Source: Girardia tigrina (taxonomy: Eukaryota). Taken from it: a stretch of 64,000 bases of DNA. The stretch's first letter is position 1. Each line of letters starts with the position of its first letter. The stretch lies in contig MQRK01213424.1 in the NCBI GenBank assembly GCA_001938485.1, positions 1 to 64,000 of the forward strand, written 5' to 3'. Positions 1 to 64,000 of this stretch are shown here, in pieces. Both the position numbers and the translations under genes were made by a program. The notes below the pieces were generated by a model. It was not told the DNA's origin. It saw only the letters and a program-made list of their open reading frames with translations, and did no database searches.

Positions 1-326
1 GGTGGATTCAATGCAAAAAAGATGCTTTGAAGTTATTAAAACATTGGGATTTCCAACAAAATACTGATTTGCTTTAATTCTCATCATCATTTTCTGTAAT
101 GCTGTTTAATTAAATATATCTTTGTTCGTGTCCGATTATTTCTGAACTGTGTAAAAAATTAATATGGCTTGATTTTATAAAAAAATTTTTAAATGATTTC
201 ATTTTTTTTATGAAAGATATCAAACTGTTAAGCTACACATTTTGGCAAAATTTCATTAATATATTTAATACCATTCAAGAGATATAGCCAATTTTCACTT
301 CGTCCGGTTATTTTTGAGCGCTACTG
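1..326 (+). mobile_element. 3' end of a Tc1-like transposon (transposase C-terminus + right TIR)
   Basis: Bases 2-67 read VDSMQKRCFEVIKTLGFPTKY*, a typical Tc1 C-terminus. The element ends ...CGTCCGGTTATTTTTGAGCGCTACTG|TA at 326, with an inner TIR-like repeat at ~129-150. Confidence 0.8.
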
Positions 327-327
327 T

Positions 328-837
328 ATGTATGATTCAAATTTAACTACCCGAATTAAAAGACAATGCCATGGTGGTGGTGTCATGGTCTGGTTGATGA
401 CCATGCCAAATGGTCTCATGGCATTCAAAGTATTAGAAGGCATCTTTAATTCTAAAAAATATATAGAATTGCTTAAAGAAATGATAATTCCGATAATGAA
501 ACTTAATTATGGAAGTGACTTCTGCTTTCAAGAAGATAACAGCAGTGTTCACAAGAGTAAGGTCGTCCAAAGATTCTTGAAAGAAAGCAATATTTCAGTA
601 CTTGATTGGCCGGCGAAAAGTCCCGATTTCAACATCGTTGAAGACTGTTGGAAAGCAATATCAGATTTGGTGTATGATGGAAAATAGTTTAATAAGAAAG
701 ATGAATTAATTAAAAAAATAAAGGAGGTAATTGATGACTTAAATACCAAAAGCAGAGACAAAGTGAAAAATCTATATCAGTCAATAAAACCCCGTTTGTG
801 CAAGGTATTGAAAGTTAGAGGAAATTTGTACAATTAA
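328..837 (+). pseudogene. Tc1-like DD34E transposase, catalytic C-terminal fragment
   Basis: GGGVMVW...FQEDNSSVH...WPAKSPDFNIVEDCW motifs. There is a premature TAG at 685-687 and the frame continues to ...SIKPRLCKVLKVRGNLYN* at 837. The 5' part is cut off by the preceding Tc1 inserted at TA 327-328. Confidence 0.85.
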
Positions 838-1061
838 ATGTTTGTTGAAGAAAATATATTAATGTTTTAAAAGATTTGTCGTTTTTAATTTGAACCATTT
901 TCAATATTTTTAAGTAAATAAATATGAAGGACGTCAAACTGTATTTTAATATTCACTATCGGCGAAAGTATGTATTACTTGTATAGTGCCACTATTTTTA
1001 TTTATATATAATACAAATCAAAAGAGATAGACAAAAAGATTTACTGTTTTAAAAGATTTGA

Positions 1062-3756
1062 CGCTCAGTATATACTACACCGTTTAGATGGATCTACTAT
1101 TTTCTCGACAATAGACTTACACAAAGCCTACCACCAAATCCCGGTAGCAAACGAGGATATTCAGAAAACCGCTATAACGACCCCCTTCGGGTTGTATGAG
1201 TACCTTTTATGCCTTTCGGTTTAAGGAACGCCGCCCAAACGTTCCAAAGACATATCGACACGGTACTTTCCGGGTTGCACTTCGCTACTGCGTACATAGA
1301 GGATATACTCATCGCCTCCGCTAACGAACGTGAACACCTAGACCACCTAAAGACCCTCTTCCAACGCTTACACAATAACAACCTCCTCTTAAATTGGGAG
1401 AAGTGTACCATCGCCTCTAGCCAAGTCAAATTCCTGGGTCATCTCATCTCCGATCAAGGACATACTCCCTTACCAGAGCGCGTTCAAGTGATCAAAAACA
1501 TTCCACTGCCAACAACTGTAACGGAGTTAAGGAGTTTCTTAGGCACGGTAAACTTCTGTCACCGCTACATTCCGCACTGTTCGGCACTAACTTTTCAGTT
1601 GTCTGCTCTTTGCGCGGGACCCAAGCGTTCGAAAAACACGTGGACTGCGGAACTCCAGGCCGACTTCCAGAAATTGAAACACAAGCTGGAGAATTTGAGG
1701 ACCTTATCATATCCAAAGAAAGGGGCTGAATTATATCTTTCCACCGATGCTTCATCAACAGCGGCCGGAGCGGTTCTACATCAATTAGTTAACGACGCGC
1801 ACCAACCGATAGAATTTTTCTCAATCAAATTCAATGCCGCAGAGCAGAGGTATTCANNNNNNNNNNNNNNNNNNNNNNNNNNNNNNNNNNNNNNNNNNNN
1901 NNNNNNNNNNNNNNNNNNNNNNNNNNNNNNNNNNNNNNNNNNNNNNNNNNNNNNNTTGGTCAACATCATGGGAATGAAAGACCCATCTCCGCGGCAACAG
2001 CGCCAAATATCTTTCTTATCGGAATTCAACATGTCCATAGTCTACTTACCAGGCGAGGAGAACCCGGTAGCAGATTTTTTATTTCGATCAGTCAACAACA
2101 TCTATTTTCCACCAGTCTTCACGAAAGAGAGATTATCGTCTTTCCCCATCACTCAAGAAGACTTATCGTATTTCAAGGAGACAGTTTCTACTAACGGAAT
2201 AACGTACGATACCAGTTTATCAGGCACTTTGCGTCCCATCCTATCAAAAGACCTTCGAAAAGAAGCGTTTAACCGCATACATTACCTTCATCATCCCGGC
2301 AGCACTAAAACCTACAAGATACTGAAATCTCGCGTAATCTGGCCACACATGCGGCAAGACGTAAAAACTTGGACATCTCAATGTACCCTCTGTCAAAGGA
2401 ACAAAACCATCAGGAAAGTCACACCACCAATCACTCATTACCCGACCACGTCGCGCTTCGAGACCGTCCACATCGACCTGGTAGGCCCCTTACCGAGTGA
2501 TCGCGGCTTCGAGTATGTGTTCACCATGTTAGACCGTTCTTCGAGATGGCAAGAAGCCGTGCCCGTAAAGAACCTGTGCAGCGAAACAATTTGTCGGATT
2601 TTCCTGTCCACTTGGATTTGTCATTTCGGGGCGCCCAGATATGTGATTACGGATCAGGGCAGACAGTTCGAGTCAGGAGTTTTCAAGACTATGATTGATA
2701 AGTTGAGCGCAAAGCACGTGCACACATCCGCGTATCACCCTCAGGCCAACGGGGCAATAGAGCGGTTCCACCGCACCTTTAAAACTTCCCTCAAGATCCT
2801 CGCTGACAAGAACGCTCGTTGGGTGGACGCAGTTCCCTATGTTCTTTTGGGGTGGCGCAATACTCCTAACACCGCCACAGACGCTTCACCAACCCAAATT
2901 ATCTACGGAACATCAATCCGTTTTCTGTCCGAACTTACCGATTGTAACGTCACCCCGTCCGACACTGATATCGCCGCCGCAAGAAAGCTATTCGAAAGCC
3001 TGCCCAAGGACAAGTTTTACCAGATGCCTAACCACGCAAAAACTTTCCTCCGAGAGAGTTTGTACAAAACTACATTCCTCTGGCTCAAAGACCACACATC
3101 TAATGGGTTGAAACCACCTTACACCGGACCTTACAAAATCATTGAACTTTACCCCAGCAACACGAAAATCCTCAAGGACGGTAAAACTATCACAGTCCAC
3201 CTCAATAACACCAAGCCCGCCTTCGTTGTGGACGACACCCCCATCCCGGAAAGCGATAACAGAACCAATTTCCTCTCTGACATGCTCGAGATGACCGTCA
3301 CCGAAAAACCACTCATTACCACTCCAACTCCTTTCAAAGGAGCCAGCGGAAGCACTGCAACTAATTTTACAACACCGCACGCCGAAGACAACAGTAACCA
3401 AATATCACCTGATGACATCGTCGTTACTAACCAGGGCAACTCTCGAATTAGACCTGCCAGATTCTCCAGTTGGGTACCCGTGCAAACCCCAACGGGCATC
3501 ACTAGACTCCGCAGGGTTGAACAATAACCTTCCGCGTTTCCTTTCAGGCGTGTTTCGTGTCTTTCGTTCGGGGGAGTTGTGTTGTGTGCCACCACATTTC
3601 GTTGTTTTTTATTGTTTGTTGTACAGGAGAATTTGGAAATCTTGTAGTTGTGTTTGCGTTGTGTTTATGTTCATTTTTTTATGTGTTTCGTTGTGTGTGA
3701 GTGCTGTTTCCTGTCCTGTTTTTGTGGATCGAAGTAATTTTAGATTGGGTGTGTAA
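1062..3756 (+). mobile_element. 5'-truncated Ty3/Gypsy LTR retrotransposon (RT-RNaseH-integrase, PPT, start of 3' LTR)
   Basis: [13 protein letters not shown]...TPFGLYE, then a frameshift near 1205 into ORF 1209-3527: [12 protein letters not shown] (degenerate YxDD), RNase H TDAS, integrase HHCC zinc finger, D-D-E core and GPY. PPT GGGGGAG at 3570-3576 is followed by TG at 3578. Confidence 0.92.
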
Positions 3757-4448
3757 ATAAAAACAAAAAACTGTAAATTCTTTAAAAAAAATAATTTAAA
3801 AGTGGTAATATTTCATAAATCAGAAATTCCCATTCATCTAAATCAAATTCTCAATTTCCAAGATTCAGAAAAATCCTAAAAACTATTTTTATTTGTATTT
3901 AAATCAAATTTTCCAATCNNNAATCTTATTCATTAGAGTGTTTTGTTTTGTCGTATCATTTATATTTATTTGCATGCAAAACTTTCGCCATATATGAAAT
4001 AAAGATTAAAAATAGACTTAATCGTTATTATTTATCAAGATTGTTTTATCGGGAGTTTTGAAAAACAAACCGAATCTGTCTTACCGAACAAGTGAATGAC
4101 AACAGCCCGTACCTTAAATGTTCAAATTGCAACGCTCCAGGTCATTTATGGTACCAGTGTTACAAACAAGAAGCACTGAATGTATATCGAGATCAGAAAG
4201 GATGGCAACCCAATCGATACAAAACACCTGTCGCTGGAATCGATGAAATGGAAGAAACAAACAGATGCGAAGGCGACAGATCGGTAAACTCGGAGGCTTT
4301 GTCAAGTCATGAGATGATAGGAGCCATAAATTAAAAAGTAAGAATGTTTTGGATTCAAACATTTGTAATATTAGTAACTGTAAATGTAATTTTAATTATA
4401 ATAATTTTAATGATAATATATTACACAATAATTACATAATAATTATAG

Positions 4449-4544
4449 AGGGTGGCCTGTGAAGCACTTTATATCAGATCTTTAGATCCTAAGATTAATG
4501 TGCAAACGGGTCTTTCGAAAACCCTATTAAGCGTGTTTAGATGA
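4449..4544 (+). mobile_element. 96-bp Penelope-like element fragment (GIY-YIG C-terminus) inserted in the Gypsy gag-protease spacer
   Basis: Reads RVACEALYIRSLDPKINVQTGLSKTLLSVFR*. This parallels the PLE C-termini at ~49045-49130 (CEALLIKSLNSFINVQISLSSTLLKIFN*) and ~53880-53970 (CETLLIRSRCPKINVQSVVSTSLLKIFD*). Confidence 0.75.
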
Positions 4545-6313
4545 CATAATAATAATTATAGTGTATGTAGTTTTAATAATAATAATAATTATAAAGAAAT
4601 AATACCCAATAGGGGGAATTTTAATGATAATATAGTTAAAGAGCGCGCGATAGTTAAATTTGAAATTTGTTCGAGTGAGAAACTAGACTATTTGGAGTTT
4701 AATGGAAGACCCAGTATTAAAGCTAGGATGGACGGAATAGAGATGAATTGTTTATTGGACGCTGGTGCTCGTATTAATGTACTGGACAAGAAAATTGCTG
4801 AAAAATTACAGGTTAGAATAAATAGGAATGTTATATCGTCAGTTGTGTGTGCCAATGGAAGTGGAATGGAAATACTAGGTACATGTAATATTATAATACT
4901 ATGGAGAAATAAGAAAGTGAACCAGTTATTTTATGTTTCAGAAACAGTGTTCCCATCAATTATTTTCGGAATAACCTTGATAAGAGCTATCGGATTGGAA
5001 TTTAGAGGTGATAAATGGAAATGATAAAAAATATAATTGAAACCGATAGAGAAGTATGCACTCTAAATCAGTACATAGATAAGTTGAAATATACAGATGA
5101 AATGAGAATTTTAAATGCTAAAGAAAAATTAAATTTAAATGAGGATAGTAAACTATACACATGTATTAAAAAATTTTAAAATATTGTTATGGCTGGAGGA
5201 TGGGACATTGGTAAGACATCATTAGTAAAACATCAAATTAAAACATCAGGGCAACCAATTCTACAGAAACCGCGTAGACATCCAACTCATTTAAAAAGTC
5301 ATATAGATGATGTTTTTCGTAATTTGGAACGACACGGGATAATAGAGAAATGCTAATCACTATGGAACACACAGATGGTGTGTGTTTGGAAAAAAGAAAA
5401 GAAGGAAATTCGTTTATGTTTGGATTTCAGGTTGTTGAATCAAGTGACAGAGAGGCCGGCGTTTCCTATACCAAACATCGAGGAAATGTTAGATTCATTA
5501 AGAGGAATGAAATGGTTCAGTTCCATTGACCTGGAAAATACCTACTATCAAATAGAATTAGAAGATTCTTCAAAGTTGAAAATAGCATTTTCAACTAAAA
5601 TGGGACAGTATTGCTTCACAAGAATGCCGTTTGGCATTGCAGCTGCACCAGCAACATTTCAGAAGCTTATGATGTATGTTTTGAAAGAGATGTTGTGGAA
5701 AGAAACCCTGGTCTATCTTGACATTTTGATTTTTTCGAAAACCGAAATGGAGCTCATGGAAAGGTTGGAAAAACTATTTGCACGAATAGAAATGGCTGGA
5801 CTGAGAATAAATCCTGAAAAATGTAGATTCTTTCAAAAAGAACTACGATTTTTATGGCATATAGTGAACAGAGACGGATTTAAGACTGATCCAGACAAAA
5901 TAAAATCGATAGTGGAATTCGAACAACCAAAATGTATAAAGAAATTGCGAAGTTTCTTGGGACTATGTAATTATTATAGAAAGTTTATACAAAATTATTC
6001 AAAACTATCAAAACTATTGGAAGAAATGTGTGGAAGTTCGAAAGACATGGTGCATTGGTCAGATTCCCACTCAGTGGCTTTCAAAAAACTAAAAAAAGCA
6101 CTAATATCGGCCCCAATATTTTGTTATCCTGATTTTGGGAAAGAATTTATATTAGACACCGATGCTTCTTTTGATACGATAGGAGCAGAGTTATCCCAAA
6201 GGAATGAGAAAGGTTAAGAACAGGTGATTGTATACGGATCTAAGTCAATGACAAAGCATGAGATTGGATATTGCATTAACAAAAAAGAGCTTTTAGCAAT
6301 TTTTCCTTTCACG

Positions 6314-9300
6314 TGTCACGACCCATTTGTTTGTAACAATTTTGCACGCTCAGAGCCCCCAGTGACTATTAAGGGTCAGTCACAACCCGGTTTGAATTTA
6401 CTACTCAACTACGAATGTCTATATATCATTTTTACGTTATAGGGTCGGACGCCTCTTCTCGCTCGACATCTGCCTGACAGTGCCGAGTCTGAAGGGCCTG
6501 CGGGTTCGAATAAAGATGAGACGGGCTATGGGCCCCCCATCTAGCGGAGTGTCGCTCGGGGATGATTTTTCTTTTAACTATAATTCGAGGTCTTAACTTC
6601 TACGGTGAGTAACTCGCTGTTATCAGTACCGGAATTAAATAATCAGAGTCGTCACAACAGTCTGATAAAATCCTTATTATTCAAGATGATAGCGCGCTAT
6701 AAGACTGAACAGTTGGGACCGCTTTCGCCCACGTAGGAACCTCACTTATAAATCGGTAAATGACATGGGTTAAAACCCCTACAGCGATCCGATAGTTACT
6801 TTATTTACTAGCTCGATTCTTGAAATGTTTATCGCGCAAAACCTTATCAAATAAATTCGGGATATGTTCGTTTACCTATCAAGATTTTTACCGCTCATTT
6901 ATTTATGGTTCGATATTCAATTCTTTTCTGCCTTAACTCGTAGAACATTATAAATCATAAATCTAAACATTAATAATTTTTATTATTAATCGACGCCTGC
7001 GAGCAAACATTCACCAACAGCATTAAACAAATTTATCCTACAATTATTCGATGAACGCGCTTATAAATCGCTCAACCCGTAAATTTCCTATAACTCGATT
7101 TTACTATTTTATTCTCTATTTTATTTCGTCGGTTAAATTAATTAGTTTCACAAATTCATGTCCCGTTAGCTGTGAATTTTTTCGAAAGGCGTTTCCTATT
7201 GAGATAAATTATTTCGCTTTGCATTAACTCATAATTCATTATAAAATTAAATTATGGAATTGTAATTCCCCAAAATTTGATTAAATTATTGCTCACGAAT
7301 ATTATTATTACTAATATCTAAATTTGATAAAAATAAATTTTCCAGAAATATACATATTTCCCCTAACTAAAATGCGATTAAGAATTTTTGTCGAAACAAA
7401 TTAGTTATAAAAGTCAATGATAACTCCTAACATGCGGTTGTTAAAGCTGCTTGTTTTCACCATTCAAACTCTATTACAATTCTGGGCACATTTTCGACCC
7501 CACGGGATTTTAATCGAAAGATTTTCAACCCGTCTTTAAAAATAATCACTTGAACAGAACAGGTAAATCTTTTATAGAATATAATTTATCTGTAGCTTTT
7601 TATCGATTTTCTATTTTCTCTTAAAAACTTTATTCTTTGAAACTAACATTCACTAGATTTAATGAAGACAATTAACCAAAATAAATTAAAACGGAGTAGA
7701 AATAATAAATATTTCATAATTTCTTACAAATGAGAGGGAACTTCCGTAATCAGAAACTTGTTTTGTAAACTTTACTGATATAAAACTAATTCCTTTAGTC
7801 CTGATTTAAAACGGAAACTGTTACTATATCAATTAACTAAGCTTACGTAATAATTCGTCAAAACTTTCTTTTATAAACAATAAAATTCATATAAATAAAA
7901 AACGACAAATAAATGAATATAATATGACTTATCAATGAGAACTCAAGTAACTCTGTCCATGTAGTTCTAACAAAAAAAACGCAAACTACAAATAGTGAAA
8001 GGTTACAATATACACATCTCCAGGGGTCGACTCTCCTATGTTCCCAAAACATCGCATTATTTATAACTAATCTCACTCGAACATTCTCGTTATACTTGTC
8101 AATAAATACTCTTTTACTTTTATTTTAGTTTTGTATCTCACGAGATTTCACACTTTAACTATTTACAAGTCACAAAAGGACAAAAACGTCAAAATAAATC
8201 AACAAATAACTAATTCTATGGTAAAACTATATTTTGATTTAAACGTCCTCAAAGTATTCGACAGGCCGGCTCGGGGAAGCTCGCGCCCCTGCAATCACGT
8301 CTGTGGGTAGTTCGTTGAAGGTAGGATGCTTCACTCGGCGTCAATCGTCTTCCTTCGTCAGTTATGGCGTCAGTTACTCGATTCTCGTCTAGCTGCGCGT
8401 CTCCTAGTCGGGATTATCTTTTCTTCGCGTGAGTTTGGTCTGCAACGTTCGTCCGGGTTCTCGTTTGAAATTGCTTCTTCAAAAGATCGTACAAAGTCGT
8501 TTGGAAAATCGGCTTATGAAATTGTGTTGGAAAATTGTGTCGTAAAATTGTTGTGAGGATTGTATTTATAATATTCATTACTTCATTTGTCGGGGTGTTC
8601 TTTCCTCGTGGCCGTTTCCGATTGGCCAGGCTAGTCATTTTCGAACCCTGATTTGCTGGGCTGGGTTGTTGCTAGGCCGTGTGTCTGACTCTAGACAATG
8701 ATTGTTGGTCACAAGGCCTCTTTGTCACCAATGACTGTTCATCGTGTGACACTGTTCTTTATTCATGGGCCTGAATCATCGTAAGTTTTATTTACTACTC
8801 TTTGTTCGTTAATTAACCTTTGTTTTTCTTTATTTAATTTACAGTTCTTTGCAGGGGTATAACCCTCTTCAGGAAAATACCATGACTTCGCAGGCCACAC
8901 CCAGGGACCGGTCTCGTCACAAGCTACGCGTGGAGGGTCGGTTGACCCCTAAACAACAACGGGTCGTCCAAGAGGTGTTTTAATTAATTTTGGTCTCTTT
9001 TTAATTAATTATTCTCTTTTTTAAGGTGATTAGCTTCTTCTCAACATCTTCGGGGTTCGGCAGTTTAGTTCCTGCGACTTATGATGTCATTTGGTTCTTC
9101 TCATCGAGTGGGCCTTCAATTCACTTGTCTAATTTTCTTTATCTATTGTTTTTTAGTTGCGACACAACGCTGCCCCCCTTTGACATGGGTGACCAAAACG
9201 ATCCTGGGACCTATCTTTTTTGATAAAAATAAATGTATTATTCCCCTCAGTCTTCCTTTTTATATTATTTTTCTTAATATTTATAATTACACGTATTATG

Positions 9301-9329
9301 TATTTTTATATTATTTTTCGACCGCAACA
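6314..9329 (-). mobile_element. 3016-bp solo-LTR-like insertion with 4-bp TSD
   Basis: Termini TGTCACGACCC...ACCGCAACA are flanked by CACG at 6310-6313 and 9330-9333. Excising it restores the Gypsy RNase H frame. No long coding ORF inside. Confidence 0.85.
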
Positions 9330-10208
9330 CACGCAACACTTTAAGAACTACTTGTATGGCGCAAAATTCAAGTTAAGAACCGATTATAAGGCAATTGAAT
9401 TTATGATGACGACGAAAAAGCCGATTACCACTCAATTTCAAAATTGGATGAATTTTCTGAGCAGTTTGGATATGATCTTAGTGTTGAGTATAAAATACAA
9501 GTATAAAAAATTAATAAATTTTGTTTTAATTAATGGATATAATAAAACCTTATTTATCCTTTTATGATATTAAATATAAAATATATATAAATAAACGAAT
9601 TAAAATAAATAAAACAGGTAAATAAGTAAATAAAATAAAAAGGATAATTTTAGAAAAAGAAATAATTAGATTATTTTATAATAAATCGAAAGAATTTTAA
9701 ATTTAAAAAGATATTATAAAAGGAGGTCAAATTATGTACTTATTGGCCACTTCTAAATTTTTACAAGGAAGGAAAAACAAGATTTAGCTCTAAAAAGCAC
9801 AAGATTACAAAATTGGGAAAGTTGAGCAAACTACTTAATTAGTTTTAATTATAAATTGGGGATTTGAGACTTGCGTGACTTTAGAAAGTCAATCAGATCC
9901 GGAAATTAAAAACTGTGAAATTATCGTGTGATTAACTATTGTCAGTTGGGTTCCACCTGTGGATATTAACAGTCGAGTGTCACGCATAGACAATTCCATT
10001 GTCAATTCCATGGCAACCAAATTGTAAGTAGCGTTTATGCCACTTTCATTATTATCACATTCTAAAGTCATAATTTAACACCACAAAAATTTATTAATAT
10101 TCACAATTCATATACTTTAAAAAAAATTTGTTGTTACTTCAATTATTTCGCCCAAAATTAGTTCATTAAATTTTTTTGATTAAATTTTGAAAATATACAA
10201 AAATTTAA

Positions 10209-10392
10209 ATCTTAAATAATCTTACATTTTTTTACAAAAATTTTACAATATTTTGATCTTAAATAATCTTATATTTTTTACAAAAAATTTTACGATATTT
10301 TGATCTTAATTGATCTTATATTTTTTTACAAAAAAATTTTACAATATTTTGATCTTAATTAATCTTATATTTTTTTACAAAAAATTTACAAA
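10209..10392. repeat. Tandem repeat, ~47-49 bp unit, ~4 copies
   Basis: Unit ATCTTAA(A/T)TAATCTTA(C/T)ATTTTTTTACAAAAA(A)TTTTACAATATTTTG, repeated head to tail. Confidence 0.85.
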
Positions 10393-10638
10393 TTTTTAAT
10401 GTAACCAAATTTTACATTCTTACGAAACTTAATCATAAAACTAATTAATTTAAATTTACAATAACCATTTTATTAAAAAATTATTTCTGAAAATATTAAA
10501 ACGTTAATTAAAATTTATTTAGCTTATTCTATAACTTTTATTAAAATATGTTAATTGTTATTACTGTAAACATATTTTAAATAAGTATTTATTATTGTAG
10601 TGGGAATTTCTCTCACCAGTTTTCTCTCTGAACTATCG

Positions 10639-11535
10639 ATGATTTGGACATTCTTTTTTTTGCGTCTGTATTTATTTCTATGTATTTTGTGCATTTTGGT
10701 GAAGTTGTAGTGAGTTGTGTGTGTATAATTGTTCCTTACTGCATTACTGAATGGATAACGTAAAACTGAATTTTAATAAACTCGACAAGAAAAATTACGA
10801 AAGAAAAACGTTTTCAATGACGGACTTTCGTATTTGGAGAAAATAACCGGTATTCCCAGAACGAAAATATTTCTAGTGTTTGTTCTTGATATTCCGCATA
10901 ATTCCTAACACTTGGAACATATCCTGCGATCATTAATTAATGAAAATAAGAAAATCATTGACAACGCTGTGAAGACATTAACGAATGAGGCTAAATATCT
11001 TTTAGCGAAAGTTCGGGAAACAAAAGAATCAAAAAGAAAATGTAATGGACAACCGAATTTCTGTGTTTATGGAACTTACAACAAAAGCAAACTTTTGTGC
11101 CAATGTTATGATGGTTATAGAGGAAGACGTTGTAATTTTTATGATCCATATTTATTGTCAAAACAAAAGGAACGTAGATTAGCTAATCTTTCATGAAATA
11201 GATATTTTATTCAGATTTTGGCTGTGAATTATTGAAAAGAGAAAGTGAAGAAATACATTTAAAATTTCAATGGTAATATCGAACAAAGATTTTCTGAACA
11301 TGCCTTTTATAACAGAATCCATATTTCAGACATGAAAGTTTTATAACTAACAGTTGTCTTATCATTAATGTGACTTATTCTGTTATAAATTATCATCTGC
11401 TCAATTTGCTTTGTGTATTTTTATGACAATGGACAATCGTCAATGGGATTTATGACCATAACATTATTTTATTCTAAGGCATTTGGTATTCCATTATGCT
11501 TTCATCTCATACCTCAGTGTATTTCTTGTCTTTGA
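10639..11535 (+). pseudogene. Decayed, intronless signal peptide-EGF-transmembrane gene (EGF-ligand-like)
   Basis: MIWTFFFLRLYLFLCILCILV (signal-like, 10639). EGF module CNGQPNFCVYGTYNKSKLLCQCYDGYRGRRC at 11041-11133. A stop-interrupted hydrophobic stretch LTVVLSLM*LILL*IIICSICFVYFY lies at ~11347-11425. Confidence 0.55.
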
Positions 11536-11667
11536 AATTTGTTGGAGAAAAATTCTTTTTATCGTCAATTCGACTAATTAAATAAAAGATATACATAACT
11601 AAAAAAAGAAATCAATGAAGAAATCAATAGATTATTAACATTAAAAATAATTAATTACCGCTGTATA

Positions 11668-11870
11668 CAGGGTGTCCCAAAAATATGTATACACATTAAA
11701 AAGTTAAGCCTGCATGCCATTCCTATGATAGGGACTTAATCTACAAAAAACCTATTTATGTTAAAAAAACTATTTATATTAAATATAATGAAAGTTAAAC
11801 ATAAATAAAATTCAATAAAATTCAATAAAATTAAATTTTTAATGTGTATACATATTTTTGGGACACCCTG
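11668..11870. mobile_element. Tc1/mariner-type MITE
   Basis: 35-bp perfect TIR CAGGGTGTCCCAAAAATATGTATACACATTAAAAA, with TA on both sides. Confidence 0.93.
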
Positions 11871-13149
11871 TATTATGAATGACTTTGACTGATATTTCTG
11901 GATATTTGTTATGTTGAATAAATTTATTAGAAATTAAGGTGATTTTCTTTCGTTATTTTATTACTTTGGTTGTGACATTGATAGTTCATTGACGGTTAAG
12001 TATTGTTTTATTTTCTTAATTTCTGTTTTTACCTATTTTCTTATCAGTAAGAATAGTTATTCGTTTTTTCACAGCGAATAATTATTTTTACAACTATCAT
12101 ATTTTTACTCTACATTGTAATTGTTAATTTATTTCTTTTAAATTTTCAAATTTAAAAAATAACAAACTATTTTGGCGAAACTTAAAACTAACCCCTCATA
12201 CAAATAGTAAAGAATTCTGTGAAATAATGAAACAAATAGATGAAGGAAATGGGACAAAATTTAAGCAAAGCGATAGATGGAAGAAACAAACAGATGCGAA
12301 GGCGACAGAAAAAAAGATGTATAAGAACTTTTGATAACAAGATTTGGATTCAGAAGGAAACAAGGAACGATTGCATTTTATTTTTCCATAAATTTCTGTG
12401 TTATGTTGGAGTGGATAAAACGTACACATTCATGAGAGAAGAATATGACATGGATGAGTTTAGTAAAAACGTTGAAAGAATAGTACGAGCATATGCAGTG
12501 TGTCAAACATCCAAAACTTATACGGGAAAAACAAAAGAAACCATAATGAACTTAATTTCAAAACGACCATTTGACGATATTATTTATTGTGGATATATGC
12601 CAGTCATAAATGGAAAAAAATATATTTTGGGTATAATAGAGAGATTTAGTAGGTATGTTAGTCTCACAGCCGTAAATAACCAAGACGAGATGACAACAAT
12701 ACAGACCATACAACGCCAATGGATATTTAGGGTTGGAGCTCCAGCATGTATCCACGTAGACCATGGAAAAGTATTCGAATCGAGGGCATTTATGGAATTT
12801 GCAAAATCTTGATTGATTAAGATAAACTTCTGAAGTCCATACCATCATAGTTCGAATGGAATAATATAGAGACAATTTCGAACAGTTCAAGATTCATTAA
12901 ATGCGAATTTAAAAGAGAGAGGAAGTAAAAATTGGATAGTTACTTCAAAAATAGAATTTAGTACGAATGCATCGAGACAAAGCACTATTGGATATAGTCC
13001 TACGGAAGTAATTCTGGGAAAACGGTTAACCCTTGACGGTTCACGACATTGTGAATTGGACAACAAGAAGATAATTGACGAAGTTAAAATGTCAAAGATG
13101 AGCGAAACTAATGTAACCATAACAAAACGGGATTTCCCGGACAGAATAG

Positions 13150-13650
13150 CATGAATCGTCGATTCGTTCTTTTCCAACTTCTTTAGGGAAAGTCTTTTTT
13201 CAACAGTCAAATCATTTTCTTTATCATTAAGAACTTTGACAAATGAATTCTCAAAATCAGGTGAATGGACAATTTTAGCATCCGATCCAAGATATTGTTT
13301 CATGGCTGGATTTGTAATGATAACCCGATCAAAGCAATTTCTTGCATCTAATAAAGTCAATGAAGGGCTCTGCAGATAAACAGTTAACTGGTTCAATAAA
13401 TTTAGCTCGTTCATTACAGTTTTAATTTGCAATATTTGGATACAATATGGCATAAATAAGGCCAAATCGGGATAAATGATATCAAGATACTCCTGAATTT
13501 CAAAGAATCTTTCCAGCATATTGAAAAAACTTCATCAGCGTGTCAAAATTTTCGAAATGGGTCGTAACGGTGTTCGTAGTATGAATTTTGCTATTTTCAA
13601 AGGCGTTGACAAAGCGTCAACCACATCCTTTACTCGTAAATAAAGATGGA
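13150..13650 (-). pseudogene. hAT-like transposase fragment
   Basis: Degenerate TRWSS region followed by MLERF...TVYLQSPSLTLLDARNCFDRVIITNPAMKQYLGSDAKIVHSPDFENSFVKV. The ORF tail below 13150 is antisense Gypsy integrase. Confidence 0.65.
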
Positions 13651-15054
13651 ATTGTCAAATAAACTGGTTAAAGGATTCGGCTGTTGTTACCAATAGTTGA
13701 GGATCCTTGACTTTGGGCATAATTTTATGATCGTTAAGTGAAGTAATCGAAATGATTTATTGTGGCACCAAGACAATTAAATACAACGATCTAAAAAACA
13801 AGATAAATATCAATAAATTACTTTCTGACAGCAACACCAAACAATCGCATAAAATGAATATTTAAACAAATGAAAATTTAAAACAAACATACCCCAGGAA
13901 TCACTTCTAGATTTTTGCTGAGATGATATCTTTTTAGTCATTTTTACTTCACTTTTGAATGTGAAATCATCGTTCAATCATCTCTACACATCTTTTTATA
14001 ACTGGTATAATAAGCTGTGAATAAACTATATTAAATGAAATGCATCGATTAAACTACGATCTCTGACCAAAATCTTAATCATTTGTTTGATTTCAGCCGC
14101 TGAAAAAACCAAAAGATGACACAGTAGAATTTTCTTTAACCAAGTAGTAGTCACACATCAAATTTTCTCAAACCGAACAATGAGTGATTCGCTTTTAGTT
14201 TGTTGTGCATTTCTTCCCTTCCACATGTCATACACCGGCCCATCTTACATCATAATTAATATCGGGGCCCCTTTATCCTCTAAATTATCAACCTCAAGGT
14301 TTAACTCAAATTTAGCGATCTAACACTCGACATTCATTGAACCACTGAATTTCTTTAGATTCTTAATTGTTTTCATAGCCACTACAGTTTATTACAAATT
14401 GATAATAAGACTCTCAAGAGATTTATTGGCATCTAAATATTTATTTTATTTAAAGAAACATAATACCAATTATTTAAATATAATTACAACATATTACTGC
14501 ATCATTTCATAAAATTTTTACACGTTACAATATTTTATCCTATTAGCATTTAATTAGTATGGATTATCTTTACATATTAAGTTACATACAATAACTAAGT
14601 TTAAGTTAAAAAGTTGTTTAGAGCAAAGCAATTATGTTTCTGCATCAGCCATTATAAACAGCTATAATTAATATCATTATTTCGTTTCAAAACCCAGTAA
14701 AAGATTTATAACTTGAATTACCCTGCAAATTGACCGTTACATTAAAACAAAAGTTCAATTTAAAAGCCAGAAAACTTATTTATCTATAAAAATATTTTAA
14801 CATTAAAAACAGACTAAAAATTGCATGTTAAATACAAATTGTCTAATTGTAATAAAATTTTAAAAATAAAATCGATTTTATTCAAAATTTATTTACTTAA
14901 AAAAATTATATTCCGTTAAAAAATTCTTATTAAAAATATATATATATATATATTAATACAAATTATTTTCAAAAATATTATTAATATATTTAATACAATT
15001 TCTTATCAAATATTTGTTAATTTCTTTTAATCGGTCGGGTTCCATTATTTCGTC

Positions 15055-15557
15055 ATGAGTGTCAAAGTGCATGTAGTATACTGGTAAGTGAGTTATTGAA
15101 CTCTGTTCTCATCACTTTCAATGTAATCATATCGATTTAAAACTTGTATTTTATTTCAGTGGTGCCTGAGGATACGATATCAAGGTAATCGCGTCTCCAT
15201 GGCAACCATTATTGATTTTTAATATTAATATTCAGTTTCAGAGCCTGAAAAAGGATTTGGAGCTTGAATTTCCCGGCAAATTGACCATTGTATTAAAACG
15301 ATTTTAAATATGAAAAAATATTAAATAATCGATTTCTATTTAAAATAGACTTCGTTTGCGACACCTAATGTGACCGGTTGGTTGGAGGTCGAGGTCAACG
15401 GTGTTCTGATACATTCGAAAAAAGTTTTTTATTGAATCTATAAGAAAAAAGTTTTCATCAAAATTTATTTGTTAATTTTTAGAATGGCGACGGATATGTC
15501 GATAATGAAAAGAAATTGCAGAAGATTTTCGATGCAATTAGTAAAGAACTGAATTAA
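15055..15557 (+). CDS. SELENOW: Selenoprotein W (Rdx family), 85 aa, Sec encoded by TGA 15167-15169
   Basis: Exons 15055-15083, 15160-15184, 15236-15289, 15349-15423 and 15483-15557, all with GT-AG introns. Protein MSVKVHVVYCGAUGYDIKFQSLKKDLELEFPGKLTITSFATPNVTGWLEVEVNGVLIHSKKNGDGYVDNEKKLQKIFDAISKELN has the YCGAUGY, TGxxEVxVNGxLIHSKK and GDGYVD motifs. Confidence 0.96.
15193..15206. promoter_or_regulatory. X-box (RFX-type site) in SelW intron 2
   Basis: GTCTCCATGGCAAC matches the X-box consensus GTNNCC-AT-RGNAAC and sits in a 51-nt AT-rich intron. Confidence 0.45.
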
Positions 15558-15606
15558 ATATTTAAATAATAATTAGAAAATTTAGTTTATTTTTTGTAAT
15601 AAAAAA

Positions 15607-15671
15607 ACCAAAACGATGATGGTTATTGATTAAAATCGTCTCGATTTTCAATGACTTGATGATTATTTGGC
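15607..15671 (+). promoter_or_regulatory. SECIS element (type II) in the SelW 3' UTR
   Basis: Helix I CCAAA/UUUGG; core AUGAU (15616-15620) opposite UGAU (15657-15660); helix II GGUUAUUGA/UCAAUGACU; unpaired AA; apical mini-stem AUCG-UCU-CGAU. AATAAA follows at 15685. Confidence 0.92.
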
Positions 15672-18354
15672 TTTAGGTTTAATGAATAAATTTGTTTCAT
15701 TAGAATTTGTCTTTTTGAATTTGAATTACGATCTTTTTTGATAAATACGAGATTCAAAAATTGTATAAAAAGTGACCATATAAAATTTATTTTGCATTTA
15801 AATATAAATATTTAATGACTTTGTACATTGTATTAATATAACTGAAACTTTATTTTACAATGTAATCATTGTATGTGTCGTTTGTGATTCATAGATAGGG
15901 CTGCCCTCTTTAAACAGTATATGTAATCTTTTTGAGCTGTTAACAATACTTTATTTCATGTTGGCTCTTCAATTTTGGACTTACAAGTGTCATTCTTTTG
16001 ATAAATTTGCCTCAAATTTTTATGATTTGTAGAACTGTATTGTTTATTGAATTCCTATTTTGAATTAGTGATCCTATCATACTGAAATGCATATTATCTT
16101 ATACAAAGTTATTTAAAATTTATATTTTATGCTGCTTGTTTTCATTTTCTGTGATTTTTTCGAAAATATTCTTAAAATTAATTGTGGTACTCCTCATACA
16201 TCATCAGCTACTATAAGTTTTAATTTACAAAATAGAATGAATACCAGGTAGGTTGAAAAAATCATTATACTTTATAGAGATATTTTGGGTTAAATGGTAA
16301 ATTTTTATTTAATTAAAGGATTCAAGTGGATTTTGAATGTTAATTAATGTGTTGTAGTGTCGGTTTGTTAATGATTATGAAAACTGCTATTATGTAAATC
16401 AAAACCTTTTTTTGAATATTAAAAAAACTCATCTTTAGATTCAGAAGGAATTATATTTTTACATGACAGCTAGTCAAGAACCTAACTCAATTCAGGTTTT
16501 GAGATGAAAATCTTTATCTACAATGTTGGGCCAACGTCAACGATGAGGATTACTGGTTAGCAGCTTCGACTCTATCGAGTGAAACTTTTTGGTCAGATAC
16601 TGATTATGCTATGGATAATATTTTCTTATTATTAAAAATCATTTAATTAGTTTTTTTTTGTCTCGGAAAATAAAGTCTCAGTTTTATTTTTTTTAAACTT
16701 AAATTTTTAATAGAATTTTAAAATTTTTAAAATAAATTTAAAAAAATAAACGATTCCGGTAAAATTTAGAAAAAATTAAAATAAAATTTAGAAATAAATG
16801 AAAAATTTGAGTAAATTTTAGAAAATTTAGATTTTTGGTTTATTGTATGTTTTTACTATATCATCATTAGGTGATAATTTTTTTAATTTGGTATTTTAAT
16901 AAATGATTATTTAATATTACGTGGCCCCCAGAGACTTCCAAAAAATATTATTTTAGTCTATGTGTACATTATTAAAATGTTATCTTTTTTCATAAAATTC
17001 GTATTCATGTACCATTTCAATTTGGATTTTGTTATAAAAGGCAATGAAATAAACTGTCGAAGACAAATGAATTATATTTTCGCAAAAATATTCGAATTTC
17101 CCATTGTCCGCACTTTTCCGTTTATTAAAACAACTGTTTAATTGTCAGTCATTTTCCTCATCACAGATTTAATTATTAATTTTGGCATTATTTAATAATA
17201 AAATAAGTAATTGAAAGTGGTCTTTTAATTTAATAGTAATTACAATTCTTAGGTTTTTAGCGGAATTTTCAAATGAAGAAGCGTACATCTGAGTATTGTA
17301 AAATCGATGTTTTTTTTCAAAAAATAAAAGCAATCAATTAAGGAAGAACCAGTGAACTCATCGAAACAATTGATAGCACTTCAATCTCAAATTTTATATT
17401 TTCTTGCACCAGTGACTCTGTCAGAGAAGTAGAAACTTTATATTCACAACTTGATATTGGTAATGCCTGCTGTTGGGGTGAACTTTAAATTTTTGATATT
17501 TTTTTAAAAATCATATTTATATTTTAGATAAATTAAAAATAATGTTCGACTAATTAAAATGAAATAATCTTTAAATAAAAATTTAAGTTTACAGATAATA
17601 TTTTTTTCTTATTAAAATAAATAAGATTTTATAAAATATATTTTATAGGTATCATTTCTACCAATTAAATTGAAATAATTTTTGTAAAAATTATATTTCA
17701 CAGATAGTATATTACTAATTAAAATGAAATAAGTTTTGTAAAATTTTAGAATAATGATAATATTTTAATTAAATTGAGACAAATTTTTATAAAAATTAAG
17801 TTTTAGAAATTCACAATTGGAGTGTCATTTTCGAAGTTAAAGGATATTGTAAAGAAGATTTCGATATATTTTGTATTTAAAATCATAATGTTTGTTGAAT
17901 TTAATTGTCGTTAAAAGTTTTAATTCGGTTTTTTAATTTTTAAAAAACAAAATATTTTTGTCCAAAAAACTTAATGATTTAATTTTTTAAAGAAAGTTGT
18001 TGAAATGTTTTAAATCGTAATATGGAAATTTTATTCTCAAATAAAAATAAATTAGGTTATAGAATTTATAAATTTTCTTTTCATAATACCTTTTTAATCA
18101 AGATTAAGTAAAATAAATTTTAAAAACTAAAAGTAATATTACTTATCAGAAAATAAACTTTAAAAAGAATGCAATTTTTATTAAAACCAAATAAAGGGTT
18201 TTATTAAAAAATAATTTATCATCGAATGATTAAAAATCAAAAATATTTAAGAATTGAATTTTTAAAATATTTTAATAAAGATCTAAATTTATAAACCTTG
18301 AAAAAAAGTAATAAAACAGAAACAAAATAAGATTTATGCAAAATTGAAGAAAAT

Positions 18355-18397
<43 letters not shown>

Positions 18398-18521
18398 GTT
18401 CCGCGGCACCAAAATAAATTTTAATGAAAAAATGCCAAGAATTTGGATAGCAAATATACAGAAAACCTTCATGACAAGTGCATGTAGCTCAAAATATGGC
18501 ACAGGGACGTATTAACGTGAC

Positions 18522-18590
18522 TGTAGAGCGCTTTGAGCCGAGTACACTTGGGAATTAGCACTATATAAGAACCCACATTATTATTATTAT
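18522..18590 (+). mobile_element. L2/CR1-type LINE or SINE 3' tail
   Basis: TGTAGAGCGCTTTGAG...AGCACTATATAA resembles the L2-clade 3' stem-loop and is followed by an (ATT)n tail. Confidence 0.45.
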
Positions 18591-19434
18591 AAAAACAAAG
18601 TGCTAAAAATACCCACACCTTCGTACTCCTTAGAGCCATTGTTCTCACATAGTCCAAAGCAAGTTGTTCACCTATATTTGTATCATGCCCCCAGAACGAA
18701 ATCGTATATTTGCCCCTGATTACCAGTAGTATATAAATAATGTCTATCAGTTTTTTCTTTAGTTATTTTTGCATATTGTTGTGTACCACAACATTTTCTT
18801 TTACATAATAAAATTACATTATCAAAAAAAAACATATTTTATTAAAAAACATCTTCAAAAAATCTATTATTTTCATGTAAAAATTATGCTTTTGGTGTGT
18901 CGAACAATTATTCATTTTTATGTATAAAAACAATACATTAAAAACGGTGTTGTTTTATTTTATTAATTAATAAAAATTCAAATGATCGAACTGTCGTTTT
19001 TGTAAAAACAAAACCTCTTAATTCATTTCATTTACTCGACGATTTTAAATCAATAAACCATAATTTACCGCCATTTAAATTGTGCGCGGGACAAATTCAG
19101 CGAATTGTTTTCCGAACAAAAAATGACCGAAATAAACAAAATAACGACTCTAAATGAATCGATGGAAGCGGCGAAATTCCACATCAAAAAATTCACGATT
19201 TACTGCGGTCCGTGGAGCTAGCGGACGCATATTTGGGCAGTGATCAAATGTCATTAACGTTCGTCAATATCGTCATTGATGGAAATTTGTCCACACTGAT
19301 CGAGTGTACCGCGGACGTCCCACAAGCGGAACGGTCGACCCGGCGACCGGTTAAACCGATTTTTATATCGGTTGCCACCACAACCGGGACGGCTCAGGTT
19401 GAGTCGCTATATCGATTAATTATATTATTAAGGT

Positions 19435-20256
19435 GTGTCCACTAAAAAAGTGAACCCAAGGTACATAAAGAAGACTAGCAAGTATCCAGCTTCTGTCATG
19501 GTTTGGGGCTGTTTTTCCCACCATGACCGAGGGGGGCTTACACTGCTCAAATCAAAACAAAGACTCAATACTGATGGTTATATCAAGATTTTAGAAGAGA
19601 AGTTGACTCATTTTATGTGCGTCCATGGTTGTACAATTTTCCAGCAAAAAATGCCCCTTGCCATTGTTCAAAAAAGGCGCTGAAATGGTTTCAGGACAAC
19701 AACATTGAGCTAATTGACTGACCCTCCAACAGCCCAGACCTGAATCCAATTGAACATCTGTGGTCCATCATGAAGAGGAAACACAGAGAGATCGAAATAA
19801 CATCTAAAAGTCAATTAAAAGAGGAAATCAAACGGGAATGGTGCCTAGAGACCACTGCAGATGAGTGCCAGAAACTTGCTGAGAGCATGCCACGCCGTAT
19901 CGAAGTTGTTATCCGAAATAGAGGGTACTCAACCAAATATTGAACTCCATTGACTTAAACTATGATCTTTTAACCCATTTTATCAATTCTTGTTACTATT
20001 TTATCCATTTTATGCCATAATATCCTGATTAACTTTTAACTTGATATTTTATCGTTTTTAAAGAAGTGTATCATTCAATAATTTCTCTCTTTTGATTGAA
20101 ATTAAAAAATCCTGGTATTAATTCTTTACTTAAAATAGATAAAATATACGTTTATAAAGTTGTATTAAAAATTGGGTTGAAAAACTGTTTTTGGTAATAT
20201 ATTTTCACTAAAAATCGCAAAAAAGTGCACTGTCAAAAGACTTTTTTCCAGCACTG
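19435..20256 (+). mobile_element. 5'-truncated Tc1 element (DD34E transposase C-half + right TIR)
   Basis: KYPASVMVWGCF...IFQQ(frameshift)NAPCH...*PSNSPDLNPIEHLW...SMPRRIEVVIRNRGYSTKY* (19943). Ends ...TTCCAGCACTG|TA at 20256. Confidence 0.88.
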
Positions 20257-20575
20257 TAATTTAAAGCCTTTTTAAAAAGTTAAAAATTATTTTGCTGCAA
20301 AAAGAAATGGTTAAGAAAACAATTTTCTTTCCGGATGAATACTCTTAACTAATAAACTCAGAGATTCTTACACGATATCCTTGAAAATAATCCTATTTTG
20401 CATATTATTTTTTCTATTAACATTAACTGTAAAAATCCTTTTTAATTAGAATTTCCATTTTTAAATTATTTTTTTAAAAACTTCTATAAATAAATTATTT
20501 GAACTAACTTTAATTAAAAATATGATTTTACATTTTAAATATTCAAAAATTTAAAGTTCACCAAAAGTGCCTAAT

Positions 20576-20609
<34 letters not shown>

Positions 20610-21025
20610 CTTCTTCTTTTTGACCTTAGCAGTTGGGCCGTGGTTGCGCCCAATTATAAACAAGCCTTCGCCACATCTCTCTATTTGTAGCTTCTTTTCT
20701 CAGACATTACATACTCCATCCACTCTCGCATCCATATAGGAGTGTTGCTCAGACAATAGCCTTATTGATCTTTATTCTGCTCTTGAGATGGATTTCTTTG
20801 AGGTTAAACAATGTGCTAAGTTTAATCATTGTGCTTGTTGCAATACCAATCCGGCTTCTGATTTCTTCTTTGCTTCCTTCGTTTTCTGTGATAATAGAGC
20901 CTAAGCATCTGAAAATCTTAACTTGTTCCAACTTCTCACCTTCAATGTCGATCTCCAGTTTAATCTCGTTGTTATGGTTTCTTGAAACCATTATTTTGCT
21001 TTTTTGTCTGTTGATTTCCATTCCG
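20610..21025 (-). mobile_element. RTE-like non-LTR retrotransposon 3' fragment
   Basis: RT thumb region INRQKSKIM...LEQVKIFRCLGSII...EIRSRIGIA; 3' end GGTCAAAAAGAAGAAG tail. The same 3' end recurs at 34911-35032. Confidence 0.8.
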
Positions 21026-21082
21026 AATTATTTAAAAAATATTAATTTAATTTATTTATTTAAAATTTTACAATTATTTTAA

Positions 21083-21179
21083 CCCCACAATGCGCCGTGA
21101 TTCATATAATATATATTCATTTAAAACTAAATGAATATTAAATGAATAATAATATCATAATAAATTGCGCATTGTAGGG
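21083..21179. mobile_element. piggyBac-type MITE (97 bp)
   Basis: TTAA|CCCCACAATGCGC ... GCGCATTGTAGGG|TTAA. Confidence 0.8.
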
Positions 21180-21611
21180 TTAAATTAGAAATAAATTTAA
21201 ACATTTCATATTTTCAGATAATAAGAATTCAAATATTAATCATCCATCTGGGTAGGAGAGACACAATCCCAAATCAACACACAACATTCAAACACGAAAC
21301 ATCAAACATTCCTCATACTTAGAACAAAATATTTGTTCATAATTTTTATAACATAAACGTGTTTTATTTTAAAAAATAATGGATTAAAATAAAATTTATT
21401 TGAATAAATGAAAAAAAACTCCAAAAGAATAAAATATATATTAATATAAAAAGGTATAGTGTTCTCATAAAATATCAAACAAAACAATGACAATGAGTAG
21501 ACTAGATTGGCCATGCATTTTACACTTCAATAAACCGCTACTCTCCAAACACAACAGGGCAACCAAAAGAACATTCATCAACTCAATTCGTCCAGACAAT
21601 CTCGGGAAGTC

Positions 21612-24600
21612 TCAGTTGACTGCGATAATAATTACAAGAATTAAGGCAACCAGCGCTGCAACAACTGCGTGAAGACCGAGCATGAAATACTTGAACATTC
21701 GACCCTAGATCATTGACGTGATAATTGAACATAAATTATAATGCTTTCATTTAACTTACAGATTGCTTTGGTGGTATCGGCGCGGTTTGAGGAGCGTGAT
21801 TTGTCAACAGAGCCGCTTGATATTCTCCCAGTTCCATTTCATAAGTATGTCTTTTGTCTGATTAATACAATCAATTTCATCCGTTCAATAATTGTGAGAT
21901 TATTCAAAATTATAGATTTTTATTTAATAAAATAACTGTTTTAGTCATAATTCAACAGTATCTATTCTGATATATTTTCCACGTCTTTATCTAATTGAGT
22001 ATGTTAAAAACCTCAAATTATGTATTTTGATAAAATTGTGAAAACATAGATGAAATAAGTTTCATCAAGTAAAAGTAGAAGAGAAGAACTCAAATGTGAG
22101 GCAAAGCAATTAGTCAGTTTTTGCAAGTAAATTTTAAATAAATCTTTTTACTATTATCAAAAATCTGAAATGACTTGGTTTCGAAAATACTGAATTTGGA
22201 TATTAAAGAGATTTATTTAATGATTAGACAGACACGAACTTATGAGTATTAAAACCCAGTGACTCCAAAAAAAAATTCGAAACACAAAAACATGCATTGA
22301 AACTGTGAGGATTTTGGGAAACTCTTAAAGTTTTGAATTAGAGTTAACAAAACATTTAAAATAATTGTTATAGTATAAAAGTAAAAAATAGAAATTTATT
22401 TTAAAATAAGCACAGACGGTAAAATGTAGTACAAAGTTACAATATCAATAATATTAAAAATAAATGTTTTAGATAAAATTTAAAGTAATAAAATTAGTAA
22501 ATTAAATAGTTTTGAAAACGAATTAAATATAAAATCTTAAGAATAGTTAAACAGAATTTAATAAATTTTAATAAAGCAAATACGATATAAAGAAAAATAA
22601 ATATTTAAAATTAACGAAGTTTAATAAAATGCCATTTAAAAGAAAATACAATATTTAAAAAAATACAAAATTAATACATAAAATATTTGAAAAGCGCTTA
22701 TTTTTATAATTTAATTAGTTTTAAATTAAAAAAGTTTTATAAAATGAAGTACAAGTACAGAATTTCGTAAATAATAAATTTACATATATTTACAATTATT
22801 TTGATATTATTGGCTTCTGCAAAAAAATGAAAAATCATTCCTCAGAAATTTACTTAGGTAAAACTTGTTCAAATAATATTTACATCGCTGTTATTAAATA
22901 AAAATTTCAAAAAATGACTTTATCTGAATTCTTATCAGAATATATTCCCGAATCTAACATAACGATAATAGCTAGTGTAAAGGACATGCTCATTCTTAAA
23001 ATTTTTGAAATAATTAAGTTTTATAAATAATTTCTAAAATAAGGAAATATTAATTATAACTAAAAAATATCTTTAATTAATTTTAAAAGTTATTCTGAAA
23101 AATAAATTAATGAAATTTTTGTTGCCAGAGATGTAATTTTAAAAACAGATAATTTTAAAGTCAATTTGAAATTCTGCCAATTAAAAAGTAGATTTAAAAA
23201 ATATTTATAAAAATCCGCCATTAAAATTTTTAGAATTAATGAATCGTAATAAAATAATTAAAAATTTTAAATATTGTGAATTAATTTTTGTATTTAAATT
23301 ATATAAATACTAAAGGACTTTTAATTAAAAAATTGAGCTAAAACATTAAAATAAGTTTAAAATATCTTTTGTAAAGTTTATTAGACATGTAAAAGAAATG
23401 AAACGAATAACTAGTTAAAATAATTTTAGGTAATAAAATATTATTTAAATCGGAATATTTATAATAAATAAAACGTTAAACTCTTTTTTGTTAATTTAGT
23501 TACAATATATTTTGTTGATTTTATATTTTAACGGATAACGCCAATTAGTATCACCAACCCATATAGTATCACGACCCAAATAATATCACCAATTAAAAAA
23601 AAAATTTTAGTGATACTATTTAAATAGTATCACGGCCCTATTAGTATTACTATTTAAGTTTTTAAAAATCGCTTGAAAAAAAATCATTAATTTTTAGTTG
23701 TAGTAATGAAATCAACTGGTTTAGTTCAATGAGAGTAACAGCACTGATTTCTATTTGGGCAGATGGTAGGAAGGCAAAGCCTTTGGTAATCCATAAAGGA
23801 AAGAATAGAAGTCCTATTTGTAAACAAAATCGTATCTTGCATACTACTCAATCAAAATCCTGGGTTAACCAAGAATTAATTATAAAGTGGATCGAACATA
23901 TGTTTCCTTTGATTGATTTAAGCAACGGTAAGTGTATTATTTGTGATTTGTGTCGAGTTCATTTAGGCCTACAAGTAAAAGAACATTGTATTAAGAGAAA
24001 TGTTGAAATGATCGTGATCCCAGGGGATTGACACCTTATCTACAAGCAGGAGATATAAGAATTTTTCATTCCTTGAAAGATTTGATATTTTCGTATTAAT
24101 GAATGGAAGATCTCTGATTCTGTTGTTTATACCAAAAATGGTAATCCAAAACCATTGGAAGTACTTTAAAATTACTTTTGTTGGGGCCAAGTATTAACGT
24201 TCGGGCCCATAAGAACGCGCCGCAAAATTCCAGCACACAATCTCCAATTTTGGTCCTTAAGAGGACCGTATTTCTTTCGCAATTATTTGAATCATTTGAG
24301 GAACCACCGATGAAATAATCTGGTTGAAACAATTTCCCAAGATTCGAATTCATTATGTAGTTGAGAGTGGTACTGTTCAATTCAACCATGACGCTGATCG
24401 GCACACACTTTCCATGAATTTCAGAAACAAAGTAAACGTAAATTATACGTAATTGCAAATCACTGTCACTTTCGTAAATACCAGTGGTCGATTTGCCAAT
24501 GTGTTCGATGATGGTTATTTTACAAAACGTCGTTCCAATACTGTTTCCACAACTTTGAAATATTCTCATTAATTCATACCATTGATCATGAATGTCTTCA

Positions 24601-25167
24601 CAATTTTTAATAGGTTCTGAATTTTCGTCAGTTTCTTTGATATGTAATCTCCGATCGGGAATTCTTACATGATTATCTTCAAATGTCTTCATAAAATAAT
24701 CCGCATTAAAAATATATTCAAATGGAAAATTCATCTCATCTCTAAACATAATTTATGTTGAATCGAATATATTTATTACTATAATTAAAAATCGATATTT
24801 CTATATATCTTTTATTTTTATCAAATTGTAATTATAATTAATACATTATAACAAATAACATTATTAATCAGATTTTCATTTCCATTTTTTTACATTTTTC
24901 TCTTTTCTTAATTAACAAAAGTAATTTTAAGTAAATTCTTTTTTTCTTTCTTTTTTAACCGTAATAAATATATATACAGTAGATACCGCTTAAAGAGAAT
25001 ATTTTTGGGACTTGAAAAAATATTCTCTATAACCGATATTTCTCTTTAACAGATACTTTTTTATAAGGATAATTTTTAAAAAAATANNNNNNNNNNNNNN
25101 NNNNNNNNNNNNNNNNNNNNNNNNNNNNNNNNNNNNNNNNNNNNNNNNNNNNNNNNNNNNNNNNNNN

Positions 25168-25211
<44 letters not shown>

Positions 25212-28200
25212 CATTGGAATTGGAATTAAATTCCAATTCCAAATTTTATTTTTCTTTTTATTTCCATCTTGAACAACCACCATCGAAGGAATTGATTAAT
25301 TCATGGGTCGGAGAATGTTTGAATGAATTGAAAACCGAAACCATACAAAACTCAATAATATCATCATGATTTAGTTCGAACCCTGACGATTGGCATATAG
25401 CAAAGCATGATGTGTATGGTAGAAAGTTTTGTGAGGCTTTGGCTGTTTCAAACCAGATTGAATAATTTCCCTACGAGTCTGTTTCCGGGGAAGATGTAGA
25501 TGGCCAGGATGTAGACTGTTTAGATGATAATGATGATGTAGAATGTTTGGATGTCGTTAATGAATAAAGTATTAGTGATATTTGTTTTCTTTTTTAATTC
25601 ATATTTTGATATTTTTGTTAATGGGAATTGAAAGCACCAAAGAGTATCACGACCCAAATAGTATCACTAACTTAAAAAAAATTTAGTGATACTATTTAAA
25701 TAGTATCAGTCATACTATTTGGCGATATACGTTATTTCAAATTAAATTTTATCAAATAGTAGAATGTTAATCTATAAAATTAATGGAAAAAAATTTCAAT
25801 TTTTAAAATATCGTTTTTAATTAATAGCTTATCAGTATTTATAATTCCATATTTTTATGTATAAGAAATCTGGTCAAAAGAAAACGAAAGAAAAGTTCCT
25901 CGGCGAAAAATTTGTTTAAATAATTGTTATTTGTATTATAAATAAATTTTTTTGGTGTTAATGAATTATAATCTTGATCAAGAACCCAAAAGCTAGAAAT
26001 TCAGATCAGCTGATACAGCGATTACTACCGGAGCGATACAGAAAACAAGACAAACGTTTAACTTACCATGATTTTATTTAGTACGAAACATGTCATGAAT
26101 ATTTAAAATGATAATTTGATCAATAAATTAAAAAATATTTTACAAGTTAAGTGATTATTTTTCATTTATTTGAGTAGATAAATCAAATTTAAAAGTAATA
26201 TACTATATTTTATATTTTATTTTAATATATAAAACAGATTACCTTTATTCCTGCGATAATATAAGCATCCATGAACTTCAAGAATGATCTCAACGGCAAA
26301 TTGGAATAAAACAAAGAAAATAAGAATCCATTGAGGATAGTCTAATTGTGACAACTGTAAGCCGGCTGCAGGAAGTCTCATTCCTATCATTATTGTAGGC
26401 ACTGAGAGACAATAAGCAATCGTTCCGATAAAGAAATGAAACCAATTAAACCATGGTCGATCTTTGGAACTAGGAGCACACCGACAAAGAGCAATTAAAG
26501 GCTAAATATTAAATAATATTTTCTTGTAAAAATCGTGGTAGGATATTTAATCCTAGATGGATATTTAAAACATCCTATGGACAAATATCATATGTATTGT
26601 ACTTTGATAACCATTAAATTATTGATATATATTTTAAGTATTTCTCGAATATGATGAGCATTAATTTCTTTTGTGTGTATAGTTTGATGGGTATGATAAT
26701 GCTAATACATACATACGTGGTGTGTTAGATAAGTCCTTAGACTCGCGTATAAATAGAGTTATGACAAAAATGACATTGTTCCCAAAAATAGTTATACTAT
26801 TTGTGGCTTCATATTTGCCATGAGTTTATATACGCTCTTAAAGTTGTGAATAGGACAGAGGGAATTTAATAATTTATGCGCGTCATGGCACCGATCGTTG
26901 AATACACAAGTGTCATCAAATTACTTGTGCTTAAAGGCACAGTTAGCCAAGATATTATCGAGCAGCTGCAGGACATCAACAAAGACGATGTTCCATCTGC
27001 AGCAACAATTTACAATTGGATTCGTGAATTCTCTTGACCAAAATTTCTTCAAAATGGCATTCGTCGAACTTCTTCACGACTGGAAGAAGTGCGTGTTTGA
27101 AAAAGGCTCATATATTGAGAAATGAGTGTTCACTTGTTTGTGTTTAAACAGTAAAATCTCAATGAAATCTGACCTTTATTTCGTGTCGAGTCTAAGGACT
27201 TATCTAAAGCATTACATATTACATTTTATATTAACAATTTTCATATAATCTTTTTAATGAAGATAATTTCAAATCGAAAAAAAGATTTAACTAGTTATTC
27301 AAGAGTTATTTCTTTTATTAACCTAATATAAAAAAGATATTTTGCAAGTTTACAATTTCCATGTTCAGTCAACAAATGGGGTACACATTTTGTCATTAAT
27401 TGTTCTTCTTCAATCCAAATCATAATGTCAATTGTTCCAAGAAGACAACCAAGAAAACTCCTAAATTCCCCATATGCTTCAATGAATGCATTGAAAATTA
27501 ACTTTTCTCAGTGTAACTTTAGAGATTTTTTTTCAATTATCCTCAATAATTTACGAAAGGTTAATCAGTTGGGTATGAAACGCGAAAATGAAACAAATAA
27601 GGAAGATTTTGTAGTACATGTAAAGCTGTTGTGAGCTCTCGCACCTTTGACAGTGAATGAGGTTGTTGATGCATTTTTGGAATTTAGAGTAACTTTATGA
27701 TCTTTATAAATATTTAATTGCGGTCTACAAAAAAACTGGAAAGTGGTCCATAAGAAAAGAAAGCTTGGGAATCATTAGTCTATATTTTAATATGTCCATA
27801 GGATGTTATATCTAGGATAAAACGTCCTGTAACTGCAAAAAATATTCAAATCGATTCTTACATTGAGAAAAGCTAAAATAAAAACAATAATTCCCAAAAT
27901 AGGATGAGCTTTAAACGGCAATGAATCAAGTTGTGAATAACCACCGACGTGAATGAAGATAAGAATAAATGAAATTGTGGTGAGAACAACACATGTTCCC
28001 TGAAGTGAACGGTGGAACTGAAACCAAACCATCTCTTTGGCGATTCCCGTATAAGGCCACATTTCTTTATAGTATCGGGCGAGAATGATTCCCACTGAGC
28101 TACAGAATACCCAGGCAATGACCATCAATATTCCGTGTGATTTCGCCAATGAAGAATTCATCGGAGATGACCCACTAACCACATTAAATGATCCTCTAAA

Positions 28201-29262
28201 ATGTTAATACATGATATTATCACAAATATCAGAAGAGCATGATAAAAAATATAAAATTTCATTTGTCCAAAATACAATTAAAGATGGATACGAAAGATCC
28301 ATGATTGGTGTCATCATTGTCAAGAGTCAAGAATTGTTTACCAATCAATGATTCAGACATATCACATTCGACTGATGCGATTTTATCAACGTAAACATCG
28401 TATAAATCTGCAAATTTGTCAGTGATTAATCAAGTGTTATTATTTGATAAAAATAGTCATATCACTCTACATTCTCTTTTCTTACACTTTTATTATAACA
28501 ATCTTTTATGTCTATGATTTTCTTTTTTCATTAAATATATTACGAATTTAAAAATTTATAAAATAAAGCTCAGGTTTCCTGTAACTTTTGGTGAACTATA
28601 GCAATCTGAGCACATCCCACGATTCCTCGTGAAGTCCACCAAACTGTCAACATAATCTTTCTCTGGGGAATATATTTCTTCCAACATGTTCCTAGAGCTA
28701 CCTGCGTTCAATTCAGTGCATTCTAGAATTGTCACAGGTTACCTACTTTTCACCACAGGTATAAATTGGATCAATAAATAAATTACTGGCTACTCGGACT
28801 AGTAAACTTGCAGTTGATGAAACTAGTCATTTTGTTGTTCTCACACATGTATGGATGTCATTGGTCAAGCTTTAGCGTAAAACAATAGCATGTGATCCTT
28901 GATCCACGTGTCACATTTTAATACTTTCCCGATTTCTTCACAAATAACACATGGATTTTAATCCCAACACTTACAAATGTCCTCATCTTGCCAATAAACT
29001 CCCAGATCGTGATTCATTTCCAAGTCTTTTTTTCCAGACTTAAAGAGACGAAAGCAAAATGTGCTACTTAATCTGCTAAGGTTTTCTTTAATTTTTAAAA
29101 GTTATTAGGGTATTAGTGTTTAACACTTACATCCAGAAATATAAGATCGACATTATTTATAAAACTAAAATGTTTAATACTTCATTTAGTTATATGTGGT
29201 CGAATGTTTTTTTAGTTGTTCATCTGTTATACATCTGTATTTTTACCTGTATGATAATAACA

Positions 29263-29300
<38 letters not shown>

Positions 29301-29347
29301 TATATATATATATAATATAATATTCATAATATATATAATATTCATAA

Positions 29348-29398
<51 letters not shown>

Positions 29399-32300
29399 GC
29401 TATGATAAATTATTAAAAGTACTAAAAGATCGATGATATTAGATTGATAATCATATTAATTAGTACTTATTATAGTATAAATTATAGAAAATAATTATGG
29501 ACGCCTTCCAGAAATCACAGTTGAAGAATATATATTAAAGTAAAGAAATTAGTCCCTCCGCAACAAAACAGAAGAAAGAGGAGATATAAATCCTTTATCA
29601 CATTTTAGTCTTGTTTCATCCTCTTCCTAATCACAAAAATAGTAGTGAATATTAACGGTAGATTATGTATCATTTGTTGGTTGACTGTTTACTACTCACT
29701 ACTTGTATTTTCCTTTTTATTATAATTATAATTATTTTTTCCATTCTTTTTATTAGCTTACTTTCTATATAGGTATATATGTATGTATGTATCCATGGAA
29801 TTTAGAAACCTGTTTTTGAAGGCTTTTTACTCAATCGATTTTCTTCAAAATTTGCACACTTACTCATTCTCGATAACAATAAATGATTATGTGAAATTTT
29901 GATCGAAAAAACTTTTTAAGGTCTCAAAATAGGAAAAACGGATAATTCTGAGTTCCCAAACAATATTAATTGCAATATATCTACTTATAAATTATCAGTA
30001 GTTAATATTAATTTTTAATGTGATTTTTTAATTAAAATTTCAAAAACTTTGTTGGCAAAGTAGAGTTCTGTCTGCATAAAGAATGGATAAAAATTTAATT
30101 TTTTGATTTACTAGTTTCTGTTAAAGTTGTTTAAGTTTGATTAAACTAAAATTAGTGAGTCATAACTCCAATTTATACTCACTATTATAATTATAATGGA
30201 ATATTATATTACCCTCTTTTACAATTGACTTCATTTATAATACAGAGACATAAAATGCATTTATCACAAATTTCGTTGTGACGAGTGACTCGTCAAAAGA
30301 AGGAAGAAGTTAGACTGACAATGGAACCGGATACTTCACCGAAATTTATTACAAAAATATATTTTGAAAAAACCGTTCAAAATTTTTGAACTAAAATTAT
30401 TTCCAGTATTTTATAAGGAAAATAATCTGGAAATTCAATCTTATTTTTTTTATTTTTCTTTTTGTCATGAAAATTTCGCTCGAACTAAAAACTAAAGGTT
30501 TCTGACTATTCCAATAGAAGGAGAATCCTCGGGAAATAATATTTAAATATTCTCAATTTAAAGATTTAAACATTTCCAAATCTAAGGTCCACTAATGATT
30601 TATCTTTTCCAGTGGTTAGAAGCATCTCCTGAACTAATATCGATTGCAAAAAAAAGTTTCTAGATTTTTTTTCAAAGATAGAAGTCATTTTGGGGAATAA
30701 ATTTAAATCGTCTCATTAAATATCTCATTTAAGTCACATATTAAACACTTTTCCCGAAAATAAATCGACCCTTTCCAAACCTTTGGTTCAAATTATTTTG
30801 CTTTTTTTACAAATATTTTTAGTTTACTTATTGTTATCTGTCTTGATCGATTTTCTAGTTTATTTCAATCATCTCTATCGTTTCCTTTTGTTTTGTACAA
30901 AATATTTTCTGACAATTCTTTTGTTAATAAATGTAAGACTTACACGAATTTCATTGTGTCTTTCATTACCAAATTTTTGCACACCAAATAACAATTATTT
31001 TTATATATTTACTTTTCCATGTAGAATTTTAGATTCACTGTGCTTATTGATTTATTTGTTGTTTTTTCATAAATATAATAATTATAATAAATCTTCAAAG
31101 AAGAATTTTACGATTAAGATTAAAGTATTAAATTCTAATAACCTTGAAAAGTCTACAGGTACGTCACTGAAGATCAAACTGCCCGCCGAAGGTCTACCCA
31201 GACCATATTGAGATGCTTCAATACCTCTTGCTGTGATTAAAAAGTATTCATTTCCAGACGATAAGTCTTTCAGCTGGATAGATGCTTGTTGGGGTCGAGT
31301 CCGACGCAAAAATCGGCACATTAACCGTTTTGTTAGAGTATTGAAAAAGCCTCCGTATCGATTGTTCTTGGGCATAAGTACAATGCTCTAAATCAATACA
31401 AATCAAATCAACTTGTACATTCGATATCAGAAGATTACATAAAGAAACAAAATAAATATTACATCAATTATGGCCAAAATAAACAGATTAAGAATGTCAT
31501 AAATTATTTAGATAAGAACTAATTCATATTTTTTCAAAGAAAAATTAAACCGAAAATTTAAACAAATAAGAATAAATAAATGAAATAAATTCTGAAATCA
31601 AAATATAAATAAATATAATAAATCTTGTTAAAATATCACACAGTGAAAATGAACTCTTGTTCCATTCGGTCACTGTTACACCTCCAAAGAGTGTTCGCTT
31701 GGTTTTGAGTGAGTATCAACCGATAGTAAATCATTAATATTTGGTTTCATTATTGATTTTGAGTGAGAAAATTCATGAGTGTTTTCTGTAATCAATCTGT
31801 ATTCAGTCTATGGCAAAGTATTTCAGTGACAATTTCAAAAATTTTAATTATTTTAATTATTACTCGTCTGATCAGTAACAATAAATCATAAAATCCATTA
31901 TTTTCTACGACATGATTCTGGATTTTTTATTCAGTAATCCAAAAATGCCTATGACATTTATGGTCATCTGGATTTGATCTTTCTCTATTTGCTGTTTAAA
32001 AATAGTGTCTTTATAATAATATCAATATGTTTTTCCCTCAGTCCAAAATAGAAATGTACCCATAATTTCACTTAAAATAAATACCAGATGAATTCAGCAA
32101 TTCGTAAATATAAGAAAAATAAAACAAAACTTATTTATTTTGGAATTAAATTGAAACGTAAAATTTCATTCCTAATCTGAAGTAGATTGGAGCAAATATT
32201 ACTTGCATTTGAGATGCTTTTATTCTATCGAATAAATAGATGCTCCAACAACACACCAAACAACACACAATAAACACCATTCAAAAATATTCCTCACAAT

Positions 32301-32482
32301 AGTTATTATGAAGAACAAACTACAAGTAATACTTAAAATGAAACTTAAAAATACTTAAAATACATAAATGGTAACTTTAACTCCACCTCTTAGTTTGACC
32401 TTTACGTCCTGTAAATGAAAGTGGAATGATTGCTATCGAATATTTGATACAAGAGCAAGTATAGTCTTTTATGCCTTTGCAT

Positions 32483-32541
<59 letters not shown>

Positions 32542-35500
32542 TNNNNNNNNNNNNNNNNNNNNNNNNNNNNNNNNNNNNNNNNNNNNNNNNNNTATATATA
32601 TATATATATATATCATATGATCTGTGTTAAACAAAATAAAGGAAAAGGCCGACAAATGTTATTTTTTTATAAGATTAGGTTGTTAAATCTGAAAATATAC
32701 TTCAAACCATTGTTTAATTCTTTTTAAATCTAAATATAACAATTTTATAAGTTCGTAGAAAGTCAAATATTAGTCGGTCGAAACGATCGCCCTGTGACCG
32801 TTGTCGTAATATGTCCAAGTGCGACTGATTTCGCGTGAAAAATAATTTCGATCGTTACAATAAATTATAGAGTTTTTAGCCACAATGAAAGAATGGCTTT
32901 ACAAACACCAGAATTACCAACGAATTATCAACAAGAAGGATGAGAAGAAAATAAATTTGTAAATCTCATACTATTTATTATCTCAATGAAAGTGAGGATG
33001 TCAACATTTGTTAAATAAAAAAGCAATAGAAAGTTGTCAAGGTTTTTGTTATTACATTCTTTTTGTTTTGTAAATTTGAACAAGTTTATTACACAAAAAA
33101 TTAATGAGTGTTTATTGTACTAGCAACGAATGAATAACAATTTAATATCATAAAAAGGTCATTTCGTATTATTATTTCATATTATTTTTTCATTTTATTA
33201 TTTCACGATTTTTCGACCTTAGACTCAAAACGTTACGTAACGTCACCTACTTGTGTCTTTCTTAACGTTATTATTGTTTATACCTGGCGCGCGCACTGGT
33301 AATGCTTGACGCTATTGATTCTTTACCACTGCTTTCAAGTTGGTGTATCCTGCGTTTTTTCTTTTGTTCTGTCAATTTCAGTGATTTATGCAGATTTTAC
33401 TTGATCAAGAGACCCTAAATATTTTTATAACTAAACTAAGCATCCAGCAATAGATACATCATTCAGACAAAAATTTTCTTGCAGAAGGGTGACATTATTT
33501 TTTCTATGCTTCCTTTAGTAATATATTCTTTTCCGTAGATAGTACTATTAAAATAAGATGAAACAATGTTATATATATATATATATTATTTTACTTGTTC
33601 ATCTAAAGATTATTATTTACACTTAAAAACAGAAAATATTTTCTTCATAGTTATTATGAAGAACAAACTACAAGTAATACTTAAAATGAAACTTAAAAAA
33701 TACTTAAAATACATAAATGGTAACTTTAACTCCACCTCTTAGTTTGACCTTTACGTCCTGTAAATGAAAGTGGAATGATTGCTTATCAAAATTTAAGATT
33801 ACTGAATTGAATCTAAAGAGTGTTGTGAAATCAATCCAAAGATAATGGTAAATTTAATATAATTTTATCTTTTTCAATTTGTATTAATTTTAAAGGAGAA
33901 AGATGAAAGAGAAAATTCATAAACATACCTTGTGAAAAGATCAACGTAATAGTACGGTACTAAGGTTATACTAAATATACACTTACAGTTTCATTCGTGG
34001 ACATTTTATTCAAAGTTGCCAAATTGAATTAAATAAACCAACAAATAGATATTTTTATCTACCGAAAGTCTTATAAATGAATTTTAACTAATTTATAGTG
34101 CATTCAGGAGAGTTGTAAAAATTTGTAATGATTTACCATAATCATAAATAATCATATCACATCCCTCACTCTAGTAAGGATAGAAGCGTTCATACAAATA
34201 TAATGACTTGCAGTTTCCTTTTAGAAATAATGAAAATATTAATTAATATTCAGTTTAAGGTAATTTCATAATCCGTTTATATGGGTTTCTTGTTCAAATT
34301 CTTATTGAAACTGATAATAAAATGGAACAACGGATCTTTAGAAATTGGAAATGGATGTGGCCGGTCACAGTAACCTATTTTTTACTGTATAGAACCTAAG
34401 TTGACGGAAGACTGAATTAAAGATGAAAAGTCAAACTATGACACCCTTTTATTGAAGTTCATAATGAAAGATTATCAAAGCGCAAAACATTAAATCAGAA
34501 ATTACTTAATATTTGTTTCATCAGTGAACTGTGGCGAGTAATATTGATTAATGAATAATTTTATTGTAATTAATTTAATTTAATTATTTTTTAACTGGAA
34601 AATTTAATAAATTAATTTAACAACTAGTTAACAACTTATATTGATAATTTATAATTTACATTTTTGGAACTTAGATTTATCCTCTTATCGCCTATTCTTG
34701 GATCATGGAATACCATTACACAAATGACAATTTAGATCGAACAAGTTTTGATATATGATTAGAATGTATAGGACCGGATCTTCGATATATTGAGATTATT
34801 TATTCTATTTATATAGAATTTAAAAATTAGATAATTATCGAAATAGTTTAAGAATTAGAACATTATTTGATTGAAATTCGATTTAGTAATTAATTTGATT
34901 AATGATAAAAGAATGGAGTGGATTTAATATGGAATGTCTGAGAAAAGAAGCTTCAAATAGAGAGATGTGGCGAAGGCTTGTTTATAATTGGGTGCACCCG
35001 CAGCCCAACGGCTAAGGTCAAAAAGAAGAAAGAATGATAAAAACATTCATTTACAATGAGGAAATTCATGACAAACAATATTACTTGGAAAATAGATATT
35101 ACTAATTCTTAACAAAAAATGATATAGCTTCAAATTTAATTTTTCAATTTACTAAAAAGTCTTCTCCAAATTTATACCTCGAAAATTCGAAATTGTTTTT
35201 TGCTTGCCAAAGATGCCAATTATCATATATAAGATTTTGTTTAGTGTCAGACGAATGGTTTCAATTATTCCAAATTAACCGGATTATATTTTGGTGTTTG
35301 TTGGTTAATAATATTTTACAAACATTAAAGAAAGAATGAATTTGCACGACAAATCAGAAAGATTATAAAAGGTAGCTCGAATGATGCAATTTGGTCTTTC
35401 TAGCTCTATCATGAATTTGTCGAAGTTCCAGTTAAAATATGAGGAAATAGAAATTCACAATATGTGCCACTCTCGGAAAATTTTAAAAATCATTTAAAAT

Positions 35501-38500
35501 GAAACAGTTTATCGAATTTTGGTCATTAAAAGTGTTTCGTATGTAAGGTATTCGGTAATTCTAGCCCTTACGAGGATCGTTAATCGTTCTCTTGCGTCTT
35601 CTTGACGAATATCCTGGCATATCTCGAATTGCAACGCCATTTTTCTTGTGATAGCTCGAGTTCGAGTATAGTATATTATAGATCCGAATCATTGATGCAA
35701 ACGATATTTTCTTCACAAACTCCTTCTTCTAAATTCTTCACATCATTGTTTTCGTGCATCGAATTGATATTAAAATCTCTCGATAATTTCAAAATATTCA
35801 TATTTAAAAGAAAAACGAATTCCTTGATCAATTTTATTTTTAAAAATTTGTGAGGAGTTTCCGCCCTGTTACATATTATTAAATTTAAACAACAACTTTT
35901 TTACAACGACTTAACAATATANNNNNNNNNNNNNNNNNNNNNNNNNNNNNNNNNNNNNNNNNNNNNNNNNNATCATAGGCGCCCGCAGGATTTTTTCCAA
36001 GGGGGGGGGCAAAATAAAAACTTTCCTTTGGTAAAATTTTTCTAGGGGGGTTAATTTTAAAACTTCTACTGGGTAGAATTTTTTTAAAAATAGCAATTTA
36101 TTTACTTATTTATTTTCCTTTTTATCAAAATTTTCGAAATTATGAAAACATAAATCACCTTAATAAACCACAGCTAACACAATAAATGACATTAAAAAGA
36201 AAATAATCAAATTGATATTTATCAGAACATGCATTTTTTTTCAAAAGTGTTTTATTTACAACCACAAATTATTCTGTGAAAAGTAATTGCAACCTTCTCT
36301 TTTTTAAAGCAAACCGATTAAGAACATCTATAAAATATTGCTCTTGCATTTCGTCTATTATATGACGATGGACACTCATCTTGCAAAGGCCATTCAGTCT
36401 ATTCTCTACCATCGTTGACCGTAACCAGGTTTTAAACCTGTATAGAGTACTAAAAGACATCTCTACTGTACAAGTTGTAGCTGGAAGTGTCAATGCCAGA
36501 ATAAAGGCCAAAGAAATAGAAGGATAATATACTGATGAATGATGTATTAAATCTAAGAAAATCAGATTTTGAATCTCATTTATTGGTTTATCGTTCCAAT
36601 ATGCAAACAAAAATGTAGCATCTGCTGTGAAATTTAATTTAATATTTTGTTTTTTGTACACATTAAATTTTTTTTCCAGGGGGTGGGCAAATGCCCCCCT
36701 TGACCCCCTTTCGGGGTACCCATGATATATATTTACATGTCAAGAAAATTCATCACATCGATGAGATATTTCTCGAGATTATTCAAATTAAGAAATAAAA
36801 TTTTATTTGATTTCAAATTTTAATTTTATTAAAATTTCTAATTATTATTTTATTTAATTCATTTTTAAATGCATATTTCTTTGTTTAATTCTGTTTATGT
36901 TCGATCATTTTTTTCAATTTTCTCGACCAAAGCGATTATTCCAATCTTCTTTAAACCGGTTTTTTTATTGTTCGATTCATTTGTACATAAAATCTCTAAA
37001 TTTACGATAAATTTCAATACCTTCGATTTAAAGATACGGTGTCATTTCTCTTTGTGTCACAAACATTTGAATTTTCCTTTTATTTGTAATGATTCTTTGC
37101 ATTCTTTGATATTTAAGCCCGAAAGGAATGTCAGGAAATACACCCATCAAAAACGATTTATTCATGAGTTTTTGTGATATGTACAAAATAGATTATTTAC
37201 TTTTTTAATGTAGCCTTTTCTTGGTGGACAATTAACGGAATAAATTTTCTAAAATCTACCCCAATAGATATAACACCATTTATTTGTACAGAAGTATATT
37301 TGCTTTCGTTTGTGTATGAATTCTTCCAAATAAATAGAAATGACATCCACTTATTCAGTTTGATATACTTCATTCATCTTGACATTAATTGATCTGTTGT
37401 TAACATTACATAGATAGTTGAACGTTTTAAGGCTGAATCATTTAGTTCTATTTCATTTGCCTCGAAAGATAATTTGATCACTCATAAAAAGTTATTGTTA
37501 CCATAATAGTATTTATTCTTAAGTCTATAATTTCGTCTAAATTTTTGTCTTGTGAATGAAGATTTATTTGTTCTTAACTTATATAAGATTTTAGAAACAT
37601 TTACTGGTCATATTCTTGATTTTCGCGTCACTCAAAATGCTTTTTCGCTTTGTGGCCCAAATTAGTTTTTTCAGTAAAATTTATGACTTCCATTTTGTAT
37701 GCAATGGCGAATTTTCATCTTTTTATTTTAACGTAAGAGTGTAATAATTAAAATTACAATAAAAGGATCAAAATTTGAATGGATTATTGAATAAAAATAA
37801 AGTAATAGTAACATAATTTAAATTGTAACCCAAATTTGTGAATTTTAGCTCAAATTAAAATTATTAAAATTTAATTTAAAGCAAATTTGATTCGAAGCAT
37901 TTTATCATCAAAATAAGAAAGTTTGAACTTCAAAAAACATAAACATTTTAGGCTGAATTCACGAGTATTAATATGGTTACCTTTTTATGAACTTAATATG
38001 ATGATTTTATATTTGAATTAATATTTTCGTAACATCGTTTATATTAGGTTTTAGTAAGTCTACCAAACAATAATTAGTCAAATGGATCTCTTAATTCATT
38101 CTATGACCGGGGGAAGAAGTTCATTGATGAAAGAGATAAACTTAAATATTTGAAAATTCGCCGTTTTTCGACACATTTTTAGTTTTTTGTTCAATGCTAA
38201 AATATTTTGCTAAATACCAAGTGCAAAGTTGATATTAAAAAGAGTTAAGTCGATTAAAAATAAGTGTTTTTAAACTTTTATTTATATGATTATACATTAT
38301 TATTTATACATTATTTAATCCTTAATTCAATTAATTATGATTGTAACTTTTAAGCATTTAATATTACACACTTTATTTTACATAAGATGTAAAATTCAGT
38401 CCTAAAAGAGGTGAAGTACATATATAAATCTTCCTAACAATTTTATTCAAATACTTATAGTTTAAAAATAATCTCTTATAGATCTCGTTCTTCCGGAAAT

Positions 38501-39519
38501 CAATTTGTTCGGAATAAATATCTCAGAAATAATATATATTTAGAATAATCATGAAATTATAATACACAAAAAATCAAATTTTAGTAATGATAAATAAAAA
38601 TTAATTAAGTTTCAAAAATGGAATTCCTAAAATTTCCAAAGGAAAAAAACTATCGATATTACTAATCAAATTCTTTTCTGTCGAATTTTTCTGTCAATAG
38701 AATTTCCCATTTCCAAAGAAAAAACAGTGTGTTTTGATCAGTGATTCAGCGAATCCAAATAGCGATTGAATCGCTCTCGCGTGTGCAGTGTTACATCACG
38801 CTATTCAAACTGACGATTGCACAGCGAATAGTGTGCACAAGTCGTTTTCTAATTCGATTTATTTCGCATAAAAAATGACACACTGTTAATTAGCGTGTGT
38901 ATCGCTTTAATGAGAATTAATTCAGGTGTCTTGCAGAGAAAATATTTCTTAGATTTGGCATCATATCGATTTTTATGTATTTATTTACTATGAATTCTGA
39001 TGTAATTTATTGACTGCATCTTAAATATTATTGTTATTATTATTAATAATACTATTATAATAAATAAATAGTCATTAATAAACCAATCATCAACTTACAT
39101 CATCGGTTATGACTTTAATATTTGGATCTGGTCCATCTCCATTCTCGTAATAACCCGCTAGAACTTTCACGTCGTTGTTCTCAGTATAGCAACTGACGAT
39201 TCCATCATTTCCCTAAAATCGACATTTTAAATTAATTTCAATAATTCATTAAATAAATTCTCACAAATGATTTATCCTCTGAGAATCCGATCAATATATA
39301 ACCATTATCACTGTACACATTTCCAATCATTTCAAATTCTATATAATCATGATCATTATAGCGAATTGGTTTCCATGTAATCCCGAATTCACAGTTGTCT
39401 TCGGTGCAGGCTTTCGATGTTTTGAAACACGCTTTCGTAATTTCACACTCATAGAATGACATCGATTCAATTGCGGTGCAAACATAAATTAATGATAAAA
39501 TCACTAATAATTTCTTCAT
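21612..39519 (-). CDS. FRRS1: Ferric-chelate reductase 1-like (signal peptide + DOMON + cytochrome b561), 465 aa, 7 exons
   Basis: Exons (minus) 39519-39265, 39212-39099, 31387-31143, 28195-27862, 26501-26243, 21857-21760 and 21704-21612; all GT-AG, with consistent phases (1398 nt). DOMON motifs YILIGFSEDKSFGND and LMCRFLR. The four b561 His lie in AKSHGILM, WFQFHRSLQ, KAHPILG and FNWFHFFIG. C-terminal TM present; no reeler domain. Confidence 0.9.
24156..25275 (-). mobile_element. TG...CA-bounded insertion (solo-LTR-like) carrying a beta-tubulin-derived ORF
   Basis: Begins TGGAAG (24156) and ends TTGAACA (25275). Flanked by ACCAT/ACCAC, a 5-bp TSD with one mismatch. Removal restores the pogo reading GNPKPPSKEL. 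Confidence 0.6.
24220..24749 (-). pseudogene. Divergent beta-tubulin N-terminal fragment with ~60-aa N-terminal extension
   Basis: QSCGNSIGTTFCKITIIEH...TGIYESDSDLQLRIIYVYF...GKCVPISVMVELNSTTLNYIMNSNLGKLFQPDYFIGGSSNDSNN aligns by eye to beta-tubulin GQCGNQIG...TGTYHGDSDLQLERINVYY...KYVPRAILVDLEPGTMD...GQIFRPDNFVFGQSGAGNN. Truncated before the GGGTGSG motif. Confidence 0.85.
26716..27216 (+). mobile_element. Internally deleted mariner element (~500 bp)
   Basis: TIR core TTAGATAAGTCCTTAGACTCG at both ends, TA flanks. N-terminal HTH remnant (SVIKLLVLKG...ATIYNWIREF) is fused to C-terminal WKKCVFEKGSYIEK*. Confidence 0.85.
27350..27700 (+). pseudogene. MULE/Mutator transposase remnant
   Basis: ASMNALKINF...RKVNQLGMK...FVVHVKLL*ALAPLTVNEVVDAF resembles the MULE domain and the helix that follows it. 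Confidence 0.55.
28570..29090 (-). pseudogene. Heavily decayed mariner transposase relic
   Basis: IYTCGEK*VTCDN (IVTxDEKW...YDN) and RKIMLTVWWTSRGIV motifs on the minus strand. Confidence 0.65.
29265..29393. repeat. (TA)n microsatellite complex (others at ~18358, 25168, 32486, 41630, 47400, 60549, 61629)
   Basis: Direct reading; several abut N gaps. Confidence 0.95.
32299..33783. repeat. 136-bp direct repeat pair (32299-32434 and 33647-33783)
   Basis: ATAGTTATTATGAAGAACAAAC...GTGGAATGATTGCT; the copies are identical except for one A in a homopolymer. Confidence 0.9.
34911..35032 (+). mobile_element. 5'-truncated RTE LINE 3' end with 10-bp TSD
   Basis: Matches the 20610-20720 copy, has a GAA tail, and is flanked by AATGATAAAA at 34901-34910 and 35033-35042. 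Confidence 0.85.
35974..36724 (-). mobile_element. Internally deleted hAT (Tip100/ZMYM1-like) element
   Basis: hAT C-terminal dimerization domain LTLPATTCTVEMSFSTLYRFKTWLRSTMVENRLNGL. Imperfect TIRs CATAGGCGCCC / GGGTACCCATG; inserted in (AT)n. Confidence 0.85.
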
Positions 39520-40387
39520 TGTTGACGAAATCAACTGATCGGAAAACGATTTGATTTTTTTGTGAAAATTAATCTAATAAACTAATTAAATTATTGCTAT
39601 TTATATGTCGCCTAAATTTATTTTATTGATGCGAATAAACAATTCTCGAGATTTTTTTAAGATTTAAAAAATCAATTACGTTTTATAAAATATTGATTAA
39701 ACATTTTAAAACGTTATTTATTTATTTATTTTTTCAAAAATTATTTTTTGATTTTTACTAATAAAGATTTTTGTATTATAATAGAGGTAATTATTATTTA
39801 AGGTAATCTATTCTAAAAAATATTTTTCTTCGGATCAATACTTTTAATTTCCTTTTTTAAATGTGTTATTAAATCTCAAATTATTTATTAGAACAATTTT
39901 ACAATATGATATACATTTAGACTATTTTTTAAAATAAACCAAAGACAAGTTTATAAAAATGTTAGTAATGTTTATTTTAAAAGCACTGACACATTTACTA
40001 TGAAAACATTCATTAACATCTTATTTAGTCATCACAACTTCCTAAAGATCTTTCACAATTTGACGTCATTCTAATTGGGTTTTTATTTGTCATTTTAAAA
40101 ATGATTATTTGAACTATTTTTTATCTATCTAAAATATTTATAATCTTTTAGTTTCAAAAATATTTATTAAAATTAATCTTTCCGCTAGTATTGAAACCTC
40201 TGAATGTAGTTAAATTATTTTAACACCATTACATTATAAGAACTTGAAATATTCTAATTTCTATTTTAATTTATTTTAAAAATATTTTATGAAAATATAA
40301 AAATGTCTTTAAATTCAAATGTAATTATTTTTAAACTTTCTAGACAAAAATGTTACAAAAACTCTACTTTAAAATGTTATAAAATTA

Positions 40388-41623
40388 CACTGGGTAACAA
40401 AAAAATATTTTTTGAAAATCGTCCAATTTTGATTCTCTGAGTTCAAAAATGATCTTAGTTTTGCTCAATCAGTTCAGTTTTTTGTTACAGAAATTTAAAA
40501 AAAATCGATTTTTATTTAAAGAGAAATTTATGCGGTTTATCAGCTAAGCAAACCTATGGTTTCCACGTGGGCACTGTAGCGTATTCCTGAAATTTTGGAA
40601 CTCTGTCATTTATGAGCTGCTATATCTGCGGGCCATCGAAAATGCAGGCTTTCAGCTTCTCAATCGTCAGTTGAGGAAAGACTCGGCACTGATGGTTGAA
40701 ATACCTCCCATCCTTGTCCAGAACGTGCGTAAACTGTTTTATTAATCCAAGCTTCATGTGTAGCGGGTAGATCAATTTCTTCTCCCAGTCAACAAGAGGT
40801 TCGTCTAAGATGTTTTCTTTCTTTACAAAGTGCAGGGCTCTGTCTCGACTTTCCCACATACTTATAAAGCATGAGTACTTCGTGAACCCTGACTGCTGAC
40901 CAAGTAGAAAGTTTACCATCTTGAAGTCGACGCAGATCATTCATTGGTGCTGCTCATAATGGATTTTGCCGAGCAAGTACTTCACTGCGTCATATTTTTC
41001 TCTGAGAGTTGTGGAGTGCGCAAGAGGGATTGAGACGAACTGGTTCACGATGTGGAGGAGCACCCATTTCAAAGAGAGCTTGCAGCTGTCAATGAAGAGT
41101 CTCCAATCTCTCTGATCGTATTGAGGAGTGCAAAGTTTAACAACAAAACTGACGACATTTTGGCAGTACCCAAGGTGTTTCTCCTGGCAAAAGTAGCCCA
41201 TGTAGTCCCCATGCTTTCTACCAAAAAAAAAGTGATACGCGCGTCCTTGACAAGTAGATTTTTCTCTTTGATTCTGAAGGCCAACAGCTCGGAAGAAGTC
41301 TTTGACAAGCTGAGATCCCAAACCTGATCATTAAAATCACATTGTGAAAAGGGCTGCGGAAAATCTTGTGCTTCATAGTCCTCTTCTATATATCCTCGTC
41401 CTTGTGGTTGGGAAGCTCTGTAAACGTGATGTTCTTCTGATCCCCTGAGAGTGTGTATTCACCACAAATGTAACAGAAAACGTCAGGGTTATTCCTGCAT
41501 GACCGTCGTGCCGAAGCCATCACAATAAACTGAAAGGAAAAAGAAAAATGCAGCTGAGTGTCAAACAATGAAATTTATAATCAATTTGATTCGTTAAGGG
41601 TTAATTAAGTACATTTTGAATTG

Positions 41624-41677
<54 letters not shown>

Positions 41678-41813
41678 GCCAGGTTGGCCTATGGCTGTAT
41701 CTCAAAAAGTTGACCTGATAGAGTAAAATCAATATGATATTCGGACTCAGAACACCAAAATTAATCTAAATCGGCTCAGAAAGCCCTGACGATTTTTTGG
41801 CTGTTACCAAGTG
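40388..41813 (-). mobile_element. Chapaev3-like (CMC) DNA transposon, deleted and frameshifted
   Basis: TTA|CACTGGGTAACA ... TGTTACCAAGTG|TTA (3-bp TWA TSD). Transposase motifs CRNNPDVFCYICGE, WRLFIDSCKLSLKWVLLH, ICVDFKMVNFLLGQQSGFTK, PLHMKLGLIKQF and IFDGPQI. Confidence 0.8.
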
Positions 41814-42039
41814 TTATAGATGGTTATATTTTAATTAAAAAAATGTAAATATCATTTCTTTAGAATATATTAATTTAAATAGTTCTCTTTTAAAAATTAG
41901 TTATATTAAAATTGATTTTAATTGTTTATTCAAAAACTCAAAATTATTAGATTTCTTTCTTAGACTTCCTGATAGTTCTAAGAAAGAAATCAAAGTATTA
42001 TTAGATATTAATACTGAAGGACCTACGCTACGCACTACC

Positions 42040-43398
42040 GAAGGATCTTTTTCTACAAAATAATTTTCTAATTTGTTAGCTAAAGCTATTCCTTCTTACA
42101 GATCAATTAAATTTAAAAAAGCAACCGATGCAATGTTACAAATATTTTCGGAATCATCGTCGTGATTGGAAGTGGAGATATTTAATAGTTTAATTAGTTT
42201 TGCCTCATTAAAAGTTTGTTCTTCAAGTAGTTCTCGAACATTTTTAATGTTCATATCTGAAAATCCGTCCTCTTCTAAATTAGAAGCAACTGATATTATT
42301 CTGTTATATTCTGCTTCCTCAAATGGGACAAAGTTTCCTTTTTGAAACATTTGTGGTAACAAAGGCTTCCAACACGCATGGATTGTAGACGGTTTTAATT
42401 CCTTGCGAGCCAAATCTATAATTTCAACACAATCTACAATAGAAAACTTTCCAAGCTTGAATAAGCCGTACATTTTTATCGTTTTTCAGTCTCTCGAAAA
42501 TTTTTTGGAATGCTAATCGTATATAGTATGCCTTAAATGTTGAAATGATTCCTTGATCTAATTGTTGGATTAATGACATACAATTTGGAGGAAAAAACAC
42601 AACTTTCACATTTTGCTGATTAAACTCTATACTGTGACTGCCTGCATTGTCAATGAACAATAAAACTTTAAAGTTCAAATTTTTTTTCTTCAAAAACCTT
42701 TCTACTTCTTGAATAAAACAATTTTTAAACCAGTCCTCAAACAAATTTTGCGCCATTCAGCCCTTTTTATTTCCTCACCAAAAGACTGGTAGATTAGACT
42801 TATCTAGGTTTTTCATTGCTCTGGGATTCAAGGAACAATTTATTATCATTGGATTTACTAAAAAAATTCCCGATAGATTACTACACATGTGAAGAGTAAC
42901 ACAATCTTTACAAAGTTTATAACCTGGTGCTTGTTTCTCAGTTTTTGAAATAAAAGTTCGAGACGGAAGTTTCTTCCAGTACAAAGCTGTCTCATCGGTG
43001 TTGAAAATTTGATCTGTAGAATATTCTTCCTCTTCAATAATTTGTGATACTTCCTGTATAAATTTTTGGACAGCCTCAACATCTGCTGAAGCTTGCTCTC
43101 CTTGAAATTTTACATTGCACAAAGAAAAATTTATTTTAATTTTCAAACCATCCTTTACTTGTCATAAATGATAAATTCCCCTAATTCAATACAATTAAAA
43201 AATACAGTTTGGATTTCCCCCTTAATGAACGAAAATGAAATTAAATTTTTTAAAATTGTGTTATATCAAAACCGTGTAATATTAAATTCAATTTCTGTAC
43301 CGTGTAATATCGAATTCGTGTTAAAGTGATCGAAAATTTTGAACCGTGTAATATCGAAACCATGTTTTACAAGTACCATGTTATACGAGGGACACCTG
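42040..43398 (-). mobile_element. Tigger/pogo-like element with frameshifted DDE transposase
   Basis: GEQASAD...QIFNTDETALYWK...LLFIDNAGSH...FFPPNCMSLIQQLDQGII. 5' TIR TA|CAGGTGTCCCTCGTATAAC, with CCGTGTAATATCGAA subterminal repeats at 43255-43390. Confidence 0.88.
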
Positions 43399-44199
43399 TA
43401 TTTGAAACATTTTTTGTAACTCTTTATAATTCTTCATCCAGAAAATATAATAATGTTAATATTGGATTTCAATTTCGTTTTCTGAATTTTCGTTTCACAA
43501 AAATTCTTTACACTTATTTTATAACTTTAATAAATAATTTCAAATGAATATACAAATATATACAATTTTCGAATATACAAAAAATTAATATTTCAAATAA
43601 TTTCTATCTTTAAAAATTTTCCACCTGGCTTTTCAGTTCCTATCAGTTTTAATTAAAGTTTTTCTCTATTTAATGTTTTAACGTGTTCACGAAATTTATT
43701 GTTCATTTTGAAGATAAGCACGATTTGCAGATGATTTATCTCAAAACTCTTTCAAATATTTATGAAAAATCAAATATTCAATAATTTTACAGGGTATTTG
43801 GTAAATAAAAAGACAGATTTAAAAAAAGGGACAAATTTCAGAATTAGAGACAGATTTCTTTTATAAGAAAAGACTTTATTTTAAAATCGAAAAATATTTG
43901 TAAAAATAAAAAATAATAATAAAATAAAACATAAAATATCTATAAAATATATCAAACCAGACAAAAATTATTTTCCAACAGTTTTCAAAACTACAAAATT
44001 TTTAATTTACATAACAATTCTTTAAAAACAAATTCTTTATTCACGTAAACTGTAAAGCTTTGAATATGGATTCAAAACATATTCTTTTTACTTTTCAAAC
44101 CGTAAAAATATTCAACAGTAAACATGGGATACAAAACAGACAAGATACAATTATTTGAATTGTAAATACGAAGAAACACAAATAAAAAATACGTACCAT

Positions 44200-45000
44200 T
44201 AGAAAATTGAACCTTATGTTTTAATCTGGTTGTCAATTAGTGATTAAATGGCACGTTTCCCAGAAAAGTCGATAAAGATCCTGTAAGTCAATAATTGTTT
44301 CCAAATTTGCAACTAATATATCCTTTCTGGTTGCCCGGCATTTCACATTACTACAATATCGCGACCTTATCATCGAGAAAACATTTTCGATCGGGTTAAG
44401 ATCTGGTGAATTAGAGGGTAGAAATGAACCTCGATGTTAATATTTTCAAAATATGATAATATTTCAGAACAATGATGAAATCTAACATTATCAAGTATAA
44501 TAATGGGATTACCAGCAAAACCCCCGATTTCTCTCGATTGTTCAAAGAACTCCAAAAAACGGTCCGATTAAACGCATTTTGTAATTTTTACACCGAATAT
44601 TTGATATGATTGTACACTGATACATTTCTCCCTTGCGATTGTAATTAATATAGAACCACATCGTAGTTTACAGTGAAATATCCTCAATTACCAGTTTTGT
44701 GCAAATTGAATCCAGTCTCGAAACAGGACTCTTCTGTTTGCTAAACTCAACATTTGAGCACAAAATGTTCTTAAAAGAATATTACTTTCTTTCAATATTA
44801 CGTTAGATCTTTTTTTAAACCTTTTTCGTGTAATTACTGCCGATTTAAATTAGCGAGGAAGAGATGTTTAAATTAAATGCTTGTCGACAGCCTTTGGTGA
44901 TAAGTGAAGTATCACAGAAATTTGTTTTCTGATATAAGCACGAAGTTCTGCCTTGTTTGATCTCTTTCCTCCTGCCTTTGCAAAATAATCTGTAAAATTT
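44200..45000 (-). pseudogene. IS630/Tc1-like transposase relic
   Basis: IIILDNVRFHH followed, with a frameshift, by PSNSPDLNPIENVF. Confidence 0.65.
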
Positions 45001-45461
45001 ATGTTTGGATTTCGAAAATCTTCAATCTTTTTATCGCTTTACACACTTCATTCTTGCTTAATTGAGTTGCGAAACCAAGATCGGTTGTTTTCATGGTGCG
45101 GTAGTATTAAATTTTTCTTCGTTTACTACAACCTTAGTTTTTCTAATTCTTTCCTACCAATTACATTACAGGAACCACTTTAATTATTTTTTAATACCAA
45201 ACAATTATAGTTAAAATCAAAAAATGGATTTTCCTTTCTTTTTATATACTTGCTTTGGTGTCATCTTGTCCCGTAAAGCTGTGGAGCAGGGTAGTTGTAT
45301 TTTCTTTAACGTATTGATTGTACAAATCAAATGATTTTAAAAAGTTAATTTTAATTTTTTGGCAAAAATCATTTTACAATTATCTTCAAATGTTTAAATA
45401 GCCTGTTTTGCAATTTTATCCAACGTAACAAAAATTAACAAAACAAATTACATCACAATTT

Positions 45462-45937
45462 TTATCTCACCAATTGATACAACCAATTGTAATCAATGGC
45501 CGCAGTTGGGTACATCGGATCTCGTCCGATCTGACTACAAGTCAGGTCAGGCAATCTGTATGCTACAGGTACCATGTAAACCTGTAATACCTGTCCCATG
45601 GTCGAATGGTTGGCAAATAAACCGGCTGCCTCACCCAGAGCAACCTGGGTGAAGAGGTGTGTGGACACCTAGCAGGATGAAAAACAAAAACTAGCGTGAC
45701 TCGTCATCAAAAAACTTTCCCGATCGCAACAACCCGAGTGACGCTGGTTCATACAACAAAAGCCTATAGAAAAAAGAAAATGATGGTGTTGAGGTAGAGA
45801 CAAAAAAGACGTGTTTTTTCTATCAACAGTTCATGGTGCAACCATGATTGAATTAGACAACGGAAAACAGCGGCCAACCGTGGCTCATGACTAAAATTTT
45901 ACGATGGGTGGTATTGACCGTGTGGTTATAACAATAA
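45462..45937 (+). mobile_element. GC-richer, hairpin-dense ~480-bp element; possibly a non-autonomous RTE derivative
   Basis: Serial perfect hairpins (ATCGGA/TCCGAT, CTGAC/GTCAG, TCACCCAG/CTGGGTGA, AGGTGT/ACACCT) and a TAA-like tail. The family assignment is inference. Confidence 0.4.
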
Positions 45938-46615
45938 ACAAGTTAATAAAAAGTCTAGTGACAATTTAAGCGCAATTTCCTTATGTTATTCGGTGCCAAA
46001 ATATTAAAACGTTTATATCAGTATTTGACTATGATTAATTTTTTGTGACCGAACGAAAGGATATTTTTGAAAACTTTCTTCTGCAATATTGTTCTAAATT
46101 ATTGCAGGAATCGATTGGTAAATGTTTCAAGTCCTATATAAAATTAATTAAAATTAATTAATTAATCCATATGAAATTAATATTTGTCTATTAATTATTA
46201 AAACGTTTATATCAGTATTTGACTATGATTAATTATTTGTGACCCAACGAAAGGATATTTTTTAAAACTTTCTTCGGCAATATTGTTCTAAATTATTGCA
46301 GGAATCGATTGGTAAATGTTTCAAGTCGCTAAGTGGTCTGGTTGCCGAGATATAGACCAAAAACAGCATTTTTTCGAGGTTTTTTTGACTTTTCCGGGAA
46401 ATCCAGGAATGAATTCCGGGAATTTTTTTGGCCCACAATCATCCTCCGAACTTGCTTAACATATTTGCTTTTGGAACTAGCCCTCGATATTGCTTCGTTG
46501 AGGAGGAGATACGACTTAAAGCTGCGGACACACATCCATCCATCCATCCACACAGAAATAACCAATTAATAATCGCAATTGTTAGTATGGAAATTGCGCC
46601 AAAAACCTGGTGATT
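45938..46615. mobile_element. Non-autonomous element with subterminal IRs, internal tandem duplication and (CATC)n; DINE-1/Helentron-like
   Basis: GCGCAATTTCC (~45970) and GGAAATTGCGC (~46590) are inverted; ~130-bp duplication at 46003-46133 / 46197-46327; CATCCATCCATCC near 46533-46549. Confidence 0.45.
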
Positions 46616-47019
46616 TTTTTACTTACTTAGTAGAACAAACCTAAGGTACGGTGGCTAAAGGAGTATTTATTTCGAAGGGTATAAATATTCCATTGGCTTC
46701 CTTGTGGTCGACAATAACAGCTATAAGCGGCTCGCGCGAGCCATTTGTTAAATGGTTTTATCATTTACGAGCCCGTTGTTCTTTTCAGTAACTACTTGTA
46801 TTATGTTATACGTATTAATTGTTGTATTGATTATTAATATATATTTTGTTTGAAATAAACCATTATTAAACCATGATTTTCTTTTTTATGTCAGTCGCAA
46901 TGAAACACTGTTACAGTACTAGTTCTTACGATTCGCGAGAAAAAAAAGAGCGAGCCCATTGTTAAAAATTTCATAGCTCACTACTGATTACAACTGAAAT
47001 CAAAGGTTGAAAGCAAATT

Positions 47020-47396
47020 GTTGGGTTCTTGATCAATATTATAATTCATTAACACCAAAAATTTATTAATAACACAAATAACAATTATTTAAACAATTTT
47101 TCTTGAGGAACTTTCGTTGTCTTTTTTTTGACCAAATTTCTTATACATAAAAATATGGAGTTATAAATAATGATAAGCTATTTATTAAAATGAGATTTTA
47201 GAAATTATTATTTTTATTATTTACAATTCACAAATTTAAAATGTAAAACTATTATTTTTTATTTTAGAAATAAAATTCTCAACTTTAAAATACAAAATAT
47301 TATTTTTATTTTAGAAATACAAAAATATTTAGTAATATTTAAATTTATTATTATTTAATAGAGATTCAGTAATTATAAAATTTTAATGGCAGTTTT

Positions 47397-47437
<41 letters not shown>

Positions 47438-47751
47438 TTTATTAATTATTTATCGAATTTTAATTTGCAGAATTTCTAACTGGTTTTTAAATCTAAATTA
47501 TTTTTTTATTGCATCTCTGACAACAAAAATTTCATAAAGTTATTCTTCGGAATAATTTTTAAAATAAATGCAAAATAATTAAAATTCAATTATTTATAAA
47601 AATAACTCTTTTTTTACATTAATTAAGATATTTAGTTATAACTGTTTTAGAACTTTTGATTTTAAATATTTTTCTTAATTTAGAGATTATTTACAAAAAT
47701 TAATTATTCAAAAATTTAAAGAATGAGCCCGTCCTTCACACAAATAACTAG
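47020..47751 (+). repeat. AT-rich dispersed repeat with Helitron-like 3' end
   Basis: Second copy at 22965-25990 (-). Ends GAGCCCGTCCTTCACACAAATAACTAG|T (degenerate hairpin + CTAG). Confidence 0.5.
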
Positions 47752-48933
47752 TTAATACTGGTAAAATAAATCATAGACAAAGAATAATAAAACTAATGTT
47801 CTTTTTGAGCAACAATATATTTAAATCATCCAATTTACGGTCAGAACAATGTGCCGAAAGAGAATTAAAACAAATATTAAAGTCTTATTCAAAAAAATAT
47901 ATATAAAGATATTTACAAGACAAATTGTATTTGAGAATTTCCCATAAAATTTTGTAAAAAATATATTAAATGATTTCAAAACACTAAAGAATTTATTTCT
48001 TAATATTCTCCAAGCAATAACAACTCAGTCCTCAGATGAAAGAGTGACTAATATAGAAATACGGTTGATTCTCATAACGGTTGTAATTGGATCCGTATTT
48101 GGGAAAAAGTGTGTCCTTGAAGCTTGAGAATTTTGAGTTAGTAAATATGTCCGTTGCTAAACGCTCATCCTTTTAGAAAAACAAAATAAAACATTTAACG
48201 CTCCATTTTTTTCATTACCTTCCTTAAAACGTCATTTAATAGCGCTTTCGCCTCTACCCCATAAGCACCTTCAGACATTGCTGTAGGTATTCTCTGTAAA
48301 AGGAGAGCCGAGTGATAACATGTATATGCAGAAGAAAAACTAAATTTGGAAATAAGTGGACCATCAATCAATTAAAACAAGCACAAAAATGTAAATCAAT
48401 AAAATTCTCAATTTGAGATTTCTGAATTATCATATTAAATATGTTAAAATATAATCAGATCTTGGTAAAGAATAGCGAAAATAAAACAGAAGAAGAAACT
48501 CTTAGGTCTGATAGTTTTATCATTCGATGAAAGGTATTTTAAGCAGTAACACAATACTATGTATTATGGACACTAATTGGATTTTCATTACATTTATTGG
48601 TATCACAACTTGAATTGCCACTAGGACAATTCTCCACAAAACTTGTGTAACTAGTCATCGTTCTTGATTGATAAAATTTTTAATAATATTTCTAAACGTC
48701 TTTGTGAGGAATATTTTAAATTGCTTGAATGTGTGAAAGTATTGATATTGTATATTGATTTGAGTATGGTGAAATTAGAATGGTGATTCTCCCCACAGGT
48801 TGGAAATTGGTATTTTTTTTAATTTAAAGTGATTGACTATTCGAACACAATTAAAATAATAATTTGATAAGTTTACATTTTTAAAATTAACAATTAAAAT
48901 CAAGAACGCCATTAAAAAAAATAAAATTTTATT

Positions 48934-48970
48934 GCAAGATATTTCGGTGGATTTTCCCCCATCTTCAGGC
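48934..48970 (-). ncRNA. Minimal type I hammerhead ribozyme motif (PLE pLTR)
   Basis: GC CUGAAGA U GGGGG-AAAAU-CCACC GAAA UAUC UU|GC AAUAAA. Confidence 0.65.
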
Positions 48971-49734
48971 TGATTTAACAATATTTTTGCTGTCTTATAT
49001 ATAGAAAATTGATGATTATGTAAAAATCTTGCGCAATAACTAATTAAATATTTTCAACAAAGTGGAAGAGAGACTTATTTGGACATTAATGAACGAATTA
49101 AGTGATTTAATCAATAATGCCTCACAAGAACTTCTTCCCAGTATTTTTTAAAATTACTCCACAATATTTTAAAATTAGTTGTTTTCACCTCCGATCTACA
49201 AACTTTCATATGTCCAGCAAGATTACTACCATTACCCAATCGCCCATGCTCCTGAATCCGTTTACAGATATGACGAGATGTCTCTACAATGTATGGGGTG
49301 TTGCAACCACTACACGAAAATTGATAAACCAGATTGGAACATAAACTCAAAGGAGTATGAGATTTAATTGCTGAACATACTTTGAATTTTGTAAGATATA
49401 GAAACGATTTTAAATTTAAATCTTTACTATCGATTGATTTTAAAATAGACGATTTAAATATTTCGAACCTTCTGAATAAGGAACGATTAGCGTATATTCA
49501 AAATTAGAATTTCCATTAGATAATTTGTCGGGTTTTAATTCGTCCTTACCCTCATGTTCTTTATTCATTAATTTATCTATCGTCTCATTAGTTAGTTTCT
49601 CTAAAAATTATTTTGAAAAGCTATTTTTCTGCAATAGTTCTTGTATCTGCTTTTGTTGATGACCATTACGTAAATATCTTTGCATAATCATAAATTTGCT
49701 ATATATATAAGACAGCGAAATTGTTGTTAATTCA

Positions 49735-49770
49735 GCCTGAAGATGGTGGAAAACCCACCGAATATAATGC
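49735..49770 (+). ncRNA. Minimal hammerhead motif, degenerate copy in the inverted pLTR
   Basis: GC CUGAAGA U GGUGG-AAAAC-CCACC GAA- UAUA AU GC; one A of GAAA is missing. Confidence 0.5.
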
Positions 49771-50162
49771 AATAAAATTTGAATTTTTAATGGCCTTCTT
49801 GATTTTAATAAAAATTTGCCATTATTTTTTAAATTTCTTACAAAGAATTTAAATTAAGTTTAATATTTTTTAATAAAATTTAAATTAAATTCATTTTCAA
49901 TAATTTGGTAACATTTTTATTATTTTGGGTTTTTATTAATAAATGGTTTAAATTATTACTTTTAATTAATATTTCAGAAATTAAATATTTTTAAAAGATT
50001 TAGAAAAAAATGTTCGAACAATCATGGTTAAAAATAAAAAAATAATAAAACCAATTAGAGCGATGTCAAACGGTGAAAGACCTTCTGAGAGTTGTAATGA
50101 CTCTAAATGTGATAGTAACAAAAATTCAAATGAGAATTATCTCAATGTTCTTAATAGTCTTA

Positions 50163-51270
50163 ACGGGTGCGCAGGCAAAATCTGGACATATGAAAAATGC
50201 ATACTATCAGTAAATTAAAAATAAATGGAACATCCAATCAAATTGCAGCATGAATCACAATGGGTAGGGGGTTTCTTGCATAATATTTCGTCGTCCTCTC
50301 GGCATTCATTTCCTCAGAAAAGACATGACAGAGCAACAGATCCGTGAGAGAGTTCGCAACTTTTGGCAGCTGAACTTTTTAAAAGGAAAAGCCTTCACTG
50401 TAAACCACTTTGTGAATGAAGGTTGTGCACGGTCTACCATCTATACGCTTTTCTCAAACCTCTCTAAGAGTTCAAATGTGCACAAGAAGCCAGGAAGTGG
50501 TGGCCACAATAAAAAGTTAACAAATCAACTGCGCGCAAGTATTTGGAGATTGATTCAAACAAAGCGTGGTGTATCTCTCAGACGTGAAGCCAGCAAGTAT
50601 GGTGTCTGTGGCACGACGATGAGGAATATTATCAAGGAAGGTGGTCTAAAATGCCGAAAGAGAAAGAAGGCTCCTCATTACACAGAGGAGCAAGTAAAGC
50701 GAGTGAAGCTGAGAGCAGGAATATTACTCCGAAGTTTGAGTGATAAAAAAATCATCATGAACGATGAGAGCTACTTCAAGTTGAAATGTGATTATCTACC
50801 AGGAAATGATCACTACTTTACTTCGAGTCATCAATCTGCTCCTGAACACGTCAAATATAGAACAGAAAGAAAGTTCCCTGTTCAGCTGATGGTTTGGCTT
50901 TCTGTCTCCGCAGACCACATCAGTGATCCTATATTTTTGCAGCGGCCAAACAGTGTACATGCCGATTTCTATCAAGAGCAGTGCATCAGACAAGGTCTGA
51001 TGAAGTTTATCAAGAAATATCATCGAGATGACGAAATTCTCTTCTGGCCGGACCTGGCTTCTGCACATTATGCCAACAGCACTCTCAAACTTCTCCATCA
51101 TCTCAACATCCCCTTTGCTGACAATGAGTGTAATCCTCCCAACGTTCCACACTGCCACCCAATTGAGAACCTTTGGGGCGCTCTAAAGGCGAAAGTGTAT
51201 GATGGAGGCTAGGAGGCTCAAACAATCCCTCAACTACAGCAACGGATTAAGAAAATTTTGAATAAGCTAC
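50163..51270 (+). mobile_element. DD37E (ITmD37E/TRT-type) Tc1 element, 3'-truncated
   Basis: ORF 50325-51212: IIMNDESYF...FWPDLASAHY...NPPNVPHCHPIENLW, with 37 residues between the second D and E. Premature TAG at 51210. Left TIR TA|ACGGGTGCGCAGGCAAAATCTGGACA. Confidence 0.88.
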
Positions 51271-51945
51271 ATGGAAGCATTCTTGTTATAGATGAGAAGT
51301 GGCTTTATTCCATCCCTATGCCAGCAAATGAAAATCATCGTACATGGGTAGACCCTAGTGGTGATGGGCAACCACAACCTAGGGGTATCATTATCGATAA
51401 AAATTTTCATATAATTGTGGCAATAAATTTTTGTGGTGACAATTATTTTGAGATCCTAGACTACGGCATAACAGTCAATACACATGTACATATTCGTTTC
51501 CTAGAAAATGTGGTCCAAATTTACTGACAGGGTACTTTGACGATTATGCACGATAATGCCAGTCCACAGTCAGTGAAATTGACAGAAACTTTTATGGAAC
51601 AAAATCCCATTCTGCGAATTCAACGGCCCTCCTGTTCTCTTGATATAAATTTGATAGATCTTTTCATATTTAGGAACATGGAAACGTTAAGAAGACAGCA
51701 AACATTCAATACTACTGAGCAAGTGAAACGTTTTTTGGAAGAGTTCTTTGGTAGACAAACCCGTTATAAACTAACTTGTGAGATCAACAAATTGCGAGAG
51801 AACCTAGGAAAAATTATATCATCTGGTGATGACTATTTATAATTAAATATGATTTCATAAAAGTTTTAATTTCTACTAGGCTTTTTGAATCTTTTGCAAA
51901 AAAAATTACGATGTAAGAAAAAACGCCGCTTTTCGGGTCCCTCTA
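51271..51945 (+). pseudogene. mariner-like (DD34D) transposase catalytic half
   Basis: VIDEKWLY...IMHDNASPQ...RPSCSLDINLIDLFIF...GDDYL*; internal TGA at 51525. Confidence 0.75.
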
Positions 51946-52497
51946 CATAGAAATGTATTCAGTCCACTGAATTGTACCAAGACAAATTGAATTATACGAC
52001 AATCTACTCCAGCAATGTGTTCTAAAATTTTCGTTGGAAATGTGTCTCACTTGAACTGAAAGAGTTATTTCTTGAAACAATTTGTAATTTTTAAGAGAAA
52101 ATGATTTATAAATTAGTTTAGTCGACACAATTACACACACCTTACTCTAACTGTCTCTATATTTCAAGCTTTAAAGCCTCTTCCACAATTTTAATAACTT
52201 AAGAAGTAATTGAATTAACTATCGCTGTTATCGAATTATCGTTATCATTGCTATTAGGTTCGTGGTTGTGTTCTGTTGAAAACTATGATGAAAACATTTT
52301 TGAAACTTAACATAATAACTCAACAATATAACATAATATTTAAACAAGTTTTGTTTCAGTAAATTTCTGAGTAAGACTTTTTCATTTTTCTTGCACAAAC
52401 CAATAACATCCAAATAAATTGTATATATAAATATAAAGTTTAATTAAATGTAAAGTTTTAATCAAAAAACACTGAAAGCCATTTTGCAAATTTTTTT

Positions 52498-52537
52498 GTA
52501 ATTAATTTCGGCGGATCACCCAATGCCATCTTCAGAC
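52498..52537 (-). ncRNA. Minimal type I hammerhead ribozyme motif
   Basis: GU CUGAAGA U GGC-AUUGGGUGAUCC-GCC GAAA UUAA UU|AC. Confidence 0.65.
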
Positions 52538-52800
52538 TAAATTAACATTAGTTTTTGCAGCTTATGTATGAAAATGGTGATTATGTAATCACTTATATCA
52601 TAAAGGCTCTATTTGAAAATAATTAAGAGAAGTTGAGTGTGAAGCTTGAATATTAATTTTTGGATCCATGAATTACAAACTTTATATTCAAGCTTCACAC
52701 TCAATTTCTTTGTTAAACATTTTCAAATAGAGCCTCTTGACATAATTGATTACACAATCACCATTTTCATATATAAGCTGCAAAAACTAATGTTAATTGA

Positions 52801-52840
52801 GTCTGAAGATGGTATTGGGTAATCCGCCGAAATTAATAAC
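52801..52840 (+). ncRNA. Minimal type I hammerhead ribozyme motif
   Basis: GU CUGAAGA U GGU-AUUGGGUAAUCC-GCC GAAA UUAA UA|AC. Confidence 0.65.
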
Positions 52841-53218
52841 GATAAATTCTAAAAAATGGTGTTCAGTGTTTTTTGATCAATAATATAATTTGCCGTTGTT
52901 TTTACATTCGTTAGTAAATGTAAATTTTATTATTTTTGAAATTATTTATTTAAAAAACTATAGTAAGTTATTCAAACTTCTTTTTTAAATATTTTTATCT
53001 TTAATTTAACGTAGCTTAATATTTAATTTTGTATTTTAAATATTGTTTTAATTTGTAAAAAGTAGTTTAGTTAAATTTTAATTCAAAAATTTAGAAGAGT
53101 TTCTTAAAATCCTCACAATTCCATTGTCAGAAGTTTTTGCAGAATAAGATTTAACCTGCACATGTAGTTTTATTTTTATGTACTCTTGCAAAAGACACTA
53201 AGAAACTGTAATATTTAA

Positions 53219-53438
53219 CCCTTTACTGACTATTGATGCCATATGGAATCATAATATATATCAGACTTGTATAGCCATCTATGAATGAATAGGGATAACA
53301 TTTTTTATTTAGATCGATAAGGAAGATCGATAAGAAGATATATTTGTTGTCAATTAAATTTTTACTCTAATTACTTTACTGCTTTCGCATATATTTTACT
53401 ACACACTTTTGGTGTGTTTAAATTCAGCCAGGAAAGGG
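53219..53438. mobile_element. piggyBac-type MITE (220 bp)
   Basis: TTAA|CCCTTTACTGACT ... AGCCAGGAAAGGG|TTAA. Confidence 0.75.
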
Positions 53439-53739
53439 TTAATAAGAAACATTATTTTAAAAACTGGCATAAATATTTTTTAAAAAATACAAAGTCAAGT
53501 AAGAAAAAATTACTAGGTTCGATTCATCATAAGATTAGTTGGGGTACATGTGCCTTGTTTCCAATTTCTGAATAAAATAGTAAAGTCATCTAACTCTTTC
53601 AAATTCACATTTGACTTTGATATTTCTTCCATTATCTAAATGATTGTAACACTCAACATATGAATAAAAATACTATTATACAGACAGTAGAAAAAATGAC
53701 AAAAAATCCAGTTATTTTTTTTAATTTTAAAAACAACAC

Positions 53740-54095
53740 TCATCCATTAAAAATATATATTTATAAACAATATATTTCGACGGTTCTACCGTCATCTTCA
53801 GGTCACTAATTAATAATCAATTCATCTGTATATAAATATTAAAATGATGATTATGTAATCGATTGCATGAAATCATGCTAATCAAAAATTTTCAATAAGC
53901 TGGTTGAGACTACTGATTGAACATTGATTTTAGGGCAACGTGACCTAATTAACAATGTTTCACACTACACTCTCTCCCAATAACTGTCAAAATGTTTACA
54001 CAGAATTTTGAAATTATCAAAATTAACATCTCATTTACATTTTTCTTATGTTCTGCAATATTACTCTCACTCTCTTTTCGACCATGTTCTTCAAA
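53740..54095 (-). mobile_element. Penelope-like element 3' fragment
   Basis: EEHGRKESESNIAEH...FDNFKILCKHFDSYWERV*CETLLIRSRCPKINVQSVVSTSLLKIFD*, followed by a pLTR with a hammerhead motif. Confidence 0.8.
53766..53804 (-). ncRNA. Minimal type I hammerhead ribozyme motif (best-formed copy)
   Basis: GAC CUGAAGA U GACGG-UAGAA-CCGUC GAAA UAUA UU|GUU; perfect 5-bp stem II and palindromic UAUA stem III loop. Confidence 0.75.
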
Positions 54096-54767
54096 ACATC
54101 AAACATTTAAAATATTTCGCAGAGGCACTTCGTAAATTAGACCTTATATCCATGGCCCCCTATCCTGGTGGAGAGGAAAATAAACTACAGCCCCAGGAAA
54201 CAGAGACTCATTTTAAGAGCTGTTAACACAAATTTGCCAACTATAAGAAATCATGATGGGGTGCTCCTCCAAATTGGATAATCAGCACAGAATTGTCATG
54301 AAGAGCGGTTTGATGAGGAATAAGAAGTTGTCCAAGGCACATTAACTCTTTTGCAAACAGCAGAACTCGAAACACTTATCAATGCAGGAGTAAAAATATC
54401 ATAACATTTATTTTCAGAAGAAATCCAGCACTGTTAAGCAATGGCCAATAAATGCTTTACCCTAATTGAAGTTGAAAACATATCTACAGCGCTGCAACGG
54501 AGTACTTTTGAAAGTAATATCGTCTTCGGTAACACTCACTCTTCAAAGCATACTTCCCGACAGGCTTATTTCTTTATACAACTTGAGCGTTTCAGCCCAT
54601 CGGACGAGCACCTCAGCAGAAACAGCCAACTCTCGCAATTAATTGAAAGGGAACCTACCAATTTGATCCTCGCAGTGCTGTGGTAGGATTATGTGAAGTG
54701 AAAGAAAGACGAGAAAGAAACCAAACCCTGGATATTTATTTAGAAAACGACTTTGTTGTCCATAATA

Positions 54768-56118
54768 TTGGGTTGTTGCATAAGTTACCGCCGTTTTTAA
54801 ACATTTATTTTCAAAGAAATCAAAGAATTTTAACAACCAAAATAATGACTCAGTTAATTATATATTTAATGAAATCATAAAATTTTAACAGCAAAAATAA
54901 TAACACTTCAATCANNNNNNNNNNNNNNNNNNNNNNNNNNNNNNNNNNTCCCATCTTTCCACCAGTTTGTTGATTCCATTTCGCCAGAAATCCTTAGGTC
55001 GAGTCTCGAAGAAGTTGTTGAGCCAATTCTCAAGATGATCCTGATTTTCGAAGCTAAGACCCCTCATTTAATTTGAAAGGCAGCGGAAGAGATGGTAATC
55101 CGTCGGGGTGAGGTCTGGGGAATAGGGAGGATGTTGAAGGACCTCCCAACCGTGCTCTTGGAGTGCCATCTTGACAGTTTTTGCGGTGTGTGGTCGAGCA
55201 TTGTCATGGAGGAGGATCACCTGGCCTTGTCGATCCCGTCTTTTTCGTTGAATTGCCTCATTGACTCGATGCAATTGAACTCTATATAGATTCTTTTCTA
55301 CTGTCATGTTCTTTCCAAGTATTTCTCAGTGGATTAGACCTTCCCAATCCCACCATACGCAAATCATTGTCTTCATCGGGTTCAGGTCTTGATCCTCGGC
55401 TTTGGCTTCTCTCCAGACTCACCCACTCTTTCCTTTGCTTCATATTCACATAGAGACACCATTTCTCGTCTCCAATGACGATTCTGTATAAGAAACGTTG
55501 CCTGTGGCCATGGGTTCCTTGGTGTCGAGCGAGATTTTGAGCAGCAATGGAAAGCCGTTTATCCTTCTGTTTTTGGGTGAATTTGTGCGGGACCTAAGTT
55601 CCAAGCTTTTGAGTGAAAACCATCGACTGAAGGTGGCGTGAAATTGTCGCAAAATCACAATTCATCTTTTCGGCCAATTCTCTGTATGTCTGGCGGCCAT
55701 CTTCCTTCAAAAGATCCCCGAGTTGGTCCTCGTCCATCTCGACTGGTCTTCCGGAACGAGGAGCGTTGTTGAGTTTGAGATTATCGTGTTTGAACCTGAC
55801 AAAGCAATCCCGAGCAGTTCTATCAGCTATAGCGTCCTCTCCATACACGGCACAAATATCTCTGATAGGTTCACTCGCTTTTTGATCTCGATTAAAGACG
55901 AAAAGAAGGAGGTGTCAAAAATGCGATTTTTTGTCGACTTGACAATCCATTTGATGGTTCTAAAAAAGACAAAAAATAAGATAGGCAAAAACGATTACTT
56001 TAATCTTGTAGAGCATAGCACGGGCTTTCTAATGGTATATAACACTTCGCCAAACACCAAAAAGTCTTTGTAGAACAAATAGTTTCATGTAACGGCGGGA
56101 ACTTATGCAACAACCCAA
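54768..56118 (-). mobile_element. Near full-length mariner element, frameshifted
   Basis: TIRs TTGGGTTGTTGCATAAGTT(A/C)CCGCCG with TA flanks. Motifs PRSGRP, *VPH, IVIGDEKW, LLHDNARPH and HPPYSPDLTPTDYHLF (DD34D). Confidence 0.93.
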
Positions 56119-57394
56119 TATTTTTAAAAGTAACAAGTATTGAAGTGATATGTAATATAAATTGTGTTGAACTGATCATAAAATGTTATGGGTCAAGTGA
56201 CATTTTCTTCTTTTAAATCTGAGAACACTTGATAGAAAAAACTGTTTGGAATAGGAAAACTCATTATAAAAATCAAGGTAAAATAACTATTTTCATCCAA
56301 GATAAAAAATTAGCGTATTTCGGCACATGACCACTCCAGATTGCTTGTGCATCCCCAGTTAAAATTTCTTAAAAAAAACCCTGGATATTCAGTTATTCTG
56401 TATTGAATCTCTTAACACCAGAAAACCTACTCCGACATTTCTTTGCCATCGCAACAATAACAGAGACAAATACAGCCGAGTCCATCGAGGCCGTCTTGTG
56501 GCACTTTCTAGATTGACTAAATGAGAACGATCGAACGAGCATGAGGGCGACCAGTGGTGCCCAGATCATTTTAATTGTAAATTCTAAAGTTTTCTCGATA
56601 CACCGATGTACGAACAGTTTAGGAGTGTGGATAAATATTCTTGTGTTTGTCACGCGCGCGGGTCTTATTCACTTGTGTCTACGTCCTAAGGAATTTAGAT
56701 TCTTATCTATATATTCAAAATATTTAATGACTGATATAGAATATGTGTTTCATGCCAAACATTATGATGAAAGGACAAATATTAATTATCCGGTTGTCTG
56801 AGGGAGCATTTATATGAGCTGGGTGCGCTCATCTCCTTTATTTCCATTCATAACAATACAAAAAGTAAACCACAAGTCCATAGTTTTTTTACAAGTCACA
56901 CTTCTTCAAATCAACAATTTAATTGAACCCCAATTGAAATCCATTCTGAAAGAGTCAATATTTTTTACTGAATCTTTAAAAGTGGGTTAACAGATTGGTC
57001 AAGTAATTTCAATCTATAAACCCGCTTTTATTAATAAATAAAATTAGAATAATATTGTAAAAATAAGCTGACAGATTAACTATATTTGCAGGAATTTATC
57101 ATCTCACTTTTAATCAGTAAAAGAAATAAATAAAAATAGTAAAATTTAGGATTAGTAAAATATATTTAATTCAACAACTAAAAACTCAGAGAAAAGGAAT
57201 GTATAGAATTGGTAACACATTTATCGAAAAGATAACTTGATTATACTTGGAATATATATAGATATATGATCTGATCTTGTAGTGATTTGGTTATTTGTAT
57301 TAACAGTATACCTGTTATACTATAAAATAAAAGGTTTAATATACCTTTTCTTTCCTTTCTTTTACATTCTTCAATAAAACTATTCAGTATTGTA

Positions 57395-58276
57395 TTATGG
57401 TGAACCAAAAGTCTTTCGTATTTTTATTAAAAATTTAAACATAATTTTAAACATAATTTTTAAACATACGACCATTTGGAACCAGCTCGAAGTGAATCAC
57501 GTCTTTGAAATTCCACCAAACACACAAAAGTGCCTTCCTTGAGAAACGATCTCTTTTCGCTACCGGTTTCACCATTTGTCCGGGGTCCAACCATTGATTT
57601 TGTTGGTCTGGATTACTGAAGTAAACCCACTTTTCATCGCAAGTTACAATTCGACGGATGAAACGGTCATCGCGCNNNNNNNNNNNNNNNNNNNNNNNNN
57701 NNNNNNNNNNNNNNNNNNNNNNNNNNNNNNNNNNNNNNNNNNNNNNNNNNNNNNNNNNNNNNNNNNNNNNNNNNNNNNNNNNGAAGGTGTCGTACAATGG
57801 ATGTTTGAGGAATATCGAGTTCGGCCGACAATCTGCGAGTACTTATTGACGGATTTGTCTCGACGGCTTCACGAATTGCTCCGGAATCTACGGTGATAGG
57901 TCGGCATGAACGTGCATTGTCTCCGAGGTCAATGTCGCCTTCGTTGAACCTTTTGAACCAATTTTGTGCAGTACGTTTTGAGACCACATTATCGCCTTCA
58001 ACTTCGCATATCTTCCTTGTTGCAGTAGTTGCGTTTAAGCCCTGTTTCCAGTAATGGCGTAAAAGAACAAGAATTTCAAAAATTTCCATGATTTTTCTAA
58101 AAGACCATAAAAATTATATTAACGACTAATTGGAAGTTTTAATATATATTGTGATAAATCAGTTCAAGAGCTTTAAAAACATATAACACATGTATGTAAA
58201 ATATCTTTATTTGGTAACAAGAAACAATTGAACAAAAAGACGTAGAAAATACGAAAAGATTTATGGTTCACACTAA
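57395..58276 (-). mobile_element. mariner element with 3' internal deletion
   Basis: TIRs TTATGGTGAACCAAAAGTCTTTCGTA / TACGAAAAGATTTATGGTTCACACTAA. HTH ORF 58089-57667; IVTCDEKWVYF...CVWWNFKDVIHFEL, then an abrupt junction to the TIR. Confidence 0.88.
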
Positions 58277-59959
58277 TAATAAATATATCAAAAATAAATT
58301 GTCTAACAAGTAGATAGTAATATCCTATTCAGAACACCAATATTGGTTTTCACACATTTATTTTCATCACAATTTGAATTATCTCGGCAAAACTTTCATA
58401 ATTTGACATCTTGCTAAATTGATAATTTTTTTTAATGTCTTGTTAATAAACAATTATTTGAACAAATTTTCATTTAAAATTATTTCCAGATTTTATTTTA
58501 AAAATTCTACTTTTATAATTTCGTTAATAATTTTATCTTAAAATTAATTTAATTTTAAAATGATTTTATTTAAAGAAAAATTTTATTTATTTAATCAATT
58601 AAAAAATAAGTTAAAAATTATTTACTTTATTAAAATTTTTAATATTCAAATTTTAAACGATTTAATATTTTTTCAACTTTTTTAATATCTTATTTTGAAA
58701 TTTAAAATGCAAACTATGCTCGAATAACTATTCATCACGAACATCCAAAATATCAATTTTCCATCTGGGTGGGAGAAACACATTTCCAGATACTTAACTC
58801 AACATATCAAAATAAAAATATTCCTTATAATCCTTATTATAATTCAAATCTAAATCGATATCGCTATAAGAATTTAGATTCGAAATTTATTATCATAAAT
58901 TATAATAATTATTATTATAAATAAATAATAAGAGTATTGTAGTGTATCCACTACTTCCACACAACATATATTATTACTTATATGAAATGTTTATATTGTT
59001 ATTATTTATATTTTATTTATATGTGTATTATATTTATATAATTTAAAATCATACTAATGTCATTATTATAGTTATTTTTCTTTGGTTTTATTTATATTAA
59101 TTTATACTTATTATCATATTTAGAATATTATTGCCACTAGGTAATTATTAAAAAAATCAATACAATTAATTGCTGTAACTGCATCAGATTCAATTCCTGA
59201 TTTAAAAACTCTATCACGAGGAGTTAATTCGTAGTCCAACTTATTTCGTTTCGTCACCAGAGATCAATCGCAGTACAATTAATTCATATATGTCACCGGA
59301 TCAAATTTGAGACCAATTCTCGCCGCAAATATTTATATTTGATTCTAAATTGCTTCCGAGATTCAGATATTCTTACCAAACTAACCACTATCAATTCAAA
59401 CTCGGTTCTAATACAAATTCATCAGAGGAACCTCCGTCTTATATAACTGTAACATATGTTTCAATCTGCATTTTACAATATCAGTTAAAACGGATTAACG
59501 TCAGAACTTATAATTTAGCAGATAATCTCTCTCACCTCACCTCTATCAGGACCTTGCGTGATCATCCTGATATCTGTGTCTGTTTTTCATCCCTTCATAA
59601 TTGTCATTTATATATTTCATCGTTACTTTAAATTATATTTTTGTTAAAATATCTATCACTTATTTATGATTATTAAAAGCAAGTTAATAGATTGTGATAT
59701 ACTGGTATAATATGTCAACTCGTTTTTAACAAGTATATATGCACATATAAATATATTCACCCGTCTGATTTAGACCTCCTATGGTAAGTCTCATTAGATG
59801 AGACTGAATAAATCCTTATTAATAATAATTATAAATATATAACATAAAGATACTAATGACAGAAGCACATTACAGAATCTAATAAAAAGGATAAATATTT
59901 CAGAAATTGATTCTGGTGTTTAAATAAATATACAATTGAATATATATTCCAATTCTTAC

Positions 59960-60284
59960 ATAGCCAAACGTATCTTCATCATCGATGTTATTTTTAGTAT
60001 TATCTATCGTAAAAATTCTTGAAAAATCTGCTTCTTGTTTTAGATACACGTTTTCCATTATATTTTGATAGGTTTCGATAAATCTATCATTGAAATTACA
60101 GGCATTTAACAAATAACTCTAAATAAATCGATCAAAATTTTTGCTATTAACAAAATTATTTAAACATTTTTCTTTTTCAGATTTTCACGTATCTGTTCTG
60201 GAGACGATTTAATGTAAACTATAAAATTAGGTCGCCATAATTTCGGAATTGATTCAACACGAAACAAATTGAACATTTTGTAGG
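59960..60284 (-). pseudogene. Two spliced exons resembling NDUFA10 (deoxynucleoside kinase-like complex I 42-kDa subunit)
   Basis: Exons 60284-60166 and 60118-59960 (47-nt GT-AG intron, phase 0) read YKMFNLFRVESIPKLWRPNFIVYIKSSPEQIRENLKKKN|SYLLNACNFNDRFIETYQNIMENVYLKQEADFSRIFTID. This resembles the dNK-fold PxLVIYLD...IKxR...YL region. Flanking exons were not found open. Confidence 0.5.
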
Positions 60285-60540
60285 CTGAAAAAATCATTTT
60301 AATAAAAGAAGGGAAAAGTTATGCATAAAAATTCAATGAAATTTTAAAAATTCAGAAAATTACTTTTTTACCCGACAATGAGATCCGTTATAATAGAATC
60401 ATTGTACATCAAATGTTTGAAGTGTTGGTCTAGATTGGAGTGTTAGCCATCAGAAGCTTAAATTTACTGTTTTTTTCGAAAGTAACATGAGGTTCATATA
60501 ATTCAATTCATATAATTAAGGGTTTGCTTCAATGCAATTA

Positions 60541-60580
<40 letters not shown>

Positions 60581-61626
60581 TGAAAACGTTTGTGTCCATA
60601 AATACAATATCTAATCTGAATTGCTTTGTTGATAAATAACTTGAAGTTGAATATGTAACCACTGTCAATTGGAAAATTTAAAATTAATAAATTTAACGAA
60701 ATGAATAAATATTTTATAATGATAGTGTTATTCCGCTATTTATATTAAAAATAAAATTTATATAAAGTATAACATGTTTAAAATAGGTGATCATCATTAT
60801 TATTATATCCTGATTAATTAAAAAATTAAATAATAAGTTGTCCAAAAAAAAATAATTATTAACAATCGTAATTCTATTTTTGATGGCTTTTAAGTGTTTT
60901 AATGAGTTTTAAAGCAATGGATTAATTTTATACTACGTTAAATACTTGTTCAAATATTAACATTTCGTTCTCATATTTTAACTCAAGAAGAATCAATCTA
61001 ATTTTACAAAATCTAATTTTCCCTTTAAATTCCCTTTGAAATTTTGAATTTTATGTTTGAAGAATGACAATATAAAAACTTTTATATATTAACTTACTGA
61101 CTAGCATGCATCGTTCAAAAATCTCAAAGCCAGTATTATCATTTAGAAATAAAAATTTTCACGCTACATAACTGTTCAATCTCCCCTGGAGGTAGTGTTT
61201 CCGCCAAAACACTTACTTATTCAAAAAACCATTGATTTTCACTTGGAAAACAGAATAAAATTTCCATAAAATCAACAGGTTCAAAAAATTATTTATTTTA
61301 TTTTGAAATAAAAGAACAGAGAAAAAACAAAGAAAAACACTTTTGACAAACAAAACAAAAGACGAACTGTGCATTAATGTCTGTATTCTTCTTATAATTT
61401 GTATGTACTGAATATATACTTAATACTTCGTTACAATATCAGTTAGTCAAAAATCTCAGTAATTTTAGGGATGGCTGGTGAATTATTGCCACGACTGTAC
61501 ATGCACTTTCTTCCACTCTAAATCAGAGCGGATACTGACGATGAAGCAAATTTATCATAAAGAAAACAAAGAAGGGTTTTTAATTGATTAAGAAGGAAAT
61601 TATTTTCCCAGTGGAAAAATTTTTCC

Positions 61627-61679
<53 letters not shown>

Positions 61680-62379
61680 NNNNNNNNNNNNNNNNNNNNN
61701 NNNNNNNNNNNNNNNNNNNNNNNNNNNNNNNNNNNNNNNNNNNNNNNNNNNNNNNNNNNNNNNNNNNNNNNNNNNNNNNNNNNNNNNNNNNNNNNNNNNN
61801 NNNNNNNNNNNNNNNNNNNNNNNNNNNNNNNNNNNNNNNNNNNNNNNNNNNNNNNNNNNNNNNNNNNNNNNNNNNNNNNNNNNNNNNNNNNNNNNNNNNN
61901 NNNNNNNNNNNNNNNNNNNNNNNNNNNNNNNNNNNNNNNNNNNNNNNNNNNNNNNNNNNNNTTTACAGGATACTGATATTTTCGTAATGTTTCAATTTTA
62001 ATTTATAACCCTAACTTTTCTCCTTTACAGGATACTTGAATTTTGCCCTATATTATTAAAAATCAAATTTACCGTACATTATGTCTTCTAAACTTTCTTT
62101 GAGTAATATTTTGTGAGCTATGACTGAAATAACTATTGCTTATATACTAAATTTTCCTAACCTTGGAAATTGAAAAACTAAAACAAATCTTAAAATATTT
62201 TCAAATATTTATAAATTTCATAAAAATAATTATTATAATAATCAAAAAATTATTAAATTTAACTAGAATATTATTTTTAATTTTTTATTATTATTTTTTT
62301 TTAAATTAAATTTATATTTTACGGAACCCCAACATATATATATATATATATAATATAATATTTGAACATGAGAGTTATT

Positions 62380-64000
62380 GACCAAAAGGTGAATAACCAT
62401 CAGGAAAGCAAAAGAAATGGAAACACAACCTTTGTACTATATTTCAACAAAGAAACACACTAATAACCATCAGAATAGAGTAAAACGACAAGTGTGTCAC
62501 TTATTCCAAATTCCCGTGTATCATAAGAATGGAATAGTGGAATGCGAATTCCTTCCTTTTGCTTGTGCCATTTTTGGACAACGTCTCGCGCTTCCTCATC
62601 TGTCATCTTTTCTATATCCTCCATCCTGACCAGAATACATGCTTCCATGTTTTCAACGGACATACATTGCCTAAAACGTGTGAGGATTCTATTCATGCCA
62701 CTGAACGACCTATCGACACTTAGTGTTCCTAAAGGACACAGAAGAATAACTGACACCACCTTTGAGAGGTTAAGAAAAGTTCCAACCAAAACTTCTGTTG
62801 AATCCACCAAAGATCGAAGCACATCCGAGGAAGAAGGAATGACTTCCTTTTGTCGAAGAAATACCAAATGGTTGCGAAACACATTGAACTCATCCAATGC
62901 TTTGTCTGTTATGCTGTTGAGAACTGTATGACTTGCACAAATCATTCACGGCTGTCAGGCAGACTGCACTCGGTCTGAAAGACAATGAAACAATTAATAT
63001 GAAACCAAAAACCTTTCTTTAACAACATTTCATAAATAAATATAGTTAACACAACAAAGTAAAATTTGTGATTATCTCAGTAATGTTACATATTTTTCGG
63101 CGAGTCAACTACAATGCGATATTTACTTAAGTTTATTGTTGCGTTAACTGTGTATGAAATGGGTACTCCTCACCAATGCAACTGAAAAAAAATTAAGGTA
63201 CTCACCTTGTCAAACTAATGAAGGGTCAAATAATGAAGTCGCGGAGCACATCACCATAACTTGACCCGAAAATCGATCTGCAAAGTTTTTCAACAGACCC
63301 ATGATAAATGGTTTCACAATTTTCGGATGTATAGAAACATGATCGACTTGATTTTCATTCACAAGAGCTGTAGACGTTGATTGAACGAAGAGCTGTGCTT
63401 ATTCTTGATAAAGAATAGGATTCTCCACTAATTCATTCAAAGTGCCTTTGGCAGTTCAAATGGACTCATCCATTCTCACAAGAGTCGAGTTTGGAGACTG
63501 TAGGTGATTTGATAAAATGAAAAGAAGCTGAAGAATACGCTTCAATGCAAATAGTAGATTAATTCCCTTTGATGTCGGAAGTGTCAACAGCTGGACATCA
63601 GCTTCTGATGATAAGTCATTACCATCTGCATAAATTTCTTGCAAAATTGTTCATGAAATGCACTGATAGTCCACCTTGTGTTGTCAGACCGGACAAGATC
63701 CGTGTCTGGTCAATCAAGCAAGTCTTGAATTGCTTTGAATTTTCTGAAGTTCTTCGGACTGTTGCAGAGGAGCCGCAACAGCTATTTAGAGTAGAAAAGA
63801 TCTTTTTAATTTCCGGATACTTTTGCGCAGCATTCACGCACAATAACTGTAAGGCGTGGCTGCGACAATGAATATATACCGCATCTTTAGTGTGATGTTT
63901 AATCAGCAGAGCGTGCGTGCCATTTTTTTACCAGCCATGTTGCTGGTACCATCTTTGAGGTAAATATCCATTTTCCCAATACATCCAAAATGCCATTGGT
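62380..64000 (-). mobile_element. hAT (ZNF862-like) transposase, decayed, with intron; runs off window
   Basis: DGTSNMAG...AVYIHCRSHALQL; C-terminal dimerization domain LCPLGTLSVDRSFSGMNRILTRFRQCM; GTGAGT...TTTCAG intron at ~63206-62975. Confidence 0.85.

What the first reader, a model, noticed from the sequence alone, without database searches (positions are those of the whole stretch)
15055..15690. Hidden 5-exon selenoprotein W with UGA recoding and a textbook type II SECIS
Seen: five micro-exons (29/25/54/75/75 nt) splice into an 85-aa protein with YCGA-TGA-GY. About 60 nt after the stop, a hairpin has the AUGA/GA core, a 9-bp helix II, unpaired AA and an apical mini-stem. Known: SelW/Rdx proteins carry CxxU, and a SECIS directs Sec insertion at UGA. 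Inference: this is a complete, functional selenoprotein locus that ORF finders miss and that standard annotation would truncate at codon 13. It implies Sec machinery in this genome.
Basis: partly seen in the sequence, partly recalled or inferred. Interest (0 to 1): 0.75.

Follow-up and report, generated by a model that had tools for sequence, protein, structure and literature searches.

The report
Ordinary flatworm selenoprotein W gene
This is a real, intact-looking gene for selenoprotein W, a small selenium-containing redox protein, in a flatworm genome; it is built like the mammalian gene and belongs to a family already reported in flatworms, so it is ordinary.

Summary
Five exons (29/25/54/75/75 nt, four GT..AG introns) splice to an 85-residue frame whose only internal stop is a TGA at codon 13, in a C-G-A-U motif. 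Exons 4 and 5 each have solved selenoprotein W (PDB 2NPB) as best match, at the same residue numbers. A type II SECIS begins 58 nt after the stop. It is the only 9/9 helix-II pattern among 211 pattern starts in the window, but it scores 30.9 bits on Rfam SECIS_1, below the cut-off of 35, and its A-run is mostly paired in the computed fold. A neighbouring gene places the host among flatworms, outside the parasitic Neodermata. The planarian Schmidtea mediterranea is reported to have six Sec-containing SelW genes, SPS2 and tRNA-Sec (PMC3828610, PMC2770079), and short exons are typical of SelW (PMC2958745). Expression, Sec insertion and this genome's Sec machinery were not tested. Verdict: correctly read, an expected SelW1-type gene, low interest.

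The parts
15055..15083 (+). Coding exon 1 (29 nt): start ATG, residues 1-9 and the first two bases of the Cys10 codon
   Evidence: an in-frame stop lies 9 codons upstream and there is no AG between 14812 and the ATG; mammalian SelW also takes 9 residues from exon 1 (PMC3316567)
15084..15159 (+). Intron 1 (76 nt, phase 2, GT..AG, consensus-type donor)
15160..15184 (+). Coding exon 2 (25 nt): completes Cys10 and carries the Sec codon
15167..15169 (+). In-frame TGA, codon 13, the U of CxxU (predicted selenocysteine)
   Evidence: Sec reading is inferred from motif position plus SECIS
15185..15235 (+). Intron 2 (51 nt, phase 0). In frame and stop-free: retention would add 17 residues
   Evidence: no transcript evidence for retention
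15236..15289 (+). Coding exon 3 (54 nt, residues 19-36)
   Evidence: 4 of 10 residues equal 2NPB residues 19-28 as printed (compared by eye); no database hit of its own
15290..15348 (+). Intron 3 (59 nt, phase 0)
15349..15423 (+). Coding exon 4 (75 nt, residues 37-61), best-conserved part of the Rdx domain
   Evidence: TIGR02174 E 6.5e-5; PF10262 E 0.026; 2NPB 40-61 E 0.0046, 14 of 22 identical, the only PDB hit at E<=10
15424..15482 (+). Intron 4 (59 nt, phase 0, weak U-rich donor)
   Evidence: boundaries fixed by contiguous 2NPB register 61/63
15483..15557 (+). Coding part of exon 5 (75 nt, residues 62-85 and TAA)
   Evidence: 2NPB 63-82 is best of 9 PDB hits, E 0.061, 11 of 20 identical
15598..15603 (+). 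AATAAA hexamer 18 nt before the SECIS AUGA (probably chance; if used, it would cut the SECIS)
   Evidence: chance of at least one in 58 nt about 0.22 at local density
15608..15670 (+). Type II SECIS: helix I 15608-15612/15666-15670; A15616; quartet 15617-15620/15657-15660; helix II 15621-15629/15648-15656; A-run 15632-15635; helix III 15635-15638/15642-15645
   Evidence: Rfam SECIS_1 30.9 bits, full model 1-64
15685..15690 (+). AATAAA downstream of the SECIS, likely the polyadenylation signal
   Evidence: U-rich sequence follows; use inferred
14668..14765 (+). Decayed partial tandem copy of the gene (end of intron 2, exon 3, start of intron 3), with an in-frame TAA and no AG at the exon-3 acceptor
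   Evidence: 77% over 81 nt at spacing 551; block score 80 against a shuffle maximum of 37 in 200; translation

Best explanation
An intact nuclear SelW1-type (SELENOW-like) selenoprotein gene of a flatworm outside Neodermata, probably a planarian. Shown in sequence: five coding exons, CxxU with UGA at codon 13, and a type II SECIS in the last exon, 277 nt after the UGA in the spliced message. Inferred from the known eukaryotic pathway (recalled): the four introns are removed, SBP2 binds the SECIS quartet, and eEFSec delivers Sec-tRNA so that UGA13 is read as Sec. The product is an 85-residue, probably cytosolic thioredoxin-like (Rdx) protein. Cys10 and Sec13 cycle between a reduced form and a selenenylsulfide and act on oxidised cysteines of partner proteins; mammalian SELENOW binds 14-3-3 through Sec and competes with thioredoxin 1. 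When selenium is short, UGA13 would terminate and the message would probably be lost to nonsense-mediated decay, since the UGA lies 144 nt before the last junction. Likelihood: gene identity about 0.97; Sec inserted in vivo about 0.92; thiol-oxidoreductase role with 14-3-3-type partners about 0.55.
For: Exon structure, frame and single TGA. Exon 4 hits TIGR02174 SelT/SelW/SelH, PF10262 Rdx and 2NPB; exon 5's best PDB hit is 2NPB. Spliced residues 40-61 and 63-82 fall on 2NPB 40-61 and 63-82 with no gap or offset (25 of 42 identical), which checks the summed length of exons 1-3. Of 5,683 open GT..AG parses, 38 hold both blocks and 3 are in 2NPB register. SECIS; it fits UGAN/KGAW, the 5' A, G at position 1 and helix 3 (PMC2647825). 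UGA-to-SECIS distance 277 nt exceeds the 51-111 nt minimum (PMC3316567). Host: the neighbouring DOMON/cytochrome b561 gene groups with 10 neodermatans (100/100) but outside them (92/89). Lineage has SelW, SPS2, tRNA-Sec and SECIS-bearing reductases (PMC3828610, PMC2770079, PMC2873472). Mechanism: PMC8508763 abstract; PMC13437758 passages.
Against: The SECIS is below the Rfam gathering score (30.9 < 35), and its A-run is mostly paired in the computed ensemble. Each exon on its own scores below the curated family cut-off (TIGR02174 23.1 < 34.2; PF10262 15.1 < 22.6). Exons 1-3 gave no database hit, so their support is motif position and register only. The whole protein was not scored against a profile or folded. 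No transcript data; no Sec-machinery gene or tRNA-Sec in the window. An AATAAA precedes the SECIS. The protein has one cysteine only, so the glutathionylation control described for mammalian SELENOW (PMC13437758) cannot apply. The host call rests on one neighbouring gene.
Confidence: 0.9

Rival explanations
1. The gene is transcribed, but most messages do not yield a selenoprotein: they are cleaved at the proximal AATAAA (cutting the SECIS), spliced around the UGA, or carry a weak SECIS whose A-run is sequestered.
For: AATAAA at 15598; both apical adenines free in only 6% of samples; Rfam score under cut-off; 32 of 38 block-holding parses avoid the TGA.
Against: AATAAA occurs 4.3 times per kb locally, so the chance of one here is about 0.22. 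A second AATAAA lies just past the SECIS. The TGA-free parses lose CxxU and most use poorer donors. Helices I, II and III are near-certain in the quartet-constrained ensemble. Energy models do not score the non-standard pairs or bound proteins (recalled).
Confidence: 0.05
2. A pseudogene in which the TGA is a nonsense mutation and the hairpin is leftover or chance.
For: The locus has duplicated and left a dead partial copy 551 nt upstream; the region is rich in transposon debris; no expression data.
Against: The only internal stop is exactly at the Sec position. There is no frameshift, all 8 splice sites are canonical, and helix II is fully paired. Exons are 32-48% GC against 14-31% in introns. 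The upstream copy shows what decay looks like here: a TAA and a lost acceptor.
Confidence: 0.03
3. An Rdx-family selenoprotein of another subfamily (SelW2/Rdx12, SelV, SelT or SelH) rather than SelW1.
For: TIGR02174 and PF10262 cover all these subfamilies; S. mediterranea has three SelW2 genes as well as three SelW1 (PMC3828610); no tree of the protein could be built.
Against: 2NPB is the only PDB hit of exon 4 and the best of exon 5, with zero offset. Length 85, 9 residues from exon 1 and five coding exons match SelW (PMC3316567). There is no long exon 1 as in SelV, and no C-terminal CaaX box as in SelW2/Rdx12 (feature recalled).
Confidence: 0.04

Closest known systems
Mammalian selenoprotein W (SELENOW/SelW1; solved structure PDB 2NPB, mouse by recall)
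   Same: CxxU at residues 10-13 (mammalian numbering recalled); residues 40-61 and 63-82 colinear with 2NPB, 25 of 42 identical; five coding exons and 9 residues from exon 1 (PMC3316567, section read); very short exons that searches miss (PMC2958745).
   Different: The SECIS lies in exon 5, 58 nt after the stop, with no room for a 3'-UTR intron, whereas mammals carry it in a sixth exon. Introns are only 51-76 nt. There is no second cysteine, so no glutathionylation site.
Schmidtea mediterranea Sm.SelW1_a, _b, _c (PMC3828610)
   Same: Same family and subfamily in the same broad lineage; multiple copies there, and a decayed tandem copy here.
   Different: Sequences could not be compared (figures not held, no supplement readable), so it is open whether this is one of those three genes or an orthologue in another flatworm.
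Rdx family (Pfam PF10262; NCBIfam TIGR02174 SelT/SelW/SelH)
   Same: N-terminal CxxU; exon 4 matches model positions 37-57 of 74.
   Different: No difference found; single exons score under the curated cut-offs and the whole protein was not scored.
Eukaryotic type II SECIS (Rfam RF00031 SECIS_1; consensus of PMC2647825)
   Same: UGAU/UGAU quartet, 5' A, G-U first pair, helices I, II and III, A-run 12 nt after AUGA; the full model is matched.
   Different: 30.9 bits against a cut-off of 35; the A-run faces three U's and can pair with them.

Membership tests
Rdx family / selenoprotein W (SelW1) | CxxU motif near the N-terminus, U encoded by in-frame TGA | tested here: met
   Cys10-Gly-Ala-TGA13, the only internal stop
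Rdx family / selenoprotein W (SelW1) | Sequence similarity to the family model and to SelW | tested here: met
   Exon 4: TIGR02174 E 6.5e-5, 2NPB E 0.0046; exon 5: 2NPB best hit, E 0.061
Rdx family / selenoprotein W (SelW1) | Whole-protein score above the curated cut-off (PF10262 22.6, TIGR02174 34.2) | not tested
   Only single genomic stretches were scanned; exon 4 alone gives 15.1 and 23.1 bits
Rdx family / selenoprotein W (SelW1) | Small single domain of about 85-90 residues; five coding exons, 9 residues from exon 1 | tested here: met
   85 residues, five coding exons, junctions after codons 9 2/3, 18, 36 and 61; PMC3316567 section 8. Exact mammalian positions of introns 2-4 are in a figure that is not held.
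Rdx family / selenoprotein W (SelW1) | Thioredoxin-like Rdx fold | not tested
   No model of the whole protein was made; fold inferred from gap-free match to 2NPB
Rdx family / selenoprotein W (SelW1) | Groups with SelW1 rather than SelW2/Rdx12 in a tree | tested here: inconclusive
   No full-length homologues retrieved; PDB best hits and absence of a CaaX box (feature recalled) favour SelW1
Rdx family / selenoprotein W (SelW1) | Selenium actually incorporated at the UGA | not testable with these tools
   Needs 75Se labelling, mass spectrometry or a reporter
SelV | Long N-terminal extension from exon 1 (228-334 residues) | tested here: not met
   In-frame stop 9 codons before the ATG, no AG in the 240 nt upstream; PMC3316567
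Eukaryotic type II SECIS | Quartet UGAN/KGAW with an unpaired A 5' of it | tested here: met
   A15616, UGAU 15617-15620, UGAU 15657-15660
Eukaryotic type II SECIS | Helix II and an additional helix III at the apex | tested here: met
   9 of 9 pairs; 4-bp mini-stem; marker pairs at probability about 1.0
Eukaryotic type II SECIS | Unpaired run of A's in internal loop 2 | tested here: inconclusive
   The run is present and unpaired in the Rfam alignment but mostly paired in the thermodynamic ensemble
Eukaryotic type II SECIS | Rfam RF00031 gathering score (35 bits) | tested here: not met
   30.9 bits; E 1.9e-4 locally, 0.04 window-wide; the only SECIS_1 match among 4 hits at E<=1. A library threshold rather than a biological requirement.
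Eukaryotic type II SECIS | Located in the 3' UTR, beyond the minimum distance from the UGA | tested here: met
   58 nt after the stop, 277 nt after the UGA; inclusion in the transcript not shown

The most novel reading that the evidence does not exclude
This flatworm SelW1 gene carries its own switch for selenocysteine use: a poly(A) signal 18 nt before the SECIS core would cut off the SECIS, so the choice between two 3' ends would decide between a selenoprotein message and one that stops at codon 13 and decays. An A-run that can pair with facing U's, and an in-frame, stop-free intron 2, could add further control.
Probability: 0.05. Interest if true: 0.4.

Novelty: new member of a known kind. 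Interest (0 to 1): 0.12.

Why it matters
As an ordinary member it matters for annotation: the gene has no ORF of 100 codons and would be truncated or mis-spliced by standard pipelines, so the coordinates here are a useful curated model. If the host is a planarian, the gene is open to RNAi, which could address the still uncertain physiological role of SelW. The search for 'selenoprotein W' with 'planarian' listed 4 papers, none a functional study of planarian SelW by title or opening abstract; that library lacks most subscription papers. It does not extend the known range of selenocysteine use or of SelW. If the genome is S. mediterranea, the gene is probably already catalogued.

Tried and rejected
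Full-length homologues: the open frame across exon 2, intron 2 and exon 3 (TGA read as Sec) found no candidate in the 5.8-billion-protein set. In the 1.84-billion set it found 2 long multi-stretch proteins matching mainly the intron-derived residues, treated as chance. PDB searches with that frame gave one unrelated hit at E 1.9, and exon 3 with flanks gave none. Exon 5 had no Pfam or NCBIfam hit. Exon 4 had no match in plasmids, and was too short for the prokaryotic genome scan, so no bacterial comparison or home-built profile was obtained. No tree of the SelW protein, no whole-protein profile score and no structure model were made. No Rfam family reaches its cut-off anywhere in the window, and ARAGORN (bacterial-code setting) found no tRNA. 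The four other Rfam hits over the 3' UTR (E 1.1-9.3) are chance. Remnants of exons 1, 2, 4, 5 or the SECIS in the upstream copy: none above shuffles (56, 193, 168, 184 and 142 of 200 shuffles scored as high). Intron-2 retention as a real isoform: open frame only, about what chance gives over four introns (rough estimate, not computed). Bacterial origin or contamination was rejected on the spliceosomal introns and the eukaryotic SECIS. A paper search for 'six exons' with SelW and SECIS gave 0 papers. Two scripts stopped with errors after printing the results used; the local shuffle was redone.
Full report
Observation. Joined, they give 258 nt: 85 residues and a TAA, with a single internal TGA at codon 13 (15167-15169) three residues after Cys10. 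Exons are 32-48% GC and introns 14-31%. An in-frame stop lies 9 codons before the ATG and no AG occurs in the 240 nt upstream, so there is no nearby upstream exon or N-terminal extension. No ORF of 100 codons overlaps the gene.

Independent check of the splice model. Exons were searched one at a time. Exon 4 matches TIGR02174 (SelT/SelW/SelH, E 6.5e-5), PF10262 Rdx (E 0.026) and, as its only PDB hit at E<=10, selenoprotein W 2NPB (E 0.0046, 14 of 22 identical). Exon 5's best of 9 PDB hits is again 2NPB (E 0.061, 11 of 20), though it had no Pfam or NCBIfam hit. In the spliced model these blocks are residues 40-61 and 63-82, the very numbers they match in 2NPB. This fixes intron 4 and checks the summed length of exons 1-3, assuming 2NPB numbering starts at Met1. 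Residues 19-28 share 4 of 10 with 2NPB 19-28 as printed (by eye). Against this: exons 1-3 gave no database hit of their own, single exons are below the curated cut-offs, and the whole protein was neither profile-scored nor folded.

The SECIS. AUGA starts at 15616, 58 nt after the stop and 277 nt after the UGA in the spliced message, beyond the 51-111 nt minimum cited in PMC3316567. The quartet is UGAU/UGAU, helix II pairs 9 of 9, an A-run starts 12 nt after AUGA, and a 4-bp helix III closes a 3-nt loop. These fit the type II consensus in PMC2647825. It is the only 9/9 pattern among 211 pattern starts in the window; shuffled windows give 0.067 on average, and 5 of 10,000 local shuffles reach it. 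The test length was chosen after seeing the finding. Rfam SECIS_1 matches over the full model at 30.9 bits, E 1.9e-4 locally and 0.04 window-wide, the only SECIS_1 among 4 hits at E<=1, but under the gathering score of 35. The unconstrained fold is modest (z -2.07). So it is a good SECIS, not a flawless one. AATAAA occurs both before it (15598) and after it (15685); at 4.3 per kb locally, the first has about a 0.22 chance of being accidental.

Host. The window is AT-rich (21-44% GC per 2 kb) and full of transposon debris. The neighbouring DOMON/cytochrome b561 gene is 73-88% identical over its main exons to an unnamed record, P0002 (63% and 53% over two shorter blocks). The 12 best named relatives of P0002 are all trematodes, cestodes or a monogenean, at 45-53%, against 31-39% for molluscs and a nemertean. 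In a tree of 18 rows (two exon blocks, 195 columns; other unnamed hits and three redundant named flatworm rows left out), the window and P0002 join the 10 neodermatans at 100/100 and lie outside them (92/89). The host is therefore a flatworm outside the sampled Neodermata; a planarian is my inference from that position and the base composition. It rests on one gene, and the species was not determined.

What is known. PMC3828610 (parts 1-3 of 5 read: abstract to conclusions; figures not held; no supplement readable) reports 19 selenoprotein genes in S. mediterranea, among them three SelW1, three SelW2 and SPS2, and two SelW in S. japonicum. PMC2770079 (passages) reports tRNA-Sec in S. mediterranea. 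PMC2873472 (passages) reports its SECIS-bearing TR and TGR. PMC3510090 (passages) reports a UGA- and SECIS-bearing SelW transcript in Echinococcus. PMC3473315 (passages) lists SelW in all six invertebrate genomes it examined. PMC3316567 (section 8 and passages) gives mammalian SelW five coding exons, 9 residues from exon 1 and the SECIS in a sixth exon; here the SECIS is in exon 5 with no room for another intron. PMC2958745 (passages) notes that human SelW is missed by genome searches because of very short exons, and that selenoprotein genes are commonly truncated or spliced around the UGA. The 'hidden' character is thus the family norm. Whether this gene is one of Sm.SelW1_a-c could not be tested, because the alignment is in an unseen figure.

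How it most likely works. Shown: gene anatomy, motif and SECIS. Inferred from the known pathway (recalled): SBP2 binds the quartet and eEFSec brings Sec-tRNA to UGA13. The product is a thioredoxin-like protein whose Cys10/Sec13 pair cycles through a selenenylsulfide and acts on partner thiols. Mammalian SELENOW binds 14-3-3 through its Sec and competes with thioredoxin 1 (PMC8508763, abstract only); whether the flatworm protein does so is untested. It has a single cysteine, so the glutathionylation control reported for the mammalian protein (PMC13437758, passages) cannot apply. The UGA lies 144 nt before the last junction, which would allow nonsense-mediated decay under low selenium, as reported for mammalian SELENOW. 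No tRNA-Sec or machinery gene was found in the window; that is uninformative for 64 kb.

New detail. A degraded, unprocessed copy of exon 3 and its intron flanks lies 551 nt upstream (14668-14765; 77% over 81 nt; block score 80 against a shuffle maximum of 37 in 200). It has an in-frame TAA and no acceptor AG. No other exon or the SECIS is recognisable there. It fits the multiple SelW copies reported in planarians, and it shows that the neighbouring intact gene has been kept while its copy decayed.

Verdict. Real, correctly interpreted and expected: a new member of a known kind, or already catalogued if the genome is S. mediterranea. Confidence 0.9 in an intact Sec-inserting SelW1 gene. The most novel reading left open is a poly(A)-site switch that removes the SECIS (probability about 0.05, interest 0.4). 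Overall interest 0.12.

Noticed in passing
window 14668-14765 (+): Decayed, unprocessed partial tandem copy of the SelW gene (exon 3 with intron flanks), 551 nt upstream, 77% over 81 nt, with an in-frame TAA and a lost acceptor. Fits recurrent SelW duplication; other exons are not recognisable.
   Followed up: yes
window 21615-39519 (-): Multi-exon DOMON + cytochrome b561 gene (FRRS1-like) with introns up to 7.7 kb. It follows a 466-residue homologue from residue 1 and lacks the extra N-terminal PF02014 domain of mollusc and annelid homologues, as do the flatworm hits. Used to place the host.
   Followed up: partly
window 24096-24752 (-): 218-codon open frame inside an intron of that gene, same strand; residues 66-176 match the N-terminal part of beta-tubulin (E 9e-17; Pfam Tubulin E 3.8e-4; atlas hits 0.88 and lower). 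Divergent and partial: probably a decayed retrocopy.
   Followed up: partly
window 1200-3527, 4545-6217, 12240-12812 (+): LTR-retrotransposon pol pieces (protease, reverse transcriptase, RNase H, integrase domains), from more than one element and broken by stops or assembly gaps.
   Followed up: no
window 232-687, 23666-24031, 36269-36739, 42424-43161, 57667-58113, 62460-62945: DNA-transposon fragments: DDE_3, DDE_1, hAT dimerisation domain and Mos1-type HTH_48. The frames at 50268-51842 and 55282-55914 look like Tc1/mariner pieces by eye but had no Pfam hit at E<=0.01.
   Followed up: no
window 52451-52887: Long inverted repeat (150-nt arms, 87% complementary, with nested inner arms). It gives two sub-threshold microRNA-family hits; probably a MITE-like foldback element.
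   Followed up: partly
window 15185-15235 (+): SelW intron 2 is 51 nt, in frame and stop-free, and 31% GC against 14-15% for introns 3 and 4; retention would give a 102-residue form with CxxU intact.
   Followed up: partly
window 12887-13531 (-): 214-codon open frame upstream of the gene on the other strand with no clear Pfam match (best E 0.078); looks transposon-derived by eye.
   Followed up: no
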